Made by a program: the position numbers and the translations under genes
Shown here: piece after piece, positions 1 through 64,000 of the stretch
Numbering within the stretch: the first letter of the stretch is position 1
How the letters are laid out: every line of letters begins with the position of its first letter
Notes under the pieces: generated by a model
Told to the model about the DNA's origin: nothing
What the model saw: only the letters and a program-made list of their open reading frames with translations
Databases searched by the model: none
Assembly: GCA_043806135.1 (NCBI GenBank)
Contig: JAZDHG010000009.1
Span: 430 to 64,429 of the forward strand
Reading direction: 5' to 3'
DNA length: 64,000 bases
Source of the DNA: Candidatus Omnitrophota bacterium
GTDB taxonomy: Bacteria; Omnitrophota; Gorgyraeia; B26-G9

Positions 1-2
1 AA

Positions 3-929
3 AGTATTATCTTCCGTCAGGTCGTGACCACGGTTAGAAGCGATGTTGAATCCGGATCAAGTTTATCAGCTGCTTTAGAGAAGCATCCTAGAATATTTAC
101 GCTGCTGTATACAAATATGGTAAAAGCGGGTGAGACCAGCGGTATGCTGGATGAGATCCTGGACCGTCTTGCCGGTTATCTTGAAAAGAGCGGAAGTTTA
201 CAGCGTAAGGTTAAATCAGCTATGGTTTACCCTGCGGTTGTTTCTCTGATGGCATTAGGTATTACATTAGTTTTGCTCTTGAAAGTTATTCCCACATTCA
301 AAGAAATTTTTTCTACCTTAGGCGGGACACTGCCTTTGCCTACACAAATACTCATAGGAATATCAGACACTTTAAGACAGTATTTTTTAATTGCAGTTAT
401 AATTCTGGGGTTGATCGCAATCGGTGTTAGAAAATTGGTACAGACGACTAAAGGCAGAGCGAAATTTGACCAGCTTAAACTTAATTTACCTGTTTTTGGT
501 TCATTGCTGCGAAAGGTTGCAGTAGCGCGGTTTTCGCGTACATTATCCACATTGATCAGGAGCGGTGTGCCTATTTTAGGTGCTTTGGAGATCGTGGGCA
601 AGACTGCAGGCAATGTTGTCATCGAAGATGCTGTTGAAAAGGCGCGTATCGGAATCCGTGAGGGAGAAAGTATTTCATCTCCTCTTGCCAAGAGTAAAGC
701 TTTTCCGCCTATGGTCACACGAATGATTTCGGTGGGTGAGGAATCAGGTGAGCTGGAGAAGATGTTGACCAAGATAGCGGATTTTTATGAGGATCAGGTA
801 GATGCTGCGGTAAGCGGTCTGACCAGTTTAATTGAGCCTTTGATCATTGCCTTTTTGGGTATTGTTGTTGGCTCAATTGTAGTGGCCATGTTCCTTCCAA
901 TATTCAAAATCACTGAGCTTATTGGATAG
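3..929 (+). CDS. pilC: Type IV pilus / T2SS platform protein PilC/GspF, C-terminal part (5' end lies outside the window)
   Basis: 301-aa ORF that is open to the window start; shows the GspF-family repeat domain with three TM helices (sequence around ...AMVYPAVVSLMALGITLVLL... and the C-terminal ...IIAFLGIVVGSIVVAMFLPIF) and sits in a pilus gene context. Confidence 0.85.
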   Translation, partial: SIIFRQVVTTVRSDVESGSSLSAALEKHPRIFTLLYTNMVKAGETSGMLDEILDRLAGYLEKSGSLQRKVKSAMVYPAVVSLMALGITLVLLLKVIPTFKEIFSTLGGTLPLPTQILIGISDTLRQYFLIAVIILGLIAIGVRKLVQTTKGRAKFDQLKLNLPVFGSLLRKVAVARFSRTLSTLIRSGVPILGALEIVGKTAGNVVIEDAVEKARIGIREGESISSPLAKSKAFPPMVTRMISVGEESGELEKMLTKIADFYEDQVDAAVSGLTSLIEPLIIAFLGIVVGSIVVAMFLPIFKITELIG

Positions 930-985
930 ATATCTTAAGCTTTTGTTATTGCAATGATTAGAATAAAAATATACTTTTAAAAAGT

Positions 986-1014
986 ATTGACAAATGTTCG
1001 GGAGCAAGGTATAA
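986..1014 (+). promoter_or_regulatory. Consensus sigma70 promoter (TTGACA-N17-TATAAT) upstream of the pseudopilin operon
   Basis: TTGACA at 986-991, a 17-nt spacer, TATAAT at 1009-1014. Confidence 0.6.
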
Positions 1015-1136
1015 TTGTAGTAGAGGCAATATATCTAAATAATTTAGATTGCGCCCTTTTATCGAGAAAGGCAAACCCGTTGAAAAACGGGGGCCCCGTC
1101 AACGCCTAAGAAGTTTATATTACACGATAGGCTGCC

Positions 1137-1269
1137 GGGCCCGGTGAAATAAAGAAGCATGAAGCCGGGGCAAAGCCACGGGTCTAAAGGTTTTCCTGAA
1201 AAGACGGCCGGGTTACCGAAATAAAGGGAGAAAACCGATGATAGCCGAGCTACCGAAATAAAAGGTAGG
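1137..1269 (+). repeat. GC-rich intergenic block carrying three direct repeats of ACCGAAATAAAG, each lying in or beside a short hairpin
   Basis: cccggTGAAATAAAGaagcatgaagccggg (1139-1170); ttACCGAAATAAAGgg (1213-1228); ctaccGAAATAAAAggtagg (1250-1269). Local GC is far above the surrounding DNA. Confidence 0.5.
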
Positions 1270-1291
1270 TCGGTTTTTTGTCTTTAGAAGC

Positions 1292-1448
1292 CATCCTATA
1301 ACAGTGAAGTAGCGGATGTCTTGATTGCATAGATTAGAGAGGAGATTACAGTGATTATAGAGAAAGATTACTTAACTGAGAAAACAATCGCCTGCACTTA
1401 TAATGTGCATAGTGAACTTGACCCAGGATTTATACTAGGAGTGTGGAA
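1292..1448 (+). repeat. Degenerate copy of repeat family A: terminator-like hairpin, catagattag block, and a hairpin that ends in the SD
   Basis: catcctataacagtgaagtagcggatgtcttgatt... aligns with the 22585 and 57800 copies. The 3' end cccaggatttatactaggag supplies the SD for the ATG at 1449. The central ~130-nt domain of the full copies is missing here. Confidence 0.5.
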
Positions 1449-2111
1449 ATGAAAGGGAAAAAGGGATTTACCCCGTTAGAGAAAACCATTCGGCTTCGTT
1501 TAGGACAGGCCACCGATGAAGGCGGTAGTAAACACCTTACAGAAATCGCCTATGGTTTATCTTGTAAGAGGCCAAGGAGCTTAGGGGGGGCAATGCTGCT
1601 GTTTGCGCATATCGGCCGCCGCGTGAGAGAAAATTTTTCTAACAGTATAAAAAAACATAGTTCTCTAACGGGGTTTACTCTGGTAGAAATTCTTATATCA
1701 ACAGCTATAATGGCCATTGCGATCACTTCTACTTTGCAGATTTTGAACTATCTTCTGATGATGAATGAAACAAACGATGTTACTGTGCTATGTATGAATG
1801 AACTGCAGGGAAGGATAGATCAGGTTCGTAATACGCTTTATTCAGATGTAGTAGGTGTATATAACGGCAGGCAGTTTCAGATTGCTGAGTTGACTAATCG
1901 CGGTATACAGCATAGAGGGGTGTTTATTGCCAGTGAAATTGAGCCCTTATTTATAACTCGGGTAAAGGTAGTTGTTTGCTGGAGAAACAGAACAAGGATA
2001 ATCGGTGAGGATGTTAATTTTAACGGGGTGCTTGATGCAGGGGAAGATACTAACGGAAACGGAGAACTGGACTCTCCGATCATGATGGACGCGGCGGTTA
2101 TTGACAGATAA
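1449..2111 (+). CDS. Pseudopilin / minor pilin-like protein with an unusually long N-terminal region before the class III signal motif (SLTG|FTLVEIL)
   Basis: SD AGGAG sits 7 nt upstream of the ATG at 1449. The protein begins MKGKKGFTPLEK... and the canonical prepilin cleavage/methylation motif LTGFTLVEILISTAIMAIAITSTL appears about 80 residues in. The true start and processing are uncertain. Confidence 0.6.
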   Translation: MKGKKGFTPLEKTIRLRLGQATDEGGSKHLTEIAYGLSCKRPRSLGGAMLLFAHIGRRVRENFSNSIKKHSSLTGFTLVEILISTAIMAIAITSTLQILNYLLMMNETNDVTVLCMNELQGRIDQVRNTLYSDVVGVYNGRQFQIAELTNRGIQHRGVFIASEIEPLFITRVKVVVCWRNRTRIIGEDVNFNGVLDAGEDTNGNGELDSPIMMDAAVIDR

Positions 2112-2132
2112 ATTTTAAAGGAGAATTTTCAG

Positions 2133-2795
2133 ATGTTCAAGAAGAAATGCGCATATACGCTGGTGGAGCTTTTAGTGTCGCTGGCTATATTTTCAATTGT
2201 GATCGGTTCGTTGTTAACCATACTTATTTCACAGAATAATTTTTTCAGCAGAGCTTCAGCAAGAATGGACGTGGGCGTAACGGCGCGGAAAGTAATGGAT
2301 AATATGATCAAGGAACTAAGAAGTTCGAAGCTTGATGAAGTCATTATTTATAATATTCCTATGGATCAAGGAGGAGTTCTTGATTATACAGATGCTCTAA
2401 GCATTAACTTCCGGGTTCCGGTTGATTTCGATTCAGATGGCGATGTGTTTGATAATTTCGGCAGAATTGAATGGGGCACAGAGGAAGAACTTGACGGAAG
2501 CATAGAATACTTTTGGGACAGTGCTAATGACAGGGTAATTAGAAGATTGTGGGACTCGACAGGCGTTTCTAATTTCGAATCAGTGATTGCAGAAAATATT
2601 ACTGATTTTAGAATTAATGCGTTTTCCTATGCCGGCGGCGGTAACTTAGTGCCGGCTACTGTGAATCCAAACGATGCATTTGCCCCTGAAATCGTTACGA
2701 TCGCGGTTACGGCCCAAAGAGATACGGTTGGCGGAAGGGTATTAGCAGTGCCGCTGACTTATACATTGACTAATAGCGTTACATGGCGCAATTAA
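2133..2795 (+). CDS. Pseudopilin / minor pilin-like protein (atypical N-terminal motif KKKCAYTLVELLVSLAIFSIVIG)
   Basis: The N-terminus has a prepilin-like hydrophobic helix with a conserved Glu (YTLVEL). It lies in an operon with other pseudopilins. Confidence 0.55.
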   Translation: MFKKKCAYTLVELLVSLAIFSIVIGSLLTILISQNNFFSRASARMDVGVTARKVMDNMIKELRSSKLDEVIIYNIPMDQGGVLDYTDALSINFRVPVDFDSDGDVFDNFGRIEWGTEEELDGSIEYFWDSANDRVIRRLWDSTGVSNFESVIAENITDFRINAFSYAGGGNLVPATVNPNDAFAPEIVTIAVTAQRDTVGGRVLAVPLTYTLTNSVTWRN

Positions 2796-2828
2796 GAATT
2801 TGCAGATAAACTTCAAAGGAGGTGCACT

Positions 2829-5561
2829 GTGAAAGTGCTCAAAAATCAAAAGGGAACGATCCTGGTTGCTACCTATATTGTATTATCCGTTATTATTGTG
2901 GTTGCGAGTGCTTTTTTCACCTTGGTAGTAACCAATAACAAAGCTGTAGTTAAAGCAAATAACGGAGCAAGAGCGCTCAGCTATGCGGAAAAGGGAATTG
3001 CCTATGTTTATTTTGAATCCTATAATCTTGGCTGGGACTGGTATACGCATGAGTGGAATGGCGCGAAAAATAAGCTTATTAAAATCCCTGCAGCCGATAG
3101 ATTAAAATCCCGCGATGACTGTGAGTTTGATGATAGTACGGGTTTTTATGTTCATAACAGCGGAGAGTTTATGGTTAAGGCTTATCCTGATCTGGTTAGA
3201 GAGGATGACACAATTGTGGTTTCCATGGGCATATGCGCAGGAGAACGGAGAGTAATCATGTACTATCTTACCCGGCGGGGTATTTATGACTTTTTTGTCT
3301 TCTCTCCTTATAATCTTGATCTGTATGGAGCTGTAGGCAGGGACCCGAAAATGAACGGGGGAGGGATTCATTCTAACGGAGACATATCTGTGAGCACGTA
3401 TATGCGGCTTGAAGATGTATCTGAGCTGAGCGCAGGTGAAAACGGGAGCATCTATTATACCAGCAGCCAGTATGCAGCCCCATATTATGCGGATGTTCTG
3501 GACGGGGTTATGGACGGCAGGGCGCCGATAACAAGACTGGATAATCTTGCTAATCTCTTTCGTAATGACATTGTTGATCCGATGCAGTCAGGACCATTCG
3601 GTTATTATAATTCAGCTAAAGCATGGGGATGGAAATCATACGCTTATTATTTTGTGAGAGATAGTATGGGCTATTACCCGACTGACGCTTTCAGCAATAC
3701 GGATGCACACTTTACCGGCAGTGATAATAGCAGATTCAATATTAATCCCGGAGCCTGGGATGGAACCAGCGGTACGGTTAATAACTCGTCAGAGCCTCTG
3801 AATGTATATAATCTTTGGATAAAGCCTTATGAGCTGGATGAAGATGGTAATAAGATTGCACATGTCTGGGCCCAGATGCCGGCAGAGCTGGACGAGGAAT
3901 GGGCCTGGGATAAATATATCGGAAGTAGGAGTTCTTCTGAGCAGCCGACCAGTTTCTATACTTACAACAACAGCGGTACTGCGGTAGATGTGGCTAATAC
4001 CTACTGGGAGATTCTTGGCCCAAATAATGTGGTAATGCTAGACCCGCCTATCGGCGGCACAGCAGAAGAATGGGCGGCTTTTAATCTGGCCCATCCTTCA
4101 GCCAAGCAGTACTGGGATATGTATAAAGCTCCGGATTATTGGCAGGCTGTACGCGGGAACAGTTATTACGGTACATATCTAAATGAAGAGGCTATGGACG
4201 GAACTTATGGTAACGACAGGGCGATCAGTGAATATATTGATGTCAAGCATACCAACTCTATGAAGCAGCCCAGCGCATGGGAAGATTTTTTAAAGGACTC
4301 AGGGCTTGATGGCTTTGTACGTGACGGCAATACCGGAGGGGAATATCTTACCCCGCCGGATTTTGAGGAAAGCTATTCCAGACTGGCTGAAAAAGACGGC
4401 GTGATCATCAATCTTGACGCAGAATATAGTGGTGGTTTTGCAAATTATGATGAATGGCAGGCGGCCATGGAAAGAAGTATTGATATTGCCGTAGATATGT
4501 TTAATGACGGGAATTCGGAAAAGGGAATTGCCAAAAAAGTGGAGTTTATTAATACCTTTACAGGAAAATGGAACGTGGTTCTCGAGTTAGATCTGGAAAA
4601 AATGCAGCAATGGAGCAAATACCCGCATAATGGGATATTGTACACTAAAGTTCCTATAAGAATAACCAATGCCTCAGAACTTGCCAGGGCAAGGGAAAAA
4701 TACGGGTTTACAGTTTTGGGTGAGGAAAATATTTATTTGCAGGGTGATTATAATACGGTAGACTGGGTCACCAGCGCGATCATTTCCCAAAAACGTGTAT
4801 TTACTCTATCTGATGATTTTAATGACCCGCAGGTTGCGCCGGCACCGCAGAATTATCCGGATTATCCCTATATTTATGTCAAGGACAATGGAACCGGAAC
4901 TTTTGCGGAAGTTCCCTATGCCTCAGGCGGCGGAAGCTGGGTTTATTCAGGTTATCTTGATAACGATGGGGTTGTTGATATAATTGATTATTATCCGCAA
5001 ATTAATGACGCAAATGAAAGAAGCCTGCTTACAATAATCGGGCAGAAGAATACTAACTACCGCGCTGTGTTTAATAAAGATGACCCTACAGGAGCAGCTA
5101 CGGATACATGGACCTGGTCAGGAACAGGGGAGACGTATACATCAGGAATGATGGCCAATAAGGTAACTAAAAACCAAACCCTTAATTGTCTTATTGCCTC
5201 CAACCGCTGGCTGGGCAGCTATCAGAGCGATAAAGGCGATATCCTTGAGAGCTGGGGAGGATTCAACCGCATTTTTAACGGATCTTATTTTGTGCTTGAA
5301 TATGAAGGGTTTACAGCGGCAAATAGTGAATTTGTTGATTATAGCACCAGTAGTTTAGGATACAATAACCGCGGCAGAAGAATTAACAGTGATTTCTTTT
5401 GGGGTGCATATTATCTGTCCTCATATTATGCTAATGAGTCCATAGAATATGACGAGAGATTTAAAACAGCGACAAGGGCTCCTTCAGATGTCTTCTTCGG
5501 CGGAGCAGAGTCTCTTTGGGCTGAGGCAACAGAAGTGTTTTTCTATAAGACTGACTTTTAA
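2829..5561 (+). CDS. Giant (910 aa) GspK/PilX-like minor pseudopilin or pilus-tip/adhesin-like protein
   Basis: GTG start with an AAGGAGG SD. The N-terminus QKGTILVATYIVLSVIIVVASAFFTLVV resembles the GspK-type leader that lacks E5. The extracellular part is large, rich in Tyr/Trp/Asp/Gly, and has no recognisable enzyme motifs. Confidence 0.45.
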   Translation: MKVLKNQKGTILVATYIVLSVIIVVASAFFTLVVTNNKAVVKANNGARALSYAEKGIAYVYFESYNLGWDWYTHEWNGAKNKLIKIPAADRLKSRDDCEFDDSTGFYVHNSGEFMVKAYPDLVREDDTIVVSMGICAGERRVIMYYLTRRGIYDFFVFSPYNLDLYGAVGRDPKMNGGGIHSNGDISVSTYMRLEDVSELSAGENGSIYYTSSQYAAPYYADVLDGVMDGRAPITRLDNLANLFRNDIVDPMQSGPFGYYNSAKAWGWKSYAYYFVRDSMGYYPTDAFSNTDAHFTGSDNSRFNINPGAWDGTSGTVNNSSEPLNVYNLWIKPYELDEDGNKIAHVWAQMPAELDEEWAWDKYIGSRSSSEQPTSFYTYNNSGTAVDVANTYWEILGPNNVVMLDPPIGGTAEEWAAFNLAHPSAKQYWDMYKAPDYWQAVRGNSYYGTYLNEEAMDGTYGNDRAISEYIDVKHTNSMKQPSAWEDFLKDSGLDGFVRDGNTGGEYLTPPDFEESYSRLAEKDGVIINLDAEYSGGFANYDEWQAAMERSIDIAVDMFNDGNSEKGIAKKVEFINTFTGKWNVVLELDLEKMQQWSKYPHNGILYTKVPIRITNASELARAREKYGFTVLGEENIYLQGDYNTVDWVTSAIISQKRVFTLSDDFNDPQVAPAPQNYPDYPYIYVKDNGTGTFAEVPYASGGGSWVYSGYLDNDGVVDIIDYYPQINDANERSLLTIIGQKNTNYRAVFNKDDPTGAATDTWTWSGTGETYTSGMMANKVTKNQTLNCLIASNRWLGSYQSDKGDILESWGGFNRIFNGSYFVLEYEGFTAANSEFVDYSTSSLGYNNRGRRINSDFFWGAYYLSSYYANESIEYDERFKTATRAPSDVFFGGAESLWAEATEVFFYKTDF

Positions 5562-5582
5562 TAAATCAGGGGGGATTGATAC

Positions 5583-5972
5583 ATGGACACAAAAGTAAAA
5601 ATTACGATAATCACGGTTGCAGCCTTATTGCTTATTATAATCGGTACAAGCATCCATCAGACTTTAAGGCCCCAAAAAACCGGTGTTTTAGACAAGTTTG
5701 AATCTGACACCGTCAAAAGGCAATCTCAGAGTGAACACAAAGACGTCATAAGAGCAAATGTTCCCATAAGAAACAGCAGGTATTTTTTTCCTAACAGGGA
5801 TAAGCCGAAAGTAAAGGTGGATCCAACTGCTATGGACGAAAAGGTTGAACTTGCCGGTGAACAGGATAGGGGTATGCCGGATGAATTTGCCCCTGATACA
5901 GGTCCTGAAATGAAGAACGTGGATGAATTAAAACTCTGGGACGAGCTTTCCGGTGAAAATAAGGCAAAGTAG
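5583..5972 (+). CDS. Hypothetical single-pass membrane protein
   Basis: N-terminal TM helix (IITVAALLLIIIGTSI) followed by a charged C-terminal region; no recognisable domain. Confidence 0.4.
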   Translation: MDTKVKITIITVAALLLIIIGTSIHQTLRPQKTGVLDKFESDTVKRQSQSEHKDVIRANVPIRNSRYFFPNRDKPKVKVDPTAMDEKVELAGEQDRGMPDEFAPDTGPEMKNVDELKLWDELSGENKAK

Positions 5973-6052
5973 CAATCGCCTGAAAAGGCGCATGATTAAA
6001 AGTTTGCTTGAACAGCGGTAAAAATAAAGACAACTCAGGGGAATGAGAAGGT

Positions 6053-7375
6053 TTGACTTTTTCCCGTTCCTCTTTTATAATAACTGTAATGCTCATAGGT
6101 AGAGATTTCTTATACTCAATAATTTTTTTACGTTTTGCTCTTGCGACGGTTATTCTGATAATCAATACTACTCTTTTTGGATTAGCCCATACGCAGGTTT
6201 ATTTCCTGATATCTACTATTTATATTCTCACCATTTTATATTCATTGATGGCTTTAGTAAAGTTTTCCAACACGGCTTTTTTATACCTGCAGATCATCCT
6301 TGATCTGGTAATTGAGACACTGCTTATTCACTACACCGGCGGGGTAGATTCTGTGCTGGTTTTATTGCTGCCGCTTTCGACTATTGCTGCCGGTATCGTT
6401 ATCTCCGGGCGGGCTGCGATAATGATCGCTCTCATGGGCAGCGCAATGTACGCAGGTATTGTGAGCCTTGAATTCTGGGGAATAATTCCTTTACCGGAGG
6501 GGTTTCTAAATGATCTTAATCATGAGGGGTCTTATGTCTTTGCACTGCTCTATTTCCGTGTTACCGTGTTCTGCATCATCGGTTTCTTAAGCGCTTATAT
6601 TTCAGAACAGTTAAGCAGAAAAGACAAAGTGCTTATTTCTTTGCAGGAAAAACTTCGCCGAGAAGACAGACTTTATGCTATCGGAAAACTGGCGGCCAAT
6701 ACGGCGCATGAAATACGCAACCCGCTGGCCTCAATCTCCGGCTGTGTGGAAGCGTTAAACGAGAGCCTTGTTTTAGAAGGCAATAATGAAAAACTATTCA
6801 AGCTGATCATGAAAGAGACTACGCGCTTGAACGATATAATCAACGGGCTGCTTGAATATGTTAAACCGCGCAGGCTGCAGCTTGAAAGGGTAAACATCTC
6901 AAAGATTCTGGATGAGGTCATATTCCTGATTAAAAGCAGTAAGGATTTTAAAAAAGATATCTTAATAAAAAAAGAAGGGCAAGAAAATGGTTTGAGCGTG
7001 ATCTGTGATCCCCAACAGATCAAACAGGTTTTTTTTAACCTGCTTATTAATGCGGTTGAGGCGGTAGATGAAAATGGACGTATAGTTATAACCCAGGAGG
7101 TCAATTCTGACAAGGGTCAAATTGTGATAAGTTTCAGTGATAACGGAGAGGGGATTTCCCCGGATCGCATGGAATCTCTTTTTGAGCCTTTTTCCAGCGG
7201 CAAAGATACAGGTGTGGGATTGGGGCTGGCCATAGTTCTTAGCATAATAGAGGAGCATAAAGGCAATATTAATGTCGAAACTAAAAAGGGTAAGGGGACG
7301 AAGTTTTCCGTTTGCTTACCTTTAAATGAAAAAAATACAGGTGAGAGTGATGCAGGGAAAGATACTTTTAGTTGA
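6053..7375 (+). CDS. pilS: Sensor histidine kinase, PilS-like (multi-TM N-terminus plus HisKA/HATPase)
   Basis: About six N-terminal TM helices; H-box TAHEIRNPLASI; G1/G2 boxes (DNGEGISPD, GVGLGLAIV). Immediately followed by a sigma54-activator response regulator. Confidence 0.6.
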   Translation: MTFSRSSFIITVMLIGRDFLYSIIFLRFALATVILIINTTLFGLAHTQVYFLISTIYILTILYSLMALVKFSNTAFLYLQIILDLVIETLLIHYTGGVDSVLVLLLPLSTIAAGIVISGRAAIMIALMGSAMYAGIVSLEFWGIIPLPEGFLNDLNHEGSYVFALLYFRVTVFCIIGFLSAYISEQLSRKDKVLISLQEKLRREDRLYAIGKLAANTAHEIRNPLASISGCVEALNESLVLEGNNEKLFKLIMKETTRLNDIINGLLEYVKPRRLQLERVNISKILDEVIFLIKSSKDFKKDILIKKEGQENGLSVICDPQQIKQVFFNLLINAVEAVDENGRIVITQEVNSDKGQIVISFSDNGEGISPDRMESLFEPFSSGKDTGVGLGLAIVLSIIEEHKGNINVETKKGKGTKFSVCLPLNEKNTGESDAGKDTFS

Positions 7376-8702
7376 TGATGAAAAAGACTTGTTGGAGTGG
7401 CTGAGCGTTGTATTAGAAAAGGAAGGTTATTCTGTGCGCAGTACTGTTTCCGCAGAGGAGGCGCTTAAAATCTTCCGCGCGGAACAATTTGATATGATTA
7501 TTTCTGATATTAGAATGACACCTGTGAGCGGCATTGAACTTCTCAGACAGGTTAAAAACCATAATCCGGAAATCATTGTCTTGATGATAACCGCATATGC
7601 TTCTGTGGATACGGCGATTAAGGCGCTGCGGTACGGGGCATATGATTATCTGATCAAGCCTTTTAAACTTGATGACATCAAACTTGTGATCAAAAAAGCA
7701 TTTTCCCAAAAGAGAATTTTTACGGAAGATATAAATGTACAAAAAAAGCTGAAAGAGCGGTACCGTTTTGCTAATATTATCGGTAAAAGCGCTACCATGC
7801 AGAAAATATTCGATCTGATCGATAAAGTGGCCAAGACAAATACAACTGTCCTCATAAACGGAGAAAGCGGGACTGGAAAAGAGCTGATCGCCAAGGCATT
7901 GCATTTTAACAGTTTAAAAGCCAATAAGCCGTTTGTCTCGATTGACTGCGGGGCCTTGCCTGAAGATCTGCTTGAGAGCGAGTTATTCGGGCATGTGAAG
8001 GGGTCTTTTACCGGAGCTATTGCCACTAAACAGGGGTTATTTGAAGTTGCCAGCGGCGGTACCTTGTTTTTAGATGAAATAGGTGAGACATCTCAGGCTA
8101 TGCAGGCTAAGCTGTTGCGAGCTTTGCAGGAGCGGGAGATACGGCCGGTGGGGGCAACCAAAACAATTAAGATTGATGTCAGGATCATTGCCGCTACGAA
8201 CAGTAATCTGGAAGAAGAGGTTAAACGGGAAAACTTCAGAAAGGACCTTTTTTATCGTATAAGCGTAATCAGCTTATTTTTGCCGCGTCTTTCGGCTCGA
8301 AAAGAAGATATTGAGCTTCTGGTAAGTCACTTTCTGAAAAAATACCAGATCCCGGGCAGGCCTATGAAAACAATTTCGAAGGAATGTATGGACTTGTTCC
8401 TGGAGTATAATTGGCCGGGTAATGTCCGTGAATTGGAAAATGCAATGGAGAGCGCAGTAACCTTATCAGAGAATGATAAGATTACTGAGGCTGACTTACC
8501 TGAAAGAATAAAGAAAATGGCGCAGTCAGGTGAGTCTGAGAGTGTTGATGAGGAGTCACTTAAGGGCAAGGTTGAGCAGTTTGAAAAAGAATTGATCGCA
8601 AAAACAATGAAAGAAGTGGGTGGTAATAAGAATCTTGTTGCTAAAATTCTGAAGATGACCCGGAGAAATCTTGATTATAAGATCAAAAGATATGGACTGT
8701 GA
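7350..8702 (+). CDS. pilR: Sigma54-dependent response regulator (NtrC/PilR family: REC + AAA+ sigma54-interaction + Fis HTH)
   Basis: REC domain (LLVDDE...D), Walker A GESGTGKE, GAFTGA-type motif GSFTGA, ESELFGH, C-terminal HTH. A sigma54 promoter lies just downstream, in front of the pilins. Confidence 0.7.
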   Translation: MQGKILLVDDEKDLLEWLSVVLEKEGYSVRSTVSAEEALKIFRAEQFDMIISDIRMTPVSGIELLRQVKNHNPEIIVLMITAYASVDTAIKALRYGAYDYLIKPFKLDDIKLVIKKAFSQKRIFTEDINVQKKLKERYRFANIIGKSATMQKIFDLIDKVAKTNTTVLINGESGTGKELIAKALHFNSLKANKPFVSIDCGALPEDLLESELFGHVKGSFTGAIATKQGLFEVASGGTLFLDEIGETSQAMQAKLLRALQEREIRPVGATKTIKIDVRIIAATNSNLEEEVKRENFRKDLFYRISVISLFLPRLSARKEDIELLVSHFLKKYQIPGRPMKTISKECMDLFLEYNWPGNVRELENAMESAVTLSENDKITEADLPERIKKMAQSGESESVDEESLKGKVEQFEKELIAKTMKEVGGNKNLVAKILKMTRRNLDYKIKRYGL

Positions 8703-8982
8703 GGCAAGTTAAAAGTTAAAAGTAGATTAGCTGATGGCTCATAGCTCATGGGAAAAGCAAAAGAAACCGAAAGATGAAGGATGACCGCTGCGCTGGGAGG
8801 AAGGACGCAAAAGCAGTTATGAATGACTAATTATGAGTTACGAGTGAAAAAGGTGAGCGGTAGCGTTGCCCCCTCCACACGGCAAGGCGGGCAGGCGTTT
8901 CGTCTTACGGCAACGTGCATCGTTTTAAAAACAGACTAGTTTTAGCCGTAACCATTAAACGTAACCGATACGGGCTTCGCTA

Positions 8983-9000
8983 CCGTTAGACGTTACCGAA
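8983..9000 (+). promoter_or_regulatory. Candidate upstream activator motifs (CCGTTAGA + TTACCGAA) about 270 nt upstream of the sigma54 promoter
   Basis: ctaCCGTTAGAcgTTACCGAAtgtaaata carries the same two short motifs found in the pseudopilin loci upstream regions (1213-1260 and 1470-1483). Confidence 0.3.
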
Positions 9001-9260
9001 TGTAAATATATCTTCTTGATAGTACAGTAAATTTAAAAGTAACTGCAAAAGATGAGAAGGTATTAGGCCTGCCATTTAAATCGTTTTCTTTTATAAACTC
9101 TTTATAAGGAAATAATTTTCAGAGAATGAGAAAAAAATTTCCTGCATTTAAAAGGTCAAGGAATTTATCCACAATTAGTGCTTAATGTATTAAACATGTA
9201 ACTTATTAGATCGCAGTAAATTGTGCGTATTTTTAGCTTGAATTTAATTTAAATAATATT

Positions 9261-9276
9261 TGGCACGCCTGTTGCT
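9261..9276 (+). promoter_or_regulatory. Sigma54 (-24/-12) promoter TGGCAC-N5-TTGC
   Basis: TGGCACgcctgTTGCt at 9261-9276, about 60 nt upstream of the pilin start; fits the adjacent PilR-like enhancer-binding protein. Confidence 0.8.
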
Positions 9277-9337
9277 CTTTATAACATGGGCTTTAACTAT
9301 TTGTTAACCGTTTTTGAAATTAGAAGGAGGTGTTATT

Positions 9338-9823
9338 ATGAATCGTAAAGGTTTTACTCTTGTTGAAATCATGATTGTTGTAGCGATTATCGCATTACTC
9401 GCAGCTATTGCTATACCTAACCTTTTACGTGCCAGACTTAACGCAAATGAAGCAGCAGCTCAGTCAACATTAAAAACTGTTTCTACAGCTTGTGAAAGCT
9501 ATAGAGCAGCGCAAACCCTGCCATCATATGATCCGTCGGCAACTGGAGCCAATATGACCGGCGCTACTCCGCCTTACCTGGATGTGGGGATTTTCGCGGC
9601 AGCTGGAAGACAAGGATATCTATTTGTATATTCACCACAGGCTGCTGTAGGAGGTATTATACAGCAATATGTTGCTTCTGCTGAACCGGTAACTGACAAT
9701 GTTACTGGTGCCAGAGTATTTGCTATTAATGAAACAGGTGTTTTAAGAGCAGCGGTAGTAGGAACGGCGGCTCCAACGACAACAGCAGCTTATCAAGCGG
9801 CAGCTTTTGTTGTTGTTCAGTAA
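9338..9823 (+). CDS. pilA: Type IVa major pilin PilA (MNRKG|FTLVEIMIVVAIIALLAAIAIPNLL)
   Basis: Canonical class III signal peptide and N-methyl-Phe/Glu5 motif. AGGAGG SD 8 nt upstream of the ATG at 9338. Confidence 0.9.
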   Translation: MNRKGFTLVEIMIVVAIIALLAAIAIPNLLRARLNANEAAAQSTLKTVSTACESYRAAQTLPSYDPSATGANMTGATPPYLDVGIFAAAGRQGYLFVYSPQAAVGGIIQQYVASAEPVTDNVTGARVFAINETGVLRAAVVGTAAPTTTAAYQAAAFVVVQ

Positions 9824-9856
9824 TCTGACGCCTTGTCTTTTGAGAGAATTAAAAAA

Positions 9857-9889
9857 GGAAGCGGTAAAAAATCCCGCTTCCTTTTTTTA
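9857..9889 (+). terminator. Rho-independent terminator after pilA1
   Basis: GGAAGCGG-taaaaaatc-CCGCTTCC followed by TTTTTTT. Confidence 0.7.
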
Positions 9890-9971
9890 TTGCTAAACTG
9901 AATTTTTTGATATATTATAACTATAGAAAATTTTAAGCTTTTAACCTGATCAGAAAATTGCCTGTTTGGAT

Positions 9972-10469
9972 ATGCGGAAATTTAAAAATAAGTTTGCTTA
10001 TAAATTTATAAGGGCATTCACTTTGGTTGAAATACTGATCGTGGTTACGATCATTGCTATGCTTGCGGCATTAGCTATTCCTAATCTATTGTACAGCCGA
10101 ATGCTTTCTAATGAGGCTATTGCCCAAGGGACTTTAAAAACAATTGCAAGCTCTTGTGAATCCTTTCGCACGACAGATATGACGCGTAGTTTTCCGGTAG
10201 CAATGTCTGACTTAACGACGGCTGTACCGCCTTATTTTGCCGATGCTGTTGATACCGCTACAACGGGTGCCCCTAAGAGCGGTTATTTTTTTGAATATAT
10301 ACTCATTGGTGCGCAGCAATTTGTCTGTTCGGCCAGGCCTGCTACATATCGCGCAACTGGTATCAGGACTTTTGCTGTAAACGAAACAGGGCTGCTCCGG
10401 GCAATTGATAATAACGGAGTACTCATAAATACAGAGGCATTGTATGAAGCAATGACTCCTGCTCAATAA
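9972..10469 (+). CDS. Second type IV pilin paralog (leader MRKFKNKFAYKFIRA|FTLVEILIVVTIIAMLAALAIPNLL)
   Basis: Pilin N-terminal helix nearly identical to pilA1 but with a longer leader and Ala at position -1; the C-terminal domain diverges. Confidence 0.75.
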   Translation: MRKFKNKFAYKFIRAFTLVEILIVVTIIAMLAALAIPNLLYSRMLSNEAIAQGTLKTIASSCESFRTTDMTRSFPVAMSDLTTAVPPYFADAVDTATTGAPKSGYFFEYILIGAQQFVCSARPATYRATGIRTFAVNETGLLRAIDNNGVLINTEALYEAMTPAQ

Positions 10470-10477
10470 TTGATAAT

Positions 10478-10972
10478 ATGCTGCGAATGATGCTAAGAAA
10501 TAAAAACGGCTGGACCATTATACAGACAATGATTTTGGCCGCAGTGATCGCCCTTTTTCTGGTATTTTCCTTTTCCGGAATTTTATCCTTGCGCAAATCG
10601 CTCAATGAATCCCGGGTGAAAAATATCTTAAAAAGTTTAGCCGCAAAGCTGCTGACGCACAAATTAGAGAGCAGCCGGGATTCTTACCCTGATGATCTGA
10701 GCTTTATAGAAAATAGTGTTTTTAAGAATGTTTTTAAAAAGCCGTTGATTTCCGGAGAGCTAAGCTTTGAATATTCAGGCTACTGGTTTATTTATGCCCC
10801 TGGAAGCAAGGATGCGCTGGGAAATATAAGCAGATATACTTTTTTCTCTAAGCCTGTTCAATATAATGTGTTTGGATTTAATTCTTTTGTGATGAATGAA
10901 GGAGCGACTGTATACATAGACAAGGGTAAGTATCCAGCAGTTGTTGATAAATTTGACTGCCCAGTTATGTGA
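10478..10972 (+). CDS. Pilin-associated small membrane protein (degenerate pilin-like N-terminus KNGWTIIQTMILAAVIALFLV)
   Basis: Hydrophobic N-terminal helix preceded by a Gly, with Gln in place of the usual Glu5; it lies directly downstream of the pilins. Confidence 0.35.
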   Translation: MLRMMLRNKNGWTIIQTMILAAVIALFLVFSFSGILSLRKSLNESRVKNILKSLAAKLLTHKLESSRDSYPDDLSFIENSVFKNVFKKPLISGELSFEYSGYWFIYAPGSKDALGNISRYTFFSKPVQYNVFGFNSFVMNEGATVYIDKGKYPAVVDKFDCPVM

Positions 10973-11055
10973 CTTTTGAATAATTTGATTTTTCTTTAAT
11001 TTGGCGTGAAAATATCAGCAGGACATAAATTATATTAAAAAAAGTATAATTTTAT

Positions 11056-11084
11056 TGACATGATAATGGGAAAAGTGTTAATAT
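11056..11084 (+). promoter_or_regulatory. Sigma70-like promoter upstream of the GGDEF gene
   Basis: TTGACA-N17-TTAATA in an AT-rich spacer. Confidence 0.35.
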
Positions 11085-11350
11085 ATTCACAAGGTTTAAA
11101 GTTGTAAATCTATTAGTTTTAAGGAAAAGGAGTTTAGAAAATGACATGGAAGTGCTTTTCTAACCAAACAGGCAAATATTTAAATTTGCTCTACACAGAA
11201 GAAACCGTTCAAAAATCAGCCCAGCAGCAATATTCTGAGAACTATTTAACTTCATTTAGAAATAAAATTCGTTATTCTATGCAAAAAAGTAAAAACTCTG
11301 ATATTTTAGTTTTTTGGGGAGGAGGTAGCAGAGGTAAACGAGCATAAAAT

Positions 11351-12628
11351 ATGAATAAGCTGCTAATCTTACTGCCTTTGTTGGGAATTATTTTTTTAAT
11401 TATTTTTTGGATTATAAATCCATTGATCGGGCCAAGTTTATCCGTGATTACGATTCCTTTTATGGCGCTTACCCTGGCTGCGATCAGGGAGAGAAAAAAG
11501 GGGGAAAAGGAGTTAGATGAGGCAGTAAAAATGTTTCAGGCAGAAAAAGAGGAAATTAAAAAGGAAATACAGAGAAAAGAAAAAAATCATGTAGAGCAGT
11601 ACATGGCTTTGCAGACTTTTAGCCGGGATCTTTCTACGTCGCTGAACAAAGATCAGCTGTTGAGAGTTATCGTAAGTACTTTTTCTAAGCTGACTCGTTC
11701 GGCTTCGGGAGAAAGCCAGTGTTTTTTGTTAAGCCACGATGACATAACGCAGGAGTTCAAATACGAAGTCGGTGATAATTTTGATTCCAACACATTAAAA
11801 ACAACTAGTTTCAACGCGGAAGATGATCTTATAAAGACAATAACGAAAACCAAGAAGATACAGACCTTTATAAGTGATATTTTCGGCGGCGATTCTAATA
11901 TCAGGTATTTTTTAAAAGAAGAACGGATCACGTATCTTTCTCAACTGGGATCGCTTGCTTTAATCCCTTTGATTTTAGAAAATGAGGTATGGGGGATAAT
12001 TGTTGTTTTCTGCCATGAAGGCGCAGCAGCCAGAATCAATAACGAGGAATTGTTTTATCTGCTGCTTGTTGCGCAGGCCTCAATCGCTCTGGGAAGCGCT
12101 ATACACCGCGGACTGGCTTCGGTCGACAGGTTGACACAGCTATATAATAGAACCTTTCTGCATAAGCGTATGAACGAAGAAATTGAATTTTGCAACCGGC
12201 AGTTACTGCCCATGAGTATACTGATGATCGATATTGACCATTTTAAAGATATCAACGATACTTATGGTCACCAGGAAGGTGATATGGTTTTAAAAAAAAT
12301 CGCTCAGATCGTCAGCAATTGCGTACGCTTGACCGACCTTTGCGCTAGATACGGCGGGGAAGAGTTTGTAGTTGTTTTACCAGGTATCGCGGAAAACGAG
12401 CAGGATGGGTTCTCTATAGCAGAACGGCTGAGAGCTTCTGTAGAAAAAGCGGATTTTGTCATCCTGGGTCAAAAACATCTGAAGATTACGATAAGTGTCG
12501 GTGTAACTGTACGCAAATACCCCGAAGATAAAGAAACCGATATGGAAAAACTTATAATCCGTGCGGACAGATTGCTGTATAAAGCTAAAAATGAGGGAAG
12601 AAATTGCGTGCGGTATGACGCACAATAA
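11351..12628 (+). CDS. Diguanylate cyclase (TM + sensory domain + GGDEF)
   Basis: GGEEF active-site motif (RYGGEEFVVVLPG), DxFK(D)INDTYGH motif, N-terminal TM helices. Confidence 0.8.
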   Translation: MNKLLILLPLLGIIFLIIFWIINPLIGPSLSVITIPFMALTLAAIRERKKGEKELDEAVKMFQAEKEEIKKEIQRKEKNHVEQYMALQTFSRDLSTSLNKDQLLRVIVSTFSKLTRSASGESQCFLLSHDDITQEFKYEVGDNFDSNTLKTTSFNAEDDLIKTITKTKKIQTFISDIFGGDSNIRYFLKEERITYLSQLGSLALIPLILENEVWGIIVVFCHEGAAARINNEELFYLLLVAQASIALGSAIHRGLASVDRLTQLYNRTFLHKRMNEEIEFCNRQLLPMSILMIDIDHFKDINDTYGHQEGDMVLKKIAQIVSNCVRLTDLCARYGGEEFVVVLPGIAENEQDGFSIAERLRASVEKADFVILGQKHLKITISVGVTVRKYPEDKETDMEKLIIRADRLLYKAKNEGRNCVRYDAQ

Positions 12629-12639
12629 ATAGGTGGAAA

Positions 12640-14322
12640 ATGTTTCAAAAACAAAAAAACTCTATAGGGCTTGAAATTGGTGATGGATTGGTAAAAGCAA
12701 TGCATATTGTTTCAACCCATAAAGAAAATAAGCTTATTGGTTTTGACATGGTGAGTGTGAACTTCCGCGAAGGCCGCCAGGGTATCGTCAATGCCATGAA
12801 AGATGTTCTCGGCAAATTGGGCTTAAATAAAAATGACAAAATTAATATCTCTGTATCCGGAGAATCTGTTATGGTGCGTGATATACACTGGCCGCAGATG
12901 ACTGATGATGAGATCAGGAAGGCCTTGAAGTTTGAAGTTGAGCGCCAGGTTCATTATAAGACTGAGGAAATTGTTTTTGATTATTATTCTGTTTTGGATA
13001 AGTCTATAGCTGAGACAAAAACAAGGGTTATCCTTGTCGCGGCTAAAAAAGATCTTATTGAAAACTATTCCAGCCTGATAGAGTCTGCAGGTTATAAGTG
13101 CGGATTCGTGGAAGTGGATACCTTCAGCTTGCTGAACTGCTTCTATGTTAACGGTCCTGATGTTCCGCCTGAAAAAACAATAGCGATTATCAATATCGGG
13201 CTTGAAGTTACGAATATTGATATTATAAAAGGAAAGATCGTTGGACTTACTAAAGATGCTTTTGTGGCTTGGAGCAATCTTGTGGATGTTTTGCCGGAAG
13301 GCGTAGAGTTTGATTTTGATAATGTCACTGCGCTAAAAGGATTAATGGGCACGGACGATGTCTATGAGCTTAGTTTGTTTATTATGAATGCGCTTTCCAA
13401 TCAGGTGCGCAGAACAATAGAGTTTTACGAAAGTCAGGGACGCGATACTGTAGAAGAAATATATTTAAGCGGAAAACTGGCGATGTATAAAAACCTGGAT
13501 AAGTATCTGCAGAATATCTTGGGCTTAAAAGTAACTGTTTGGAATCCGCTAGCAAATGTGAGTTATAATGCAAAACTGTTTGAAGGAAAGCATCTAAAGG
13601 AAAAGGCCCCGATGCTTGCTTTGTGCAGCGGTTTGGCCTGCAGAAGGGCTTTTGATATTGATCTTACGACTTCCAGAAAAGCGGAGCAAAGGAACAAGTT
13701 TGTGAGTTTTCTTGGACAGCATAAGGCACTTGTATATACATTTGTAGTTGTAGCATGCTTTCTTGCCGGCTTATGGGTAATTCTTTTGAGCCAGATCAAG
13801 GTGAAGGAAAACCGCAAGCAGGCGTTACTGTTTGAGAATCAAAAATTAAACGAGGTCCTCAAAGATATAGAAAACCTGAAGCAGGGAAGATTGATTTTAG
13901 GCGAGCATGTGAATATTGCGAAGACTTTGCTTTCGCATAGATTGCTCTGGAGTAAAAAACTTTTTCAAATAAGTAAAAGTGTATCCAATGAGATGTGGCT
14001 TAAGGAAATATTAATTAAGGAATTAAGCCCATCAAGTGCACCTCGTGAAAGTACTGCTCAGATCGGTACGGCCGTGGAAACCTCCGGCGCGGCAGAAGCT
14101 GTGCCTGAAAGGCCTCAGCTGGTTTTGATTATAAATGGTGTTGTTTATTCAGAATCGAGCAAAAACCTGCTGGGTGAGGTTAATCAGTTTATCAGCAATT
14201 TGAACAATGACCAGGGATTTAAAGAGGATTTTATTAAGATAGAGCTAAAACGTTCTTTTCGTGATACAGTCGGCAGCACGCCGATAATGAATTTCAGGAT
14301 TGAATGTACTTTAAATAGGTAA
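12640..14322 (+). CDS. pilM: Type IV pilus assembly PilM-PilN fusion protein
   Basis: Actin-like ATPase PilM fold over the first ~340 aa (SIGLEIGDGLVKAM...), then a TM helix (ALVYTFVVVACFLAGLWVILL) and a coiled-coil/periplasmic PilN-like region. 560 aa total against ~350 for a stand-alone PilM. Confidence 0.7.
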   Translation: MFQKQKNSIGLEIGDGLVKAMHIVSTHKENKLIGFDMVSVNFREGRQGIVNAMKDVLGKLGLNKNDKINISVSGESVMVRDIHWPQMTDDEIRKALKFEVERQVHYKTEEIVFDYYSVLDKSIAETKTRVILVAAKKDLIENYSSLIESAGYKCGFVEVDTFSLLNCFYVNGPDVPPEKTIAIINIGLEVTNIDIIKGKIVGLTKDAFVAWSNLVDVLPEGVEFDFDNVTALKGLMGTDDVYELSLFIMNALSNQVRRTIEFYESQGRDTVEEIYLSGKLAMYKNLDKYLQNILGLKVTVWNPLANVSYNAKLFEGKHLKEKAPMLALCSGLACRRAFDIDLTTSRKAEQRNKFVSFLGQHKALVYTFVVVACFLAGLWVILLSQIKVKENRKQALLFENQKLNEVLKDIENLKQGRLILGEHVNIAKTLLSHRLLWSKKLFQISKSVSNEMWLKEILIKELSPSSAPRESTAQIGTAVETSGAAEAVPERPQLVLIINGVVYSESSKNLLGEVNQFISNLNNDQGFKEDFIKIELKRSFRDTVGSTPIMNFRIECTLNR

Positions 14323-14326
14323 TCTC

Positions 14327-14896
14327 ATGAAGAAAAAACTAAGTCAAAAAGATCAAATATTTATTTCCGGAAGTATCATAATCGGGATAATAGTGTTGCT
14401 CTGTTTTATGTTCATTTTTCAGCCGATGCTGAAAAAGATCATGGATTACACTAAAGAGGAAGAAAACATAAAGGCGCAATTGAGAAAGGCAAGTAATTTA
14501 GCAGCGGATAAGGAAAAGTTAGCTGCTGAAGTTAAGAATATTTCAAAAATGATATTTTTTTATGAAGAAAGACTGCCGAAGAAGACAGATATTCCGCAAG
14601 TCCTGGATGAACTGGTAAAGATTGGAGAAAAATCTGAAGTAACATTTATTTCTATCGAACCGCAGGAGATTAAAAGAGTACATGTCGGACAGTCGGGTCA
14701 AAAAAACTATATAAAGATCCCGATAGAGCTAATATTAAAAGCAGGCTATCACGAGTTTGCCTTATTTGTCAACGGAGTGGAAAATTTCCCCCAGTTCATG
14801 CGGGTGGATAATGTAAAAATAAATGGTGATGTCAGCAATACTAGAAAGCATGATATCAGTCTTACGGTCACTGCTTTTGCTTTAGAGGACAATTAA
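14327..14896 (+). CDS. pilO: Type IV pilus assembly protein PilO-like
   Basis: N-terminal TM helix, a coiled coil, then a periplasmic domain; positioned between pilMN and pilP/pilQ. Confidence 0.6.
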   Translation: MKKKLSQKDQIFISGSIIIGIIVLLCFMFIFQPMLKKIMDYTKEEENIKAQLRKASNLAADKEKLAAEVKNISKMIFFYEERLPKKTDIPQVLDELVKIGEKSEVTFISIEPQEIKRVHVGQSGQKNYIKIPIELILKAGYHEFALFVNGVENFPQFMRVDNVKINGDVSNTRKHDISLTVTAFALEDN

Positions 14897-14898
14897 AA

Positions 14899-15342
14899 AT
14901 GCGACGATTTGCAGGAAGAATTACAATTAATGCAATACTGGTTTTAATAATCAGCGTGTTTTGCACTATGCTGCTGGTGTTTGATTCGCAGGCCGAAGAA
15001 TTTATTGAGCATAAGGATAAATTCATTTACACGCGAGATGGCCGCAATGATCCTTTTCTGCCTTTGCTTAGCGCTAAAGGGCTGGTGCAGGAAACGGGTC
15101 CAAGCACAAAAGAAGATATGATGCAATATGTCAGTAAAATAAATGTAAGCGGGATCCTGTGGGATGAAACGATGCCTTTCGTAGTGATAAATAATAAAAT
15201 GCGAAAAGAGGGCGACGTCGTAGAGAACCTGACAATCAAAAAAATAAACGTTAACGGTATAATTTTAGGATATCTTGACCTGACACATGAAATTATATTG
15301 ATAAAAAAGAAGAAAATGAACGATCAAGGAGGGGTTCAATGA
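14899..15342 (+). CDS. pilP: PilP-like small periplasmic or lipoprotein pilus assembly protein
   Basis: Signal/TM N-terminus, ~147 aa, immediately upstream of the secretin with overlapping stop/start. Confidence 0.45.
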   Translation: MRRFAGRITINAILVLIISVFCTMLLVFDSQAEEFIEHKDKFIYTRDGRNDPFLPLLSAKGLVQETGPSTKEDMMQYVSKINVSGILWDETMPFVVINNKMRKEGDVVENLTIKKINVNGIILGYLDLTHEIILIKKKKMNDQGGVQ

Positions 15343-16973
15343 AAGCAATAAACGAGTTCTCAAGGAAGAGAATATTTCTGATGTTGTTTATCTATCCGAG
15401 TCTCTTTCTCAGCATCATAATGCCGGTTTCCCAGGTGAGTTTTGCGATTGAAAGCGAAATAGAAAATAGCTTGGATGAGGAAATTACCGAGGCTGTGGCC
15501 AAGAATAGTTACGGGCAAAAATTGCTTTCCATAACGCTTAAAGAAACTGACTTAAGAGAAGTACTGAATATACTTGCTTTTAAAGGCGGGGTGAATATTA
15601 TCGCGGGTGATGATGTCGATTCCAAGGTTAATGTGCAGCTTAAAGATGTTCCCTGGGAACAGGCCCTTGACGTAATATTAAAAACCTATAATTATACTTA
15701 TAAACGGGAAGATAATCTTATCCGGGTAATGAGTCTGGCCAGGGCATTGGATGAAGAGAGTAAACTGCCGCTTGAAACAAGGATTATACCGCTTAATTTT
15801 GCCAAGGTCATCGATCTTAAAGAATCCTTGGGTAAAATATTGAGTAAACGCGGAACTATTGAAGTTGACGCCCGCACAAATTCCCTGATCATTACGGATG
15901 TTCCTGAAACCGTGCAAAAAGTTGAGATCGCGGCGATGGAACTTGATACCCGAACGCCTCAGGTTTTGATAGAAGCCATGATGGTTGATGTTAAGATTAC
16001 GGATAATGAAGAATGGGGAAGTATAATAAGCCAGCTTACAAATCTTAAATCCCGTAATAATTCAAATATTCTGACAACCAATATGCCTGCTTCACAGAAA
16101 AATAGCATTTCTTTCAATGCGGTCACTGACAATTTTGATATCAGCGGTTTTATTGATATTCTGATCACTCAAAATAAGGCGTCTATCCTGGCAAGCCCCA
16201 AAGTCTTAACGCTTGATAACCAGGAAGCAAAGATCGAAATAATTTCGAAGATCCCTTATTCAGAATCTGTTGATACAGGGGGAGGCACGACTGTTAATAT
16301 AAAATTTGAAGAGGCGGGCGTAAAACTTTCTGTAACTCCGCATGTAACAAGCGGTAAATTTATTTCTATGAATGTAAAACCTGAGCAAAGTTTTAGTATC
16401 GGGGAGTTCGGCGGACGTCCGATCATAGATTCAAGAAAAGCGGAAACAAACCTGCTGGTTAGAGACGGACAGACTATTGTTATCGGCGGATTGCGCCAGT
16501 CCAATGACACCTATAGCTTTAACAAAATGCCGATTTTGGGAGATATTCCTTTCGTAGGAATGCTTTTTAAAAGTAAGGTTAAGAAAAAGGAAGAAACAGA
16601 ACTTGTCCTATTTGTCACTCCGCATATAATTGTGCAGTCTATGCTCACAGACAGGGATTTGGAACTTTATGAAAAACTCGGCAATAGCGAAAAGATTGTT
16701 ATTGACGAAAAAACTGAGATGCAAAAACTAAAGGACTTTATGGGAACGGCAAAGGATCGGTTAAAGGCTAAAGAGATTGCCGAGCAGGAAGTATCGATGC
16801 GTAAAATGGAATTAGAAAAAACTGGAATTAAGGAAGACCCCGGAGTGAACACTAAAAAAAGTTCTAAAACTCTGCTTGGACCAAAAGCCGAAGATGATCC
16901 TGAAAAACGGGATAATCTGGAAATTGAAGCAAAAAAATTCCGCGACTCCTTAAACATGATGCAGACCAATTAA
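15339..16973 (+). CDS. pilQ: Type IV pilus secretin PilQ
   Basis: Signal peptide; secretin N-domain (ITLKETDLREVLNILAFKGGVNII); C-terminal secretin motifs (ILASPKVLTLDNQEAKIEI, IVIGGL, IPFVGMLFK...TELVLFVTPHII). Confidence 0.9.
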   Translation: MKAINEFSRKRIFLMLFIYPSLFLSIIMPVSQVSFAIESEIENSLDEEITEAVAKNSYGQKLLSITLKETDLREVLNILAFKGGVNIIAGDDVDSKVNVQLKDVPWEQALDVILKTYNYTYKREDNLIRVMSLARALDEESKLPLETRIIPLNFAKVIDLKESLGKILSKRGTIEVDARTNSLIITDVPETVQKVEIAAMELDTRTPQVLIEAMMVDVKITDNEEWGSIISQLTNLKSRNNSNILTTNMPASQKNSISFNAVTDNFDISGFIDILITQNKASILASPKVLTLDNQEAKIEIISKIPYSESVDTGGGTTVNIKFEEAGVKLSVTPHVTSGKFISMNVKPEQSFSIGEFGGRPIIDSRKAETNLLVRDGQTIVIGGLRQSNDTYSFNKMPILGDIPFVGMLFKSKVKKKEETELVLFVTPHIIVQSMLTDRDLELYEKLGNSEKIVIDEKTEMQKLKDFMGTAKDRLKAKEIAEQEVSMRKMELEKTGIKEDPGVNTKKSSKTLLGPKAEDDPEKRDNLEIEAKKFRDSLNMMQTN

Positions 16974-17014
16974 AAGGCGTATTGGATATAGGCAAAATTA
17001 AATAATGGAAGGAC

Positions 17015-17042
17015 TTGACAATATATGATTTAAGGGTATAAT
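17015..17042 (+). promoter_or_regulatory. Consensus sigma70 promoter of the rimP-nusA-infB operon
   Basis: TTGACA (17015-17020), 16-nt spacer, TATAAT (17037-17042). Confidence 0.6.
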
Positions 17043-17074
17043 AAACACAACTGCTAGGGGAAACAAAAATGTAA

Positions 17075-17100
17075 AGTGGGAATTGCTTCCCGCTTTTTTT
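17075..17100 (+). terminator. Leader hairpin + U-tract between the promoter and rimP (attenuator-like)
   Basis: GTGGGAA-ttgc-TTCCCGC then TTTTTTT, lying inside the 5' leader. Confidence 0.45.
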
Positions 17101-17575
17101 GTGGAGAAAACAGGTGGATGTTCAAGGAAAGCTTAAAGAAATTATTAAGCAAATTGCAAACAGACAGGGATTATTGGTTATTGACACGAATATATTTAAG
17201 CATGGCGGCACACTTCAGATAAGAATACTGGTGGATAAAAATGGCGGTGTTTTGCTCGGTGATTGCGCAAAAGTTAATAGATCACTCAGTGAATATATAG
17301 AGGCACAGCAGATATTGGACGATGATTTTACAATCGAGGTTTCTTCACCTGGGTTAGACAGAAAATTCGTTAAAATTGATGATTTTATAAGATGTGTAGG
17401 CAGAAGGATTAATGTTACTACGAGACAATCAATAGAAAATGGCAGTGAGTTTTGCGGTAAATTATGCTCTGCCGCAGATGAAGAGATAAAGATTTTATTA
17501 GACAGTAACCAGGAATTAACAATAAATTTAAATAATATTGAAAAAGCTAAATTGGAAATTGGGTGGAAAAGATGA
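17099..17575 (+). CDS. rimP: Ribosome maturation factor RimP (start uncertain; alternative GTG at 17114)
   Basis: RimP-like sequence (EVSSPGLDRKFV...), ~155 aa, immediately upstream of nusA. Confidence 0.8.
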   Translation: MWRKQVDVQGKLKEIIKQIANRQGLLVIDTNIFKHGGTLQIRILVDKNGGVLLGDCAKVNRSLSEYIEAQQILDDDFTIEVSSPGLDRKFVKIDDFIRCVGRRINVTTRQSIENGSEFCGKLCSAADEEIKILLDSNQELTINLNNIEKAKLEIGWKR

Positions 17576-18723
17576 GTAACGAGTTACTATTGGTATTAGA
17601 TTATATTGAACGGGAGAAAGGTATTGATAAGTCCATTATTATTTCTGCGATTGAATTAGCTTTGCTTTCTGCTGCTCGCAAACGTTTTGGAGAAGATAAG
17701 GAGCTTAGTGTTAGTATCGACGAAAAAACCGGGAAAATTATTGTAATGCGAGATAATGCAAAGATCAATGAAGGTGATTTTGGACGAATTGCGGCTCAAA
17801 CGGCCAGGCAGATCATTACCCAGAAGATCAGAGAGGCTGAAAGAGAAGTAGTTTATAATGATTTTCAGGCGAAAATAGGAGACATTACAAACGGTATTGT
17901 GCATCGCTTTGAAAGGGGTAATATTATTGTGGATCTTGGAAAAACGGAAGGGGTTTTGTCTTATAAGGAGATATTGCCTAATGAAGAGTTTAAACAGGGA
18001 CAAAGGGTCCGGGCTTTGATCTTAGCTGTTAAAAAGACAAACAAAGGCCCTCAGATCATTCTTTCCAGGACCAATGCCGGATTTGTAAAGCGTTTGTTTG
18101 AACTTGAGGTGCCGGAAATTTATGAGGGCATTGTTGATATAAAATCGATTTCCCGTATGGCAGGAGAACGTACAAAGGTTGCGGTAAGTTCCAAGGATGA
18201 AAAAATTGACTGCGTAGGGGCTTGTGTCGGTGTGAGAGGTTCAAGAATTAAAAATATTGTAATGGAACTGCACGGTGAGAAAGTTGACATAGTCCGCTGG
18301 CATGAAGAAATAAAGGAATACGTGAAAGCGGCGATAAGCCCTGCCAAAGTAACGAAAATAGACTTGAAATTAGAAGAAAAAAAAATGAATGTTGAGGTCG
18401 ATGATGATCAGCTTTCTCTGGCAATAGGTAAAAAGGGGCAAAATGTGCGGCTGGCTTCAAAGCTTATCGGATGGTCCATAAACATTATGAGTGCTTCACA
18501 GGTCAAAGAGGGAAATGAAAAGGAAAAAACTGCGGCAAAACAGTCAGTTCTTGGCAGTATCTCCGGCATAGGTAAAAAAACACTGGAGGCGCTTATTGAT
18601 GCGGGGTTTGATGATATTGCGGTTCTGTCTAAAGCGCAGGTAAGTGATTTGACTGCTGTTAAGGGTGTTGGAAAAAAACGTGCTGCGCATATACTTGAAG
18701 AAATAAAAAATATTGAAAAATAG
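17572..18723 (+). CDS. nusA: Transcription termination/antitermination factor NusA
   Basis: NusA N-terminal domain, S1 and two KH domains; conserved operon position. Confidence 0.9.
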   Translation: MSNELLLVLDYIEREKGIDKSIIISAIELALLSAARKRFGEDKELSVSIDEKTGKIIVMRDNAKINEGDFGRIAAQTARQIITQKIREAEREVVYNDFQAKIGDITNGIVHRFERGNIIVDLGKTEGVLSYKEILPNEEFKQGQRVRALILAVKKTNKGPQIILSRTNAGFVKRLFELEVPEIYEGIVDIKSISRMAGERTKVAVSSKDEKIDCVGACVGVRGSRIKNIVMELHGEKVDIVRWHEEIKEYVKAAISPAKVTKIDLKLEEKKMNVEVDDDQLSLAIGKKGQNVRLASKLIGWSINIMSASQVKEGNEKEKTAAKQSVLGSISGIGKKTLEALIDAGFDDIAVLSKAQVSDLTAVKGVGKKRAAHILEEIKNIEK

Positions 18724-18880
18724 GGTTCTTTCTTGTTTAAATTGAACGAAACAACCTGATTATACCGATTAAAAGTCCGATTACAGGGGGCATTTTTAAT
18801 TTGTTATAATAACTTGCAAATCATTAAGTTATATAAAACTATTCAACCTAATTAAGAATGACCCAAAAATAAGGGGTTAT

Positions 18881-20857
18881 ATGAGTAAAAGAGTTCATGA
18901 ATTAGCAAAAGAACTGGGATACTCCAGTAAAGAGCTGGTCAAAAAGCTCAATGAAATGCATGTTGATGTCAAGGGGCATATGAGTGCTATTGACGATGAA
19001 ACTGCAGAAATTGTGTGTCATGAACTCCTGGCTAAAAAAGAACCGGAAAAGAAAAAACAAAAAATAAAAAAGAAGGGGGAAGAAAAAGCAGCCCCGGAAT
19101 TAAAACCATTACAGGTTAAAGTCCCCATAAGTGTGAAAGACTTTGCTTCTAAAATTAATAAGAGTTCTCCAGATGTGATTAAAAAATTAATGACAATGAA
19201 AATCATGGCCTCGGTTAATCAAAATCTTGATGAGGAAACTACCAGACAAATAGCTCGGGAATTCGGTTTTTCCCTGGAAAAAGCACTAACTGAAGAAGAG
19301 ACCCTGCTGATCAAACACAAGCAATCCGATAACGGACAGGGGCTCAAGTTTAGATCTCCGGTAGTCACACTGATGGGACATGTTGATCATGGGAAAACAT
19401 CATTACTCGATGTTTTGCGCAAATCAAATCTAACCTCTAAAGAAGCGGGCGGAATAACGCAGCATATAGGCGCCTATGAGGTGAACCTTCCTAAGGGTAA
19501 AATAACATTTTTGGATACTCCGGGGCACGAGGCTTTTACGGCTATGCGCTCAAGAGGAGCGACAATTACGGATATTGTTATTGTTGTTGTGGCTGCGGAT
19601 GACGGGTTAATGCCCCAGACGTATGAGGCGATTAATCATGCCAAGGCAGCGGGTGTGCCTATGGTTGTTGCCATAAATAAAGTAGATTTGCCGGGAGCTG
19701 ATGTTGATAAAGTAAAAAGACAGCTTGCTGATATCGGCCTGACCAGTGAAGACTGGGGCGGCAGTACTATTACAGTTGAAGTTTCGGCAAAAAAAGAAAC
19801 AGGGATTAAAAAACTGCTTGAGATGATATTGCTTGAAGCAGAAATGCTTGAACTCAAAGCGAACCCGGACCGGGTAGCAAAAGGTGTTATTATTGAAAGC
19901 AAACTTTCAAGAGGCAGTGGTCCCACGGCAACAATGCTTGTGCAGAGCGGAACATTGCATCCGGGAGATGTTTTTGTCTGCGGCTTGACTCACGGCAAGA
20001 TAAAATCAATGACCAATGATCTGGGCGAAAGGATGGAAAGTGCCGGACCTTCTGTTCCTGTTGAAATATCTGGGATATCTCATGTGCCTATGGCTGGTGA
20101 TAAATTCTATGTTGTTGAGGATGAAAAAAAAGCCAGGGAACTTTCCGTTGCTAAGAATGAAAACCTGCGTCAGGAAAAGCTTATGCCTGCGCAGCGGGTC
20201 AGTTTGGAGGATCTTTTTAACCGGGCACAAGAGGGAAAGATCAAGGAGCTTAAGATTATCATTAAATCCGATGTACAGGGATCGCTTGAGGCCTTAGGCA
20301 GTTCTTTGCAGCAATTAGGGACAAAGGATATCGGTGTTGCCATTATCCATTCTCAGGTAGGAACGATCAGCGAGTCGGATGTAATGCTGGCTATCGCAAG
20401 TGAGGCTGTAATTATAGGTTTTCATGTGGGAATCGATGCTAAAGCCAAGGAAGTCGCGGGAAAAAAGGCTGTTGATATCAGGCTTTACCGTATTATTTAT
20501 GAGGCGATAAACGACGTGCGTTTAAGCATGGAAGGACTGCTTGAGCCTACGATCAAAGAAACGTTTCTCGGAAGGGCTAAAATTCTGCAGGTTTTCAAGA
20601 TCTCAAAGCTGGGTAAAATATGCGGCTGTATGGTTGTAAAGGGAAAATTTGTGCGTAATGCGGAAATTGCCCGCCTTTTTCGTAATGAGGAATGCCTATA
20701 CGAGGGCAAACTGGAATCATTGAAGAGATACAAGGATGATGTGAAAGAAGTGGGCGAAGGGCTTGAATGTGGTATCGGGCTTGATAAGTTTGATTCCATG
20801 CAAAGCGATGATATTATTGAGTGTTATCGACTCGAAAAAATTGCACGAAAATTATAA
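18881..20857 (+). CDS. infB: Translation initiation factor IF-2
   Basis: [26 protein letters not shown]-motifs; IF2 domain order. Confidence 0.95.
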
Positions 20858-20860
20858 AAA

Positions 20861-21844
20861 ATGAAAAAGAAAATTTTAAGCGGCATGCGCCCTACAGGCA
20901 AACTTCATCTGGGCCATTTAGTCGGTGCCTTAAAAAACTGGAGTTTGCTGCAGAGTGATTACGAATGTTTCTTCATGGTGGCTGACTGGCATGCCTTGAT
21001 GAGTGAGTACAAAGATCCGTCCAGATTAAAAGAATTTTCATTGGATAATGTAATAGATTGGATCAGCTGCGGTATCGATCCTGATAAAGCAACCATATTT
21101 ATTCAATCTCAAATACCCGAACATCTTGAGCTTTATATGGTTCTGTCATGCGTAACCCCTCTTGGCTGGCTGGAACGCTGTCCAACCTACAAGGAGCAGC
21201 TTAGGGAGCTGAAGACAAGACAGCTGAACAACTATGCTTTTCTGGGATATCCGGTATTGCAGGCAGCGGATATACTGCTTTATAAGTCAGAGGTGGTCCC
21301 TGTGGGAGAAGACCAGCTTCCGCATCTTGAACTTACCCGGGAAATAGCCCAAAAATTTAATCATCTGTACAAAAAAAATATATTTCCCCATCCACAGGCA
21401 AAGCTGACTAAAACATCCCGCTTAACGGGACTTGACGGAAGAAAGATGTCAAAAAGTTATGATAATTATATCGGCTTGAGTGATACGGCTGAGGAAATAA
21501 GTAAAAAAGTGATGAGTATGTTTACGGATCCAAAGCGGATTAAACTAACCGATCCGGGCAGACCCGAGGTATGTAATGTATACAGTTATTACAGGGTATT
21601 TGCGGATGAAAGCATATGCACGGTTGTTGAAAATGAATGCCAAAGGACAAAAAGGGGATGCACTGATTGTAAAAAACAATTTTCCTCTGTGCTTAATGAG
21701 TACCTTAAACCTATTCGGGAAAAAAGAAAAGAGCTGATGGGTGATAAAAATACTGTTATCAGAATCCTGGAAAAAGGCAGAGTGAAAGCGCATAGTGTTG
21801 CTAGGGCTACAATGGATGAAGTGCGACATACGATTGGGTTATGA
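20861..21844 (+). CDS. trpS: Tryptophanyl-tRNA synthetase with C-terminal Cys4 cluster
   Basis: HIGH-type motif (TGKLHLGHLVGAL), KMSKS, plus C-terminal C-x21/22-C-x6-C-x2-C. Confidence 0.9.
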   Translation: MKKKILSGMRPTGKLHLGHLVGALKNWSLLQSDYECFFMVADWHALMSEYKDPSRLKEFSLDNVIDWISCGIDPDKATIFIQSQIPEHLELYMVLSCVTPLGWLERCPTYKEQLRELKTRQLNNYAFLGYPVLQAADILLYKSEVVPVGEDQLPHLELTREIAQKFNHLYKKNIFPHPQAKLTKTSRLTGLDGRKMSKSYDNYIGLSDTAEEISKKVMSMFTDPKRIKLTDPGRPEVCNVYSYYRVFADESICTVVENECQRTKRGCTDCKKQFSSVLNEYLKPIREKRKELMGDKNTVIRILEKGRVKAHSVARATMDEVRHTIGL

Positions 21845-22584
21845 AATATAAAGTTAATTTAGAAATTTTCGAAGGGCCGCTTGACTTATTGCTTTACCTT
21901 ATAAGGAAAAGCCATCTTAATATCTATGATATTCCTATTGCTAAGATTACTGAGCAGTATTTGGAATACCTGGAATTTATGCGTTTGCTGGATCTTGGTA
22001 TTGCCGGGGAATTTCTGGTTATGGCAGCGACCTTGATGCATATAAAATCAAAAATGCTGCTGCCTCCTGATGAAACCGAGCCTGAAGTTGAAGAAGAAGA
22101 TCCTAGGGCGGAACTTGTAAAAAAACTTCTTGAGTATAAGAAATTCAAGGAGGCGGCAAGCTATTTAGAGGAATGTGAAACCGTACAGCGTAAAATATTC
22201 AAGCGCATTAATCCTGCAGCGGATGTTGAGCCGGAAGAGGAGATTTTCTTTGAAACAAGCCTTTTTGATCTGATCGGAGCTTTTTCTAAAGCCTTGAAAG
22301 ATGTGCCCCGCGATATTTTCAAAGAGATCATTGAAGATGAGTTTACAGTTGATGGTAAGATACACGACCTGCTTCATGTTTTGGTCAAAAAGAGAAAACT
22401 CTCACTCAGCGAAATGTTTGAAAATGCAAAGAATAAGGTGGAGGTAGTGGTCACTTTTTTGGCTATTTTGGAGCTGATCAGACAGCAGGAAATCGTGGCG
22501 GCTCAAAAGGGACTGTTCGGAGAAATTTTTGTTTTTCTCAACGAAGAAAGAATTTTGCCTCCAATGCATGTTAGTACAATATAG
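21841..22584 (+). CDS. scpA: Segregation and condensation protein A
   Basis: ScpA N-terminus (FEGPLDLLLYLIRKSHLNIYDIPIAKIT). Confidence 0.85.
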   Translation: MKYKVNLEIFEGPLDLLLYLIRKSHLNIYDIPIAKITEQYLEYLEFMRLLDLGIAGEFLVMAATLMHIKSKMLLPPDETEPEVEEEDPRAELVKKLLEYKKFKEAASYLEECETVQRKIFKRINPAADVEPEEEIFFETSLFDLIGAFSKALKDVPRDIFKEIIEDEFTVDGKIHDLLHVLVKKRKLSLSEMFENAKNKVEVVVTFLAILELIRQQEIVAAQKGLFGEIFVFLNEERILPPMHVSTI

Positions 22585-22854
22585 ACATCCTGTAACGAGT
22601 GAGCATAGGGATGTCTTGATCTCAGAGATTAAAAACTTGATCACAGCGATATACTAATATAAATTAATCTTTGCCCCGAGAAATCTGCACCCTGAAATTT
22701 TTTTGGAATTTCGGGTACTTAGTCCTGGGAATGCTGCGCATTCCACAGGGGAAGATTTCCGGAGTTGGGTGCCCCGCAAGGGTATAATCTATTAATAACC
22801 GTTGTAATCAGGTATAATCCAGATTATGTATGAGGATTATACCAGGAGTTAAGT
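22585..22854 (+). repeat. Repeat family A, full copy (terminator-like hairpin + ~130-nt structured core + alternative helices ending in the scpB SD)
   Basis: About 95% identical over ~190 nt to 57856-58054; the 5' hairpin CATCC...GGATG+UCUUG resembles copies at 57803 and 1292. Confidence 0.7.
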
Positions 22855-23595
22855 ATGGACGAATTCAATCTAAAGAAAATAATTGAGGCGTTGATGTTTG
22901 TCAGCGAGAAGCCGCTCAACTTTAAGCAAATTTTAGAAATATGTTCAGAGACTGAATTGTCCGAGGTGAAGGACGCGATGAACCAATTGCAGGAGCATTA
23001 TAACCTTCATGAGCGGGGAATACATATCCGTGAAGTTGCCGGAGGCTATCAATTCTCCTCAAACCCTGATTGCGCCGATTATCTCAAAAAACTTTATAAG
23101 ACACGCCGGGTTTTTAGACTTTCGGCACCGGCCTTGGAAACACTTGCGATAATCGCTTATAAACAGCCGATAACCCGCTCTGAGATCGAATTTATTCGCG
23201 GGGTCAATGTGGATGGAGTTGTAAAAAACCTAGAGGACCGAGATCTAGTAAAAATAAAAGGACGCAAAGAGGTCCCCGGCAAGCCGTTGCTTTATGGGAC
23301 TACGGATACATTCCTGCACTATTTCGGCCTTAAATCATTGCAGGGTCTGCCGAGCTTGGAAGAATTTAAGGCTCAAAATATGGAATATGTGCAGGATGAG
23401 CAGCCATTGGTTCTGGAAGAAAGTACGGCCGGTATTGCTGTTGATCAAGATACGGAAAATTCCATTAATAATGAAAATGCTATCGCTCAGGACACCGGCG
23501 ATGCTTTAGTATCTGATGAAAATGAAGAGGTATTTGAAAACGGAGAAGAAGACGATGGGAAAAGTGAACATAAAGAAGCTGCGAGAAGCAATTAA
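22855..23595 (+). CDS. scpB: Segregation and condensation protein B
   Basis: ScpB N-terminal winged helix (IEALMFVSEKPL...) and an acidic C-terminal tail. Confidence 0.85.
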   Translation: MDEFNLKKIIEALMFVSEKPLNFKQILEICSETELSEVKDAMNQLQEHYNLHERGIHIREVAGGYQFSSNPDCADYLKKLYKTRRVFRLSAPALETLAIIAYKQPITRSEIEFIRGVNVDGVVKNLEDRDLVKIKGRKEVPGKPLLYGTTDTFLHYFGLKSLQGLPSLEEFKAQNMEYVQDEQPLVLEESTAGIAVDQDTENSINNENAIAQDTGDALVSDENEEVFENGEEDDGKSEHKEAARSN

Positions 23596-24625
23596 TGCAC
23601 TGGATGAAAAACTTGTCAGCACTTTAAATAAACGCACTGAACTGGCGATTAAGATCGGTAAGATAAAGGACAAGCTTAATAAAAGTGTTTATAGCCCTGA
23701 GCGTGAACAGGAAATATATAATAAATTAAAAAAAATAAACAAGGGCCCTCTGGACAATAAGGTTTTAACAGCAGTTTACCGTGAGATAATGTCCGGAACG
23801 ATTATGCTGCAAAGGCCGATGAAAGTGGCATATCTGGGGCCTGAGGCTACGTTTACTCATCTTGCCAGCCGGAAGAAATTCGGGGCACAGGTTGAGTATA
23901 TAAGCATGCAGACTATAACAGATGTTTTTACTGAGGTCGAGCGAGGCAACTGCGATTTTGGTGTTGTGCCTGTTGAAAACTCCATAGAAGGGGCTATAAG
24001 CCATACGCTTGATATGTTCGTTGATTCAGATCTTAAGATATGCTCTGAGATAAGCCTTGATGTTACGCATAATCTGCTGGCTAACTGCGATATCAAGGAT
24101 ATCAAAAAAGTTTACAGCAAATCACAGGTTTTCGGCCAGTGCCGTTTATGGCTGGAAAGTAATTTGCCGGGCCGGCACCTGATGGAGACTTCAAGTACTA
24201 CCAAGGCTGCTGAAATCGCGGCTTGTGAAAAAAATTCAGCGGCTATTGCCAGCTCTTTGGCAGCGCAGATCTATAAAGTAAATATAAAGGCAAAATCTAT
24301 TGAGGACAGTCCGCACAACGTAACGCGGTTTCTTGTGATTGGGGAGAAAGAGACAGGCTATACCGGCCGGGACAAAACATCAGTGCTTTTTTCCATCAAG
24401 GACCGGGTAGGTGCGTTGCATGATATGCTTCTAGCTTTTAAGAACGCAAAAATAAACCTGACAAAAATAGAATCCCGGCCGTCTAAGAAAAAAGCCTGGG
24501 ACTATTATTTCTTCGTTGATATGCAGGGGCATATTAAAGAACCGCGATTGAAAAAGGCATTGACAAACCTGGAAAAGAAATGCCATTTTCTTAAAATCGT
24601 GGGTTCCTATCCGCAAAGCGTTTAA
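23555..24625 (+). CDS. pheA: Bifunctional chorismate mutase / prephenate dehydratase (P-protein)
   Basis: CM domain (KLREAINALDEKLVSTLNKRTELA), PDT domain (VAYLGPEATFTH), C-terminal ACT domain. The start was chosen at the internal ATG to avoid an 80-nt overlap with scpB. Confidence 0.85.
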   Translation: MGKVNIKKLREAINALDEKLVSTLNKRTELAIKIGKIKDKLNKSVYSPEREQEIYNKLKKINKGPLDNKVLTAVYREIMSGTIMLQRPMKVAYLGPEATFTHLASRKKFGAQVEYISMQTITDVFTEVERGNCDFGVVPVENSIEGAISHTLDMFVDSDLKICSEISLDVTHNLLANCDIKDIKKVYSKSQVFGQCRLWLESNLPGRHLMETSSTTKAAEIAACEKNSAAIASSLAAQIYKVNIKAKSIEDSPHNVTRFLVIGEKETGYTGRDKTSVLFSIKDRVGALHDMLLAFKNAKINLTKIESRPSKKKAWDYYFFVDMQGHIKEPRLKKALTNLEKKCHFLKIVGSYPQSV

Positions 24626-24652
24626 AATATCAAATAATCCCGGAGACTAAGC

Positions 24653-25741
24653 ATGAGCATTAAAAAGTTAGTTAAAAAATCAATATTGACGGTTAAACCT
24701 TACAAGCCCGGCAAGCCTATTGAAGAGGTTAAACGCGAATTCGGCTTAACCCGTGTATATAAGATGGCTTCAAATGAAAACGCGTTAGGACCATCGCCTA
24801 GAGCGGTAGCGGCTATTAAAAAAGGTATTTTAAATATTCACCGCTATCCGGACGGCAATTGCTTTTATCTAAAAAAGGCATTGGCAAAAAAGTTTAAGCT
24901 GCCCCAGGAAAATTTGATAATCGGCAATGGTTCGGATGAAATCATAGTTCTTGCGCTGCGTACCTTTATCAATGAAGGAGATGAGGTAATAATCGCTGAG
25001 CCGACGTTCCTGGTCTATAAGATCGCCGCTGCAATTATCGGGGCAAAAATAGTCAGCGTGCCTTTAAAGGCGTATCATTATGACCTGGAGGCGATGAAGA
25101 AAAAAATAAACAAAAGAACAAAAATGATCTTCATTGCCAATCCGGATAACCCGACCGGAAGTTATGTTAATCGCAGGGAGGTAGAAAAATTTTTGAAGGG
25201 TCTGCCAAAAGATATGATCATATTTTTTGATGAGGCTTATTTTGAATATATGAATGCTCGAGATTATCCCAATTCCATGCGTTATCTGGGTGGAGGTAAT
25301 GTGATTGTCAGCCGCAGTTTTTCCAAGGCATATGGACTTGGCGGATTGCGTATCGGCTGGGCCGCGGCAAGTAAAGAAATAATCGGATATCTAAATCAGG
25401 TACGTGAGCCGTTTAATGTGAATATGCTTGCCCAGATCGCGGCTACAGCCGCGCTCAATGATAGAAATCATGTGATGAGATCGCGAAGACTTATAAAAGA
25501 AGGTAAAAAGTTTATATGTGAAGAATTACAAAAGATAAAATTATTTTATGTTCCAAGTGTTACTAATTTTATTTTGTTCAATGCCGGGAAAAAGAGCCTT
25601 CAGGTATATGATAATTTGATGCGCAAGGGAATTATCGTCAGGGAAATGTCTGCGTGGGGTTTGAAAAATTTCATACGGGTAACCATCGGCACAAATAAAG
25701 AAAACAGATTATTTGTAAAATTTCTTAAAAAATTTATTTAA
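24653..25741 (+). CDS. hisC: Histidinol-phosphate / aromatic aminotransferase (class II)
   Basis: PLP-lysine motif SFSKAYGLGGLRIGW; HisC-family length and motifs; lies in an aromatic amino-acid operon. Confidence 0.8.
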   Translation: MSIKKLVKKSILTVKPYKPGKPIEEVKREFGLTRVYKMASNENALGPSPRAVAAIKKGILNIHRYPDGNCFYLKKALAKKFKLPQENLIIGNGSDEIIVLALRTFINEGDEVIIAEPTFLVYKIAAAIIGAKIVSVPLKAYHYDLEAMKKKINKRTKMIFIANPDNPTGSYVNRREVEKFLKGLPKDMIIFFDEAYFEYMNARDYPNSMRYLGGGNVIVSRSFSKAYGLGGLRIGWAAASKEIIGYLNQVREPFNVNMLAQIAATAALNDRNHVMRSRRLIKEGKKFICEELQKIKLFYVPSVTNFILFNAGKKSLQVYDNLMRKGIIVREMSAWGLKNFIRVTIGTNKENRLFVKFLKKFI

Positions 25742-25762
25742 ATCTAATCGGGGGATAAAATA

Positions 25763-26776
25763 GTGATAATTGTTCTTAAAGCAAATACCACAAAGGAAGA
25801 AAAGCAAAGGATTATTGATAAGGTTCATTCTCTTGGCCTTAAAACTATGGTCTCTGATGGGGTAGAACGTTCAATAATCGGGGTTATCGGAGAGGAAGAT
25901 AAAATAAGACTGCAGCCGCTGGAGGCGTTTCCCGGTGTCGAACAGGTTATACCTGTGCTTTCTCCGTTTAAGCTTGTTTCCAGGGAATTCAAGCCTGAAA
26001 ATAGTCGTATAAAGATTAAAGATGTTACTATCGGCGGGGAGACGATTGTGATAATGGGCGGGCCCTGTGCCATAGAGAACCTGGAGACTTTGCGGGAAAT
26101 TGCCAAGAATGTTAAAAAGGCAGGTGCAACGGTTTTGCGGGGAGGCGCCTTTAAGCCAAGGACTTCACCCTATTCTTTCCAAGGACTTGGTGTCGAGGGA
26201 CTTAAAATAATGAAGCAGGTCTGTGACGAGGTTGGACTCTTAAGCATTAGCGAGGTTATAGATCCCCGCGATGTGGAATTAATGGCTGATTATGTTGATA
26301 TTATGCAGGTTGGAGCCAGAAATATGCAGAATTTTAACCTGCTTAAAGAGATCGGCAAGTGCAAAAGGCCGGTTGTGTTAAAAAGAGGCATGATGGCGAC
26401 AATAATAGAATTTCTTATGAGTGCAGAATATATCTTGAGCGAGGGTAATTTTAATGTTATCTTATGCGAACGCGGAATACGCACATTTGAGACATATACA
26501 CGCAATACCCTGGATATTAACGCTGTTCCGGCGGTCAAGATCCTTTCACACCTGCCGATTATTGTGGACCCTTCTCATGCTACCGGAAAATGGAGCCTGG
26601 TCACGCCGGTGAGCAAAGCGGCTATTGCCGCGGGCGCGGACGGTCTAATAGTAGAGGTGCATGTACACCCTGAGGAAGCGATGTCTGATGGTACTCAATC
26701 TTTGAATACGGAAAATTTTGCGACTTTGGTAAAAGAAGTCAGGGCTGTGGCTCATGCTGTGGGAAGAAAGAGCTGA
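25763..26776 (+). CDS. aroF: DAHP synthase, type I-beta, with N-terminal ferredoxin-like regulatory domain
   Basis: KDO8P/DAHPS TIM-barrel motifs (GARNMQNF, KRG, IVDPSH) and a ~75-aa N-terminal extension. Confidence 0.8.
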   Translation: MIIVLKANTTKEEKQRIIDKVHSLGLKTMVSDGVERSIIGVIGEEDKIRLQPLEAFPGVEQVIPVLSPFKLVSREFKPENSRIKIKDVTIGGETIVIMGGPCAIENLETLREIAKNVKKAGATVLRGGAFKPRTSPYSFQGLGVEGLKIMKQVCDEVGLLSISEVIDPRDVELMADYVDIMQVGARNMQNFNLLKEIGKCKRPVVLKRGMMATIIEFLMSAEYILSEGNFNVILCERGIRTFETYTRNTLDINAVPAVKILSHLPIIVDPSHATGKWSLVTPVSKAAIAAGADGLIVEVHVHPEEAMSDGTQSLNTENFATLVKEVRAVAHAVGRKS

Positions 26777-26779
26777 GAT

Positions 26780-27625
26780 ATGAGACTTAAATTTAAAAAA
26801 ACGGTTATTGTAGGTCCGGGGCTTATCGGAGGTTCTATCGGTATTTTTTTGCGTAAAAGCGGGATAGCCGCATCTGTGGTCGGGGTTGCCAGGCATAAAA
26901 GTACCTTGAGCAAAGCGTTAAAAAAAAGCGCCATTGACAAGGCCGAGACAGATCTGAAAAAAGCGGTTATTGATGCGGACCTTGTTCTGATTGCCACTCC
27001 GGTAGAAGCTTTAAAAAAAATAATGCGTGAAATAAAAGACAGCCTTAAACCAGGCTGTATTGTTTTTGATGTAGGAAGCACCAAAATGGAGATTGTTCTT
27101 CAGGCACAAAAGACGCTGCCGAGAAACGTGTATTTTATCGGCGCGCATCCTATGGCCGGATCTGAAAAGACAGGTGCAGAGTTTGCCAGGGGAGATCTTT
27201 TCAAAGGTTCGCTGTGTTTTATAACAAAGACTATAACTACGGAAAAAACAGCGTTGTTAAAAATTAAGGAACTCTGGAAAAGGCTTGGGGCAAAATGTGT
27301 TGAGATCGATCCCTATGTGCATGATAATATCGTTGCCTCTATCAGCCATCTACCGCATCTGATTAGTGCGGCGCTTGTAAATAGTGTTCCGGCTAATTAC
27401 CTTAAGTTTGCAGCCACGGGATTTAAGGATACTACTAGGATCGCTGGCGGAAGCCCTGAGATCTGGCACGATATTATCCTGAGTAATCGAAAAGCAATAC
27501 TGAAACAAATAGAAAAGTTTGAAGCTGTGTTAAAAAAACTGAAAAAATCTATAGTATTGAAGCAGGGGAAACAGCTTACCGGACAACTGCAGCAGGCGAG
27601 AGAAAAGAGGCAGGGGATAGAATAA
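26780..27625 (+). CDS. tyrA: Prephenate/arogenate dehydrogenase
   Basis: Rossmann GxGxxG (IVGPGLIGGSIG) and the TyrA catalytic-domain pattern (GAHPMAG). Confidence 0.8.
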   Translation: MRLKFKKTVIVGPGLIGGSIGIFLRKSGIAASVVGVARHKSTLSKALKKSAIDKAETDLKKAVIDADLVLIATPVEALKKIMREIKDSLKPGCIVFDVGSTKMEIVLQAQKTLPRNVYFIGAHPMAGSEKTGAEFARGDLFKGSLCFITKTITTEKTALLKIKELWKRLGAKCVEIDPYVHDNIVASISHLPHLISAALVNSVPANYLKFAATGFKDTTRIAGGSPEIWHDIILSNRKAILKQIEKFEAVLKKLKKSIVLKQGKQLTGQLQQAREKRQGIE

Positions 27626-27838
27626 GAATATCTGCCTGAATTTGTGGAAGCGCTTAAAAATTCACCATCATCTTTTATTAATTCGAGATTAAACACGAAA
27701 GAACCATTTTAAGTAAACCTCTTTAGAGAACTCTGTTCTCTGACGGTTTACGCGGACGGTGGCTTTAAACTATCGTCAATTTTAATAGGTAATAACTGCC
27801 GATTAAAATCAGTGGCTTCCTCTAACGGAGTAAACGGG

Positions 27839-28513
27839 ATGAGCATGATTATTGCTATAGATGGGCCTGCGGGCGCGGGCAAAAGTACGATCGCAAAACT
27901 GCTGGCTGAAAAATTGGGCGTTCTTTATGTAGATACAGGTGCTATGTACAGGGCACTGACATTAAAAGTGCTTCGTCTTAATGCTGACTTTAAGGACACG
28001 GAAAAACTTATTAAGATCGCATTTGATACCGATATAAAACTAAAAAAAAGCAAAGATCACAATACCATTGTCCTGCTTGACGGTGAGGATGTGACCGCGC
28101 CTATCAGAAAGCCTGAAGTGACTAATTCTGTGTTTCATGTGGCGAGCATATCCCCCATACGTAACTTGATGGTGAAATTTCAAAGAGAGTATGCCCATAT
28201 CGACAATATTGTGATGGAAGGCAGAGATATCGGAACGGTGGTTTTTCCCAAGGCGCAAAGAAAGTTTTATCTTGACGCCAAGGCAATAATTCGCGCACGC
28301 AGACGCAAGCTTGAACTTGAGCAAAAAGGCATTGAGATAGATATCGAAGATATAGTCAAACAGATTAAAGACAGAGACGCAAAAGATAAAGCGCGCAAAT
28401 GCGGGCCGCTTAAAAAAGCGGAAGACGCGGTTTATATCGATACTTCAAACATGAACATTCCGGAGGTTGTAAATTGCCTGTTTACGTATATAAAAGATGA
28501 AAAAAAGAAATAA
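27839..28513 (+). CDS. cmk: Cytidylate kinase
   Basis: IAIDGPAGAGKST P-loop and the YVDTGAMYR motif. Confidence 0.9.
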   Translation: MSMIIAIDGPAGAGKSTIAKLLAEKLGVLYVDTGAMYRALTLKVLRLNADFKDTEKLIKIAFDTDIKLKKSKDHNTIVLLDGEDVTAPIRKPEVTNSVFHVASISPIRNLMVKFQREYAHIDNIVMEGRDIGTVVFPKAQRKFYLDAKAIIRARRRKLELEQKGIEIDIEDIVKQIKDRDAKDKARKCGPLKKAEDAVYIDTSNMNIPEVVNCLFTYIKDEKKK

Positions 28514-29132
28514 TTTCTATATATTCTGCCGTTTTCTGCTTTTTGTAACATTTAAAATGCTGTTTTTCTTTAAATCCAGCGGTAAAGAATATCTTCCCAA
28601 AAACGGCGGCTGTATCATTGCTTCAAATCATTTGAGTTATCTTGACCCTATTGTGCTCAGCATTGCCAGTCCCCGAATCTTAAGCTTCATGGCCAAGCAG
28701 GAATTATTTAAAAACCCGATTTTTTCAAAGCTGATAACCGCATTGAATTCTTTTCCGCTTGAGCGCGGAAGCGCGGATCTCAAGTCAATACGTTTTGCCA
28801 TAAATAAGCTAAAAGATGAAGGTACTTTGATAATTTTCCCTGAGGGAACGCGCAGTGTCAGCGGTCAGATCAATGAGGGACAGGCCGGAGTAAGTATGCT
28901 TGCGGCAAAGGCCAAAGTGCCGGTAATACCCACTTTGATTAAAGGCACGGATATAGCTCTGGCTGTTGGTTCTAAAAAGATCAGGTTGTTTGTGCCTTTA
29001 AGCGTTCATTTCGGTAAACCTCTATATTTTACTTCAGGATCAGACAAGGATAAGTTAAAAGAGGAATATTATCAATTTTCCCGGGATATTATTGCTGAAA
29101 TCCAAAAGCTAAAAAGTGCTTGTAAAGCATAG
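28497..29132 (+). CDS. plsC: 1-acyl-sn-glycerol-3-phosphate acyltransferase
   Basis: NHLSYLD (HX4D) and FPEGTRS motifs. Confidence 0.85.
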   Translation: MKKRNNFYIFCRFLLFVTFKMLFFFKSSGKEYLPKNGGCIIASNHLSYLDPIVLSIASPRILSFMAKQELFKNPIFSKLITALNSFPLERGSADLKSIRFAINKLKDEGTLIIFPEGTRSVSGQINEGQAGVSMLAAKAKVPVIPTLIKGTDIALAVGSKKIRLFVPLSVHFGKPLYFTSGSDKDKLKEEYYQFSRDIIAEIQKLKSACKA

Positions 29133-29344
29133 AATAATTTGTTATACTTTAACAATCAATTTTGAACTCAAAATAGTCTGAAACAGTGTATACAGACGCT
29201 TGAGTTCCTAAAACCCAGACTCAAAGAACTTAAATTGAGTCTGGAAAAAAGGAGATCAAAAAAAGCAGTTATTGATTTCCTGCTATGGCTGTTATTCGTT
29301 GAAATATTGGCCATATGTATAATGAAAAGGAGGTAGTTAATGCG

Positions 29345-30952
29345 ATGTCACGAAAAAAAAGAAAATTTTCCAACTTGGATGAGCTAGGGCAAAATAAGGA
29401 TAGTGTTTTTGCAAAGGAACTTGAGGCGTTTTCTAATCAGGCTCCGATAATATTAAAGGAAGGTGAAATAATTAGCGGTAAAATAGTCGGTATTACAGGC
29501 AAAGAGGTGCTTGTTGATATTGGCTACAAGTCTGAAGGTATCCTCACCGTCGATGAATTTGATGATCCCTCCGAAATCAAGATCGATGCTCCAATTGATG
29601 TTTTGCTTGAGACCAAAGAAGATGAAAACGGTATGGTTATTGTCTCTAAACGAAAAGCTGACAGAACTCTGGGCTGGGAAAGAATAGTCAATAATTATAA
29701 AGAAGGTGATACTATCGAGGGTAAGGTCCACCGCAAAGTCAAAGGCGGGCTTATGGTCGACATAGGACTGGATGCTTTTTTACCTGCTTCTCAGCTGTCT
29801 CTGCGCGGCGTGCATAACATTGATCAGCATCTGGGCAAGACGTATGAATTCATGATCGTAAAGGTGAATAAGCCCAGAAAGAATATCGTATTATCCCGCA
29901 GAGAGCTTTTGATGAAAGAAAGAGAAGAAAGTAAAGAGCGTCTGCTTAAAGAGATCGCCAAGGGGCAGATCAGAAGCGGCCTGGTTAAGAACATCGCGGA
30001 TTTTGGTGTTTTTATTGATTTGGGCGGAGTTGACGGACTTCTGCACATTACTGATATGAGTTGGGGACGTATTTCTCATCCATCTGAATTGGTCGCTATC
30101 GGGGATACAATTGAAGTGAAAATTCTTGATATTGATACAGAAAGTAATAAGATTTCGCTCGGGTTAAAACAGAAAAGCGCAAGTCCCTGGACCGGAATTG
30201 ATGCAAAATATCCTGTAGGGGAAAAGATAAAAGGAAAGGTTGTTAATATCGTTCCTTACGGCGCGTTTATAGAGCTGGAAAAAGGTGTCGAGGGATTAAT
30301 CCATATTTCTGAGTTCTCCTGGACAAGACGCATATCTCATCCATCGGAAATTCTGGCTATTGGTGATATTGTGGAAGCCGTAGTGCTCAACCTGGACATA
30401 GACAATCAGAAGATAGCTCTTGGCATTAAACAGACAGAAAACGATCCATGGCAGGGAATAAGCGGCAAGTATGCCTCAGGCTCAAAAGTCAAAGGACGGG
30501 TTAGAAACCTGACTGATTACGGCGCATTTGTTGAGCTGGAAGAGGGTATTGACGGATTGGTCCATATCTCTGATATGTCCTGGACAAAGAAGATCAATAA
30601 TCCTTCTGATTTTCTTAAAAAAGGCCAGAAACTCGAGGTTGTGATTCTTATTGTTGATGAGGTAAACCATAAGATATCTCTTGGCTTAAAGCAGCTGAGC
30701 GAAGATCCATGGCCAAAGATCGCAGAACGTTATACTCTTGATATGCCGGTGGAAGGCCATATAACAAAAGTTACTACTTTCGGTATTTTTGTGGAAATTG
30801 ATAATGAACTGGAAGGCCTTGTGCATGTGACTGAAATCAACGTGGAACCGACAATGAAACTCGAAGACAGCTTCAAGGTGGGAGACAAGGTCAGTGCTAA
30901 GGTTATCAAGGTTGATAACGAACAAAGAAAGATAGGCCTGAGCATGAAATAA
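29345..30952 (+). CDS. rpsA: 30S ribosomal protein S1
   Basis: Six tandem S1 domains; AGGAGG SD upstream. Confidence 0.9.
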   Translation: MSRKKRKFSNLDELGQNKDSVFAKELEAFSNQAPIILKEGEIISGKIVGITGKEVLVDIGYKSEGILTVDEFDDPSEIKIDAPIDVLLETKEDENGMVIVSKRKADRTLGWERIVNNYKEGDTIEGKVHRKVKGGLMVDIGLDAFLPASQLSLRGVHNIDQHLGKTYEFMIVKVNKPRKNIVLSRRELLMKEREESKERLLKEIAKGQIRSGLVKNIADFGVFIDLGGVDGLLHITDMSWGRISHPSELVAIGDTIEVKILDIDTESNKISLGLKQKSASPWTGIDAKYPVGEKIKGKVVNIVPYGAFIELEKGVEGLIHISEFSWTRRISHPSEILAIGDIVEAVVLNLDIDNQKIALGIKQTENDPWQGISGKYASGSKVKGRVRNLTDYGAFVELEEGIDGLVHISDMSWTKKINNPSDFLKKGQKLEVVILIVDEVNHKISLGLKQLSEDPWPKIAERYTLDMPVEGHITKVTTFGIFVEIDNELEGLVHVTEINVEPTMKLEDSFKVGDKVSAKVIKVDNEQRKIGLSMK

Positions 30953-30980
30953 CGTTTACGAGCCATAGAGTAAATATAAA

Positions 30981-31009
30981 GCGGGTGGATAAAACCACCC
31001 GCTTTTTTT
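30981..31009 (+). terminator. Rho-independent terminator after rpsA
   Basis: GCGGGTGG-ataaaa-CCACCCGC then TTTTTTT. Confidence 0.75.
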
Positions 31010-31058
31010 GTTATCAGTTAGTTTATTTAAAAAATTTCTGGCACATGTTTGAAACAGT

Positions 31059-31216
31059 GGCTGTGCTCCGCCGCAGCGGACAGGCTGCCCCTTAGCCCCC
31101 AGCCTTCCCCCGCACCAGAAAGACGGAGTCTTACGGTGCAGGGTAAAATTTCCTTTGTTAAATTAAGAAACCATGCCATGTATCGAGCTTTGCTCTGGTG
31201 CATGGGAATCAAAGCT
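31059..31216 (+). repeat. Repeat family B copy 1 (structured ~150-nt element)
   Basis: Conserved with 54792-54949 and 62848-62980. Internal hairpins GCACC-AGA-AAGAC-GGA-GTCTT-AC-GGTGC and CCATGTA...TRCATGG. Confidence 0.7.
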
Positions 31217-31469
31217 CCCGATACAGAGCATACGGGATAAATTCGACCATGTAACTTACCTCAATAATTCTGTAAGTTACGGTCTCATTTTAAAACCGCC
31301 CCTGAGAAATGTACACTTATTTTCTAATGGTTTAGGCTCACTGACTCTCCGCCTTTGGCGGATCGCCTCCGAAAAAGCAGTCCTGCCTTACGGCGCTACA
31401 ACATCGTGTTTGCGTCCAGCCACCTAAAACAAAGAAATATATGCTAAAAATTCCAAAAGGGGATAAGAA

Positions 31470-31610
31470 AAATATTACTGTTTTTTGACGCAATACGCAA
31501 CTCACAATTCATAACTAATTTCGCGACTTTTTACTTTTACCTTTTTACTTTTTACTTAGAATTGCGTCCATCTTCCTTCGGGTTTTTACGCAATACACAA
31601 TCCGCGATAC
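31470..31610 (-). repeat. Repeat family C fragment (inverted relative to the 47760-47900 copy)
   Basis: ctttttacttttacctttttac and the gaattgcgtccatcttcc blocks match the reverse complement of 47790-47895; tandem tacgcaa motifs. Confidence 0.45.
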
Positions 31611-31626
31611 GCAATTCTGCTTCCAA

Positions 31627-32157
31627 TTATTTTCTATCGAAAAAGATATTCTTGCCAGTCGCTGATAGGGGAATTGCCAGGGCAGTCTTCACCCCTTTAT
31701 CCTTAAAAAGATCGATGTTTAAAGCCGCTTTTCCAGCAGAATACATTATTCTATTATCTATTCTGAAATCACTGGCAATACTTACCGCTGAGCCCGTGGC
31801 AATGCCCAGATCAATGGAATTAAAAGCGCAGATGCCTTTGGCTTTTGTTAGAGCAGCGCAGTCTTTATAGCCGCAAAAACCGCAGTATGTCAGGCCTATA
31901 GCGCCTGTCTTTGTGCCGATGAGCAGAATCGCGCCTGCATGTCTTAAATTTTCCGCGTCTCTTTTAAATCCGGGCTTATTATGCTTTTTGGCCGCTTCAT
32001 TCATGGCCTTGATAAGTTTTGATTTTTCCTTTTCCGTGCTGATTATCAGTGTTTTGATATTATCAACGCCTCTGACTTTTGGAGCCGTACGTGCTGCTGC
32101 GGCCATAAAACCGGCTATTTGCATAAGAGCGTTTTTTTCCGCTTGCGAGTTTTTCAT
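31627..32157 (-). CDS. Hypothetical protein with conserved CGFCGYKDC motif (possibly DUF2148-like)
   Basis: 176-aa ORF on the minus strand with a Cys-rich motif; family assignment from memory only. Confidence 0.35.
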   Translation of the reverse strand: MKNSQAEKNALMQIAGFMAAAARTAPKVRGVDNIKTLIISTEKEKSKLIKAMNEAAKKHNKPGFKRDAENLRHAGAILLIGTKTGAIGLTYCGFCGYKDCAALTKAKGICAFNSIDLGIATGSAVSIASDFRIDNRIMYSAGKAALNIDLFKDKGVKTALAIPLSATGKNIFFDRK

Positions 32158-32214
32158 TATATCTCCTCCTTTTCCAAAATTGTAACAGCCTCGTGTTAGG
32201 ATGTCAAGGGTACC

Positions 32215-32243
32215 AAAAACCCCACCCCCGGTGTGGGGTTTTT
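32215..32243. terminator. Bidirectional terminator-like hairpin (A-tract / GC stem / T-tract), copy 1
   Basis: AAAAACCCCACCCCCGGTGTGGGGTTTTT. Confidence 0.55.
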
Positions 32244-32392
32244 GAGGTTAACCATCGACTATTAGCTATTAACCGTCGTCCATAGCCTACAAAGCTTGTT
32301 GACAGGTATGGTTTGAGGATGTACTATATTTTTTGGGTTAAATGTGGGCGAATGGGCTGTACCGATAAAACAGTGTTTAAAGGAAAGAAACA

Positions 32393-32965
32393 ATGGTTAA
32401 AATTAAAGAATTAAGTGAAATTGCAATTGCTATAGATACTTGGAACGATATTTTTTCCGATTTTGATCCCAGGCCTTTGAGCGAACGGATTCTTTCTGAA
32501 GATTTTATTATTGAACTAAAACAGCGTTATCGGGAAGCAAATAAAGGGGATCTTATTGTGATAATTTGCGCTCCGCAATCTCTTGAGGACAAAAAGTCGG
32601 AACGCACAGTCTCTAAGAGATTAAAACGCCATTTCCTGCACAGAGCTTTAATGCGAAGAAAAGAAAATAATCGTATTCGCATCCGGGGCATTGTATTTGT
32701 GCTGTGCGGTATTTGTTTTCTTACCTTTTTAACCCTGGCTGCCTATTATAAGTGGTTTAATGATTTAGCGATAAATATTATGAGTATTATAGTGATGCCT
32801 TTAGGATGGTTTGGTATATGGGAAGGATTTTCTAAGATTGTAGATATTTCATCCTCATTTATCCAAGAAGAAAGGTTTTATAATAAACTTAGCAAAGCGC
32901 AGTATTGTTTTACATATATCGCTGCTAATGCTGAACCAAAGCAAAGCGAAAACAAAAAAGGATGA
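32393..32965 (+). CDS. Hypothetical membrane protein
   Basis: Soluble N-terminal half followed by 2-3 TM helices; no recognisable domain. Confidence 0.4.
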   Translation: MVKIKELSEIAIAIDTWNDIFSDFDPRPLSERILSEDFIIELKQRYREANKGDLIVIICAPQSLEDKKSERTVSKRLKRHFLHRALMRRKENNRIRIRGIVFVLCGICFLTFLTLAAYYKWFNDLAINIMSIIVMPLGWFGIWEGFSKIVDISSSFIQEERFYNKLSKAQYCFTYIAANAEPKQSENKKG

Positions 32966-32977
32966 ACTTCCAATCAG

Positions 32978-33007
32978 AAAAACCCCACCCCCGGGGTGGG
33001 GTTTTTG
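32978..33007. terminator. Bidirectional terminator-like hairpin, copy 2 (nearly identical to 32215-32243)
   Basis: AAAAACCCCACCCCCGGGGTGGGGTTTTTGG. Confidence 0.55.
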
Positions 33008-33272
33008 GTGATCCCTCTCAAACTGAGGACAGGTGAATGATTAAGCTGCAGCATGTTTAACATATTGATATATTGGGTGTATTTTGGGGTAAGTTCAAAT
33101 TGTAACTTATGTTCCCGGTTTATTTTGTTAACTATGTTACCAGTTTTTACCCAAGATTGGATTGCATAGGTTCAATCTCTTTTTTATTCCCCTTTTTAGC
33201 TCGACAAATTGTTTAGAGAATATTATAATTAACACAGAGGCAAAAAGGGGAGAGACGTAGAAAAAACAACCA

Positions 33273-33734
33273 ATGATTCATGATTCTTTAAAAAATTTTA
33301 ATGATTACATAAATGTGCATCCGTGGTTTAAGCAGGTGTCCAGCTATCTGGAGGGCGGGATCGCGGATATTGCCGTGGGCAGGTATGCTGTCGGCGACGG
33401 GGTTATCGCTTTGGTGAGTGAGTATAACTCAAAAGATATAGGCGTTGGTTATATCGAGGGGCATCGTACGTATATTGATATCCAGATAATGTTAAACGGT
33501 ACGGAAAAGATCGGAGTTTGTAATATCGATGACTGTAAAAAAGAACCTTATGATCTGGAAAAAGATTTACAGAAGATGACCGGAGCCGTGGATTTTTTTA
33601 CCTTAAAACCCGGCTATTTTGCCGTGTTTTTCCCCCAGGACGGACACATGCCCCAGATCAAGGCCGGGCAAAAAAGCGAGCATGTGAAAAAGATGGTGAT
33701 CAAAGTGGAAATTACCGGCAAGCAAGATCATTAG
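33273..33734 (+). CDS. YhcH/YjgK/YiaL (DUF386) family protein
   Basis: YIDIQIMLNGTEKIGV and LKPGYFAVFFPQDGHMP...VKKMVIKVEI line up with E. coli YhcH motifs. Confidence 0.7.
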   Translation: MIHDSLKNFNDYINVHPWFKQVSSYLEGGIADIAVGRYAVGDGVIALVSEYNSKDIGVGYIEGHRTYIDIQIMLNGTEKIGVCNIDDCKKEPYDLEKDLQKMTGAVDFFTLKPGYFAVFFPQDGHMPQIKAGQKSEHVKKMVIKVEITGKQDH

Positions 33735-33768
33735 GCTTTATTGCTGCTCTTAAGGAAGGAAAATAGTC

Positions 33769-35682
33769 TTGCGAAATGAGAAAAAAATCGCTCTCCCTTT
33801 TCCCTCTGGGTATCTTATAGTATGTATCTTAACAAACCTTTTTTTTCTAAATGTCTGTTTTGCTCAGCAGTTTTGCCCTTCAGAACATCCGGCCCAAATA
33901 AGGATGGGAGTAAGGGGGGCAAACAGCCGGGATAATGTATGGGGATACACAGATATTTTCTTTCCAGTTTATAATAACAGAGACTCTATACTCTATGGAG
34001 CAAGTGATTTTCTGATCTTCCTTAATCCAAAGATCACTATGACTGATTTCTCCACCGATGAAGAAAATTTTGGTGCAGGCTTTCGATATCTGGCCTCAGA
34101 TTTATTATTTGAACAAGGTATTATTTTTGGTTGTAATGTTTATTATGATACAGCTTACAGTGAAAACGGATGCCGCCATACCCAGATTGGTTTAGGAGTA
34201 GAATTTTTGTCACAAGTTCTGGATTTAAGGACTAATTATTATTTACCAGCCTCAGATAAGCAAATCGCAGATCATTATTATGACTTTGCCCAGAGAAGTC
34301 TCAGCCAATATTTTAAAGAAGAGGAGTCATTGCGGGGATATGATGCGGAAATAGGGATTCCCGTTCCAATACTAAGCAGTATTATCGAAACATGGGTTTA
34401 TGGAGGCGGGTACTGGTATAATTCAACGATCAGCGAAAATATAGAAGGATTAAAAGCAAGGATACAAATAAACCCTGCGCCGCTGATAACATTCAGCGCT
34501 GAAGTTAAAGATGATAATGTGTTTGGAAGTGATACTTTTGTCGGCGGGTTTGTTAGTCTGCCATTTGACTTTGGTAATTTATTGCAACGCAAAAATCCGT
34601 TTGAAGGATGGCAGGAGGCAGCAAAATTTCAAAGAGGAAAAAGATCTTTAGCTCAACGTATGACAGAACCGGTAATAAGAGATATAAATATTATCACAAC
34701 TGCTAAGACTCGTTCAGAAAAAGCACATGATATGATCTTTGTCGATAACTCTAACGTTGCGGACAGCCTTGAAGACGGCTCATTGGATCACCCGCATAAT
34801 ACATTATCTGAAGCTTTTTCAAATTCTATTTATGAAGAAGGGGTTTGGATATATGTAAATAGTGGTGATGGCAGCAGCACTGGCTATACGGGGAATTTTA
34901 CGCTTGTAAATAGAGTTGTTGTTTGGGGACAGGGGTATCAATATCTTAATTTAGGCGGAGGGGATTATCCGAAAATAGATGGCGGCGGAGCAGGTAATGT
35001 TTTCACTTTGGGAAATGACAATACTATAATGGGCTTACAAATACAGAATGGAGACGAAGGGATTTACGGGAAAAATATAACCAGCACTGAAATAAGGAAT
35101 AATGTTATTACCAATAATATCGGAGATGGAATTCATCTGGAAACAGATAGTACATATAATTTATCTGCTCAAATCTCAGGCAATACGATCGATAGTAATA
35201 TTGCTAATGGGGTAGTTATATGGAGTGAGGATTCAAGTCTTATATCTGCTGCCTTCACTCAAAATACGATTGATGATAATGGTGGTACTGGAATTTACCA
35301 TTGGAGTGGGGATTCAAGTACCATTAACACAACTTTTTCGGGAAATACAATTAGCAGTAACGGAGGCAGCGGAATTTATCTGCAAAGCAATACAAGTAGT
35401 GTGTTAACGAGTTCTCTTTCAAGAAATAAAATATACGCAAATGCCTTAGACGGAGTTTATTTGTCGGATTTAGGCAGCAGCATTCTGACTTTGGATATGG
35501 GAAACGGTGCCCGGGGTTGCGGAGGGTATAATTCGGTCTATAGTAATGGCGATAGAGACGTAGATAATGATACGGCACTTACGGTAAAAGCTGAAAATAA
35601 CTGGTGGGGGCCAGCATTAAGTTCTACGCAATTTGGAGGTGATGTGGATTATAATCCTTATTTAAGTTCCGATCCTAATTAG
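33769..35682 (+). CDS. Secreted right-handed parallel beta-helix repeat protein (possible adhesin; N-terminal beta-barrel-like region)
   Basis: Signal peptide (cleavage after CFA); C-terminal half has tandem approximately 22-residue repeats (NNVITNNIGDGIHL, GNTIDSNIANGVVIW, GNTISSNGGSGIYL...) typical of beta-helices. Confidence 0.55.
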   Translation: MRNEKKIALPFPSGYLIVCILTNLFFLNVCFAQQFCPSEHPAQIRMGVRGANSRDNVWGYTDIFFPVYNNRDSILYGASDFLIFLNPKITMTDFSTDEENFGAGFRYLASDLLFEQGIIFGCNVYYDTAYSENGCRHTQIGLGVEFLSQVLDLRTNYYLPASDKQIADHYYDFAQRSLSQYFKEEESLRGYDAEIGIPVPILSSIIETWVYGGGYWYNSTISENIEGLKARIQINPAPLITFSAEVKDDNVFGSDTFVGGFVSLPFDFGNLLQRKNPFEGWQEAAKFQRGKRSLAQRMTEPVIRDINIITTAKTRSEKAHDMIFVDNSNVADSLEDGSLDHPHNTLSEAFSNSIYEEGVWIYVNSGDGSSTGYTGNFTLVNRVVVWGQGYQYLNLGGGDYPKIDGGGAGNVFTLGNDNTIMGLQIQNGDEGIYGKNITSTEIRNNVITNNIGDGIHLETDSTYNLSAQISGNTIDSNIANGVVIWSEDSSLISAAFTQNTIDDNGGTGIYHWSGDSSTINTTFSGNTISSNGGSGIYLQSNTSSVLTSSLSRNKIYANALDGVYLSDLGSSILTLDMGNGARGCGGYNSVYSNGDRDVDNDTALTVKAENNWWGPALSSTQFGGDVDYNPYLSSDPN

Positions 35683-35700
35683 TATACATAACAAAATCAA

Positions 35701-35729
35701 AAGATTGAACCGCGCAGGTTCAATCTTTT
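35701..35729 (+). terminator. Rho-independent terminator
   Basis: AGATTGAACC-gcgca-GGTTCAATCT then TTTT. Confidence 0.7.
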
Positions 35730-35785
35730 CCTCTGTCGACTATTGACCATCGACCATGAGCGATTGACTATCGACGGAAACCTGA

Positions 35786-35814
35786 TTGACAACCTGAAGA
35801 GTCTATGTTATTAT
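35786..35814 (+). promoter_or_regulatory. Sigma70-like promoter upstream of tyrS (TTGACA-N17-TATTAT), preceded by CGACTATTGACCAT-type repeats
   Basis: TTGACA 35786-35791, TATTAT 35809-35814. The repeated gactattgaccatcgacc / gattgactatcgac motifs also occur upstream of tgt (48300-48340). Confidence 0.45.
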
Positions 35815-35834
35815 ACGCAAAAAGGTAAGGTGAA

Positions 35835-37076
35835 ATGAAGTTTAAGCCGGTTAATGAACAATTAGAGATAATTAAACGCGGGGCGGTTGAGCTTATATCA
35901 GAGCAGGAGCTCACAAAAAAACTGCAGAAATCTTTTGAGACAGGGAAGCCGCTTATTATAAAAGCAGGTTTTGATCCCAGTGCTCCGGATATTCATTTGG
36001 GCCATACTGTATTGCTTCGTAAGCTCAAACAGTTTCAGGACCTCGGCCATGAAATAAAATTCCTAATCGGTGATTTTACAGGCATGATCGGAGACCCTTC
36101 CGGGAAATCCGAGATCAGAAAACAGCTTACCCGAGAGGAAGTCAGCGTTAATAGCAAAACCTATCAGCTGCAGGTCAGCAAAGTCCTAAAAAAAGAGATC
36201 AATCCTGTGTTTAATAGCCACTGGTTCGAAAAATTCACGCCTTATGAATTTCTGCGCCTGAGCGCGCATCTAACGGTTGCCCAGATGCTGGCTAGAGATG
36301 ATTTTAAACAGCGTTATGCCAAAGGTCAGGATATCAGTATTCTGGAATTCATGTATCCGCTGCTTCAGGGATATGATAGCGTGGAATTAAAGGCAGATGT
36401 GGAGCTTGGCGGTACGGACCAGAAGTTCAATCTGCTGGTAGGCAGGCAGATGCAGAAAGACTGCAATGTGCCGCAGCAGTGCGTGCTCATGATGCCGCTG
36501 CTTGAAGGGCTGGACGGGGTGCAGAAAATGAGCAAAAGCCTTGATAATTATGTGGGAATTAATGAGCCGGCGGATGTGATGTATGGGAAAATAATGTCTA
36601 TATCTGATGAGCTGATGTACCGCTATTATGAACTGCTTACTGATGTACCGCTTGCACAGATAAAAAAATATAAGAGCGATATCGCCTTAGGAAAACTGCA
36701 TCCTAAAAAATGCAAAGAGGATCTCGCGCTTCTTATAACCAAATGTTATTATAGCGCGGATGAGGCACAAAAAGCAGGCCAGACCTTTAATAGCCGCTTC
36801 AGCGGCGGCACGAACTGGGACGATACGGATAACTTTGAGAGTGTTTTTATTAAGAGATCACAATGGCAAGACGGTAAACTTTGGGTATGCAAAATACTCA
36901 CTTTGACCGGAGCGTGTAAAAGTAATTCTGATGCCAGGCGTCTTATTCAGCAAAAAGCAGTTGTTTTAAACGGCAAGACTTTAACCGATGCTAACCTTGA
37001 ACTTCCCGTGCCGGAAAAAGAATATCTTCTTAAGGCCGGGAAAAAGAAATTTGTCCGAATATTAGTGGATGGATAA
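35835..37076 (+). CDS. tyrS: Tyrosyl-tRNA synthetase
   Basis: HLGH (HIGH) motif, KMSKS, C-terminal S4 domain. Confidence 0.9.
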   Translation: MKFKPVNEQLEIIKRGAVELISEQELTKKLQKSFETGKPLIIKAGFDPSAPDIHLGHTVLLRKLKQFQDLGHEIKFLIGDFTGMIGDPSGKSEIRKQLTREEVSVNSKTYQLQVSKVLKKEINPVFNSHWFEKFTPYEFLRLSAHLTVAQMLARDDFKQRYAKGQDISILEFMYPLLQGYDSVELKADVELGGTDQKFNLLVGRQMQKDCNVPQQCVLMMPLLEGLDGVQKMSKSLDNYVGINEPADVMYGKIMSISDELMYRYYELLTDVPLAQIKKYKSDIALGKLHPKKCKEDLALLITKCYYSADEAQKAGQTFNSRFSGGTNWDDTDNFESVFIKRSQWQDGKLWVCKILTLTGACKSNSDARRLIQQKAVVLNGKTLTDANLELPVPEKEYLLKAGKKKFVRILVDG

Positions 37077-39150
37077 AAATAATCAAATCCTCAGTCAATC
37101 CGCACAATTTTTAAAAGGTGTTGGTCCTAAGAAAATAAAATCCCTGAACAATCTCAATATTTTTACTGTGCGCGATCTGCTTTTTTATTTCCCGCACAGA
37201 TATGAAGACAGAAGCAATCTTAAAAAAATCAATAAGATCAGTGTCGGAAGTGTGGAAACTATACGCGGTCGCGTATTGACTATGGGGCTTAGGCGATTGC
37301 GGGGAAGAATAACTATTTTTCAGCTTGCCGTCGGCGATGAGAGCGGAGTGGTCTACGGGACATGGTTTAATCAGCCGTATATGAAAAATGTTTTTAAAAT
37401 TGACGATGATGTGATCCTGCACGGTAAGGTTGACCGCTATTCAAAACTGCAGATAAACTCACCTGAATATGAAATACTAAAAAGCGATGATAAGGAGACT
37501 ATTCATACAGGACGCATTGTACCGGTTTATCCGCTGGGAGCGGATGTCTATCAGCGCTATTTGCGTTCTTTGCTTAAACGCACTCTGGATAGTTATCTGG
37601 ATGAGGTTATTGAATTTCTGCCGCAGCAAATGCTGAAGGAAAACGAACTTTGTCCTATTAAACAGGCACTGCAAAATGTGCATTTTCCGGATAATTTCGA
37701 GAAATTGGAAAATGCCCGCAAAAGATTGATCTTTAATGAATTTTTCCTGCTGCAGCTGGCTATTGCCATAAGAAAGTATGATATGAAGGAAAATGTTGCC
37801 GGGGTAGGATTTAAAATGCGCGGCAAACTTTTGGATCAATTCGCGAAGAAGCTGCCTTTTGAACTTACCTCAGATCAAAAGAACGTAATAAAAGATATTG
37901 AAGATGATATGCGCTGTGTAAAGCCGATGAACCGGCTTTTACAGGGGGATGTGGGCAGCGGAAAGACGATTGTCAGCATGTGGGCACTTGTCGGATGTGT
38001 GGCTGATAAATATCAGGCCGCGCTAATGGCGCCGACAGAAATTCTTGCCCGCCAGCATTATAATAATATAACGGAAATGCTTGAACCTCTGGGGATAAAA
38101 GTGGTGCTGCTTGTCAGCGGAATGAAGAAAAGAGAAAAAGAGGAAATAAACAGGCAGATCACGGAAAATAAGGTGAATATTGTAATCGGTACCCATTCTC
38201 TGATCCAAGAGACGGTTAAATGGAAAAAATTGGGCCTGATCATAGTTGATGAACAGCATAAATTCGGTGTAATGCAAAGGGTCAAGCTGCAGAAAAAAGG
38301 CAAAGCCCCGGATGTTCTGGTTATGAGCGCAACACCGATACCGCGGACATTGGCCATTACAGTTTATGGAGACCTTGATGTATCAACAATTCATGAATTG
38401 CCGCCGGGAAGAACGCCGGTGGAGACTTACTGGATCAGTGAGAAAAAAAGAAATGATTTCTATGTGTTCTTAAAGAAAAAGATAAAAGAGAAAAATCAGG
38501 TTTATGTTGTCTACCCTTTGGTGGAAAAATCCAAAGTTCTGGATCTTAAGGCTGCTACAAAGATGTACGAGCATTTTAAAAATGATATCTTCCCCGATGT
38601 TAATGTGGGATTGATACACGGCAGGATGAAGGACGAGGAAAAGAAAGGCGTAATGCGGCTGTTCAGGACAGGTGAGATAGATATACTAGTGGCTACAACC
38701 GTTATTGAAGTGGGTATTGATGTGCCGAACGCCTCGATCATTCTCGTCGAACATGCCGAACGCTTCGGCCTTAGCCAGCTGCACCAGCTCAGAGGACGCG
38801 TGGGACGGGGAAGAAAACAGGCTTACTGTGTGTTGCTTTCAGAAGCGAAAAGCGAGGATGCCGCTAAAAGGCTCTCGGCAATGATTAATACTAATGACGG
38901 GTTTAAAATAGCCGAGGTCGATCTGCTTATTCGCGGACCGGGTGAATTCTTTGGGACAAAACAGCACGGCATGCCTGAGCTTAAAATCGCCAATATCTTG
39001 ACCGACAGGCAGATATTGCTTGCGGCCCGAAAAGAAGCATTTGCCCTGTTCAAGGGAAATCCGGATATAAAGAATGAAAAAAATAACCTGATGATCAGTG
39101 AAATGTTTGCTATATTCCCCCAGAATCAGGAACTTCTTTCTGCCCGATGA
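37069..39150 (+). CDS. recG: ATP-dependent DNA helicase RecG
   Basis: Wedge domain plus SF2 helicase motifs (DVGSGKT, DEQHKFGV, SATPIPRTL, QLRGRVGRG). Confidence 0.9.
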   Translation: MDKNNQILSQSAQFLKGVGPKKIKSLNNLNIFTVRDLLFYFPHRYEDRSNLKKINKISVGSVETIRGRVLTMGLRRLRGRITIFQLAVGDESGVVYGTWFNQPYMKNVFKIDDDVILHGKVDRYSKLQINSPEYEILKSDDKETIHTGRIVPVYPLGADVYQRYLRSLLKRTLDSYLDEVIEFLPQQMLKENELCPIKQALQNVHFPDNFEKLENARKRLIFNEFFLLQLAIAIRKYDMKENVAGVGFKMRGKLLDQFAKKLPFELTSDQKNVIKDIEDDMRCVKPMNRLLQGDVGSGKTIVSMWALVGCVADKYQAALMAPTEILARQHYNNITEMLEPLGIKVVLLVSGMKKREKEEINRQITENKVNIVIGTHSLIQETVKWKKLGLIIVDEQHKFGVMQRVKLQKKGKAPDVLVMSATPIPRTLAITVYGDLDVSTIHELPPGRTPVETYWISEKKRNDFYVFLKKKIKEKNQVYVVYPLVEKSKVLDLKAATKMYEHFKNDIFPDVNVGLIHGRMKDEEKKGVMRLFRTGEIDILVATTVIEVGIDVPNASIILVEHAERFGLSQLHQLRGRVGRGRKQAYCVLLSEAKSEDAAKRLSAMINTNDGFKIAEVDLLIRGPGEFFGTKQHGMPELKIANILTDRQILLAARKEAFALFKGNPDIKNEKNNLMISEMFAIFPQNQELLSAR

Positions 39151-39740
39151 TGTTTTCAAAGAGCGGGTGCATAATTACAAACCAGGCGATGAAAACTAGT
39201 TCACATACCCAGACACCAAAGGCCATGGGTTTGGAGCTCAGAGTTCCCGTTTTATATGCGGAGACCTCTGTATAGACAATAAATTTTGTTAGGCGAAAGT
39301 AAAAAAGATTTTTCTGAAAAATATTTTTACTCATTCTCGACTGACATCCTGTCATTCTCCGAGGTAAGTTATAGCTGCCAGACATCCTGTCGCATATATA
39401 TCTTAAATCCGTAAAAACATTTCCCCGTAAAATCTAGGTTACTCATAAATCTTCTCCGTATAAAAATCCGGATTGTCGACATAAACTGCATTTGCAGTTT
39501 TTAAGACCTGGTTATGTATTTCAAGGTCCAAAATAGTTATTCACATTCTGAGACTGATTTTTTTTATTTTCTAGCTGATAAAAGTTTTCCCTGCGATATG
39601 AGCCATTAGCTATCCTGCAATTGCTTTTTTTATTGATTTAAAATCTTAAATTGACCTTTTTGTGTTTTTTTGCTATATTTAATTCTATATCCTTATGGTC
39701 AAAAATCTCTACAAATATAACCTTACGGAGATAAATTCAC

Positions 39741-40232
39741 GTGAGTAAAGATGTTTTTACGCATCATCGGCTTCAGTTTAAATCCCATATCGGGTTTTTG
39801 CTGGCAGCCATCGGCTCTGCTGTGGGGATGGGAAATATATGGCGTTTTTCGTATCTTTGTTATAAAAACGACGGCGTGTTTCTGATGCCGTACTTTATAG
39901 CCTTGTTCGCAGGCGCTATCCCCTTGATGAGCCTGGAGATAGCTCTAGGACATAAAATGCGCGGTTCAGCACCGGCATCGGTTGTCAGTATTGATAAAAA
40001 ATGGGAGCGGGATGTTTCTGTTAAATTCATTGCTGCGCTTATATTACTGGGATTACTGCTCACTACGATATTTGAGGAGATCGCTGCGCCCTACGGTAAT
40101 TACTCACGCCTTGCGATTATCCTTATTGGCAGAGATGGGATCATCATGACTGTTTTTGTCGCGTTTTTTGCCGCCTTAAGCGCATGGAAAGTAGATCCGC
40201 AGCACATGATGATTGAACTGGGAAAAAATTAG
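39741..40232 (+). pseudogene. Truncated neurotransmitter:sodium symporter (NSS/SNF) family transporter; only the N-terminal ~95 aa are family-like
   Basis: GFLLAAIGSAVGMGNIWRFSYLCYKNDGVFLMPYFIALFAGAIPLMSLEIALG matches NSS TM1-TM2. The ORF is 163 aa against ~450-500 for an intact NSS. GTG start. Confidence 0.5.
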
Positions 40233-40295
40233 ATTGAGATTGTTTTGAACTAAGTTGCTTAATAAAGCACTATACTCAAAAGGAGGTTGCCAGGA

Positions 40296-42353
40296 ATGGA
40301 AAATTATTCTGAAAGTACTGTTCGCAATGTTGCATTGGTCTCTCATTCTGGTGCAGGTAAAACATCTTTAGCTGATTCAATGCTTTTTAACTGCGGACAG
40401 GTAAACCGGCTTGGACGCGTTGATGATGGCAATTCTATCAGCGATTTCGATCCTATTGAAATAAATCACAAAATTTCGATTAATGCCTCTATCATGCATT
40501 GCATATCAGGCAATACGAAAATCAATATTATTGATACTCCCGGATATGCGGATTTTATCATGGAGCTGCGTAATTCCGTTCCGGCAGCAGATGTGGCCAT
40601 AGTCGTGATTAGCGCTACGGACGGAATTGAAGTAGGCACACAGAGGGCCTGGGGAATACTCGATGAGATAAAACTGCCCAGGGCTATATTTATAAGCAAG
40701 ATGGATAAAGAAAACGCTGATTTTTACGGCACAGTGTTTGACATTAAAAAAGAATTTGGAGATCAATGTACTCCGTTGTTTTTACCTATAGGAAAAGAAT
40801 CGAATTTTAAAGGTGTGGCGAATCTTTTGAATAAAGCTGGATGGGAAGGTCTTAGTGAAGATGAAAAGAAGCAAGCGGAAAAATTCCGAGAGGCATTTAT
40901 CGAGATCGTGGCTATGGCTGATGACTCGATAGTTGAAAAGTATCTTAACGGCGAAGAATTAACACAGGATGAAATATGCCGTGTTTTTAAGATCGCCTTT
41001 AAAGACAATACCGTGATCCCAATCTTTTGCGGTAATGCGATTGACGGCAAGGGTGTAAAGGAATTGATTGAGAAGATCGTCAATTTTTTTCCGGCACCGT
41101 CTGCTGCAGGAACGGTGGAAGGAGTTGATCCCCAAACCAAAGAGAAAAAGGAAGTGATAACTAAAACAGATCAGCCCTTCTCCGGATACGTGTTCAAAAC
41201 TATATCTGATCCTTATGTTGGACAGCTGAGTGTGTTCAGGGTGGTTTCCGGAAGTCTTAGTTCTAATACAGAATTTTTAAATGTCACAACCGGCGCTTCT
41301 GAGCGTTTTGGACAACTTTATGTGCTGCAAGGTAAAGAGCAGCTTCCGGTTGTGGCTGTGGCTGCAGGAGATATAGGAGCTGTTGCCAAATTGAAGAATA
41401 CGCATACAGGCGACTCGATGAATGGCGCCAAAAACAAAGTGTTGTTTAATGTAAGCCATAGCATGGAACCGTCAATTTCCTATTCGCTTAAACCAAAAAC
41501 AAGGCAGGATGAGGAAAAGATCTCTCAGGCCCTGGCTAAGATGACTACAGAAGATCAGGGGATCAGGGTATCGCGCGATCCGCAAACAAAGGAATTAATC
41601 CTTTCCGGTATGGGTGATATGCATCTTGAGATCGCCATTGAGCGTCTGAAAAGCCGTTATCATGTTGATGTTGATGTGGGAACGCCTAAAGTTCCTTACA
41701 AGGAAACCATAAAAAAATCAGTTAAAGTGCACCATAAATATAAAAAGCAGTCAGGCGGACGAGGCCAGTATGGTGATGTCTGGCTGGAGATCTCTCCATT
41801 GCCCAGAGGCGGGGATTTTGAATTTGTGGATAATATTGTCGGAGGATCTGTGCCCAGGCAATATATACCTTCTGTTGAAAAAGGCGTACGCAAGAAAATG
41901 GTTGAAGGCATTATTGCCGGATACCCGCTTGTTGATATCCAGGTATCCCTTTATGACGGTTCTTATCATGAAGTCGATTCCTCGGACATGGCGTTTCAGA
42001 TAGCCGCAGGCATGGCTTTAAAAGAAGGAATTCTTGATGCAAATCCCGTATTACTTGAGCCGGTTATGAACGTGGAAGTAGTAATAGGCCCGGAATATCT
42101 GGGCGCGATTAACGGAGATTTAAGTTCCCGCAGAGGACGTGTACAAGGTATGGAACAGGCTGGTAAATATGAAAAGATCAAAGCTCAGGTGCCTCTTTCT
42201 GAGATGCTCAGGTATGCAACCGATTTGCGTTCCATGACTCAGGGAAGGGGATCTTACTCGATGACTTTTTCTCATTATGAAGAAGTCCCGCATAAACAGG
42301 CTGAAAAGGTTATTAGCCAGTCAAAGGTTGAAGAAAAAGCAGAGGTGCATTAG
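40296..42353 (+). CDS. Elongation factor G paralog (EF-G-like GTPase with degenerate G1 and switch II His->Tyr)
   Basis: Five-domain EF-G architecture. G1 is SHSGAGKTS rather than AHIDAGKTT; G3 is DTPGYADF rather than DTPGHVDF. GGAGG SD 9 nt upstream. Confidence 0.7.
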   Translation: MENYSESTVRNVALVSHSGAGKTSLADSMLFNCGQVNRLGRVDDGNSISDFDPIEINHKISINASIMHCISGNTKINIIDTPGYADFIMELRNSVPAADVAIVVISATDGIEVGTQRAWGILDEIKLPRAIFISKMDKENADFYGTVFDIKKEFGDQCTPLFLPIGKESNFKGVANLLNKAGWEGLSEDEKKQAEKFREAFIEIVAMADDSIVEKYLNGEELTQDEICRVFKIAFKDNTVIPIFCGNAIDGKGVKELIEKIVNFFPAPSAAGTVEGVDPQTKEKKEVITKTDQPFSGYVFKTISDPYVGQLSVFRVVSGSLSSNTEFLNVTTGASERFGQLYVLQGKEQLPVVAVAAGDIGAVAKLKNTHTGDSMNGAKNKVLFNVSHSMEPSISYSLKPKTRQDEEKISQALAKMTTEDQGIRVSRDPQTKELILSGMGDMHLEIAIERLKSRYHVDVDVGTPKVPYKETIKKSVKVHHKYKKQSGGRGQYGDVWLEISPLPRGGDFEFVDNIVGGSVPRQYIPSVEKGVRKKMVEGIIAGYPLVDIQVSLYDGSYHEVDSSDMAFQIAAGMALKEGILDANPVLLEPVMNVEVVIGPEYLGAINGDLSSRRGRVQGMEQAGKYEKIKAQVPLSEMLRYATDLRSMTQGRGSYSMTFSHYEEVPHKQAEKVISQSKVEEKAEVH

Positions 42354-42371
42354 AAATAATTTTAAACGGTT

Positions 42372-43013
42372 ATGATAGAAAACGTGCAGAATAAGAAAAA
42401 CGGTTTTACCCCGTTAGAGAAAGATAATAATTTTAATCGCGGGTTGAAAACTTATTTAGCCGATGCTAGCTTAAAGGTATCACCTGAGCATGCCGTTAGA
42501 GTTCGAAGAACTCTAACGGGGTTTACCCCGCTTAGAGATAATAAGAAGAAACATAATGTTCTCGGAGCATACTTTATAACAGGTGTTAATAATAATTTTT
42601 GTTCAAATAAAAAACATGGTTATAAATCTCTAACGGGGTTTACCTTAATTGAAATATTAATCGCCTTGACGATTTTGGGCATTGGATTGGTTTCGGTGTT
42701 GGCTTATTTGCCGATTGCTCTTGATGCTTCAAAAAAAGCAGCGGATTTAACAACAGCAGCTTTGATAGCTCAAAAATACATTGAGGGAATAAAATCAGCA
42801 AGCAGTAATGATATAACTTCTGCGGACGCATATGATACCTTGGGAGTATATGCGGCGGATAGTGATTTTGATGGTTTTTCTTATTTTATATCTATAAGCA
42901 ATCCCGGCGCATCAGACACGAAAGAAGTTACTGTAAATGTACGGTGGAGCTTTAAGGGTAAAGATAGTGTTGAAACTTTCAGAACGATGATTGTAAAATA
43001 CGATCCGAACTAA
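42372..43013 (+). CDS. Pseudopilin-like protein with a long stop-free N-terminal region before the SLTG|FTLIEILIALTILGIG motif
   Basis: Canonical prepilin motif about 90 codons into the ORF. The upstream region carries repeated GFTPLEK / LTGFTPL coding motifs that are really nucleotide-level inverted repeats. The start is uncertain. Confidence 0.55.
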   Translation: MIENVQNKKNGFTPLEKDNNFNRGLKTYLADASLKVSPEHAVRVRRTLTGFTPLRDNKKKHNVLGAYFITGVNNNFCSNKKHGYKSLTGFTLIEILIALTILGIGLVSVLAYLPIALDASKKAADLTTAALIAQKYIEGIKSASSNDITSADAYDTLGVYAADSDFDGFSYFISISNPGASDTKEVTVNVRWSFKGKDSVETFRTMIVKYDPN

Positions 43014-43025
43014 CTAAAAAAAAGT

Positions 43026-43106
43026 AGCGAGTAGAAAGTAGAGAGTAATAGGCAGTGATAAAATATTACAAAAATCCTGCTACTCGCTTCTCGCTACTGG
43101 CTACTC
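43026..43106 (+). repeat. Long inverted repeat (AGTAGCGAGTAG ... CTACTCGCTTCTCGCTACT) between pseudopilin C and yebC
   Basis: Arms are reverse-complementary; related AGCGAGTAGCAAG direct repeats occur at 47703-47735. Confidence 0.4.
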
Positions 43107-43129
43107 TGACAAAATAGGAGTGATAATTT

Positions 43130-43882
43130 ATGTCTGGACATTCAAAATGGGCGAGTATAAAACATAAGAAAGCAGCAACGGATTCAAAACGCGGTAAGGT
43201 GTTTACTAAACTTATAAGAGAGTTAACTGTTGCCGCGCGCGAAGGCGGCGGCGACCCGGACGCAAATCCGCGGCTCAGGCTTGCCATGCAAAAGGCTAAA
43301 GATTCTAATATGCCTAAAGACAACATTGAAAAAGCGATAAAAAAGGGCACAGGAGAGTTGCCTGGCGTAGTTTATGAATCGATGGTTTATGAAGGATACG
43401 GCCCTAGCGGGGTGGCAGTTCTTGTTGATGTTCTTACCGATAACAAGAACAGGGCTGCGGCGGAAGTACGCAGTATATTTACCAAGAAAAACGGGAATAT
43501 GGCCGGAGCCGGCTCTGTTGCCTGGCAATTCAAGCAGAAAGGCCTGATAATAGTCGCCAAGGACAAAAGCGAAGAAGATAAACTGATGAATATCATTCTT
43601 GAAAACGGGGCTGAGGATATGCAGAGCGGAGAGGATACTTATGAGATCAGCACGCAGCCGAGAGAATTTGAAACGGTTAAAAAAGCTATAGAAAACTGCG
43701 GTATTGAGATCATTTCCTCTGAAATAACATTGGTGCCTGATTCTACGGTCAATATTTCCGATAAAGGAGCTGCCCAGCAGGTGCTTAATCTCATCAATGC
43801 TTTAGAAGATAATGATGATGTGCAGAATGTTTACGCTAATTTTGATATTCCGAATAATATATTATCTCAGATAGAATTATAA
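43130..43882 (+). CDS. yebC: YebC/PmpR family DNA-binding transcriptional regulator
   Basis: [31 protein letters not shown]... is the family N-terminus. Confidence 0.9.
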
Positions 43883-43889
43883 GGAAGAT

Positions 43890-44405
43890 ATGCGCGTCTT
43901 AGGAGTTGATCCCGGGCTGCAGTGTGTAGGATACGGTGTTATAGAATTTAATAAGCAGGAGGTTTGTACATCTGTGCGGGGACGCGATGGCAGACTTAAG
44001 CTTATTGAAGCTGGTATTATCAGAACATCATCAAAAGATAAACTTACGAACAGGCTCAATATTATATACAATGCCCTTAATCAGGTGCTTAGTGCTCACC
44101 GGCCTGATGTGGTTGCTTTAGAGGAGCTCTATTCTCATTATGAAAATCCTAAGACAGCAATAATGATGGCGCATGCGCGCGGGGTTATCTGCCTGGCGGC
44201 TGCGCAGCAGAAACTGAATGTTGCCGGCTATGCTCCGAGAAAGGTAAAAAAAGCAGTCACCGGAGCGGGAGCCGCGACAAAGTCGCAGATGCAGAGAGTT
44301 ATTAAGGAAATCCTTGGACTGAAGTCTGTGCCTGAGCCGCATGATGTTGCCGATGCCTTGGCTCTGGCCATAACACATATTAATATCAGCAGCAGGAAAA
44401 TATGA
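43890..44405 (+). CDS. ruvC: Holliday junction resolvase RuvC
   Basis: MRVLGVDPGLQCVGYGVIE and catalytic acidic residues; ruvCAB operon order. Confidence 0.9.
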   Translation: MRVLGVDPGLQCVGYGVIEFNKQEVCTSVRGRDGRLKLIEAGIIRTSSKDKLTNRLNIIYNALNQVLSAHRPDVVALEELYSHYENPKTAIMMAHARGVICLAAAQQKLNVAGYAPRKVKKAVTGAGAATKSQMQRVIKEILGLKSVPEPHDVADALALAITHINISSRKI

Positions 44406-45022
44406 TCAGCAGAATAACTGGAAAAATAATACAAAAAAAAGAAAATTCACTGTTGTTGGAAGTGAACGGGTTCGGGTATGAGGTTTTTATTCCGTACGGG
44501 ATAATGAAGTGTCTTAACTCCGATAAAACCGAATGTGAATTTGTTACATTTCATTATCATCAGGTGGATCAAAATAAAAGTATACCGATCTTGATCGGGT
44601 TCATGAACGAGATCGAGAAGGAATTTTTTGAGAGATTTATTACTGTATCCGGTATCGGACCTAAGGCCGCGATCAAGGCAATAGCTGAGCCGATACAGGT
44701 TATAGCCAGGGCAATTGATTCCGGAGATATTGCTTTCCTGAAATCCTTGCCCGGCATCGGTACGCAAAGAGCAAGAGAAATAGTCGCTAAACTCCAGGGG
44801 AAAGTAGGAAAGTTCGGCCTTATCAGGGGAGTTGCCCCTGAAGAGAAGGCAACCGTTACCAATAGTGATATTGAACAGGAGGCATTAGCTGTTCTTTTGC
44901 AGCTGCAATATAAAAAACCGGAAGCAGAGAAAATGATCAAAAATGCCATGACCAGAAATCAAGATGTTAAAAATTCGGAAGAGCTGTTAAATGAAGTCTA
45001 CAAACAAAGATCAAATCAATAA
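44402..45022 (+). CDS. ruvA: Holliday junction branch-migration protein RuvA
   Basis: MISRITGKI...NGFGYEV N-terminus and HhH domain (GIGPKAAIKAI, LPGIGTQRA). Confidence 0.9.
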   Translation: MISRITGKIIQKKENSLLLEVNGFGYEVFIPYGIMKCLNSDKTECEFVTFHYHQVDQNKSIPILIGFMNEIEKEFFERFITVSGIGPKAAIKAIAEPIQVIARAIDSGDIAFLKSLPGIGTQRAREIVAKLQGKVGKFGLIRGVAPEEKATVTNSDIEQEALAVLLQLQYKKPEAEKMIKNAMTRNQDVKNSEELLNEVYKQRSNQ

Positions 45023-46058
45023 TGATGACGGGATGTTAAGAGAGCCTGTGCTTATGCAGCAGGAGACAGAAGAGGATCTGGTCCTTAATCTGTCGCTTCG
45101 GCCGCTGCAATTTGGTGATTTTATCGGCCAGGAAAAACTTAAAGAGAATCTGCAGATCGGTATTCAGGCGGCAAAATCAAGAAACGAACCTCTGGAGCAT
45201 TTAATGCTCTCAGGTCCTCCCGGCCTTGGTAAAACCACGCTGGCTCATATTATTGCCCATGAAATGGGAACAAAGATCACTACCACTTCAGGACCTGCTA
45301 TAGGAAGAGCGGGTGATCTTATCGGTATACTTACCAATCTAGAGCACGGAGATATTCTTTTTATTGATGAGATACACCGCCTTTCAAAAATAGTTGAGGA
45401 ATTTCTCTATCCGGCAATGGAAGACCATAAAATAGATTTTATTATTGATAAAGGTCCTTATGCCAAGACGATCCAGTTTAACCTTAAACCTTTTACGCTT
45501 ATTGGGGCAACAACTCGCTCCGGACTGCTCAGTGCTCCTTTGCGCAGCCGCTTCGGGATGTATTACCATATTGATTTCTATCCCTGGGAGGATCTGGTAA
45601 GTGTTGTGAAAAAATCCGCGGAAAAACTGGGATTGAATCTTGATCAGGAAAGTGCAGAGATTATCGCTAAAAGATCACGCGGTACGCCGCGTGTGGCTAA
45701 TCGGCTTTTACGCCGGGTCAGAGATTACAGCGAGGTCAAGGCAAACGGCAGGGTCGATGCACAGATAACAGATGTTGCTTTGAATCTGCAGGGGGTAGAT
45801 GATCTCGGGCTTGATGAGATCGACCGCAGGGTTCTAGGGGTAATAATTGATGCTTATGAGGGGGGGCCTGTGGGTATAGAATCTCTGGCGGCCACACTCA
45901 ATGAAGAAAGCGATACGATCGTGGATGTGGTAGAACCGTTTCTATTAAAGAGGGGACTGCTTAAACGCTCATCACGAGGACGCCAGGCAACAGAGCTTGC
46001 CTATAAGCACCTTGGCCGCAAAATAACAAAAGACAAGCAAAAGGAGATATTTGAATGA
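44991..46058 (+). CDS. ruvB: Holliday junction helicase RuvB (start may be the ATG at 45033)
   Basis: GPPGLGKTTLAHIIA Walker A, DEIHRL Walker B, sensor motifs. Confidence 0.9.
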   Translation: MKSTNKDQINNDDGMLREPVLMQQETEEDLVLNLSLRPLQFGDFIGQEKLKENLQIGIQAAKSRNEPLEHLMLSGPPGLGKTTLAHIIAHEMGTKITTTSGPAIGRAGDLIGILTNLEHGDILFIDEIHRLSKIVEEFLYPAMEDHKIDFIIDKGPYAKTIQFNLKPFTLIGATTRSGLLSAPLRSRFGMYYHIDFYPWEDLVSVVKKSAEKLGLNLDQESAEIIAKRSRGTPRVANRLLRRVRDYSEVKANGRVDAQITDVALNLQGVDDLGLDEIDRRVLGVIIDAYEGGPVGIESLAATLNEESDTIVDVVEPFLLKRGLLKRSSRGRQATELAYKHLGRKITKDKQKEIFE

Positions 46059-46606
46059 TGGCAGGCAAAAGAATACTTTTGCATATGTGCTGCGCTCCTT
46101 GCGAGATATATCCGCTTAAAAAATTGAGGCAGATGAATTTTGAGGTGGGAGGTTTTTTTTATAATCCGAATATATATCCGCATTATGAGTATATCTTGCG
46201 TAAAAAATATGTAATGGAATATTCCAACCGGGTTAATTGTAATATATATTTCTGTGCAGGGTACCCTGACAATGAATTCAATGATGTTGTTAAAGATAAT
46301 TGTGAGCGGCCCGAGCGCTGCATGAATTGCTGGTATCTGAGACTGAAAAAAACAGCTGAACACGCAAGAAAGATCAAGGTTGAGACATTTTCCACAACCT
46401 TGCTTGTCAGCCCGTACCAGGATAAACAGGCGATAAAACTTTTGGGAGAAGAGGCAGCAGCTGAAAATGGGGTCAGTTTTTTCTATTATGATTTCAGCGT
46501 TGGATACCAGGAAGCGGTAAGGATCTCCAAAATGGAGCAATTGTACCGCCAAAAATACTGCGGTTGTAAGTACAGTCTTACCGAGAGTTCAGCGGTTAAG
46601 GTGTAA
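46055..46606 (+). CDS. queH: Epoxyqueuosine reductase QueH (DUF208)
   Basis: LLHMCCAPCEIY and YCGCKYS Cys motifs; next to queA and tgt. Confidence 0.75.
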   Translation: MMAGKRILLHMCCAPCEIYPLKKLRQMNFEVGGFFYNPNIYPHYEYILRKKYVMEYSNRVNCNIYFCAGYPDNEFNDVVKDNCERPERCMNCWYLRLKKTAEHARKIKVETFSTTLLVSPYQDKQAIKLLGEEAAAENGVSFFYYDFSVGYQEAVRISKMEQLYRQKYCGCKYSLTESSAVKV

Positions 46607-46664
46607 AGTGTTTAAAATCAAAATGTGAATGACTGTAAGAGAGGATAGAGATTTTTAGAAGAAA

Positions 46665-47705
46665 GTGAAAATAACAGATTTTGATTATCGACTTCCGCAG
46701 GAATTGATCGCGCAGTTTCCTGCAAAACGCCGTGATGAATCACGGCTTTTAATTATCGAGCGAAAGACGGGACGGATTAAACATGGCTGGTTCAGGGATA
46801 TTGCCGGGATGTTTACGAGCGCAGATGTGCTGGTTTTAAATGATACAAAGGTAAAACCGGTGCGCTTGATCGGGGATATCGAAGACAAGGTTATTGATAT
46901 CCTTCTGGTTGAAAGGATAAAGAAGAATGTCTATTTTATAAAGGCTAAGCCGGGTAAGAAACTTAAGCCTAAAACAATTATCAGATTTGCTGAGAATAAG
47001 TATTCTGCTGTTGCGGTGGAATCGGATGATGCCAGAGGGCAGGGTATGAAATTAATTGAATTCAAGGGGGAATTGGATATTGAATCTGTCTTGGATGAAA
47101 TCGGCGTGATGCCCTTGCCGCCTTACATCAAGAGAGAAATTGTTGCGGCAGATTGTGCAAGATATCAAACCGTATATGCAAAATCCCCTGGGGCGATTGC
47201 CGCACCCACGGCAGGACTGCATTTTACTGAACAGATATTAGATCAGATCAAAGAGAAGAATACCGGTATAGTTCAGCTTACTCTGCATGTGGGACTGGGG
47301 ACATTTTTGCCTGTAAAAGTTGAAGATATAAGAGGGCATAAGATGCATAAGGAATCATTTGAGTTAAGCCCAAAGACAGCTGTGGAGATTGAAAGAGTAA
47401 AACACTCAGGGGGCAGGATCTGTGCTGTGGGAACGACAGCGGCCCGGGTTTTGGAAACTTGTGCCGGGGAAGAGGAGAGTTTTTCCCTTAAGCCGGGAAA
47501 AGGGCAGACAGACTTGTTTATTTATCCGCCCTATAAGTTCAAGGCTGTGAATATGCTGCTTACCAACTTTCATCTGCCGAAAACCACACTGCTTATGCTG
47601 GTATGTGCTTTTGCCTCAAGGGAGCTGGTGCTGGAGGCTTATAAAATGGCTGTTGATGAAAAATACAGGTTCTTCAGTTATGGGGATGCCATGCTTATTA
47701 TATAG
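46665..47705 (+). CDS. queA: S-adenosylmethionine:tRNA ribosyltransferase-isomerase
   Basis: FDYRLPQELIAQFPAKRRDESRLL N-terminus; GTG start. Confidence 0.9.
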   Translation: MKITDFDYRLPQELIAQFPAKRRDESRLLIIERKTGRIKHGWFRDIAGMFTSADVLVLNDTKVKPVRLIGDIEDKVIDILLVERIKKNVYFIKAKPGKKLKPKTIIRFAENKYSAVAVESDDARGQGMKLIEFKGELDIESVLDEIGVMPLPPYIKREIVAADCARYQTVYAKSPGAIAAPTAGLHFTEQILDQIKEKNTGIVQLTLHVGLGTFLPVKVEDIRGHKMHKESFELSPKTAVEIERVKHSGGRICAVGTTAARVLETCAGEEESFSLKPGKGQTDLFIYPPYKFKAVNMLLTNFHLPKTTLLMLVCAFASRELVLEAYKMAVDEKYRFFSYGDAMLII

Positions 47706-47759
47706 AGTAGCGAGTAGCAAGAAGCGAGTAGCAAGAAAAAAGAACGAAGTCCGAGCAAT

Positions 47760-47900
47760 GATGGACGATCACTTCCTACATAATGCTTGGCGGGCAGGCG
47801 CTTTGCTCCTTGGGACGAAGGACGCAAAATAAATTATAAATTACTAGTTATGAGTGACGAGTTAAAAGACAAAGAAGTAAAAAGGTAAAAGTAAAAAGAA
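47760..47900 (+). repeat. Repeat family C copy (ggcgggcaggcg / ggacgcaaaa / ttatgagtgacgagt / gtaaaaaggtaaaagtaaaaag blocks)
   Basis: Shares blocks with 8790-8930 (same orientation, blocks permuted) and with 31470-31610 (inverted). Confidence 0.45.
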
Positions 47901-48394
47901 CAGACTGTGTTATCCTGAAATAGGTTTACAGAAAAATAAATTAACCGCAGATGGACGCGGATGTTCGCGGATAAAGAAGTATACATTTAAGCCATTATAA
48001 CAAGACAAAGTTTCTTGAAGTTACTTAAGGTTGCAGTATGGAGTTTGATGTCGGGAGGAAGGAAATAAAAATCATATATTAGTTTGCGGCGGGAAAAGCC
48101 ACGACCTTCATAAACGCAACAATCAATAAGAAAAATGAATTTTTCTTTTAATGTTGATTTATGAAGGCCTAACTCGGCGATGCCGAGTTAAATATATGAT
48201 TTTTACGGTACCAATCCGCGCTAATCAGCGTTTATCGAGTGAATGTATTTAATGAGCGGGCGGTTAATTAAATTATTTGTGTTTAAAAGTGTCAACTATT
48301 GCAGGACAAGACAACTATTGGCTATCGACTATTGACCATTGATCAGACTTGTATACTCCTAGACTAATATGTCCAATAAAAGGATAAGAAATAC

Positions 48395-49513
48395 ATGAGC
48401 TTCAAGGTAGTACATAACGATAAAAATTCAAAAGCCAGATCGGGATTATTGAATACAAATCGCGGCATTATTCAAACACCGGTTTTTATGCCTGTGGGGA
48501 CTCAAGGTGCGGTTAAGGCGATATCTCCTGAAGCGCTTGAGAAAATGGGTGCTGAGATCATTCTCGCTAATGCCTATCATTTGTATTTAAGGCCCGGAAC
48601 CGAGCTGATAAAAAAATCCGGAGGATTGCACAAGTTCATGAACTGGCACGGGCCGATACTTACTGATAGCGGAGGCTACCAGGTGTTCAGCCTTTCGATT
48701 TTAAGAAAGGTTACGGATAAGGGAGTGAAGTTCCAATCACATATCGATGGGTCAACGCATTTTATCGGACCCATGGAGTGCCTAGAAATACAGGATATCC
48801 TGGGAAGCGATATCTGTATGGTGCTTGATGAGTGTGCCCCGTACCCGTGCGATCATGAAAATGCGAAGATCGCGGTGAAACGCACCCTTGATTGGGCCAG
48901 GATAAGTTCCAAGGTAAAAGTAAACAGCGGTAATAAAGTCTTTGCGATAGTGCAGGGGAGTACATATGAGGATCTAAGGGCAGCATGCGCAAAAGAACTT
49001 GTAGATATGGATTTTGACGGCTATGCCATCGGAGGCGTTAGTGTGGGAGAGCCTGCGGAGCTTATTTATAAAATCGTCGATTATACCCTGCCTCTTTTGC
49101 CGGATAATAAGCCGAAATACATTATGGGCATGGGCACACCTGAGGATATACTTGAGAGTATCGGCCGCGGTGCTGATATGTTTGACTGTATAATCCCCAC
49201 GCGCTATGGCCGTACAGCGAATGCTTTTACCAGCCGAGGAAAATTAAATCTGCGCAATGCCTGTTACACCCAGGACCTTGAGCCTGTTGACAGCGCATGT
49301 TCCTGCTACCTTTGCGGAAATTTCTCCCGGGCTTATGTAAGGCATCTATTTTACGCTAGCGAAATGCTGGGCCCACAGCTTTTATCTTTACATAATGTGC
49401 ATTTTTATTTAAATCTTATTAAACAAGTTCGGGAGGCAATTGCTGCTGATAAATTTAATGAATTTAAAAGTGATTTTTTACAAATATACAAAAATAATCA
49501 AGAAGATAAATAG
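48395..49513 (+). CDS. tgt: Queuine tRNA-ribosyltransferase
   Basis: TIM-barrel TGT motifs and Zn site CxCxxC...H (CSCYLCGNFSRAYVRHL). Confidence 0.9.
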   Translation: MSFKVVHNDKNSKARSGLLNTNRGIIQTPVFMPVGTQGAVKAISPEALEKMGAEIILANAYHLYLRPGTELIKKSGGLHKFMNWHGPILTDSGGYQVFSLSILRKVTDKGVKFQSHIDGSTHFIGPMECLEIQDILGSDICMVLDECAPYPCDHENAKIAVKRTLDWARISSKVKVNSGNKVFAIVQGSTYEDLRAACAKELVDMDFDGYAIGGVSVGEPAELIYKIVDYTLPLLPDNKPKYIMGMGTPEDILESIGRGADMFDCIIPTRYGRTANAFTSRGKLNLRNACYTQDLEPVDSACSCYLCGNFSRAYVRHLFYASEMLGPQLLSLHNVHFYLNLIKQVREAIAADKFNEFKSDFLQIYKNNQEDK

Positions 49514-49597
49514 ATATTTCTGGTTTTAAGAAATCTTTTCTTGAAATTAAAGAGGAGTGTCATAGAGTTCTTTTATTTGAAAAGGGGGAGGCATGCT

Positions 49598-51079
49598 GTG
49601 GGATATATTTTAGCCATAGATCAGGGGACAACCGGAAGCAGGGCGATATTGTATGATAAAAAGACAAAACAAAAGGCCAGTGCTTATGAAGAGTTTCCTC
49701 AGTATTTTCCGAAACCGGGCTGGGTTGAGCATGATCCGCAGGAGATATGGCAGAGCGTTATAAATTCTATCCAAAGAGTACTTAGGAAAGTCCCAAACGC
49801 AAAAATTGATGCCATCGGGATTACCAATCAACGAGAGACAACAGTGGTTTGGGATAAAACTACTTCAAAGCCGGTTTTTAATGCCATCGTCTGGCAATGC
49901 CGCAGGACCTCAGTTCGCTGCGATGAATTGAAGGATAAAAAAGGAGCTGTCGAATTTTTTAAGTCAAGAACAGGCCTGCCTATAGATGCTTATTTTTCCG
50001 CAACAAAGATTGAGTGGATATTAAAAAATATAAAAGGAGCATTAGCAAAAGCAAAACAGGGAAAACTGCTTTTCGGCACTACTGATGCCTGGATATTATG
50101 GAAGCTAACCGATGGGGCAGTGCACGCGACTGATTTTACCAATGCTTCAAGAACTATGCTTTTTAATATTAAAACACTTGATTGGGATGAAAAAATTCTC
50201 AAAATATTCAGCATCCCGAAAACAATGCTGCCCTGTGTTAAAAGTTCATCAGGGATTTTCGGTAAAACCGCAGCACATGGCAAACTGCCTGCAGGTATTC
50301 CTATTTCCGGTATAGCCGGAGACCAGCAGGCCGCTTTATTCGGCCAGACCTGTTTTGATCCGGGTACCATAAAAAACACCTATGGTACAGGATGTTTTAT
50401 GCTGCTTAATACTGGGAAAAAATGTATTAAATCAAAGTACGGGCTTATTACCACTTTAGGCTGCAGTGATTCAGAAAAGCCTGTCTATGCACTGGAAGGT
50501 GCAATATTTATCGCCGGCGCGGCAATCCAATGGCTGCGGGATGGATTAGGTATACTGGATAAATCATCTTCATCGGAAAAGATGGCAAGCTCCGTAAAGG
50601 ATAATGGCGGAGTTTATTTTGTACCTGCGCTTGTGGGTTTAGGTGCGCCGTATTGGGATCAGAATGCCCGAGGCAGTATCTTCGGTATTACACGCGGCAC
50701 AAAAAAGAGCCATATTGTAAGAGCTGCTTTAGAAGCAATGTGCTATCAGACAAAAGATGTGGTAAATGCCTTAGAGAGAGACTCAGGACTTAGGATACGC
50801 GTTTTGCAAGTAGACGGAGGAGCAGCGGCTAATGATTTTCTTTGCCAGTTTCAGTCGGATATTCTGGGAGTAAAGATAATCAGGCCTAAAACCATTGAGA
50901 TTACATCGTTAGGTGCTGCATATCTTGCGGGCCTTGCAGTTGGGTTTTGGAAAAACACAATACAAATAAAAAAGTGTTGGGCAAAAGATAAAGTTTTTAG
51001 GCCGAAGATTTCAAAAGCAAAATCAGAAGCACTTTATAAAAAATGGCAAGAGGCAGTAGTGAGGACTCTTTCAAAATAG
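49598..51079 (+). CDS. glpK: Glycerol kinase (GTG start after GGGGGAGG SD)
   Basis: FGGY kinase N-terminus ILAIDQGTTGSRAILYD; conserved over full length. Confidence 0.9.
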   Translation: MGYILAIDQGTTGSRAILYDKKTKQKASAYEEFPQYFPKPGWVEHDPQEIWQSVINSIQRVLRKVPNAKIDAIGITNQRETTVVWDKTTSKPVFNAIVWQCRRTSVRCDELKDKKGAVEFFKSRTGLPIDAYFSATKIEWILKNIKGALAKAKQGKLLFGTTDAWILWKLTDGAVHATDFTNASRTMLFNIKTLDWDEKILKIFSIPKTMLPCVKSSSGIFGKTAAHGKLPAGIPISGIAGDQQAALFGQTCFDPGTIKNTYGTGCFMLLNTGKKCIKSKYGLITTLGCSDSEKPVYALEGAIFIAGAAIQWLRDGLGILDKSSSSEKMASSVKDNGGVYFVPALVGLGAPYWDQNARGSIFGITRGTKKSHIVRAALEAMCYQTKDVVNALERDSGLRIRVLQVDGGAAANDFLCQFQSDILGVKIIRPKTIEITSLGAAYLAGLAVGFWKNTIQIKKCWAKDKVFRPKISKAKSEALYKKWQEAVVRTLSK

Positions 51080-51105
51080 AGATTGTTTAACTGAAAGTTG
51101 AGCAT

Positions 51106-52554
51106 ATGAAAACATACGATGTAATTATTATCGGAGCCGGGGTTGTAGGGACGGCTATCGCCCGAGAATTGTCCCGTTATAAATTAAATACAGCTGTGCT
51201 TGAAAAAGAGCAGGAGTTTGCTTTTGGAGTTTCAAAATCTAATAGCGGAATAATCCATCCCGGAACGCAGAATCCCTCTAATTCATTAAAAGGCAGGTTG
51301 TGCGTAGAAGGCAATAAACTCATCAGAAAAATTGCCGGGCAATTAGGGGTGGATTTTCAAGAAGTAGGTGCGTTGATCGTTGCGTTTAAAGAAGAAGATA
51401 TTCAGCAGCTGCTTCAACTTAAAAAACAAGCCCAAAGGCTGGGCGTGCCGAAATTGAAAATAGTAAAACGCAGCTGGCTTAGAAAACACGAACCTAATCT
51501 AACTCAAGATGCGGTTGCCGCGTTATATGCGCCTACGGCAGGCATTATAAGCCCATACCGATTGACATATGATATGGCTGAAAATGCTCTTGCTAATGGA
51601 GTAGAGATCTTTACACAGCAAAAAGTTGCGGGAATTATTCCTAAAAAAAACGCAGATGCCCGGAAAACGTTTGAGGTTAAAACTTCATCCGACACATTCC
51701 AAACGCATTACATTATAAATGCCGCCGGTTTATATGCTGATGATGTATCTGCTATGGTCGGAGTTAATGATTTCAGCATAAAACCGCGCAAGGGTGAGGA
51801 GTTTATTCTTGATAAAAAGAAAGAAAATATGACCCGGCGCCTGCTTTTTCCTCTTCCTTCAAAAAACTCCAAAGGTATACTGGTAATAAAAACAGCGGAC
51901 GGAAATCCGATGATCGGGCCGACAGCGGAAGATGGCGATGATAAGCAAGACTTCTCAACAACTGAGGCAGGTTTTCGAAAAGTGCTGAATAATGCACAGC
52001 GCATGGTCCCAGCAATAAAAGAGACCGATATCATTGCTTATTTTGCGGGCTTGAGGCCGGCAGCAGGGGATGATTTTATTATCCGGCATGAAGTGAGTAT
52101 GCCGGGTTTTATCAATGTAGCCGGGATACAGTCGCCGGGACTTACTGCCGCGCCTGCGATCGCAAGAATGGTTTGCGGCATACTAAAAGATAATGGTTTG
52201 TCACTAGAAAAAAAATCGGCATTTCATGCGCGGCGGAAAAGAACGATCCACTTGTTTTTTCTTCCCTTTTCCCGTGCTGCAAAACTGATCAAAAAAGATC
52301 CGGCTTACGGGGATATTGTCTGCCGCTGTGAAATGGTCTCAGCCAAAGAGATCAGAGATGCTATAGAGCGCGGGGCAAAAACACTAGACGGTATAAAATT
52401 CAGAACTAGGGCGCAGGCAGGCAGATGCCATGGCGGTTTCTGTACAACTCGCATCATGAAGATATTATCTGATTCTATGAATACACCCCTTACTAAAATA
52501 ACAAAAAAAGGGCCAGGATCTGAGGTGGTCAAGGAGGATAGGTCAGATGCTTAA
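51106..52554 (+). CDS. glpA: FAD-dependent glycerol-3-phosphate dehydrogenase, GlpA-like, with C-terminal BFD-like [2Fe-2S] domain
   Basis: DVIIIGAGVVGTAIAREL dinucleotide-binding motif; C-terminal CRCEMVSAKEIRDAIE...CHGGFC. Confidence 0.7.
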   Translation: MKTYDVIIIGAGVVGTAIARELSRYKLNTAVLEKEQEFAFGVSKSNSGIIHPGTQNPSNSLKGRLCVEGNKLIRKIAGQLGVDFQEVGALIVAFKEEDIQQLLQLKKQAQRLGVPKLKIVKRSWLRKHEPNLTQDAVAALYAPTAGIISPYRLTYDMAENALANGVEIFTQQKVAGIIPKKNADARKTFEVKTSSDTFQTHYIINAAGLYADDVSAMVGVNDFSIKPRKGEEFILDKKKENMTRRLLFPLPSKNSKGILVIKTADGNPMIGPTAEDGDDKQDFSTTEAGFRKVLNNAQRMVPAIKETDIIAYFAGLRPAAGDDFIIRHEVSMPGFINVAGIQSPGLTAAPAIARMVCGILKDNGLSLEKKSAFHARRKRTIHLFFLPFSRAAKLIKKDPAYGDIVCRCEMVSAKEIRDAIERGAKTLDGIKFRTRAQAGRCHGGFCTTRIMKILSDSMNTPLTKITKKGPGSEVVKEDRSDA

Positions 52555-53524
52555 AAGGGATCTGGTTATTGTCGGAGGCGGACCTGCCGGTATGGCCGCG
52601 GCAATTGCCGCCTGCGAACATGGAATTGAAGATATTTTGCTTATAGAACGGGATCAGTATCTTGGCGGTATATTAAATCAGTGTGTGCATACAGGATTCG
52701 GGCTTGATTATTTTAAAGAGGTTCTTACCGGGTGTGAATATGCGGCCCGGTTTATTAAAAAAATTAAAAGCATACGGCAAATAGAAATAAGCATGAGATC
52801 CTTTGTCGTGGATCTTTCGAAAGATAAGGTACTGACTTTTTTAAAACCGGGAAGCTTAAAACAAGTTCAGGCAAAAGCGCTGATCATGGCTACAGGCTGC
52901 CGAGAAAAAACGCGGGAGATGATACATATTCCGGGGGCAAGGCCGGCAGGTATATTTTCCGCAGGACTGGCGCAAAAACTTATAAATATTGAAGGCCTGC
53001 TGCCTGGCAGAAAGGTTATTATTGTCGGATCAGGAGATATCGGTCTGATTATGGCCCGGCGCTTTTTTCTGGAAGGAGCAGAGGTTAAGGCCGTTATTGA
53101 GATCCAGCCGAAAAGCCAGGGGCTTATACGCAATCAGGTGCAATGCATCGAGGATTTTGCCATACCGTTTTTTTGCTCGCATAAGATCGAAAAAATTTAT
53201 GGTAATAATAGAGTGGAGAAGGTGAGAGTTGTCCGGGTAGATGAAAATCTTAACGCGATCACAGGGACGCATTTTGATATTGAATGCGATACTGTGCTTA
53301 TATCAGTCGGACTGATACCGGAGAACGAACTTATAGAGATGGCCGGGGCGGCTATGGATGAAAAAACTAAAACCCCGGTATCTGAGGAATTAAACAAGAC
53401 TTCAATAGCCGGATTGTTTGTCTGCGGCAATTCATTCAAGGTATATGATCTTGTTGATTCTGTTTCCCGGGACAGCGAGATAGCCGGCAGGCTTGCCGCG
53501 GAATATTTAAAAGGTTTAAAATGA
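52547..53524 (+). CDS. NAD(P)/FAD-dependent oxidoreductase (pyridine nucleotide-disulfide oxidoreductase-like partner of GlpA)
   Basis: Two Rossmann motifs (VIVGGGPAGMAAA and IIVGSGDIGLIMA). Confidence 0.65.
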   Translation: MLKRDLVIVGGGPAGMAAAIAACEHGIEDILLIERDQYLGGILNQCVHTGFGLDYFKEVLTGCEYAARFIKKIKSIRQIEISMRSFVVDLSKDKVLTFLKPGSLKQVQAKALIMATGCREKTREMIHIPGARPAGIFSAGLAQKLINIEGLLPGRKVIIVGSGDIGLIMARRFFLEGAEVKAVIEIQPKSQGLIRNQVQCIEDFAIPFFCSHKIEKIYGNNRVEKVRVVRVDENLNAITGTHFDIECDTVLISVGLIPENELIEMAGAAMDEKTKTPVSEELNKTSIAGLFVCGNSFKVYDLVDSVSRDSEIAGRLAAEYLKGLK

Positions 53525-53880
53525 AGAAAAAAATCATATGTATTGAATGTCCTAAAGGCTGTGTTTTATCGGTTGAGGTACAGAATGATGAAATAATCTC
53601 CATGTGCGGCAATGAATGCCCTAAGGGGCAGGAGTATGCATTGTCTGAGATAAAAAATCCTTTAAGAATATTTACTTCCTCAGTGTTGACTCAGGGCCTG
53701 TCGTTAAAAATGATCCCGGTGCGTACAGATAAACCTATTCCTAAAGATAGGCTTTTTGCGGCCATGAAAGAAGTGAAAAAGATAAGGCTTTCTAGGCCGG
53801 TTAATGCAGGAGATATTATCGGAGAAAACTTTTTAGGTTTAGATGTAAATTTGATAGCAACCAGAAATAGTACAGGTTAA
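53521..53880 (+). CDS. DUF1667-like small Cys-rich protein (third subunit of three-component G3P dehydrogenase clusters)
   Basis: CIECPKGC...CGNECPKG motifs; 119 aa; translationally coupled to the preceding gene. Confidence 0.55.
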   Translation: MKKKIICIECPKGCVLSVEVQNDEIISMCGNECPKGQEYALSEIKNPLRIFTSSVLTQGLSLKMIPVRTDKPIPKDRLFAAMKEVKKIRLSRPVNAGDIIGENFLGLDVNLIATRNSTG

Positions 53881-53960
53881 GCAGGATCTTGTAATAAATC
53901 AGGCTCTTTCATTTCACTTAAACAGGAAAGAGCTTAAAATTTCTAAAAAGAGAGGGTGAA

Positions 53961-54641
53961 ATGGTGTTAAAAATAGGTCATCGCGGTGCATCCGGATATG
54001 AGCCGGAAAATACCCTGCTTTCTTTTCAAAAAGCATTGGAGCTTAAGGTTGATATGATTGAGCTTGATGTCCAGGGGTGCAAAAGCGGGCAGTTGATGGT
54101 CATACATGATATCAAAGTAGACAGGACAACAAACGGTACCGGGTATGTTTGTCAAAAATCATTTGAAGAATTGAGGACTTTAGACGCAGGTAAAAAACAG
54201 AAAATCCCGACTTTGCAGGAAGTTCTCGACCTGGTTGATCGAAAGGTAAAAATTAACATTGAGATGAAAAGCGAAGGTACAGCCAGTCCTATTTTTAATG
54301 TTATTCAGAAATATGTTAAGCAAAAAGGCTGGGGCTGGGATGATTTTCTGGTCTCATCATTTAATCATTATGAGCTTCAGGAATTCAGCCGATTAACAGC
54401 TCAGGTTAAGACCGGAGCGATAATTGCAGGTATTCCGATCGGATATGCCCAGTGCGCAAGTGATCTAAATAGTTATTCTTTGCATCCGTCCAAAGAATTT
54501 ATAAATCAGGCATTAGTTGATGATGCGCATAAAAGAGGATTAAAGGTGTTTGCCTATACGCTCAATGAGCCGGAAGATATCCAAAAAGTGAAGATATTGG
54601 GAGTGGACGGAATTTTTTCCAATTTTCCGGACAGGATCTAA
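53961..54641 (+). CDS. glpQ: Glycerophosphodiester phosphodiesterase
   Basis: GDPD motifs HRGASGYEPENTLLSF and ELDVQ. Confidence 0.85.
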   Translation: MVLKIGHRGASGYEPENTLLSFQKALELKVDMIELDVQGCKSGQLMVIHDIKVDRTTNGTGYVCQKSFEELRTLDAGKKQKIPTLQEVLDLVDRKVKINIEMKSEGTASPIFNVIQKYVKQKGWGWDDFLVSSFNHYELQEFSRLTAQVKTGAIIAGIPIGYAQCASDLNSYSLHPSKEFINQALVDDAHKRGLKVFAYTLNEPEDIQKVKILGVDGIFSNFPDRI

Positions 54642-54791
54642 GAAAAAAAAGATTGAACTGGAAACTAAGGGGTCAGCCTGTCAACTCGAAACTAATTGAC
54701 ATGGGAAACAATAGAAAGAGGGACGTTGTTTAAGGTTTTAAAGTGTAGTTATGGTCATCAAAAGCTAATTATTTAGTGCATTTTTGAGGTA

Positions 54792-54949
54792 GGGGCTGTG
54801 CTCCGCCACAGCGGACAGGCTGCCCCTTAAAGCACAGCCTTCCCCCGCACCAGAAAGACGGAGTCTTGCAGTGCAGGGTAAAATTTCATTTGTAAAATTA
54901 AGAAACCATGCCATGTATCGAGATTTGCTCTGGTACATGGGAAGCAAAG
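54792..54949 (+). repeat. Repeat family B copy 2
   Basis: See 31059-31216; same orientation. Confidence 0.7.
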
Positions 54950-54976
54950 AAAATTAAACATAGATTTCAAATTGGG

Positions 54977-55159
54977 GAATATAAAACCCTAAGAACACCT
55001 CCTGGGTGTACTCTTTTGGTTGTTGCCTTGACGGATGCCTCGGGTGCGGTGGTGGAATCTTACGAGTATGATGTATACGGAAATACTAAAATTCTAGACG
55101 CTAATCACTTACCGCTAGCCGCTAGCCAAATCGGCAATCCTGCAGTTATTTCCTCTTGA
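54977..55159 (+). pseudogene. Orphan YD/RHS-repeat fragment (...LTDASGAVVESYEYDVYGNTKIL...)
   Basis: YD-repeat signature xYxYDxxGN directly after the family B repeat; only ~60 codons, with no start of its own. Confidence 0.4.
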
Positions 55160-55256
55160 TCAAAACAAAATAGTGGAATATTGGTGTAAAATATTATATA
55201 CTAATGACGTTTAAATATTAAATTTCAGGGGGTTGCATCAAAAATTAGGAGGAGAA

Positions 55257-55586
55257 ATGAATTTTGAATCTTTAGCGTTCGCGCAAGGTGCTTCAGGCAG
55301 CGTGCCTCAGGGGCAGGGGAGTTTTATGATCTTGCTGCCGATGTATTTAATTATCTTTCTGGTATTTTATTTTTTCCTTATTAAGCCGCAGCAGAAGCAG
55401 CAGAAGGAAAAACAGGACATGGTGAATGCTATAAAGAAAAACGATGAGGTTGTCACCGTAGGCGGTATCCATGCCACAGTAGTGAATGTGAAGGATAAAA
55501 GCGTGATTTTAAAGGTTGATGACAATGTTAAGATAGAGTTCGATAAGAATTCTATTACTTTAATCAAAAAATCAAGGCAATCATAA
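55257..55586 (+). CDS. yajC: Preprotein translocase subunit YajC
   Basis: Single TM helix + QQKQQKEKQDM + conserved C-terminal beta domain (VVTVGGIHATVVNV); AGGAGGA SD. Confidence 0.85.
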   Translation: MNFESLAFAQGASGSVPQGQGSFMILLPMYLIIFLVFYFFLIKPQQKQQKEKQDMVNAIKKNDEVVTVGGIHATVVNVKDKSVILKVDDNVKIEFDKNSITLIKKSRQS

Positions 55587-55624
55587 AGAGTTATAGCCGT
55601 TGAACAGATCCCAGGAGGAAAAAC

Positions 55625-57799
55625 ATGCCGAAGAATTTGAAGGTCAAATTTTTATTAATAAGCGCATTAGTTGTTTTTTGTGTTTGGGTTATTTACCCGA
55701 TTCAGGAAAAAATTAATCTCGGACTTGATCTGCAGGGCGGGATATTTTTGACCTTGCAAGTCGATATGAGCAAGCTGCCCAAAAATATTAAGGAAGATGT
55801 ACGTTCGGATATTGTGGACAGGACGATTGAGATTATCCGCAAAAGAGTCGATCAATTCGGGGTAAAGGAACCCTCGATAACCCGCCAGGGAGAAAACAGG
55901 ATCATTGTTCAGCTGCCCGGGGTTACGGACAGAAAGCGGGCCCGCGCACTTATCGGAAAAACAGCTCAGCTTGAGTTCAGGATCGTAAACGATGATGATG
56001 AGATGATGAGAGCGGCGATTGAAGGCGATGTTCCTGCCGGATATGTATTAACTAAAGACGAGGATGATAAAGAACTGCTTCTTGAAGAAACAGCAGTAAT
56101 GACCGGAGACAGCCTGTCGGATGCTATTGTCAGCCGTGATCAATATGGTAGACCAAGTGTAAAACTGGAGTTTACCGGAACAGGGGCGACTAAATTTTCC
56201 AATATAACAGGTGCGAATGTAAACAGGAGACTGGCTATTGTGCTTGATAATGAGGTTTATTCGGCACCAATGATCAGAGAACGCATCTCAGGCGGAAACG
56301 CGGAAATTACAGGAAGCTTCAGCGCTAACGATGCTAAAGACCTTTCTACTGTATTACGCACCGGTGCATTGCCGGCTCCCATAACATTCGGGGAAGAGCG
56401 TACGGTCGGACCGCTGCTTGGGCAGGATTCCATAAATAGCGGGGTGAAAGCGACACTTTACGGAGGTCTTGCGGTGTTCTTATTTATGGCCTTTTATTAC
56501 TTGGTAGGAGGTGTCCTGGCAAATATTGCCCTGCTTTTTAATATCCTACTGGTGTTTGCTGCTCTTGTGATCATGAAAGCTACGCTGACTTTGCCCGGTA
56601 TTGCCGGTATTGGACTGACTATCGGTATGGCTGTGGATGCGAATGTGTTGATAAACGAGCGCATCAGAGAAGAATTAAAACTCGGGAAGTCAACACGTAC
56701 GGCAATAAATAACGGTTACAGCCGCGCTTTCCCGGCGATTTTAGATTCAAATGTCACAACGATAATTGCGGCTATTCTGCTGGTTTGGCTGGGCTCAGGT
56801 CCTGTAAGGGGATTCGGCCTTACCCTGATTATCGGTTTAATAGCAAGTATGTTTACGGCGATTGTAGTGACCCGTATGCTTCTTGACATGCTTACTTTGA
56901 AATGGAAAGAACTGCCGCTTAAGATGATGCAGCTTATTTCTGAGACAAAAATTGATTTTATTAAAGCAAGATGGATTTTCTATACGATATCGATCGTTCT
57001 CATAGTCGCCGGAATGTTTTTATTCTCCCGCCGGGGTGATGATAACTATGGCATTGATTTTGCCGGCGGTTCCCTTCAGGAGTTTCAATTCGAAAAACCG
57101 GTGGAGATTGACAGTCTGCGTCTGGCGATGTCAAAAATCGGCCTGGCAGATGCTTTGATACAGCAGGATAAAAAGAAGCCGGAGATTGTTCTGATCAGAA
57201 CTGAAGAAGATAAAGCAGACGCAATTATAGGTGAATTCGCAAACACATTTCCGGACAATAAGGCAGAGATATTGAGTGTTGAAAGCGTTGGTCCGGTCGT
57301 GGGAAGGCTTTTAAAGAAAAACGCGGCAATGGCGTTTATGCTTGCATTGCTGGCGATATGTATATATATCTGGATAAGGTTCAAAGACTTTGTCTACGGG
57401 ATTGCCGGTGTTGTCTCTCTATTCCATGACGTTCTTGTTGCCATTGCTTTTTGCGCCCTGACAAACAGACCGATTGACCTGTTAATAGTTACTGCGTTAA
57501 TGACAATAGCAGGGTATTCTATAAACGACACAATCGTTACCTATGACCGTATTCGGGAAAATCTACGCTTAATGCGCAAAACTTCTTTCAGAGATGTTAT
57601 TAATATAAGTATCAACCAGACCCTGGCACGTACAATATGGACATCGGTAACCACCTTGTTTATTGTTTTTGCCATTTACCTGATGGGCGGCAGGGTGCTG
57701 CATAATTTTGCCTTTGTATTGATAATCGGCCTTTTCAGCGGAGTTTACTCAACTGTTTTTATTGCCAGTCCGCTGGTCTATGCTTGGGAGAAAAAGTAA
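55625..57799 (+). CDS. secDF: Protein translocase subunit SecDF (fused)
   Basis: 724 aa; two periplasmic domains and 12 TM helices; typical SecD (ALIGKTAQLEFR) and SecF regions. Confidence 0.9.
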   Translation: MPKNLKVKFLLISALVVFCVWVIYPIQEKINLGLDLQGGIFLTLQVDMSKLPKNIKEDVRSDIVDRTIEIIRKRVDQFGVKEPSITRQGENRIIVQLPGVTDRKRARALIGKTAQLEFRIVNDDDEMMRAAIEGDVPAGYVLTKDEDDKELLLEETAVMTGDSLSDAIVSRDQYGRPSVKLEFTGTGATKFSNITGANVNRRLAIVLDNEVYSAPMIRERISGGNAEITGSFSANDAKDLSTVLRTGALPAPITFGEERTVGPLLGQDSINSGVKATLYGGLAVFLFMAFYYLVGGVLANIALLFNILLVFAALVIMKATLTLPGIAGIGLTIGMAVDANVLINERIREELKLGKSTRTAINNGYSRAFPAILDSNVTTIIAAILLVWLGSGPVRGFGLTLIIGLIASMFTAIVVTRMLLDMLTLKWKELPLKMMQLISETKIDFIKARWIFYTISIVLIVAGMFLFSRRGDDNYGIDFAGGSLQEFQFEKPVEIDSLRLAMSKIGLADALIQQDKKKPEIVLIRTEEDKADAIIGEFANTFPDNKAEILSVESVGPVVGRLLKKNAAMAFMLALLAICIYIWIRFKDFVYGIAGVVSLFHDVLVAIAFCALTNRPIDLLIVTALMTIAGYSINDTIVTYDRIRENLRLMRKTSFRDVINISINQTLARTIWTSVTTLFIVFAIYLMGGRVLHNFAFVLIIGLFSGVYSTVFIASPLVYAWEKK

Positions 57800-58054
57800 A
57801 GACATCCTATAACGATAAAGTAGCAGGATGTTTTGATCACATAGATTAGATGGAGATTAATGGTTTAATCCTTGCCCCGAGAAATCTGCACCCTGAAATT
57901 TTTTTGGAATTTCGGGTACTTAGTCCTGGGAATGCTGCGCATTCCACAGGGGAAGATTTCCGGAGTTGGGTGCCCCGCAAGGGTATAATCTGTTATTAAT
58001 CGTTGTAATCAGGTATAATCCAGCTTAAGCATGAGGATTATACCAAGGAGTTTT
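57800..58054 (+). repeat. Repeat family A, full copy 2 (ends in the SD of rnfE)
   Basis: About 95% identical to 22664-22854 over the core. Confidence 0.7.
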
Positions 58055-58687
58055 ATGAACAAAAAGATTGTTTATCTTAAAAATTGTATAAAAAGCGGAG
58101 TTTGCCTTGAAAATCCGGTTTTCAGTTTAATGCTTGGATTGTGTCCGACGCTTGCGGTTACGGTTACTGCGGAAAACGGCATTGGGATAGGGCTTGCCGC
58201 AACATTTGTCCTGCTTGGCTCAAATGTAATTATTTCAATGATAAAGAATTTTGTGCCCCCTCAGGTACGTATTCCTTGTTATATCCTGGTAATTGCGACG
58301 TTTGTTACAATCGTTAAATTACTTTTACAAACTTATGTGCCCTTGATTTATGCTAAACTGGGGCTGTTTGTGGATATTATGGTTGTGAACTGTATAATCC
58401 TCGGCCGTGCCGAGGCATTTGCCAGTAAAAATACGGTGAGCATGTCTGCAGCTGACGCCCTGGGCATGGGTATAGGATTTACACTTGCGTCCGCAGGTAT
58501 CGGGGCTATACGCGAAATCCTGGGTGCGGGAACATTGCTTGGCAGGCCTTTGTTCGGGCCGTTATTTAATCCAATGCTGGTAATGATTTTGCCGCCGGGA
58601 GCTTTTTTGACGATTGGTGTTATTATAGCGGTTTTAAATCGTCTTAACCCTGGCCGGGAAAAATCCCAGAGCGGATGTTGTAATTAA
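58055..58687 (+). CDS. rnfE: Rnf/Nqr-type electron transport complex subunit RnfE
   Basis: NPVFSLMLGLCPTLAVTVTAENGIGIGLAATFVLLGSNV is the RnfE/NqrD signature; AAGGAG SD (supplied by the repeat) 5 nt upstream. Confidence 0.8.
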   Translation: MNKKIVYLKNCIKSGVCLENPVFSLMLGLCPTLAVTVTAENGIGIGLAATFVLLGSNVIISMIKNFVPPQVRIPCYILVIATFVTIVKLLLQTYVPLIYAKLGLFVDIMVVNCIILGRAEAFASKNTVSMSAADALGMGIGFTLASAGIGAIREILGAGTLLGRPLFGPLFNPMLVMILPPGAFLTIGVIIAVLNRLNPGREKSQSGCCN

Positions 58688-58711
58688 AAATAAACACTAA
58701 GAGGTCATAGC

Positions 58712-59305
58712 ATGGAAATAAATTTTGTTAAAATATTCGGGATCATAATTTCAGCTGTTTTTGTGAATAATTTTGTGTTTTCTCGTTTTCTGGGGTTGTG
58801 CTCATTCGTTGGTATATCTAAAAAACTTGATGTAGCTCTGGGCATGGGTATTGCCATGACATTTGTGGTCACAATGTCATCAATAATAACATGGCCTGTG
58901 TATCATTTTATTCTAGTGCCTTTTCATCTTGAATATCTGAATATAATAACTTTTATTTTGATCATTGCCTGCTTTGTGCAGCTGGTTGAAATGTTTATGC
59001 ATAAATTCAACCTAGCACTGTATAAAGCCCTGGGTATATACCTGCCGCTTATTACAGTTAATTGTGTTGTACTTTTTGTTACGCTTTTGAATGTTCAGGA
59101 TAATTTAAATTTCGTGGAAAGCATTATCCAAGGATTCAGCGCAGGAGTTGGGTTTGCCATGGCGCTTGTTCTGATGACCAGCATCAGAGAAAAACTTGAA
59201 ATGGCAAAAATTCCAGAGCTTTTAAAAGGAACTCCGATAGCTTTTATCATCGCCGGGTTAATGTCGCTTGCATTCCTGGGGTTCAGCGGTCTGACAATCG
59301 GATAA
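58712..59305 (+). CDS. rnfA: Rnf electron transport complex subunit RnfA
   Basis: FVNNFVFSRFLGLCSFVGISKKLDVALGMGIAMTFVVT signature. Confidence 0.8.
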   Translation: MEINFVKIFGIIISAVFVNNFVFSRFLGLCSFVGISKKLDVALGMGIAMTFVVTMSSIITWPVYHFILVPFHLEYLNIITFILIIACFVQLVEMFMHKFNLALYKALGIYLPLITVNCVVLFVTLLNVQDNLNFVESIIQGFSAGVGFAMALVLMTSIREKLEMAKIPELLKGTPIAFIIAGLMSLAFLGFSGLTIG

Positions 59306-59309
59306 GCCT

Positions 59310-59960
59310 ATGAATCTAAAAACAAAAATTCGCAGATACTTTATAGCGGGCATCGTTGTCCTGCTGCCTTTGTTCATCACAATCTATGCTCTTTCTATCA
59401 GCGTAAGATTTCTGGATAACCTGCTGGGACGCTTTATCAGGCCGTATATTGAAATCACTTACGGCAGATCATTTTTTGGTCTTGGTCTGCTGGCTATAAT
59501 CGTGATTATTTTTCTTACGGGCATTCTGGCAACCAATGTTTTTATAAAAAGAGTGATGCCTTTTTTTGAACGAATATTTTTGCGTATTCCGTTTGTTTAT
59601 CAAATCTACCCTTCAATAAAACAGCTTGTTAAATTTCTTTTTTCAGAAGACAAACTTCACTTTAAGAAAGTTGTATTGTTTGAATATCCGAGAAAAGATG
59701 CTTTTACATTAGGTTTTATTACTAATGAATTCAAGTCAGAAAGCATCGCCGGAGCAGACTTGGACTCGGTTTGTGTTTATATTTCTTCTGCCCCGAATCC
59801 CATAACCGGCTTTTTTGTGATCGTGCCGAAAAGAGATGTTACGGTATTGGACATAACCATTGAGGATGCTTTCAAGATAATTATTTCCGGCGGAGTGCTT
59901 ATGCCCAAAGATCTTCTTGCCCAAAAACTCAATCTGAGAAGAATAGACGAACCCGGATAA
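59310..59960 (+). CDS. DUF502 family membrane protein
   Basis: N-terminal pattern RRYFIAGIVVLLPLFITIYAL...; ~215 aa with two TM helices. Confidence 0.6.
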   Translation: MNLKTKIRRYFIAGIVVLLPLFITIYALSISVRFLDNLLGRFIRPYIEITYGRSFFGLGLLAIIVIIFLTGILATNVFIKRVMPFFERIFLRIPFVYQIYPSIKQLVKFLFSEDKLHFKKVVLFEYPRKDAFTLGFITNEFKSESIAGADLDSVCVYISSAPNPITGFFVIVPKRDVTVLDITIEDAFKIIISGGVLMPKDLLAQKLNLRRIDEPG

Positions 59961-60010
59961 GGGCGCATATAAATTCTAATAGATGATTTTAAAACAGAAA
60001 GTGTGATAAG

Positions 60011-61141
60011 GTGAAGATTTTAATTATCCACGCTACTGCCGGTGCCGGCCATCTTAAAGCCGCACAAGCCCTGCATCAGGCATTTTTTACTAATGCCCAA
60101 GAGAGTGATGAAATTAAGAAAATTGATGCGCTAGATTATACAAATGATTTTTTCAAAAAAGCGTATCCAGCTGTCTATATTTTTTTGGTAAAATATGTTC
60201 CGTTTTTATGGGGCTGGATATTTCATCTGCTTAACTGCGGCTCACTTAGACCGATCATAAGGCCTATGCGTCACTTTTTTAACTCTATACAGTGTAAAAA
60301 GCTGATCAGCTATGTTTTAAATGAAGCCCCGGATGCGGTGATTTGCGAGCATTTTCTTTCTGCGGAGTTGATGTCGCATTTAAAGCGTAAAGGGAAATTC
60401 AAAGGTTATGTGCTTTGCGGAGTGACAGATTTTGGTGTGCATCAGTTCTGGATCAATGAGGGAACTGATTTTTATTTTGTGGCAAGTGAGATGACCAAGG
60501 ATGAACTTGTTTGTAAGAGAGTGCCTGAAGAGAAGGTAATAATCACGGGTATCCCTGTTGAGGAAAAATTTTCTAAGAAAATCTCCAAAACCCAGATGCG
60601 TTTAAAATTAGGGCTTGATGAAAGTAAATTTACGGTGCTGATCACCAGCGGAGGATTTGGAGTTGGTCCGATCAAAAAGATAGCCGGGCTTTTGGATGAA
60701 ATCCAGGCGGATCTTCAAATGCTGGTGATCTGCGGCCAGAACCCTCAACTTCTGGATTTTTTTAAACATCAAACCTTTAAAAAGAAGATTAAGGTTTTCG
60801 GTTATGTTAATAATATGGAGGAGTGTATGGAGGCCTCTGATATTATAATCTCAAAGTCCGGAGGATTGACTGTGTCTGAGTCGCTGGTGAAAGGGCTTCC
60901 CATGCTCATTATCCGACCCATACCAGGACAGGAAATGAGGAACGCCCAGATAATCGAAGACTATAAAATAGGCATCAGGATAAATTGTATCAGCGAGTTA
61001 ACTGAACAGGTAGAAAAAATGCTTGAGGGCGAGGGTAAAGTTTTAAAGGAAATGAAGGATAATGCCTTAAAACTGGCAAAACCGGACGCAGCGCAAAGGA
61101 TATGTCAATGGGTGACGGAAAACTTATTACCGAGGAAATAA
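60011..61141 (+). CDS. MGDG-synthase/UgtP-like GT28 glycosyltransferase (diacylglycerol glycosyltransferase)
   Basis: N-terminal MKILIIHATAGAGHLKAAQAL (MGDG synthase N domain) and a C-terminal GT-B domain. Confidence 0.6.
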   Translation: MKILIIHATAGAGHLKAAQALHQAFFTNAQESDEIKKIDALDYTNDFFKKAYPAVYIFLVKYVPFLWGWIFHLLNCGSLRPIIRPMRHFFNSIQCKKLISYVLNEAPDAVICEHFLSAELMSHLKRKGKFKGYVLCGVTDFGVHQFWINEGTDFYFVASEMTKDELVCKRVPEEKVIITGIPVEEKFSKKISKTQMRLKLGLDESKFTVLITSGGFGVGPIKKIAGLLDEIQADLQMLVICGQNPQLLDFFKHQTFKKKIKVFGYVNNMEECMEASDIIISKSGGLTVSESLVKGLPMLIIRPIPGQEMRNAQIIEDYKIGIRINCISELTEQVEKMLEGEGKVLKEMKDNALKLAKPDAAQRICQWVTENLLPRK

Positions 61142-61806
61142 GACAAAATCTTGAGCAGATCAAACTGCGTCTTGAGTTTGAGGAGTATTTTTCTAAAGAG
61201 GGCATTCCTTTTGCTAATGTACTGACAGTTAATGCACCCACAGATAAAAAAGAAGCGTTTGAGGCGCTTCTGAGTCTTGCAGAAAAATGTCAGATGTGTT
61301 CGTTATATAAGACAAGGACAAATCTTGTTTTCGGAGACGGCAGCCTGAATGCCCAGATCATGTTCGTGGGAGAAGCTCCGGGACGGGAGGAGGACTTAGC
61401 CGGAATTCCTTTTGTCGGTGCTGCCGGTCAGCTGCTTACCAAGATCATAAAGGCCATGAAACTTGAGCGCAGTGATGTATTTATTACTAATGTATTGCGC
61501 TGCCGTCCACCGGAAAACCGTAATCCGCTGCCTGAAGAGGTGGTCTGCTGCAGGCCTTATCTGCTTGAACTGGTAAAAATAATTAAGCCTAAGATAATTT
61601 GCACTCTGGGGAAATTTGCCGCGCATGCAATGCTGAATGTTACAAGACCGATCTCAAGGCTCAGAGGAAATTTTTATGATTTTGAAGGGATTAAACTTAT
61701 GCCTACCTACCATCCGGCATATCTTTTGCGCAACCCTCAAGATAAAAAACTTGTCTGGGATGACATGAAAAGAATAATGAAATACCTAAAAGAAGATGAA
61801 ACTTGA
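61102..61806 (+). CDS. Uracil-DNA glycosylase, family 4
   Basis: [18 protein letters not shown]...[12 protein letters not shown]...[12 protein letters not shown] motifs. Confidence 0.85.
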
Positions 61807-62689
61807 CCGCTACATTGATGAATTTATTGATTACTTATCTTTGGAAAGAGGGCTTTCGCAAAATACGATTTCCTCTTACCGTCGCGATTTAAATAAATTT
61901 TCGCAATATATAGAGGATAACCATATTACTGATCTGCTCAATCCGACCAGGGAGGATTTTGTCGGTTTTATTTATGATCTTAAAGAAAAGAATCTAAAAT
62001 CAAGTTCAATTGCAAGAAATATAGTAGTTCTTAAGGTTTTTTATAGGTACCTGGTAAGCCAGAAATATACACTGAGGGACCCGGCTGAGCTTTTAGAGTC
62101 TCCTCGTTTATGGCGCTATCTGCCTGATGTGCTTTCTATACAGGAAGTGGAAAATTTTTTAAATGTGATAAGGGGGGATAAGATCAAGGAACTGCGCGAT
62201 CGGGCCTGTTTTGAATTACTTTATGCCACAGGTATGCGGGTTTCAGAGCTTGTTGATCTGAAACTAAAAGATATAGATTTTAAGCTCGGGGTCATACGCT
62301 GTTTCGGTAAAGGACAAAAAGAAAGAATTATTCCTATGGGAGGGTATGCTCAGTCAGCCCTGGTTGAATATTTGGAGAAAAGCAGAGGAAAATTGTTAAA
62401 AAACAAAGAGTCGAAGCATCTCTTTGTTTCTAAATTCGGGATGAAACTCAATCGAAGAAGGATATGGAAGCTTATTAAGCAGTATGTTGTTTTGGCAAAT
62501 ATTTCCAAGCGGGTTTCACCGCATACATTGCGTCATTCGTTCGCGACTCATTTACTGGAAAGGGGTGCGGATCTGCGTATTGTACAGGAACTTCTTGGTC
62601 ATAGCAATATTGCCACAACTCAGATATACACGCATGTAGATAAGAATAGGCTAAAATCAATTCATAGTAAATTCCATCCGCGGCCTTAA
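61796..62689 (+). CDS. xerD: Tyrosine site-specific recombinase XerC/XerD
   Basis: N-terminal SAM-like domain; catalytic R..HxxR..Y (HTLRHSFATHLLE...LGHSNIATTQIYTHV). Confidence 0.8.
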   Translation: MKLDRYIDEFIDYLSLERGLSQNTISSYRRDLNKFSQYIEDNHITDLLNPTREDFVGFIYDLKEKNLKSSSIARNIVVLKVFYRYLVSQKYTLRDPAELLESPRLWRYLPDVLSIQEVENFLNVIRGDKIKELRDRACFELLYATGMRVSELVDLKLKDIDFKLGVIRCFGKGQKERIIPMGGYAQSALVEYLEKSRGKLLKNKESKHLFVSKFGMKLNRRRIWKLIKQYVVLANISKRVSPHTLRHSFATHLLERGADLRIVQELLGHSNIATTQIYTHVDKNRLKSIHSKFHPRP

Positions 62690-62847
62690 TTAGGCGTTTT
62701 GGCTCAGAAAGAGGTGGCGGTTCTATTTGATTGATGAATGATATTAGTTTTAACAGAGAACGATTCTTGAAAATAAGAAATGTTTTTGTTTTATGTTGTT
62801 GGGGTGATGCACCCGCATGATTTTCACTGAAAATCAAAACGCAAGTA

Positions 62848-62980
62848 CAGGCCTGCCCCAGACCCCAGCCTTCCCCCGCACCAGAAAGACGGAGTCTTAC
62901 GGTGCAGGGTAAAATTTCATTTGTTAAATTATGAAGCCATGCCATGTATCGAGCTTTACCCTGGTACATGGGAAGCAAAA
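62848..62980 (+). repeat. Repeat family B copy 3 (5'-truncated relative to copies 1 and 2)
   Basis: See 31059-31216; same orientation. Confidence 0.65.
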
Positions 62981-63409
62981 CTTGTCCCTCTTATTGATGG
63001 CGGGATAATGCACTTGGTTTTGAATGGAGAAAATATGACATGTGATATATTCAGTAATGCAATTATATTGCAGGCTAAACGCTGCTCGCTGAAAGTTGGA
63101 TATAATACAAAACTGATTGCAAAACTTATGTATCAAAGTAGGATATTAATTGTTTTCAGTTTTTGAAAGTTATGGTTTTTTTTGAATTTCTTGACAAAAT
63201 TGAAGATCACAGGTAAACTTTATTCTAATAAGCAGAATGAGTTAGAATTCTGCGTATTAAATAAAATCATATAATTTTAATAGTCTAATATCGGAGAGAG
63301 ATGTTGATTGTTTTTCTACGATTAATCTGCTTTAAAATATAATCTATTAGAAAAGATTTTCTAATAGATTTTTTTATTTTAAGGATAAACAAAAAATGGA
63401 AGTGAATTT

Positions 63410-64000
63410 ATGAAGCTTTTAAAAAATCGTTGCCTTGAGAGCATAACTGTCTTAGTTGTATGTATTTTTATGGGTGAGGGGGCACTGCCTCTAATGTTTT
63501 CCGAAGCGAATGCTGCGCAATTTAAAGTTTTTGAGCATACATATATTCGCCAAGAAGGTACCCCGGCAATGGAAATTCTTGACTTTCCCGTGCTGAATCC
63601 TCAAATAGTATGGACTTTGCAGGCCTTTAACGGCGGCATGGAAGACGGCGAAACAGAGTACGAGAAAGTCTCAAGTGCTACGTTAAATGTAAACGGACTA
63701 GAAGTACTGCGTACAAACCAATTCAATCAAAATACCTCATATATAGAAGAAGTTGTAACCCTTTCTACAAATAATACTATATCTACTCAGCTGCGCAGTA
63801 AGCCCGGAGGCTGCTTAATGGTAGCTATTGTAGGGGAGGATGATCAGCCCCCAACAGCAGTATGGCAGAGCCCTGCTGATAATCAATTTTTCAAAACACA
63901 GCAGCTTACTGCAAGCCTAATTGTAGCTGATGATGTTTCCGGCTTAAACCCGCAAACTTTAAGCATTACAGACAATGCAAGTGATATTACCGACCAATTC
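63410..64000 (+). CDS. Secreted hypothetical protein, N-terminal 197 aa (ORF open to the window end)
   Basis: Signal peptide MKLLKNRCLESITVLVVCIFMGEGALPLMFSEANA; no stop before position 64000; lies downstream of family B copy 3. Confidence 0.5.
   Translation, partial: MKLLKNRCLESITVLVVCIFMGEGALPLMFSEANAAQFKVFEHTYIRQEGTPAMEILDFPVLNPQIVWTLQAFNGGMEDGETEYEKVSSATLNVNGLEVLRTNQFNQNTSYIEEVVTLSTNNTISTQLRSKPGGCLMVAIVGEDDQPPTAVWQSPADNQFFKTQQLTASLIVADDVSGLNPQTLSITDNASDITDQF

What the first reader, a model, noticed from the sequence alone, without database searches (positions are those of the whole stretch)
1449..1680. Inverted CTCTAACGGGG / CCCCGTTAGAG repeats embedded in stop-free N-terminal regions of two pseudopilin genes
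In locus 1, ACCCCGTTAGAGAA (1470-1483) and its exact reverse complement TTCTCTAACGGGGT (1660-1673) flank about 175 nt of unusually GC-rich sequence. In locus 2 (42372-42640) the same 11-mer occurs five times in alternating orientation: 42409-19, 42492-501, 42511-21, 42526-37 (with the GC insert CCCCGCTTAGAG) and 42628-38. The group includes a near-palindrome CTCTAACGGGG-TTTA-CCCCGCTTAGAG. The motif is read in different frames at different copies (P-L-E, A-V-R-V, S-L-T-G), so it is conserved at the nucleotide level, not the protein level. Both ORFs nevertheless stay open for roughly 80-90 codons upstream of the real prepilin motif (SLTG|FTLVE, SLTG|FTLIE). Both begin, right after a good SD in locus 1, with a pseudo-prepilin sequence MKGKKGFTPLEK / MIENVQNKKNGFTPLEK. 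I see three possibilities: (a) a structured RNA leader or attenuator with alternative long-range helices; (b) operator half-sites for a pilus regulator; or (c) genuine pilins with extraordinarily long, internally repeated leader peptides. None of these is a textbook feature of pseudopilin genes.
Basis: seen in the sequence. Interest (0 to 1): 0.7.

Follow-up and report, generated by a model that had tools for sequence, protein, structure and literature searches.

The report
Mobile palindromic element inside prepilin leaders
The inverted 11-mers are the ends of three copies of a small mobile palindromic DNA element, related to elements that carry a GIY-YIG nuclease gene, which landed exactly on the Gly-Phe-Thr cleavage codons of two pseudopilin genes, stayed in frame and rebuilt the cleavage site, so the insert is probably translated as an oversized leader peptide and cut off.

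Summary
In detail: CCCCGTTAGAG/CTCTAACGGGG occurs 5 times exactly (0.35 expected), only in two pseudopilin genes. The motifs are terminal inverted repeats of three units (1471-1673; 42409-42521; 42526-42638), each flanked by TTTA. With one TTTA they measure 207, 117 and 117 nt, are stop-free, and deleting them restores canonical prepilins. Syntenic orthologs have clean empty sites (L004, L247), and locus 2 exists with 0, 1 or 2 units. The same arms occur in many candidate phyla, mostly outside pilins. A canonical 113-nt form has three covarying hairpins, and the target duplication is exactly 4 bp (T-N-N-A). At 275-281-nt spacing, 118 of 124 arm pairs enclose an 86-aa GIY-YIG nuclease ORF whose C-terminus (…KRFLSLTG) is the right arm, so the window copies are MITE-like derivatives. 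The arms are open in one frame only. Insertion into the TTT-A of G-F-T selects that frame, and GGGG+TTTA rebuilds G|FT. In pilin contexts 26/28 units are in frame and stop-free versus 34/85 elsewhere (p=5e-7). Predicted leaders are 75 and 89 aa (known range 6-26). Not an RNA leader or operator. Closest known: Ssn/SRM GIY-YIG–hairpin systems and Rickettsia RPEs. Processing by prepilin peptidase and nuclease-driven mobility are inferred.

The parts
1449..2111 (+). Pseudopilin gene 1 (220 aa). The predicted leader is 75 aa and the mature part starts FTLVEILIS.
   Evidence: (PF07963 N_methyl at residues 75-94). The closest orthologs P0002-P0004 are 81-86% identical and 151 aa long, which equals 220-69.
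1467..1470 (+). Left TTTA, the first copy of the target-site duplication. It forms the Phe codon plus the first base of the Thr codon of the original G-F-T.
   Evidence: The empty site in L004 reads GGATTTAC|GCTTGTAGAA.
1471..1673 (+). Element copy 1 (203 nt). It is a composite, decayed copy: canonical hairpin-1 and hairpin-2 remnants plus a nested mini-hairpin.
   Evidence: 97 positions align to the 113-nt consensus; inverted repeat 1470-1483 / 1661-1674, 100% complementary.
1471..1481 (+). Left arm CCCCGTTAGAG, read as (T)PLE.
1619..1645 (+). Degenerate nested mini-hairpin CCGCGTGAGAGAAAA-T-TTTTCTAACAG, read as RRVRENFSN.
   Evidence: D2: 1619-1633 is 87% identical to the left arm. Intact nested minis of the same type occur in L006, L050 and L065.
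1663..1673 (+). Right arm CTCTAACGGGG, read as (S)LTG. Its last codon GGG (1671-1673) supplies Gly-1 of the cleavage site.
1674..1677 (+). Right TTTA, the second copy of the duplication. It rebuilds Phe+1 and the start of Thr+2.
42372..43013 (+). Pseudopilin gene 2 (213 aa). The predicted leader is 89 aa and the mature part starts FTLIEILIA.
   Evidence: Orthologs have leaders of 6-11 aa (no unit) or 43-54 aa (one unit).
42405..42408 (+). TTTA, the target duplication to the left of unit 2a.
   Evidence: The empty site in L247 reads AACGGTTTTAC|TCTAATTGAA.
42409..42521 (+). Element copy 2a (113 nt). It is a decayed canonical form, 79/113 identical to the family consensus.
42493..42519 (+). Subterminal hairpin (hairpin 3) CCGTTAGAGTTC-GAA-GAACTCTAACGG. 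Its right half is the right arm, which can alternatively pair with the 5' arm at 42409-42419.
   Evidence: I3, 12 nt, 100% complementary; helix 3 is 97.8% paired across the family.
42522..42525 (+). TTTA shared between the two tandem units.
42526..42638 (+). Element copy 2b (113 nt). The interior is unrecognisable and AT-rich (30% GC). The left arm carries one extra C (CCCCGCTTAGAG) and the right arm is intact.
42639..42642 (+). TTTA to the right of unit 2b. Together with GGG at 42636-42638 it rebuilds G|FT.

Best explanation
The inverted 11-mers are the terminal inverted repeats of three non-autonomous, MITE-like copies of a palindromic mobile element family. The family is widespread in Omnitrophota, CPR/Patescibacteria, Planctomycetota, Nitrospirota and other phyla. 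Its full-size members (about 275-281 nt between arm ends) carry an 86-aa single-domain GIY-YIG nuclease gene inside the hairpin loop, and the last codons of that gene (…K-R-F-L-S-L-T-G) are the right arm. Elements insert at T-N-N-A tetranucleotides with a 4-bp duplication.

Shown: in this window the target was the TTT-A of the Gly-Phe-Thr codons at the prepilin-peptidase cleavage site of two pseudopilin genes, once in pilin 1 and twice in tandem in pilin 2. The arms contain TAG or TAA in two of three frames. The only open frame is the one imposed by a Phe-codon TTT target. The common unit lengths (114 or 117 nt including the duplication) are multiples of three. The terminal GGGG plus the duplicated TTTA re-creates Gly(-1)|Phe(+1)-Thr(+2). 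The insert therefore converts a 6-11-aa leader into a 75- or 89-aa hydrophilic, net-positive leader without altering the mature pilin.

Inferred: the extended precursor is translated from the original start codon and inserted N-in. Prepilin peptidase cleaves it at the rebuilt G|F, which makes the insertion nearly neutral. This is a protein-level removal of a DNA parasite. Also inferred: mobilisation in trans by a cognate GIY-YIG nuclease acting on the folded single-stranded hairpin, by analogy with Ssn nucleases. No such gene lies in these 64 kb.
For: 1. Insertion polymorphism. L004 is syntenic to locus 1 and has GGATTTAC|GCTT with no element. L247 is syntenic to locus 2 and has GGTTTTAC|TCTA. 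L002 has one unit at the same point. Orthologs of pilin 2 with and without inserts are interleaved by identity, and their inserts have different interiors.

2. Family. The left-flank TTTA is conserved in 109/113 units, and the search did not force that side. The canonical 113-nt consensus has three hairpins: 91.8% of cells are paired, 12 pairs carry compensatory changes, 0/500 shuffles reach this, and slid registers give 26-57%.

3. Target duplication of exactly 4 bp. 17/46 unbiased copies have identical flanking 4-mers against 2.4 expected, and none match at 5 bp or more. Nested copies show CTGA, TTAG and TTTA.

4. Link to the gene-bearing form. 118/124 arm pairs spaced 240-270 nt apart encode a GIY-YIG ORF. 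There are 92 distinct intact ORFs. Pfam PF01541 matches at E=8e-16. L017 keeps only the first 23 codons between the arms, which is an internal-deletion derivative.

5. Fit to the pilin site. 26/28 pilin-context units are multiples of 3 and stop-free, against 34/85 elsewhere (Fisher p=5e-7). The canonical form is open only in frame +0 (23/37) and frame -0 (20/37), against 9% for shuffles. In the window the element occupies 2 of the 3 in-phase TTT-AC prepilin sites and none of about 1,227 other TTTA/TAAA sites.

6. Census. Of about 87 representative proteins of at least 100 aa that carry the translated element, at least 24 are prepilins with the element ending at G|F, giving leaders of 35-119 aa.

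7. The host genes look intact. The mature parts are 81-86% identical to uninterrupted orthologs. The SD and ATG are conserved upstream of the insert. The leaders are net +10.
Against: There is no direct evidence that the long precursors are made or cleaved. Known leaders are 6-26 aa, or up to about 30 aa (PMC4471445). No prepilin peptidase gene and no GIY-YIG gene was found in the 64-kb window. In a flank-unbiased sample only 1/48 short copies lies in a pilin, so the pilin site is a minority niche. The enrichment could come from selection, from targeting, or from gene conversion among pilin paralogs. For gene-bearing copies the flanks are often unequal (TTTA…TGAA in 23 cases and its reverse complement in 11), so a simple cut-and-paste model with a 4-bp duplication does not explain everything. 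No transposition activity is known for any GIY-YIG enzyme of this type. The perfect arms next to decayed interiors could also reflect a host-level function of the arms.
Confidence: 0.8

Rival explanations
1. Exapted RNA structure. The element is mobile in origin, but in these genes the 12-14-bp arm helix and the alternative 3' hairpin now act in the mRNA as a translational or stability control of pilin expression. It is not exclusive with the main explanation.
For: The arms form a 14-bp perfect helix 20 nt downstream of the start codon, and the right arm can pair alternatively with the subterminal copy. The hairpins covary family-wide, and G-U pairs occur on the sense strand. The arms are perfect although the interiors have decayed. 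A c-di-GMP riboswitch already controls the locus 1 operon.
Against: No Rfam match was found. The fold z-score is only -2.1. Close orthologs do without the sequence. In units 2a and 2b the internal hairpins have decayed. The same element is mostly intergenic or in unrelated genes in many phyla. Covariation is equally expected for an ssDNA transposition intermediate.
Confidence: 0.1
2. Ssn-like recognition sites. The hairpins are kept as targets of a host GIY-YIG ssDNA nuclease that restricts or modulates recombination and transformation around surface-structure genes, as proposed for NTS repeats in Neisseria. Under this view they are not selfish passengers.
For: Ssn nucleases bind hairpin repeats and cut ssDNA upstream of them. 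NTS repeats cluster next to membrane and surface protein genes and modulate transformation (PMC11893778). Here the arms are strictly conserved while the interiors drift. Type IV pilus genes are themselves linked to DNA uptake (established knowledge).
Against: NTS repeats are rarely inside genes (2%), whereas these sit inside ORFs. The published SRM consensus does not match the arms. Presence is patchy among close orthologs. The 4-bp duplications and internal-deletion derivatives point to transposition. No nuclease gene lies in the window.
Confidence: 0.07
3. The insertions have inactivated or crippled the two pseudopilin genes. The long ORFs are then coincidental remnants, that is, young pseudogenes.
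For: Leaders of 75-89 aa are about three times the known maximum. The neighbouring SNF transporter gene at locus 2 is an internally deleted remnant, so gene decay occurs in this genome. The interiors of units 2a and 2b have drifted.
Against: All three units are in frame and stop-free. Roughly 9% of shuffled 120-nt sequences are stop-free, and only 1 in 3 lengths is a multiple of 3. Across genomes 26/28 pilin-context units keep the frame. The mature parts are full length and 81-86% identical to intact orthologs. The interior drift without any stop implies that the frame was under selection while the sequence changed.
Confidence: 0.06
4. The motifs are operator half-sites for a pilus regulator such as the PilR-like sigma-54 activator encoded at 7326-8702.
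For: The sequences are palindromic, lie in two pilin genes, and a PilS/PilR-like pair is nearby.
Against: Identical arms occur in dozens of phyla in non-pilin and intergenic contexts, and they flank GIY-YIG genes. They lie inside the ORFs, downstream of the start codons. Orthologous loci with the same regulator pair lack them (L004).
Confidence: 0.01

Closest known systems
Ssn / SRM systems (NTS-ssnA-NTS; Chenal et al. 2025, Nat Commun 16:2388, PMC11893778)
   Same: Both have a small (about 90 aa) single-domain GIY-YIG nuclease gene bracketed by its own palindromic repeat. The repeat is amplified to many copies in the genome. The repeat has an orientation. The authors themselves note the IS-like architecture. 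A hairpin recognised as ssDNA is a plausible mechanism here too.
   Different: The published SRM consensus does not match these arms. Here the gene lies inside one hairpin, with one half-site on each side, rather than between two complete hairpins. The ORF runs into the right arm. The closest solved relatives are UPF0213 proteins, and cd10448 membership could not be tested. The hosts are mainly candidate phyla, whereas most SsnA homologs are reported in Pseudomonadati. NTS repeats are rarely intragenic. That paper hypothesised mobility, whereas here there is insertion polymorphism, a 4-bp duplication and deletion derivatives.
Rickettsia palindromic elements (RPEs)
   Same: RPEs are palindromic repeats of about 100-150 bp that insert in frame into protein-coding genes and are translated as extra peptide segments (review PMC10969869). 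The Ssn paper lists Rickettsia among the SRM-rich genomes.
   Different: RPEs insert into many unrelated metabolic genes, with the peptide retained in the protein. Here the preferred in-ORF niche is one defined junction, the prepilin cleavage site, where the extra peptide is predicted to be cut off. Sequence relatedness to RPEs was not tested.
Bacterial MITEs (e.g. Correia/NEMIS, ERIC, BOX)
   Same: These are small, have terminal inverted repeats and a short target duplication, lack a transposase, occur in many copies, derive from a larger gene-bearing element with the same ends, and occasionally form in-frame ORF fusions.
   Different: The gene-bearing partner encodes a GIY-YIG nuclease, not a DDE, serine or HUH transposase. 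The arms are identical across phyla, which is unusual for MITEs.
REP/BIME with RAYT, and IS200/IS605 with PATEs
   Same: These are hairpin repeats dispersed by a small nuclease-type enzyme that acts on folded ssDNA and has a tetranucleotide target preference. IS608 inserts 3' of TTAC (from memory).
   Different: Those systems use HUH Y1 transposases and make no target duplication. Here a 4-bp duplication is statistically clear and the associated gene is GIY-YIG.
Class III (prepilin) signal peptides
   Same: Gly-1, Phe+1, Glu+5 and a hydrophobic helix of about 21 residues are all present after the insert. The leader is hydrophilic and positively charged.
   Different: The leaders are 75 and 89 aa here, and 35-119 aa in homologues, against 6-26 aa, or up to about 30 aa, in described systems. 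An internal pseudo-site GFTPLE lies at the left junction.

Membership tests
MITE (miniature inverted-repeat transposable element) | Small size (less than about 500 bp) with no transposase gene | tested here: met
   The window units are 203, 113 and 113 nt. They have no Pfam hit on their translation and no GIY-YIG similarity.
MITE (miniature inverted-repeat transposable element) | Terminal inverted repeats | tested here: met
   The arms are 11-14 nt and 100% complementary. They are identical across genomes.
MITE (miniature inverted-repeat transposable element) | Target-site duplication and empty sites in related genomes | tested here: met
   The duplication is 4 bp: 17/46 identical against 2.4 expected, and 0 at 5 bp or more. 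Empty sites were found in L004 and L247.
MITE (miniature inverted-repeat transposable element) | A larger autonomous element with the same ends that encodes a recognised transposase | tested here: inconclusive
   The same arms enclose a GIY-YIG ORF in 118/124 cases, and a deletion derivative exists (L017). No GIY-YIG enzyme of this kind is a demonstrated transposase.
Ssn / SRM system (PMC11893778) | Single-domain GIY-YIG protein of about 90-100 aa | tested here: met
   The ORF is 86 aa. PF01541 matches at E=8e-16 over residues 1-67. There are 92 distinct intact ORFs.
Ssn / SRM system (PMC11893778) | [quoted passage not shown] | not testable with these tools
   No CDD search is available and no SsnA sequence is held. 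The closest solved relatives are UPF0213 proteins: 1ZG2 at E=4e-11 and 1YWL at E=3e-5.
Ssn / SRM system (PMC11893778) | Gene flanked on both sides by its hairpin repeat | tested here: inconclusive
   The gene is flanked on both sides by the repeat arms. Each side is only a half-site, and the two halves pair with each other. Complete 31-35-nt hairpins exist as separate short copies.
Ssn / SRM system (PMC11893778) | Repeat matches the SRM consensus HGTCWYN(0-2)YYVSBRHN(0-5)WNVSBRGN(0-2)RNCYNB | tested here: not met
   There was no match on either strand of the minimal or canonical element. The NTS positive control matched.
Ssn / SRM system (PMC11893778) | Site-specific cleavage of ssDNA near the hairpin | not testable with these tools
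   This requires a biochemical assay.
Rickettsia palindromic elements | Palindromic element of about 100-150 bp inserted in frame in ORFs and translated | tested here: met
   The units are in frame and stop-free in pilins. In-frame copies also occur in unrelated proteins, such as P0126 (2421 aa), an ABC-ATPase-like protein (P0218) and a glyS-like ORF in L104. Translation itself is inferred.
Rickettsia palindromic elements | Sequence belongs to one of the RPE families | not tested
IS200/IS605-type PATE or REP/RAYT | No target duplication and an associated HUH Y1 transposase | tested here: not met
   A 4-bp duplication is present and the associated ORF is GIY-YIG.
Structured cis-regulatory RNA (riboswitch, leader or attenuator) | Match to a described RNA family, or conservation at orthologous loci | tested here: not met
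   Rfam searches in gathering and E-value modes gave nothing on the units. Orthologous loci lack the sequence.
Class III signal peptide (prepilin) | Gly-1, hydrophobic N-terminal helix and Glu+5 | tested here: met
   PF07963 matches at residues 75-94 and 89-109. The sequences read G|FTLVEILIS and G|FTLIEILIA.
Class III signal peptide (prepilin) | Short hydrophilic leader (6-26 aa, up to about 30) | tested here: not met
   The leaders are 75 and 89 aa, against the range given in PMC4471445. They are hydrophilic and net positive.

The most novel reading that the evidence does not exclude
A cross-phylum family of GIY-YIG-nuclease/hairpin transposable elements has evolved ends that fit the prepilin cleavage junction. 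It inserts into the Phe codon of G-F-T, is read in its only open frame and regenerates G|FT. The host's prepilin peptidase then removes the parasite at the protein level, a functional analogue of an intein or intron that relies on a host protease. In gene-bearing copies at this site (L014 twice, L098, L204, L224) the nuclease itself would be synthesised as the prepilin 'leader' from the pilin's expression signals and released into the cytoplasm by the peptidase. This would also be the first bacterial transposon mobilised by a small GIY-YIG enzyme.
Probability: 0.3. Interest if true: 0.85.

Novelty: new variant of a known kind. Interest (0 to 1): 0.62.

Why it matters
If the reading holds, it matters for four reasons.

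1. It explains a recurrent annotation oddity in Omnitrophota, CPR and related phyla: prepilins with 35-119-aa N-terminal extensions carrying 'GFTPLEK…SLTG'. It also warns that these extensions are mobile DNA and not pilin domains.

2. It gives the first comparative-genomic evidence that a GIY-YIG/hairpin-repeat unit of the Ssn type actually moves. The evidence is filled and empty sites, a 4-bp duplication, nested copies and internal-deletion derivatives. The 2025 Ssn paper raised mobility only as a hypothesis.

3. It suggests a new way for selfish DNA to be tolerated inside a gene: landing just upstream of a host protease site, so that the encoded peptide is discarded with the leader.

4. It predicts that prepilin peptidases accept leaders several times longer than any tested. 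This is directly testable and is useful for engineering secretion or pilus display.

Tried and rejected
- Invertible promoter or phase-variation switch flanked by inverted repeats. Rejected: orthologs lack the whole segment rather than showing two orientations, the same arms occur in non-pilin contexts, and no recombinase gene was identified among the ORFs scanned around the two loci.
- IS200/IS605-like insertion 3' of TT(T)AC without duplication. Rejected by the exact 4-bp duplication statistics and by nested copies with CTGA and TTAG.
- Integron attC-like site. Rejected by reasoning: the arms are arranged GTT…AAC, the opposite polarity to RYYYAAC…GTTRRRY.
- Programmed ribosomal bypassing or an intein. 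Rejected: there is no stop at a take-off site, and the units (39-69 aa) are too small for an intein.
- Rfam in gathering and permissive modes found nothing on the units.
- The viral-contig scan gave 3 hits without partner arms, which I treat as chance.
- The word-index protein search with the element peptide found only 7 tiny ORFs. It was replaced by the exhaustive profile search.
- The SRM consensus from the Ssn paper gave no match.
- The paper's supplements, which might have held an SsnA sequence, are not held.
- A search for a GIY-YIG gene or a prepilin peptidase motif in the window found none.
- An extended target preference beyond TTTA in non-pilin copies was not seen. The G enrichment at -6 and -7 is accounted for by the pilin copies.
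- The 25% share of pilin contexts in the genome scan is inflated, because the search pattern required …TTTAC. The flank-unbiased share is 1/48.
Full report
OBSERVATION

The motif CTCTAACGGGG and its reverse complement CCCCGTTAGAG occur five times exactly in the 64-kb window. All five copies lie in the 5' parts of two pseudopilin genes. Dinucleotide-preserving shuffles give a mean of 0.35 for matches with up to one mismatch, and none of 100 shuffles reaches the observed six.

The repeat finder gives a 14-nt perfect inverted repeat at 1470-1483 / 1661-1674. In locus 2 it gives arms at 42408-42419 / 42511-42522 and 42527-42539 / 42626-42638. It also finds a perfect 12+3+12 hairpin at 42493-42519.

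Counted with one TTTA, the units are 207, 117 and 117 nt, all multiples of three, and all are stop-free in the pilin frame. Removing the units exactly leaves MKGKKG|FTLVEILIS and MIENVQNKKNG|FTLIEILIA, which are textbook prepilin N-termini.

THEY ARE INSERTIONS

The organism is a Candidatus Omnitrophota bacterium, according to the names that public sources attach to the homologues.

The closest homologues of pilin 1 are 81-86% identical and 151 aa long. That is exactly 220 minus 69 aa, and they start MKKKKGFTLVEILIS. L004 is syntenic with locus 1: T2SS-F, pseudopilins, a 922-aa protein, a histidine kinase and a sigma-54 response regulator. Its DNA reads AAGGGATTTAC|GCTTGTAGAA at the point where the window reads AAGGGATTTAC[CCCG…GGGGTTTAC]TCTGGTAGAA.

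For locus 2 all three states exist in fully syntenic contexts (SNF, EF-G, pilin, YebC, RuvCAB, QueH). L247 has no unit (AACGGTTTTAC|TCTAATTGAA). L002 has one unit. The window has two units in tandem.

Among pilin 2 orthologs, insert-bearing proteins are 53-81% identical in the mature part, and empty ones are 62-78% identical. The two groups are interleaved, and the inserts differ in length and interior sequence. This points to repeated independent insertions or losses at the same junction. The mature parts remain full length and well conserved, so the host genes do not look dead.

THE ELEMENT FAMILY

In genomes whose pilins are only 30-55% identical, the arms are identical at the nucleotide level: TTTACCCCGTTAGAGAAAG … AGTTCTCTAACGGGGTTTAC.

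The hosts include Omnitrophota, many CPR/Patescibacteria lineages, Planctomycetota, Nitrospirota, Deltaproteobacteria, Elusimicrobia, Atribacteria and others. Only 31 of the 126 matches are followed by a prepilin motif. Most of the others are followed by stop codons or by unrelated sequence.

From these loci I extracted 113 complete units. The left-flank TTTA, which the search did not force, is present in 109 of them. Unit lengths peak at 35 nt (a plain hairpin, TTTA-CCCCGTTAGAGAAC-GAA-GTTCTCTAACGGGG) and at 114 and 117 nt.

The canonical 113-nt core has three hairpins:
- H1 is CCACCGAC-TTTA-GTCGGTGG.
- H2 is GCTGACGGTGG-TTTAATG-CCACCGTCAGC.
- H3 is CCGTTAGAGGAC-GAA-GTTCTCTAACGG.

The right half of H3 is the right arm, which can pair alternatively with the 5' arm. 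On an alignment of 19 units, 91.8% of cells form standard pairs and 12 pairs carry double (compensatory) changes in 42 cells. None of 500 shuffles reaches these values, and slid registers give only 26-57% pairing.

The window's copies compare with this consensus as follows. Unit 2a is a decayed copy of the canonical form, with 79 of 113 positions identical. Unit 2b keeps only its arms. Unit 1 is a composite with H1 and H2 remnants and a degenerate nested mini-hairpin at 1619-1645. Perfect arms with free-running interiors are what one expects of non-autonomous elements that are selected only for their ends.

TARGET DUPLICATION

Nested copies show GCTGA|…|CTGA, GTTAG|…|TTAG and GGTTTA|…|TTTA.

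I also examined a sample that is unbiased with respect to flanks: short units that happen to lie on metagenome contigs retrieved for another reason. The two flanking 4-mers are identical in 17 of 46 cases, against 2.4 expected from permutation, and never at 5 bp or more. The 4-mers are TAAA, TCAA, TGAA, TTGA, TTCA and TTTA, which gives T-N-N-A. This rules out an IS200/IS605-type mechanism, which makes no duplication.

THE GENE-BEARING FORM

Two long units in a Yanofskybacteria genome (L014), and one in L098, contain a complete GIY-YIG ORF between the same arms. L017 retains only the first 23 codons of that ORF in a 140-nt unit, so it is an internal-deletion derivative.

Of 124 arm pairs, 118 enclose a GIY-YIG ORF with a constant architecture: CCCCGTTAGAGAT, then 8-20 nt, then ATG and an 86-codon ORF. 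The ORF's last eight codons, AAG CGT TTC CTA TCT CTA ACG GGG (K R F L S L T G), run into and form the right arm. In 78 of the 118, a stop codon follows the GGG directly.

There are 92 distinct intact ORFs, about 60-80% identical to one another. Pfam places them in PF01541 GIY-YIG at E=8e-16. A profile built from them finds UPF0213 proteins as the closest solved structures (1ZG2 at E=4e-11 and 1YWL at E=3e-5), followed weakly by SLX1.

The 'S-L-T-G' that precedes the pilin cleavage site in the window is therefore the fossil C-terminus of a nuclease gene. Other small GIY-YIG genes, in L030 and L077, are bracketed by different CCCCG…/…CGGGG inverted repeats. The architecture is therefore more general than this one arm sequence.

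One loose end remains. Gene-bearing copies often have unequal flanks: TTTA…TGAA in 23 cases, its reverse complement in 11, and some flanks that are themselves inverted repeats. A simple duplication model does not cover all of them.

WHY PILINS

The arms contain TAG or TAA in two of the three frames on either strand. Canonical units are stop-free in frame +0 (TTT ACC CCG TTA GAG…) in 23 of 37 copies and in frame -0 in 20 of 37. They are stop-free in 0-2 of 37 copies in the other frames. Shuffled sequences are stop-free 9% of the time.

If the TTTA target is the Phe codon plus the first base of the Thr codon of G-F-T, three things follow:
- The element is automatically read in its only open frame.
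- The common unit lengths restore the frame downstream.
- The terminal GGGG plus the duplicated TTTA re-creates Gly-Phe-Thr.

In pilin contexts 26 of 28 units are multiples of three and stop-free, against 34 of 85 elsewhere (Fisher p=5e-7). The pilin context was defined only by the downstream sequence, so ORF calling does not bias this comparison.

In the window, only three of the five prepilin-like genes offer an in-phase TTT-AC, at 1671, 9350 and 42636. The element occupies two of these sites, one of them twice. It occupies none of the roughly 1,227 other TTTA/TAAA sites.

Across 1.84 billion representative proteins, 142 carry the translated canonical element. Of about 87 that are at least 100 aa long, at least 24 are prepilins with the element ending exactly at G|F, giving leaders of 35-119 aa. 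The rest are in-frame insertions in unrelated proteins or N-terminal tails ahead of transmembrane helices.

The pilin junction is a minority site for the family overall: 1 of 48 flank-unbiased short copies and 3 of 118 gene-bearing copies. The 25% share in the genome scan is inflated because the search pattern required TTTAC. I cannot separate targeting from purifying selection, or from gene conversion among pilin paralogs. Several genomes carry near-identical units in adjacent pilin genes (L019, L068, L036, L007).

MECHANISM: SHOWN AND INFERRED

Shown:
- The repeats are the ends of a mobile palindromic element.
- Three copies lie in frame at the G-F-T codons.
- The insertions are absent from orthologs.
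- The family is tied to a GIY-YIG gene.
- The frame and stop bias is specific to pilin contexts.

Inferred:
- The precursors are translated from the original start codons. The SD and ATG of pilin 1 match those of L004. No in-frame start codon exists in unit 2b (read directly from the sequence).
- The 75- and 89-aa leaders stay cytoplasmic. They are hydrophilic, with K+R of 15-16 against D+E of 5-6.
- Prepilin peptidase cuts at the rebuilt G|F. Described leaders are 6-26 aa, or up to about 30 aa (PMC4471445), so this would extend the substrate range about threefold.
- The GIY-YIG protein mobilises the element by acting on the folded ssDNA. This is by analogy with Ssn nucleases, which bind their hairpin repeat and cut ssDNA upstream of it (PMC11893778).

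The window contains neither a GIY-YIG gene nor an obvious prepilin peptidase gene. With only 64 kb in hand, that absence is uninformative.

COMPARISON WITH KNOWN SYSTEMS

The closest described system is Ssn/SRM. These are single-domain GIY-YIG ssDNA nucleases whose genes are flanked by their own amplified hairpin repeats. The authors called the architecture 'identical to' an IS and hypothesised a mobile or domesticated origin.

The differences are these:
- The published SRM consensus does not match the arms.
- The gene lies inside a single hairpin.
- The ORF overlaps the right arm.
- The closest solved relatives are UPF0213 proteins.
- cd10448 membership could not be tested.

The in-frame, translated insertions parallel the Rickettsia palindromic elements. 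By the usual criteria the window copies qualify as MITEs, except that the partner gene is not a known transposase. Full-text searches found no description of a palindromic element at the prepilin junction, nor of transposition by this type of GIY-YIG gene.

VERDICT

The finding is real and is explained by mobile DNA. It is not a dedicated RNA leader or an operator. It is a new variant of known kinds (Ssn-like nuclease/hairpin unit, RPE-like in-frame MITE). It has one unusual and testable feature, a precise fit to the prepilin cleavage junction that should let the host peptidase discard the inserted peptide.

My confidence is high that the motifs are arms of this element family. It is moderate for translation and cleavage, and low to moderate for nuclease-driven transposition.

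Noticed in passing
window 1146-1220 (+), with a terminator-like hairpin and T-run at about 1250-1279: A c-di-GMP-I riboswitch aptamer (RF01051, 36.3 bits against a gathering score of 35) lies directly upstream of the locus 1 pseudopilin operon. The same terminator sequence precedes the orthologous pilin in L004.
   Followed up: partly
window 1281-1445, with related copies at 57799-57859 and 22583-22650: Compared with L004, the window has about 165 extra nt between the riboswitch terminator and the pilin SD. The first 62 nt or so are a second repeat family: a hairpin GACATCC…GGATGTC followed by TTGATYNCATAGATTAGA. It is also present in two other intergenic regions (84% and 75% identity). It is unrelated to the pilin-leader element.
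   Followed up: partly
window 1351-1452 (+): A 33-codon ORF (VIIEKDYLTEKTIACTYNVHSELDPGFILGVWK) with a strong SD (GAGAGGAG) lies inside that extra segment. Its stop overlaps the pilin start codon (ATGA), so translational coupling with pilin 1 is possible. It is absent from L004.
   Followed up: no
window 39741-40223 (+): The SNF-family transporter gene next to locus 2 is an internally deleted remnant. Residues 1-90 and 418-507 of the 509-aa ortholog (L247) are fused into a 163-aa ORF.
   Followed up: partly
L030 4488-4736 and 4075-4308; L077 3929-4156: Other small GIY-YIG genes are bracketed by different inverted repeats that also begin CCCCG or CCCG, such as CCCCGCACCTAT…/…ATAGGTGCGGGG and CCCGCACCCAGC/GCTGGGTGCGGG. 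This suggests a broader superfamily of nuclease-in-hairpin units with co-varying arm sequences.
   Followed up: no
L014 1527-1810 and 2290-2568 (-); L098 2564-2847 (-); L204 1039-1315; L224 2174-2457: Complete GIY-YIG ORFs are fused in frame, without a stop, to the G|F(T/S) start of prepilin genes. In at least L098 a stop codon lies between the upstream pilin reading frame and the nuclease ATG, so translation presumably starts at the nuclease's own ATG. The mature pilin could then be made only by cleaving a nuclease-pilin fusion.
   Followed up: partly
L104 about 5890-6010; proteins P0126 (2421 aa, residues 1589-1632), P0218, P0125, P0139: Canonical elements are inserted in frame in unrelated proteins: a glyS-like ORF, a giant protein, an ABC-ATPase-like protein and even a GIY-YIG gene. 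Others form N-terminal tails just ahead of transmembrane or signal-anchor helices (P0136, P0138, P0170, P0192).
   Followed up: partly
family-wide (37 units of 100-125 nt from L005-L123): The element is stop-free in exactly one frame on each strand (23/37 and 20/37, against 9% for shuffles), also in non-pilin copies. It therefore seems intrinsically built to be translatable in either orientation.
   Followed up: partly
window 27820-27830 (+): There is a single one-mismatch copy of the motif (CTCTAACGGAG) followed by TAAAC, near the start of the ORF 27812-28513. No partner arm lies nearby, so it is probably chance.
   Followed up: no

Follow-up and report, generated by a model that had tools for sequence, protein, structure and literature searches.

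A probable PilX_N-type minor pilin of 910 residues with a large predicted ectodomain in a type IVa pilus cluster of Candidatus Omnitrophota

Gene organization of the minor-pilin operon

The window (the whole stretch of 64,000 nucleotides that was analyzed) comes from a MAG of Candidatus Omnitrophota and contains a complete type IVa pilus (T4aP) cluster, inside which a minor-pilin operon is located. All features described here lie on the forward strand. The cluster begins with the gene of a PilC/GspF platform protein (24..929), whose 5′ end is cut by the start of the window (T2SSF, 6.9e-53; PilC models of NCBIfam, about 1e-108). Downstream of the operon are the genes of a PilS-like histidine kinase and a PilR-like sigma-54 response regulator (6053..8702, Pfam), two prepilin genes as candidates for the major pilins (9314..10469, N_methyl matches), a gene of a GGDEF diguanylate cyclase (11351..12628; GGDEF, 8.4e-48) that is syntenic in related loci, and the genes of PilM (560 aa), PilO, and the PilQ secretin (12640..16973; PilM_2, 1.3e-32; PilO, 1.2e-17; Secretin, 8.7e-48). 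Neither a PilY1 gene nor a prepilin peptidase gene was found among the scanned ORFs of the window, and competence genes were not seen in the cluster.

The operon leader contains a putative sigma-70-like promoter (987..1015), assigned only by its match to the consensus (TTGACA-17-TATAAT, 12/12). It is followed by an aptamer of the c-di-GMP-I riboswitch class (1061..1221) with an insertion of 78 nt in the first hairpin. RF01051 matches 1146..1220 with 36.3 bits (GA 35), and RF03167 matches the full 1061..1221 with an E value of 2.7e-07 but with 36.8 bits, under its GA of 59. A tandem riboswitch was rejected in favor of the single aptamer with the insertion. The cassette is likewise preceded by an aptamer of the same class in 8/8 related loci, showing conservation of the riboswitch. 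A terminator-like hairpin (CCGAGCTACC / GGTAGGTCGG, with a 9-nt loop and then T6) at 1245..1279, found by reading the sequence and in the MFE fold, is a putative expression platform. A simple hairpin scan passed over this element for its loop of more than 8 nt and one stem mismatch.

Two small prepilin genes precede the gene under study. The first encodes minor pilin 1 (mp1, about 1593..2111), a canonical prepilin (SSLTG/FTLVE) with Glu5; its start codon is uncertain, as the ORF is open from 1443. The second encodes minor pilin 2 (mp2, 2133..2795), a prepilin of 220 aa (KKKCA/YTLVE), also with Glu5, and ends 33 nt before the next gene. Both were assigned by synteny and N_methyl matches (3.3e-07 for mp2), with weak matches to GspJ/GspI/ComGE for mp1 and to GspI/PilV for mp2. 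The matches of both proteins to pilins in the PDB profile search run through α1 only, and an assignment to GspI, GspJ, PilV, or PilW is unsupported past position and size.

The gene at 2829..5561 encodes 910 aa (hereafter the giant protein), starts with GTG, and has an AAGGAGG ribosome-binding site upstream. An NCBI entry (hypothetical protein V1739_00820, Candidatus Omnitrophota) is 100% identical to the product, 22 homologs share 33–75% identity with it, mostly over the full length, and an exhaustive profile search gave at least 350 representative clusters (50% identity) at E ≤ 1e-3. A chance ORF is thereby excluded, and the gene is real and conserved. The sequence-only reading had described a 910-aa ORF within a pseudopilin operon, and the ORF, the ribosome-binding site, the homologs, and the prepilin neighbors all agree with this description. 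The last gene of the operon (5583..5972) begins 21 nt downstream and encodes 129 aa with an N-terminal transmembrane helix. This protein has no match in Pfam or NCBIfam, though its homologs (30–37% identity) are found directly after the giant gene in six related loci.

In the window, as in most loci with enough flank, the neighbors of the trio of mp1, mp2, and the giant gene are pilC, pilS/R, pilins, GGDEF, and pilM/O/Q. The co-occurrence with pilMNOPQ, which the sequence-only reading had proposed to check, is thus observed both here and in related genomes. In every locus the two small pilins are canonical, Glu5-bearing prepilins; they are encoded upstream of the giant gene in nearly all loci with an upstream flank and downstream in three. 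The giant genes of distant members (24–30% identity) are still accompanied by both small partners, whether in T4aP clusters, in a single Tad-like cluster, or where the trio stands alone. In all the contexts examined, a type IV filament or the two prepilin partners are kept, and homologs outside pilus contexts, which would have spoken against the reading, did not appear.

The Verru_Chthon cassette of Verrucomicrobia and Chthoniobacter (TIGR02596/02598/02599/02600, among them proteins A, B, and D) also combines small prepilin-like proteins with a large protein, likewise in the PVC superphylum. A weak match of mp2 to Verru_Chthon protein C (TIGR02599), over the N-terminal 69 positions only, has an E value of 9e-10, but membership was rejected because its 38 bits fall short of the cutoff of 256. 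NCBIfam scans gave no match of protein D (TIGR02600) in the giant protein or in 50 family members.

N-terminal module and predicted ectodomain

The N-terminal part of the giant protein (2829..3281) is a pilin-like module composed of a leader (aa 1–9), an α1 helix (aa 8–66), and a β-sheet (aa 74–151), judging from DSSP of the AF2 models, the PilX_N homology at aa 4–65, and the PDB profile matches. The leader (MKVLKNQKG/TILVA) is short, ends with Gly, and is followed by a hydrophobic helix of about 20 aa. The N-terminus quoted in the sequence-only reading (KGTILVATYIVLSVIIVVASAFF) is correct, and the residue at +5 after Gly9 is Ala14, not Glu. The position of this residue should be noted: Glu at +5 is found in none of 122 N-termini of the family (0/122). 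The combination of a leader ending with Gly, a hydrophobic helix, and the lack of Glu5 is, by sequence, the GspK/PilX pattern.

PilX_N (PF14341) is the commonest Pfam match on the N-terminal segments of the family (16/67, best 8e-6; the next family, 3/67). A search of 5.8 billion sequences with an N-terminal profile gave one match, an ordinary PilX_N protein of 187 aa (E 5.7e-7), and hhalign aligned the family N-terminus with this protein at 97.4% probability (E 1.5e-11). The alignment extends beyond the transmembrane segment, taking in the nonhydrophobic leader and an A.YAAE.G motif. These profile comparisons show that the N-terminus is homologous to PilX_N, over a span of only about 62 residues (aa 4–65) that includes the hydrophobic helix. 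The link is at the family and profile level only, as the window protein alone gives no Pfam PilX_N match at E ≤ 1, and neither N_methyl nor TIGR02532 matches it in Pfam and NCBIfam. In the PDB profile search, the N-terminus matched the pilins Geobacter PilA-N, MshA, and PilA, aligned at the leader, the Gly, and α1N.

The giant protein thus shares with PilX (of the FimU-PilVWXY1 operon type) a homologous leader, the Gly, the hydrophobic α1, the A.YAAE.G motif, and the lack of Glu5, and its gene likewise closes the row of minor-pilin genes in a T4aP cluster. It differs in its length (910 aa vs 187 aa for the only ordinary PilX_N protein retrieved), in the lack of a nearby PilY1 gene, and in being accompanied by two minor pilins, not three or four. 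In the pseudopili of type II secretion, GspK caps the tip complex that it forms with GspI and GspJ (Korotkov and Hol 2008, as summarized in PMC8179133 and PMC6561018). The giant protein resembles GspK in being the largest of a set of three pilins, in lacking the Glu5 that both partners possess, in having an extra domain added to a predicted pilin scaffold, and in its predicted prime-and-cap role. However, the extra domain of GspK is small, α-helical, and inserted in the β-sheet, whereas that of the giant protein is predicted to be about 750 aa and β-rich, and GspK belongs to the type II secretion system, whereas the giant gene lies with pilM/O/Q and pilS/R of a T4aP. The GspK/T2SSK models of Pfam and NCBIfam match neither the giant protein nor 50 diverse members. 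The claim of a GspK-type N-terminus without Glu5 in the sequence-only reading thus stands for the pattern, now with a relation to PilX_N, but not as membership in the GspK family of Pfam.

The mature protein has a mass of about 101.6 kDa and a pI of 4.5. It had been described as rich in Tyr, Trp, and Asp, and the measured contents bear this out (Y 7.8%, W 2.9%, and D 7.7%, with N 7.4%). Pfam and NCBIfam scans of the giant protein, the 22 close homologs, and 50 diverse members gave only weak PilX_N matches, one Dockerin, and one FG-GAP loop, and no NCBIfam model matches the giant protein or the 50 members. Ligand-binding, vWA, and lectin domains and a PilY1 propeller were not found in the giant protein by Pfam scans and Foldseek, in line with the earlier remark that catalytic, von Willebrand, and PilY1 signatures are unrecognizable. 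For a Ca site like that of an EF-hand, the only candidate was the FG-GAP-like DxDGxxD loop at aa 678–719 (Pfam, E 0.021), which is weak; it is absent in 6 of 21 aligned homologs and in a distant member and is therefore not a feature of the family.

An AF2 model built from 80 diverse sequences (pLDDT 92.7, pTM 0.86) superseded a first model of moderate quality from the 22 close homologs (pLDDT 74.5). A long α1 helix is followed by a putatively pilin-like β-sheet in the model; an unrelated fold behind an ordinary signal anchor, an outcome that the sequence-only reading had considered, did not appear. Outside the pilin-like module, about 750 aa are mostly β with some helices (AF2/DSSP). This remainder is predicted to be one rigid body and has no recognizable structural relative: Foldseek searches of the models against the PDB and BFVD gave no match at E ≤ 1e-3, no GspK structure was among the best 50 matches of either PDB search, and the PDB sequence-profile search with the full-length alignment gave no match. 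The ideas of a phage tail-fiber, β-propeller, vWA, or GspK fold for the ectodomain were dropped on the Foldseek result, and the structural check proposed earlier, a GspK lower domain or a β-propeller, turned up neither in the AF2 models. The modeling thus shows a confidently predicted fold that has no known neighbor in the PDB or BFVD.

Conserved and variable parts of the family

The giant protein belongs to a large unannotated family in uncultivated Omnitrophota. The GTDB scan, made with profile A1, covers close relatives only; a word-indexed search of annotated databases with a diverse profile (A2) gave nothing beyond the first 23 matches. The members are acidic (median pI 4.9, 93% below 6) and rich in aromatic residues.

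In the sequences, a conserved scaffold (about aa 1–230 and 470–690) alternates with two variable regions. Variable region 1 (approximately aa 240–470, 3546..4238) is covered in only 17–27% of 118 distant full-length members and has indel hot spots; the identity between paralogs is lowest at aa 241–320. The second scaffold segment (about aa 470–690, 4237..4898), with the motifs EENxYLxGDYN and SDDFNDPQ and many invariant residues, is present in 77–92% of the same members, and the entropy is lowest at aa 631–690. Variable region 2 (about aa 690–910, 4897..5558), delimited by alignments, the AF2 model, and paralogs, includes a conserved C-terminal strand and helix (about aa 871–906).

The cassette of the trio is duplicated in at least three genomes, and the paralogs, 49% identical, diverge most in the variable segments. 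The size of the family, the duplication of the cassette, and the c-di-GMP riboswitch were absent from the sequence-only reading.

Proposed role at the pilus tip

We consider it rather probable that the giant protein is a cap minor pilin of the type IVa pilus whose ectodomain of unrecognized fold is displayed at the tip, probably as an adhesin. As the equivalent of GspK/PilX in the Omnitrophota T4aP, it would be anchored in the inner membrane by its PilX_N-type N-terminal helix and would form a priming complex with mp1 and mp2. The major pilin would polymerize on this complex, which therefore would end at the distal tip of the pilus; the cap would need no Glu5, because no subunit lies above it. 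The ectodomain of about 750 residues would pass through the PilQ secretin and be displayed at the tip, where its likeliest job would be contact with or adhesion to a surface or a host or prey cell, replacing the missing PilY1. The conserved scaffold with variable regions, the diverging duplicated cassettes, and the acidic, aromatic-rich composition make up a signature of the adhesin type; the place in the tip, the export through the secretin, the adhesin function, and the direction of the c-di-GMP control are inferred. The riboswitch in the leader would gate the expression of the trio. Since a conserved c-di-GMP riboswitch precedes the tip-complex operon and not the major pilin gene, second-messenger control is suggested to be possible at the priming step of pilus assembly.

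The concept resembles that of modular pilins (PilB/PilC of Streptococcus sanguinis, CofB, and TcpB; PMC8179133), in which a pilin carrier presents a bulky effector module at the tip and which are predicted to be tip-exposed (PMC8179133). Those proteins have a class III signal (IPR012902) with Glu5 and a recognizable grafted domain (vWA or lectin), whereas here a carrier of the PilX_N type that lacks Glu5 is combined with a module for which no known domain or fold gave a match. PilY1/PilC proteins are alike in size (about 1000 aa) and in their presumed tip location and adhesion role, and the giant gene, following those of the minor pilins, takes the position usual for PilY1. However, PilY1 is defined by a C-terminal β-propeller (IPR008707, PMC8179133) and is not a pilin, whereas a pilin-type N-terminus is part of the giant protein itself; the Pfam scans yielded no model of the PilY1/PilC family, and the fold matches included no propeller.

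A first alternative is that the protein serves assembly only, nucleating the pilus with mp1 and mp2, while its large domain binds no ligand and acts not as a surface adhesin but as a stopper in the periplasm or docked at the secretin, e.g., by blocking complete retraction or gating the secretin. The PilX/GspK position without Glu5, the strong conservation of the internal scaffold segments, and the lack of a recognizable binding domain speak for this role, and a rigid body of about 100 kDa might be near the upper limit for passage through the PilQ channel. However, two long regions show high variability and have other sequence in their place in distant members, and the duplicated cassettes, with paralogs diverging in these regions, are more in keeping with diversifying surface recognition than with a mechanical role that is conserved. 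In other T4aP systems, moreover, proteins of the size of PilY1 are believed to be displayed at the tip (PMC8179133). We regard the assembly-only role as unlikely, though it is the best placed of the alternatives.

Somewhat less probable still is an extracytoplasmic or periplasmic protein that is anchored in the membrane by a PilX_N-like signal anchor and co-regulated with pilins but never polymerized. The single sequence falls under the Pfam thresholds of PilX_N and N_methyl, and hydrophobic helices, to whose region the homology is limited, can produce spurious profile matches. Contrarily, the profile match includes the nonhydrophobic leader and the A.YAAE.G motif, the family-wide lack of Glu5 is a specific trait of GspK/PilX, and the tight three-gene synteny, with two genuine prepilins, persists at identities of 24–75% and in different filament systems.

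The top Foldseek match of both models is ComZ (6QVI) of the competence pilus of Thermus thermophilus, a GspK-like pilin with an inserted domain of 380 aa for which no place other than the tip is argued to be suitable (PMC6561018). ComZ, too, is a very large minor pilin of the GspK-like type, its extra domain itself being very large, and has an adjacent small minor pilin as its partner; a similar tip receptor for DNA in natural transformation can be imagined. The match is not significant (E 0.004–0.025, probability 0.08–0.47, TM ≤ 0.21), and the PDB profile searches found no sequence similarity. The extra domain of ComZ is a triangular β-solenoid inserted before the last strand, its chains in 6QVI have about 500–520 residues, fewer than the giant protein, and it is not a predicted PilD substrate. 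DNA binding by a protein so acidic, in a family as acidic as a whole, is unlikely from the sequence, and no competence genes accompany the cluster; such a receptor is very improbable. An enzyme delivered at the tip, e.g., for degradation of glycans or cell walls of prey, with E632/E633, D666, and E807 as the active site, is equally improbable: these residues are invariant, the most conserved segment among close homologs contains invariant Glu and Asp residues, and Omnitrophota are proposed to be predators or parasites whose giant proteins have pilus genes and glycoside hydrolases on their flanks (PMC10066038; bioRxiv 10.64898/2026.06.07.730766), but no enzyme family or fold matches, and E632/E633 fall under 90% conservation in wider alignments.

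If the giant protein is the cap pilin proposed above, the range of modular pilins would extend to a cap pilin of about 100 kDa with a predicted fold that has no neighbor in the PDB or BFVD. Modular pilins that go undetected, with modules for which databases hold no signature, have been predicted to be numerous (Raynaud et al. 2021, PMC8179133), and the unrecognized ectodomain supports this prediction. Few traits are tied to the lifestyle of Omnitrophota, which are probably host-dependent; type IV and Tad pili belong to these traits, and the T4aP of Omnitrophota is proposed to mediate attachment to a host or prey (PMC10066038). The family would be a concrete candidate for the contact with the partner, being large, typical of the phylum, positioned at the tip, and furnished with variable regions and duplicated alternative cassettes.

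Omnitrophota are widespread, uncultivated, and ultra-small, and are thought to be predators, parasites, or symbionts. As a tentative extension, which we hold with clearly less confidence than the cap pilin itself, the family may be a recognition device of Omnitrophota for host or prey, a PilY1-independent tip adhesin whose cap pilin directly bears about 750 residues of a new fold. The variable regions would then set the target specificity, and alternative cassettes in one genome would provide alternative tips. The riboswitch would time the tip complex and hence the pilus, and the trio would be able to move between T4aP and Tad-like machines.

The 910-residue protein and its pilus cluster

The ORF for the giant protein lies at 2829..5561 (+), as the sequence-only reading had placed it, with a GTG start and a ribosome-binding site (AAGGAGG) a few bases upstream. 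Comparison with databases indicates that the ORF is a genuine gene, since they contain an identical entry (a hypothetical protein of a Candidatus Omnitrophota MAG) as well as 22 homologs that align at 33–75% identity, most of them over the full length. The N-terminus is MKVLKNQKG-TILVATYIVLSVIIVVASAFF, with Ala at position +5 after Gly9, so the reported absence of Glu5 (the fifth residue after the leader cleavage site) was confirmed. The abundance of Tyr, Trp, and Asp also held (7.8%, 2.9%, and 7.7%, respectively); Asn accounts for 7.4%, and only three Cys residues are present. The mature protein has a mass of about 101.6 kDa and a pI of 4.5.

The gene is the third in a closely packed four-gene operon with intergenic gaps of 21–33 nt. 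It follows the genes of two small minor pilins, mp1 (about 1593..2111, prepilin motif G/FTLVE, the slash marking cleavage) and mp2 (2133..2795, A/YTLVE), and precedes that of a 129-residue protein (5583..5972, +). The operon sits within a complete type IVa pilus cluster comprising pilC (24..929), pilS-like and pilR-like genes (6053..8702), two prepilin genes (9314..10469), a GGDEF cyclase gene (11351..12628), and pilM, pilO, and the secretin gene pilQ (12640..16973). The suggested check for co-occurrence with pilMNOPQ was positive, and the three-gene unit (mp1, mp2, and the giant gene) is found near pilM in related loci as well. No PilY1 or prepilin peptidase gene was found among the window ORFs scanned. 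Outside the pilus cluster, the window encodes housekeeping functions.

Several features of the neighboring genes should be noted. The mp1 ORF is open from GTG 1443, about 75 codons ahead of the prepilin motif (1443..1592). Translation probably begins at or close to ATG 1593, since the leaders of mp1 homologs span 6–30 residues, and database annotations of mp1 may be over-extended. Conserved Asp/Asn/Gly-rich loops occur in mp1 (GEDxNxNGxLDxGEDxNGNGExDSP, residues 138–162, 2004..2078) and mp2 (VPVDxDxDGD, residues 95–110, 2415..2462), and both look like calcium-binding loops. GspK, GspG, and PilY1 contain known calcium sites. The 129-residue protein has one N-terminal transmembrane helix and an acidic, Pro-rich tail; it gave no family match, and its gene directly follows that of the giant protein in six close loci (30–37% identity). 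In the 560-residue PilM homolog (12640..14322), the PilM_2 match is limited to residues 46–336, and the window shows no separate pilN ORF ahead of pilO. The homolog may be a PilM-PilN fusion, and a 558–560-residue form is also found in two related loci (L001 and L008). A short ORF between the riboswitch terminator and mp1 (1353..1445, +; VIIEKDYLTEKTIACTYNVHSELDPGFILGVWK, followed by a stop codon) resembles the N-terminus of GxxExxY/PDDEXK_3 proteins and is probably a gene remnant; locus L002 has a 61-residue PDDEXK_3 ORF. Far from the operon, a 637-residue protein (33769..35682, +) carries an inverse-autotransporter β-domain (5.8e-15) followed by right-handed β-helix repeats (Beta_helix, DUF1565, and NosD), making it a candidate second surface adhesin in the window.

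Pilin-like N-terminus and ectodomain

Among 122 N-termini of the family (the homologs of the giant protein), a short basic leader ending in Gly is followed by about 20 hydrophobic residues, and none has Glu at +5. When the N-terminal 110 residues of 67 diverse members were compared with Pfam, PilX_N (PF14341) was found in 16 (best E 8e-6), and every other Pfam family in three members at most. The sequence of the giant protein alone reached no PilX_N match, and therefore this assignment is made at the family level. Among PDB entries, the N-terminal profile aligns with full-length type IV pilins (Geobacter PilA-N, E 0.002–0.004; MshA; PilA) at the leader, the Gly, and α1N. A search of 5.8 billion proteins with the profile gave one match outside the family, a 187-residue protein with a precomputed PF14341 assignment (E 5.7e-7). 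Profile–profile alignment with this protein (97.4% probability, E 1.5e-11) covers 62 columns spanning the leader, the helix, and an A.YAAE.G motif. These comparisons indicate that the giant protein is related to PilX_N proteins via its first 65 or so residues. The N-terminus had been called GspK-type; the lack of Glu5 and the homology with PilX_N bear out this part, whereas the protein proved not to be a member of the GspK family when tested. It belongs to neither the PilY1 nor the Verru_Chthon protein D family by the same kind of test.

The AF2 model built from 22 close homologs was moderate (pLDDT 74.5), and that from 80 diverse sequences was confident (pLDDT 92.7, pTM 0.86, 718 residues at pLDDT 90 or above). 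The predicted structure consists of a helix (residues 8–66), a β-sheet (74–151), a β-rich region to about residue 410, a helical sub-region (412–560), further β structure (568–706), a long helix (727–748), and a β-rich C-terminus ending in a 12-residue strand (889–900) and a short helix. The β-propeller or GspK fold for which a search had been proposed was not recovered, as Foldseek gave no structural neighbor in the PDB or BFVD at E ≤ 1e-3; "no known fold" here means no neighbor in these two databases at Foldseek sensitivity. Three ComZ chains (6QVI) head both PDB searches (E 0.004–0.63, probability ≤ 0.47, TM ≤ 0.21), and we take the likeness of the model to ComZ as a lead only.

Conservation, duplication, and predicted riboswitch control

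When 1.84 billion representatives were searched exhaustively with a profile, 350 family clusters reached E ≤ 1e-3 and 104 of these E ≤ 1e-30; the members are mostly of 700–1100 residues. They are acidic (median pI 4.9, 93% below 6) and rich in aromatic residues (median Y+W 9.4%). We found no published description of the family in a literature search. When the close-homolog profile was mapped onto 118 distant full-length members, positions 1–210 and 481–690 were present in 83–99% and 77–92% of them, respectively, and positions 241–450 and 691–926 in 17–27% and 22–38%. This uneven coverage indicates a scaffold conserved across the family and two regions that vary. A pair of paralogs encoded in the same genome (P0012 and P0017) shares 49% identity; the identity is lowest (30–37%) at residues 241–320, 521–560, and 801–880, and highest (67–81%) at residues 41–120, 561–600, 641–680, and 881–910.

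A scan of GTDB species representatives gave 17 loci, all from MAGs whose labels read Omnitrophota, PVC group, or "uncultured Planctomycetia," except for one labelled uncultured bacterium. As judged by tblastn with the window proteins, the trio is kept in most of the loci that include upstream flank. Its usual place is between pilC and pilS/pilR-pilins-GGDEF-pilM, with another arrangement in L014, L017, and L019. In all loci, both small pilins have Gly/Ala at −1 and Glu at +5. Distant members (24–30% identity) are likewise encoded downstream of two small proteins, in type IVa pilus clusters, one Tad-like cluster, or a stand-alone trio, and the mp1 loop motif persists in the Tad-like and stand-alone loci too. 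The Tad-like cluster (L020 1-11225, contig CAZWJT010000001.1) encodes RcpC, an RcpA-type secretin that carries a fused TonB_C domain, and a 723-residue ParA/TadZ-T2SSE (TadZ-TadA) fusion ATPase; at its end lie a 1074-residue family member (P0071) and two small partners with classical GxTxxE, not Flp-type, prepilin signals.

At least three genomes carry the trio in duplicate, at 6212-9034 and 10001-12820 in L001, 3495-6218 and 8010-10823 in L005, and 8001-10256 and 10429-13305 in L022. The second copy is sometimes in the order giant-mp1-mp2; in L022, an unannotated 958-residue ORF belongs to the family (E 1e-144) and is followed by two prepilins. The duplicated cassettes may be alternative pilus tips and recall Myxococcus, which has multiple minor-pilin/PilY1 clusters.

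The operon leader contains, in order, a sigma-70-like promoter of perfect consensus (987..1015, +), a c-di-GMP-I class aptamer with a 78-nt insertion (1061..1221, +), and a terminator-like hairpin with T6 (1245..1279, +) that was read from the sequence and also forms in the MFE fold. Besides the window, Rfam places an aptamer of this class directly upstream of the cassette in all eight related loci: L001 (4694-4851 and 9822-9896, one before each cassette), L004 (6598-6762), L005 (2088-2231), L007 (6697-6782), L008 (1233-1319), L011 (6320-6476), L012 (6549-6634), and L013 (6616-6779). The matches are to RF01051 or to its GGC variant RF03167, with scores of up to 76 bits. In three loci the variant is matched at 67–76 bits, which raises the question of whether c-di-GMP is the ligand in all lineages. 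The GGDEF gene is syntenic in the pilus cluster, and MshEN-domain ATPases are present in related loci; further c-di-GMP parts in related pilus clusters reinforce c-di-GMP control of these pili. A 1355-residue GGDEF-AAA_16-HEAT protein, stand-alone 153-residue MshEN-domain proteins, and a PilZ protein adjoining pilM are encoded at L022 (1264-5764) and the locus of P0049, another family member.

A probable cap pilin with a tip-displayed ectodomain

In the established model of type IV filaments, a minor-pilin complex primes assembly and remains at the tip (PMC8179133, PMC6561018). GspK, which lacks Glu5, caps GspI-GspJ-GspK (Korotkov and Hol 2008, summarised in the two papers just cited). We consider it fairly probable that the giant protein is a cap pilin displaying its ectodomain, the roughly 750 residues beyond the pilin-like module, at the tip. 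The established filament model agrees with the absence of Glu5 in the giant protein and its presence in both partners, with the invariant three-gene unit, and with the homology of the N-terminus to PilX_N. The three proteins would form a priming complex that stays at the pilus tip, a position for which bulk alone argues, as it did for ComZ (PMC6561018). The cluster has no PilY1 gene, which makes the ectodomain the obvious candidate to provide contact in place of PilY1. The variable regions and duplicated cassettes would fit recognition of diverse targets. For the giant protein, we infer adhesion, export through PilQ, and processing by PilD.

That the protein serves assembly only, as a primer or plug, is unlikely, and a membrane-anchored protein that is never polymerised is somewhat less likely still. 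A ComZ-like DNA receptor is disfavored by the acidity of the protein and seems very improbable; equally little credence is given to a tip-delivered enzyme, for which no match was found in support.

As a cap pilin, the giant protein would work like GspK, PilX, and ComZ and fall within the broad notion of modular pilins. The carrier principle is already known, and the system as such is of a familiar kind. Its new features are the size of the protein, an ectodomain of unrecognised fold, control of a tip-complex operon by a riboswitch, and a large phylum-typical family without annotation, encoded in a portable, duplicated trio. Type IVa pili of Omnitrophota have been proposed to serve attachment to hosts or prey (PMC10066038). 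The family could offer a concrete handle on the host interaction of Omnitrophota.

Follow-up and report, generated by a model that had tools for sequence, protein, structure and literature searches.

A family of intercistronic repeats in an Omnitrophota contig

The window, meaning the whole 64,000-nt stretch of DNA analysed here, was placed in Candidatus Omnitrophota by SecDF-anchored loci from GTDB genomes. Every convincing gene in it lies on the + strand, and several operon junctions measure ~9 nt. Three gene junctions are occupied by copies of a short repeat, here termed family A. Copy A lies between the scpA stop codon (22582–22584) and the Shine–Dalgarno sequence (SD, 22844–22848) and ATG (22855) of scpB. 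Copy B lies between the secDF stop codon (57797–57799) and the SD (58046–58050) and ATG (58055) of rnfE, all four genes being assigned by Pfam. Copy C is bounded by the terminator of a c-di-GMP-I riboswitch on one side and by the SD (1438–1442) and ATG (1449) of a pseudopilin gene on the other. The stop-to-SD placement originally noted before scpB and rnfE holds for copies A and B; copy C starts after a riboswitch terminator. That riboswitch (Rfam RF01051, 36.3 bits) spans 1146–1220, with its terminator at ~1256–1280, upstream of the pseudopilin operon. In the related locus L094, two similar riboswitch and terminator units apparently stand in tandem (~9100–9350 and ~9720–9990).

Alignment of the window against itself (blastn) bore out the reported ~95% identity between copies with unrelated flanks: 22664–22850 and 57865–58052 are 95.7% identical over 188 nt. 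A 5′ hairpin module recurs in all three copies at 76–84% identity in the same comparison (22583–22650, 57799–57859 and 1289–1355). Neither self-blastn nor nhmmer with a family profile found a copy in the 64-kb window beyond A, B and C. Their features, all on the + strand, are as follows.

22583–22616, +: copy A 5′ (left-end) hairpin AGACATCCT...GGGATGTCT, overlapping the AG of the scpA stop TAG
22617–22673, +: copy A left arm of CTTGATC / AGATTA repeat units, one duplicated, with the palindrome apex at its TTTG end; colinear with L088 at the same genomic site
22674–22784, +: copy A 111-nt core, CCCCGAG...GCAAGGGTA, GC-rich and structured, inserted secondarily at TTTG^TAATCT; identical to 57875–57985
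22785–22810, +: copy A right arm of TAATC repeat units, the left arm inverted
22811–22843, +: copy A 3′ (right-end) hairpin GGTATAATCC-loop-GGATTATACC, both arms nearly invariant in six copies
22844–22857, +: copy A regenerated SD AGGAG, 6-nt spacer and scpB ATG; the first AG repeats the AG at 22583–22584
57800–57833, +: copy B 5′ hairpin, directly after the secDF stop TAA
57834–57874, +: copy B left arm, with CCTTG at its end
57875–57985, +: copy B 111-nt core, identical to the copy A core
57986–58045, +: copy B right arm and 3′ hairpin (GGTATAATCC at 58012–58021, GGATTATACC at 58035–58044)
58046–58057, +: copy B regenerated SD AGGAG and rnfE ATG (58055); empty sites in L002 and L011
1289–1437, +: copy C, a coreless variant with a 5′ hairpin (1289–1321), a left arm and a different cargo containing a TATAAT box
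1438–1451, +: copy C regenerated SD AGGAG and pseudopilin ATG (1449); empty sites in L094 and L095

The right-end hairpin of copy C is represented by its 3′ arm only (1427–1437). This copy had been described as degenerate and coreless. It does lack the core, but it is not decayed, as it carries a different internal segment common to L092 and L093.

Anatomy of the backbone

The family sample comprises seven distinct copies at four independent sites, the scpA–scpB site being occupied in four genomes (the window, L088–L090, L092 and L093). Comparison of these copies gives a backbone of ~140–160 nt made up of a left hairpin, a GATTA array, an inverted TAATC array and a right hairpin. The GATTA and TAATC pentamers are spaced ~10 nt apart, and the two inverted arrays together form a long imperfect palindrome. 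For example, the element of L084, an unrelated metagenome contig, contains the pentamers 10 times against 0.57 expected, at spacings of 9–11 nt. Four are direct and on the left, five are inverted and on the right, and one more GATTA lies in the 3′ arm of the right-end hairpin. The predicted fold of the L084 element has z = −6.8, and the whole element in the window folds with z = −3.9 relative to shuffled sequence.

The two terminal hairpins differ in sequence and sit at the very ends of the element, with the family forms (A)AGACATCCT...AGGATGTCTT on the left and GGTATAATCC...GGATTATACC on the right. The 9-bp stem of the left-end hairpin is paired in 96.8% of cells across the seven copies, as against 33–56% when the register is slid. 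Substitutions within it include one compensatory pair (C–G to U–A) and four G·U changes on the + strand. With a single compensatory pair, and a shuffle control that is not significant, covariation in the hairpins is weak. Terminal inverted repeats are absent: the ends, ACATCCT... and ...GATTATACC, fail to match in every junction phase, and the only inverted part is the internal GATTAC...GTAATC palindrome.

The element has no ORF. Six exact sequences that might have been called in it as spurious ORFs are missing from the protein collection searched, and a concatenated multi-frame query gave no match. ARAGORN found no tRNA or tmRNA, and a hammerhead core motif is not visible by eye on either strand. 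The element also lacks CTCCT, the anti-SD-like complement of its target that a guide might carry.

Insertion inside Shine–Dalgarno sequences

Related Omnitrophota genomes contain clean empty sites for all three window positions, in which only ~9 nt separate the stop codon, or the riboswitch terminator, from the start codon. The secDF–rnfE junction is empty in L002 and L011 (SecDF 91% and 89% identical, respectively), where the stop is followed by 9–10 nt and the rnfE ATG (GTAAAGGATCATTATG in L002, ATGAAGGAAGTCAAATG in L011). No element was found downstream of secDF in any related secDF locus compared, L002 and L011 having been read directly. The scpA–scpB junction is empty, with a 9-nt gap, in five related genomes (L085, L086/L087, L091, L096 and L097). 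It reads ATATAGGAGTGAAGTATG / CAATATAGGAGTGAAGTATG in L085 and L086 and GTGTAGGAGTGGAGTATG in L091, and the stop TAG at this site overlaps the SD TAGGAG. The filled site in the window reads CAATATAG, followed by the element (ACATCC...TATACC plus AG) and GAGTTAAGTATG. Empty riboswitch–pseudopilin sites in L094 and L095 read ...GGTCGGTTTTTTGTCTTTA(T/A)AAGGAG...ATG, and the window has GTCTTTAGAAG, the element (CCATCC...TATACT plus AG) and GAGTGTGGAAATG. The fourth site, in L084, lies between guaA-like and lemA-like neighbours and has the junctions TTTAAG^ACATCC...TATACC^AGGAGG.

The junctions are alike at all four independent sites, with the form (T/A)AG^ACATCC...TATAC(C/T)(A)^AG-GAG. The dinucleotide AG stands at both junctions in four of the four filled sites and occurs once only in empty sites. 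It may represent a 2-bp duplication or a crossover dinucleotide, or may belong to the element itself. The empty sites in relatives, together with the AG on both sides and the restored AGGAG, identify all three window copies as insertions inside an SD. With AG at both junctions, the gene downstream retains an intact AGGAG in its usual position before the start codon, and the stop codon of the upstream gene is left in place.

Every copy seen points the same way as its flanking genes. It had been proposed that random orientation would mark a selfish MITE. The uniform orientation seen here would follow equally well from the asymmetry of the target, which has AGGAG on the coding strand. Since all window genes lie on one strand, an alignment with transcription is inseparable here from one with replication. 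On the left flank, conservation is limited to WAG, and on the right flank GAG is conserved too. Targeting of AG alone would put most neutral hits in long intergenic regions; because all four sites are at an SD, recognition presumably exceeds AG, an argument that is a rough estimate and carries no computed statistic. Both target specificity and orientation bias rest on small numbers, seven copies at four sites.

Relatives and history

A metagenome scan with the 5′-hairpin pattern yielded L084 as the sole true relative, coreless, without cargo and oriented with its genes. Two further hits, L082 and L083, were rejected as chance matches inside coding sequence. Backbone patterns had no match in viral contigs, and blastn against plasmids and phages found none. 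At the same genomic site as copy A, the L088 backbone is coreless and colinear with that of copy A, to which it is 86% identical over 161 ungapped columns; a 312-nt MITE with terminal inverted repeats is nested in its left arm. Internal content is modular across the family, with the core in copies A and B only and another cargo in copy C, L092 and L093.

A neighbour-joining tree of seven concatenated flanking proteins (2545 columns) separates (L092, L093, L088) from ((window, L085), L091). Occupancy of the scpA–scpB site, filled in the window, L088, L092 and L093 and empty in five genomes, is at odds with this tree. So is element similarity, copy A being closest to L088: identity is 86%, with colinearity, between copy A and L088, as against 78% between L088 and L092. 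Simple vertical inheritance of the scpA–scpB copy is supported by neither tree nor element similarity. The history fits either repeated hits on one preferred target, or an exchange of copies between lineages, or selected retention with precise loss elsewhere. Mobility combined with a strong target preference is favoured by the clean empty sites and the conflict with the tree. Elements that share a site are nonetheless 86–88% identical between genomes whose 4-fold degenerate sites are 44–53% identical, and conservation of the scpA–scpB element equals that of promoter-bearing intergenic regions. This difference could reflect purifying selection at the level of the host, that is, a real function, instead of repeated insertion.

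A nested core at the palindrome apex

The core of copies A and B is exactly 111 nt long, with a GC content of 52% against 32% in the backbone. Its boundaries at TTTG^TAATCT are unique, and no target duplication flanks it. The two cores show 0 differences in 111 positions, whereas their backbones are ~90% identical. When the core is excised, copies A and B read ...TTAATC(T/C)TTG^TAATCT..., and the backbones of L088, L093 and L084 read ...TTAATC(T/A)TTG^TAATCT...; L092, likewise core-free, has diverged to TTAATTTTCGTAATCC. The core is missing from all four backbones in other genomes, namely L088, L092 and L093 at scpA–scpB and L084 elsewhere, and from the scpA–scpB junction in each of the eight other genomes examined. 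Backbones with an intact apex carry it in both cases in the window and in 0 of 4 cases in other genomes. These comparisons establish, at the level of sequence, that the core is a second, later insertion at the palindrome apex, found in this genome only. It would be either mobile itself or copied by gene conversion. Identity at 111 of 111 positions against ~90% in the backbone points to a recent copy rather than a conserved aptamer.

Searches for the core elsewhere, with exact and degenerate patterns, gave no matches in 185,579 species genomes (exact 36-mer), in JGI metagenomes (21-base pattern) or in viral contigs, and 0.94 Mb of related loci held no further copy. The nested helices originally described for the core are reproduced by its predicted fold (−44.8 kcal/mol, z = −2.7). 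By folding, the minus strand scores z = −4.7 and the plus strand z = −2.7. Two 5′ arms competing for a single 3′ arm had also been proposed, and all three 10-mers are present (GGTATAATCT at 22781, GGTATAATCC at 22811 and GGATTATACC at 22834). However, GGTATAATCT is a by-product of the junction between core and backbone. It arises where the core end GGGTA abuts the backbone TAATCT, and coreless relatives read TTGTAATCT.

Alternative readings

The duplicated core invites two explanations of its own. One treats it as an entity in its own right, a putative small-RNA gene or else a new minimal mobile structured element that would home to the apex TTTG^TAATCT. Identical copies at exactly the same position in backbones that differ by ~10%, its presence in the intact-apex backbones of the window and in none of four elsewhere, its distinct GC content, the lack of a target duplication and its compact predicted fold all speak for such an entity. 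Yet there are two copies only, a pattern that conversion of one copy by the other would equally produce, and the genome, metagenome and viral contigs searched and the 0.94 Mb of related loci yielded no third. We regard this explanation as rather unlikely. The other explanation, that the duplication is an assembly or binning artefact, draws on the origin of the window in a metagenome-assembled genome (MAG) and on an independent Logan assembly that breaks inside the element, as is expected for a repeat. It is extremely improbable: copies A and B differ in their backbones and in their flanks, which are syntenic, the Logan contig matches at 100% over the 68 nt of the copy A 3′ module that it contains, and independent assemblies from ENA, Logan, NCBI and JGI include members of the family.

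Two further readings give the element a role in the host. In one, the core would be a riboswitch or other cis-regulatory RNA and serve as the aptamer, while two GGUAUAAUC arms competing for GGAUUAUACC would make up the expression platform of scpB and rnfE. Its multi-helix fold, as predicted, is stabler than shuffled sequence, the element directly adjoins the SD, and G·U pairs in P3 favour the + strand. Against this, the Rfam scan that had been proposed, run at gathering thresholds across the whole window and at E ≤ 10 across 22500–22950, matched no family to the element and yielded just the unrelated c-di-GMP-I riboswitch and a chance Flavo-1 hit. The downstream genes scpB and rnfE are functionally unrelated, orthologous junctions lack the element or have a backbone without the core, and the 3′ hairpin excludes the SD and has no U-tract. 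Identical cores within diverged backbones display no covariation. Because the first arm is made by the insertion junction, where the core end meets the backbone, the riboswitch-platform reading falls, and we consider riboswitch control of scpB and rnfE highly improbable. The hairpin at the 5′ end, described as terminator-like, has a 16-nt loop and no U-run, and a terminator scan finds none there. Of the portable terminator–promoter–RBS cassette suggested alongside, portability and the precise adjacency to the SD stand. Promoter and terminator scans of the element found no terminator and no convincing sigma-70 promoter, and inspection by eye found none of the TATAAT boxes to have a −35 at 16–18 nt. 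In the other reading, which we consider rather unlikely, the element would be an intercistronic expression cassette that was domesticated, mobile now or once and kept by the host for a function. Candidate functions are an internal promoter (GGTATAAT boxes), hairpins stabilising mRNA ends, an RNase III site or an uncoupled SD for the downstream gene. Such a cassette would suit scpA–scpB elements that remain 86–88% identical between genomes with ~50% identical 4-fold sites, and the window's clearest promoters of sigma-70 type (~995–1016 and 17013–17043) have GGTATAAT as their −10 form. Single-base changes in the left-end stem are mostly G·U on the + strand, and copy C stands between a c-di-GMP riboswitch terminator and its gene, where the element must at least permit read-through. 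Weighing on the other side are the TATAAT boxes without a −35 at the right spacing, five related genomes that do without the element at scpA–scpB, and the absence of any element downstream of secDF in the relatives compared. The freely variable internal cargo also counts against it, and the conflict between element similarity and the species tree favours repeated arrival over vertical retention.

Other repeats and features of these genomes

The window and its relatives contain several additional repeats. A separate MITE with perfect 12-bp terminal inverted repeats (CCCGTTAGAGAA...TTCTCTAACGGG) occurs at 1472–1672 and 42410–42637 of the window and at 9593–9904 of L088. It is flanked by a 5–6-bp duplication (TTTAC / ATATAC) and lies in frame in the leader of two prepilin-type genes. 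Both genes read GFT/PLEK...SLTG/FTL(V/I)EIL, with ~70 residues added before the processing motif; the orthologues P0122 and P0124 start MKKKKGFTLVEIL and have no MITE in the leader. A second family occupies the nusA–infB junction in the window (18724–18864) and in L088 (5610–5810), and the site is empty in L085 (~6279–6288). Its ends resemble terminal inverted repeats (GGTTCTTTCTTG... / ...AAGAATGA(C/T)CC), and its 8-bp duplication, AAAAATA(G/A), includes the stop codon. Like family A, this element contains the GATTAC / GTAATC palindrome module, of which half is deleted in the window copy, and it also has a TGTTATAAT box. An IS256-type (Transposase_mut) gene fragment at 19325–19735 of L096 is a possible source of MITEs with 8-bp duplications, though not of family A.

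A third family (31040–31172, 54779–54907 and 62847–62938) is GC-rich and 89–93% identical, and has no Rfam match at gathering score. Its copies run into a small ORF starting MPCIE(L/I)CSG(A/T)WE, beyond which the ORFs diverge. A short repeat at 8794–8850 and 47811–47867 (84% over 57 nt) lies inside long non-coding stretches (8703–9313 and 47706–48394) that look like decayed mobile-element debris. At 39151–40232, a 590-nt non-coding stretch precedes a 163-aa ORF, probably a gene remnant, whose match to the sodium:neurotransmitter symporter family is confined to the first 71 of 524 positions. Finally, −10 boxes of the GGTATAAT type number 31 in the window (≤ 1 mismatch) against 13.9 expected.

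A probable mobile element that rebuilds its target

The empty and filled sites, the recurrent junctions and the history at scpA–scpB make it likely that family A is a mobile DNA element of the non-autonomous kind, nested and mosaic in structure, specific to one clade of Candidatus Omnitrophota and targeted to SDs. The element integrates at the SD-like sequence (T/A)AG^GAG and rebuilds AGGAG. Given an asymmetric target, it would come to lie in the orientation of the genes and be co-transcribed within operons. Like classical MITEs, it is multi-copy (three copies in 64 kb and others in four other assemblies), non-coding and polymorphic for presence and absence. A classical MITE bounded by terminal inverted repeats was rejected because the element has none. 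The 2-nt junction repeat, the phased sub-terminal inverted arrays and the absence of terminal inverted repeats would point to a recombinase or single-strand mechanism and against a classical DDE transposase. An AG core and phased GATTA arrays are consistent with the 2-nt core and recombinase-binding motifs of IS110- or IS607-type elements. Mobilisation may be of the site-specific-recombinase or single-strand type (IS607-, IS110- or IS200/IS605-like), with the enzyme supplied in trans; no transposase was found among the 26 window ORFs scanned (~40% of the window genes), and none flanks any copy. More speculatively, family A might be the non-autonomous representative of a hitherto undescribed class of transposons whose recombinase or guide RNA recognises and rebuilds the SD, with the core as a new minimal structured mobile module or a guide- or bridge-type RNA that homes to the apex. 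We think this extension improbable.

What the element does to its host can be framed in terms of RNA. As family A splits operons and separates a riboswitch terminator from its gene, it presumably must allow read-through. In a read-through transcript, one hairpin would closely follow the upstream stop, a second, long and central, could be processed, and a third would lie directly in front of the SD. These three predicted hairpins could contribute to transcript stabilisation or processing. The element may therefore be tolerated, and perhaps exploited, as an intercistronic spacer that would involve no ligand sensing.

These results remove a false riboswitch candidate and provide, at three loci of an uncultivated phylum, empty-site proof of a small mobile element that inserts inside ribosome-binding sites and restores them. 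Insertion into an SD followed by its restoration is a way for selfish DNA to live in tightly packed operons. Our literature search found no report on Omnitrophota repeats or on SD-targeting MITEs. If SD specificity holds genome-wide, it would be a new target preference, and the recombinase could possibly serve as a site-specific insertion tool. A transposon class that recognises the SD, if true, would be one that colonises 9-nt operon junctions without polar damage. In-frame MITEs in prepilin leaders and elements nested within elements make these genomes suitable for studying how mobile DNA is tolerated in very compact genomes.

Comparison with known systems

Among known elements with end hairpins or repeat arrays, IS607 (serine recombinase), IS110/IS1111 (DEDD recombinase, bridge RNA) and IS200/IS605 (HUH) lack terminal inverted repeats. 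They use a defined short target with zero or two repeated bases, leave precise empty sites and insert in a fixed orientation. Family A shares with them the lack of terminal inverted repeats, the end hairpins and arrays, the short defined target, the precise empty sites and the fixed orientation. It differs in having no recombinase gene within it or, among the ORFs scanned, linked to it, in its unlike hairpins, which are at the very ends and not set in, and in the absence of a guide-like complement of the target (CTCCT). To our knowledge, an SD-like target is unreported for the IS607, IS110 and IS200/IS605 families. PATEs derived from IS200/IS605 have like sub-terminal hairpins at their two ends and insert 3′ of a fixed tetra- or pentanucleotide with no duplication; family A has a hairpin at either end, but the two differ in sequence and are terminal, and its flanks are conserved as WAG on the left and GAG on the right.

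Other parallels are found among short bacterial repeats. The BIME/REP elements of enterobacteria are short, ORF-less, palindromic intergenic repeats with interchangeable modules, co-transcribed and targeted by further insertions. Family A is likewise short, intergenic, ORF-less, modular and palindromic, is presumably co-transcribed in operons and is itself an insertion target. Unlike BIME/REP, it sits inside the SD and not after a stop or terminator, has distinct left and right hairpins, and occurs in a single orientation; it has no sequence similarity to them and no visible partner of the RAYT type. ERIC/IRU and the Neisseria Correia elements (CREE) are imperfect palindromes of 100–160 nt in transcribed intergenic DNA; their RNA forms long hairpins, and they can give rise to promoters or change how an mRNA is processed. 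They have terminal inverted repeats, a TA target duplication in the case of Correia, and insert in both orientations, whereas family A has no terminal inverted repeats, AG at both junctions, an AGGAG target and one orientation. The mycobacterial MIRU are 40–100-bp tandem units whose small ORFs overlap stop and start codons. Family A is similarly intercistronic, touches the upstream stop and the downstream start signals and follows the operon direction, but as a single structured unit without an ORF. In lifestyle, therefore, family A resembles BIME/REP, ERIC, Correia and MIRU elements, and it is set apart from them by its SD target, its strict orientation, its lack of terminal inverted repeats and its nested structured cargo.
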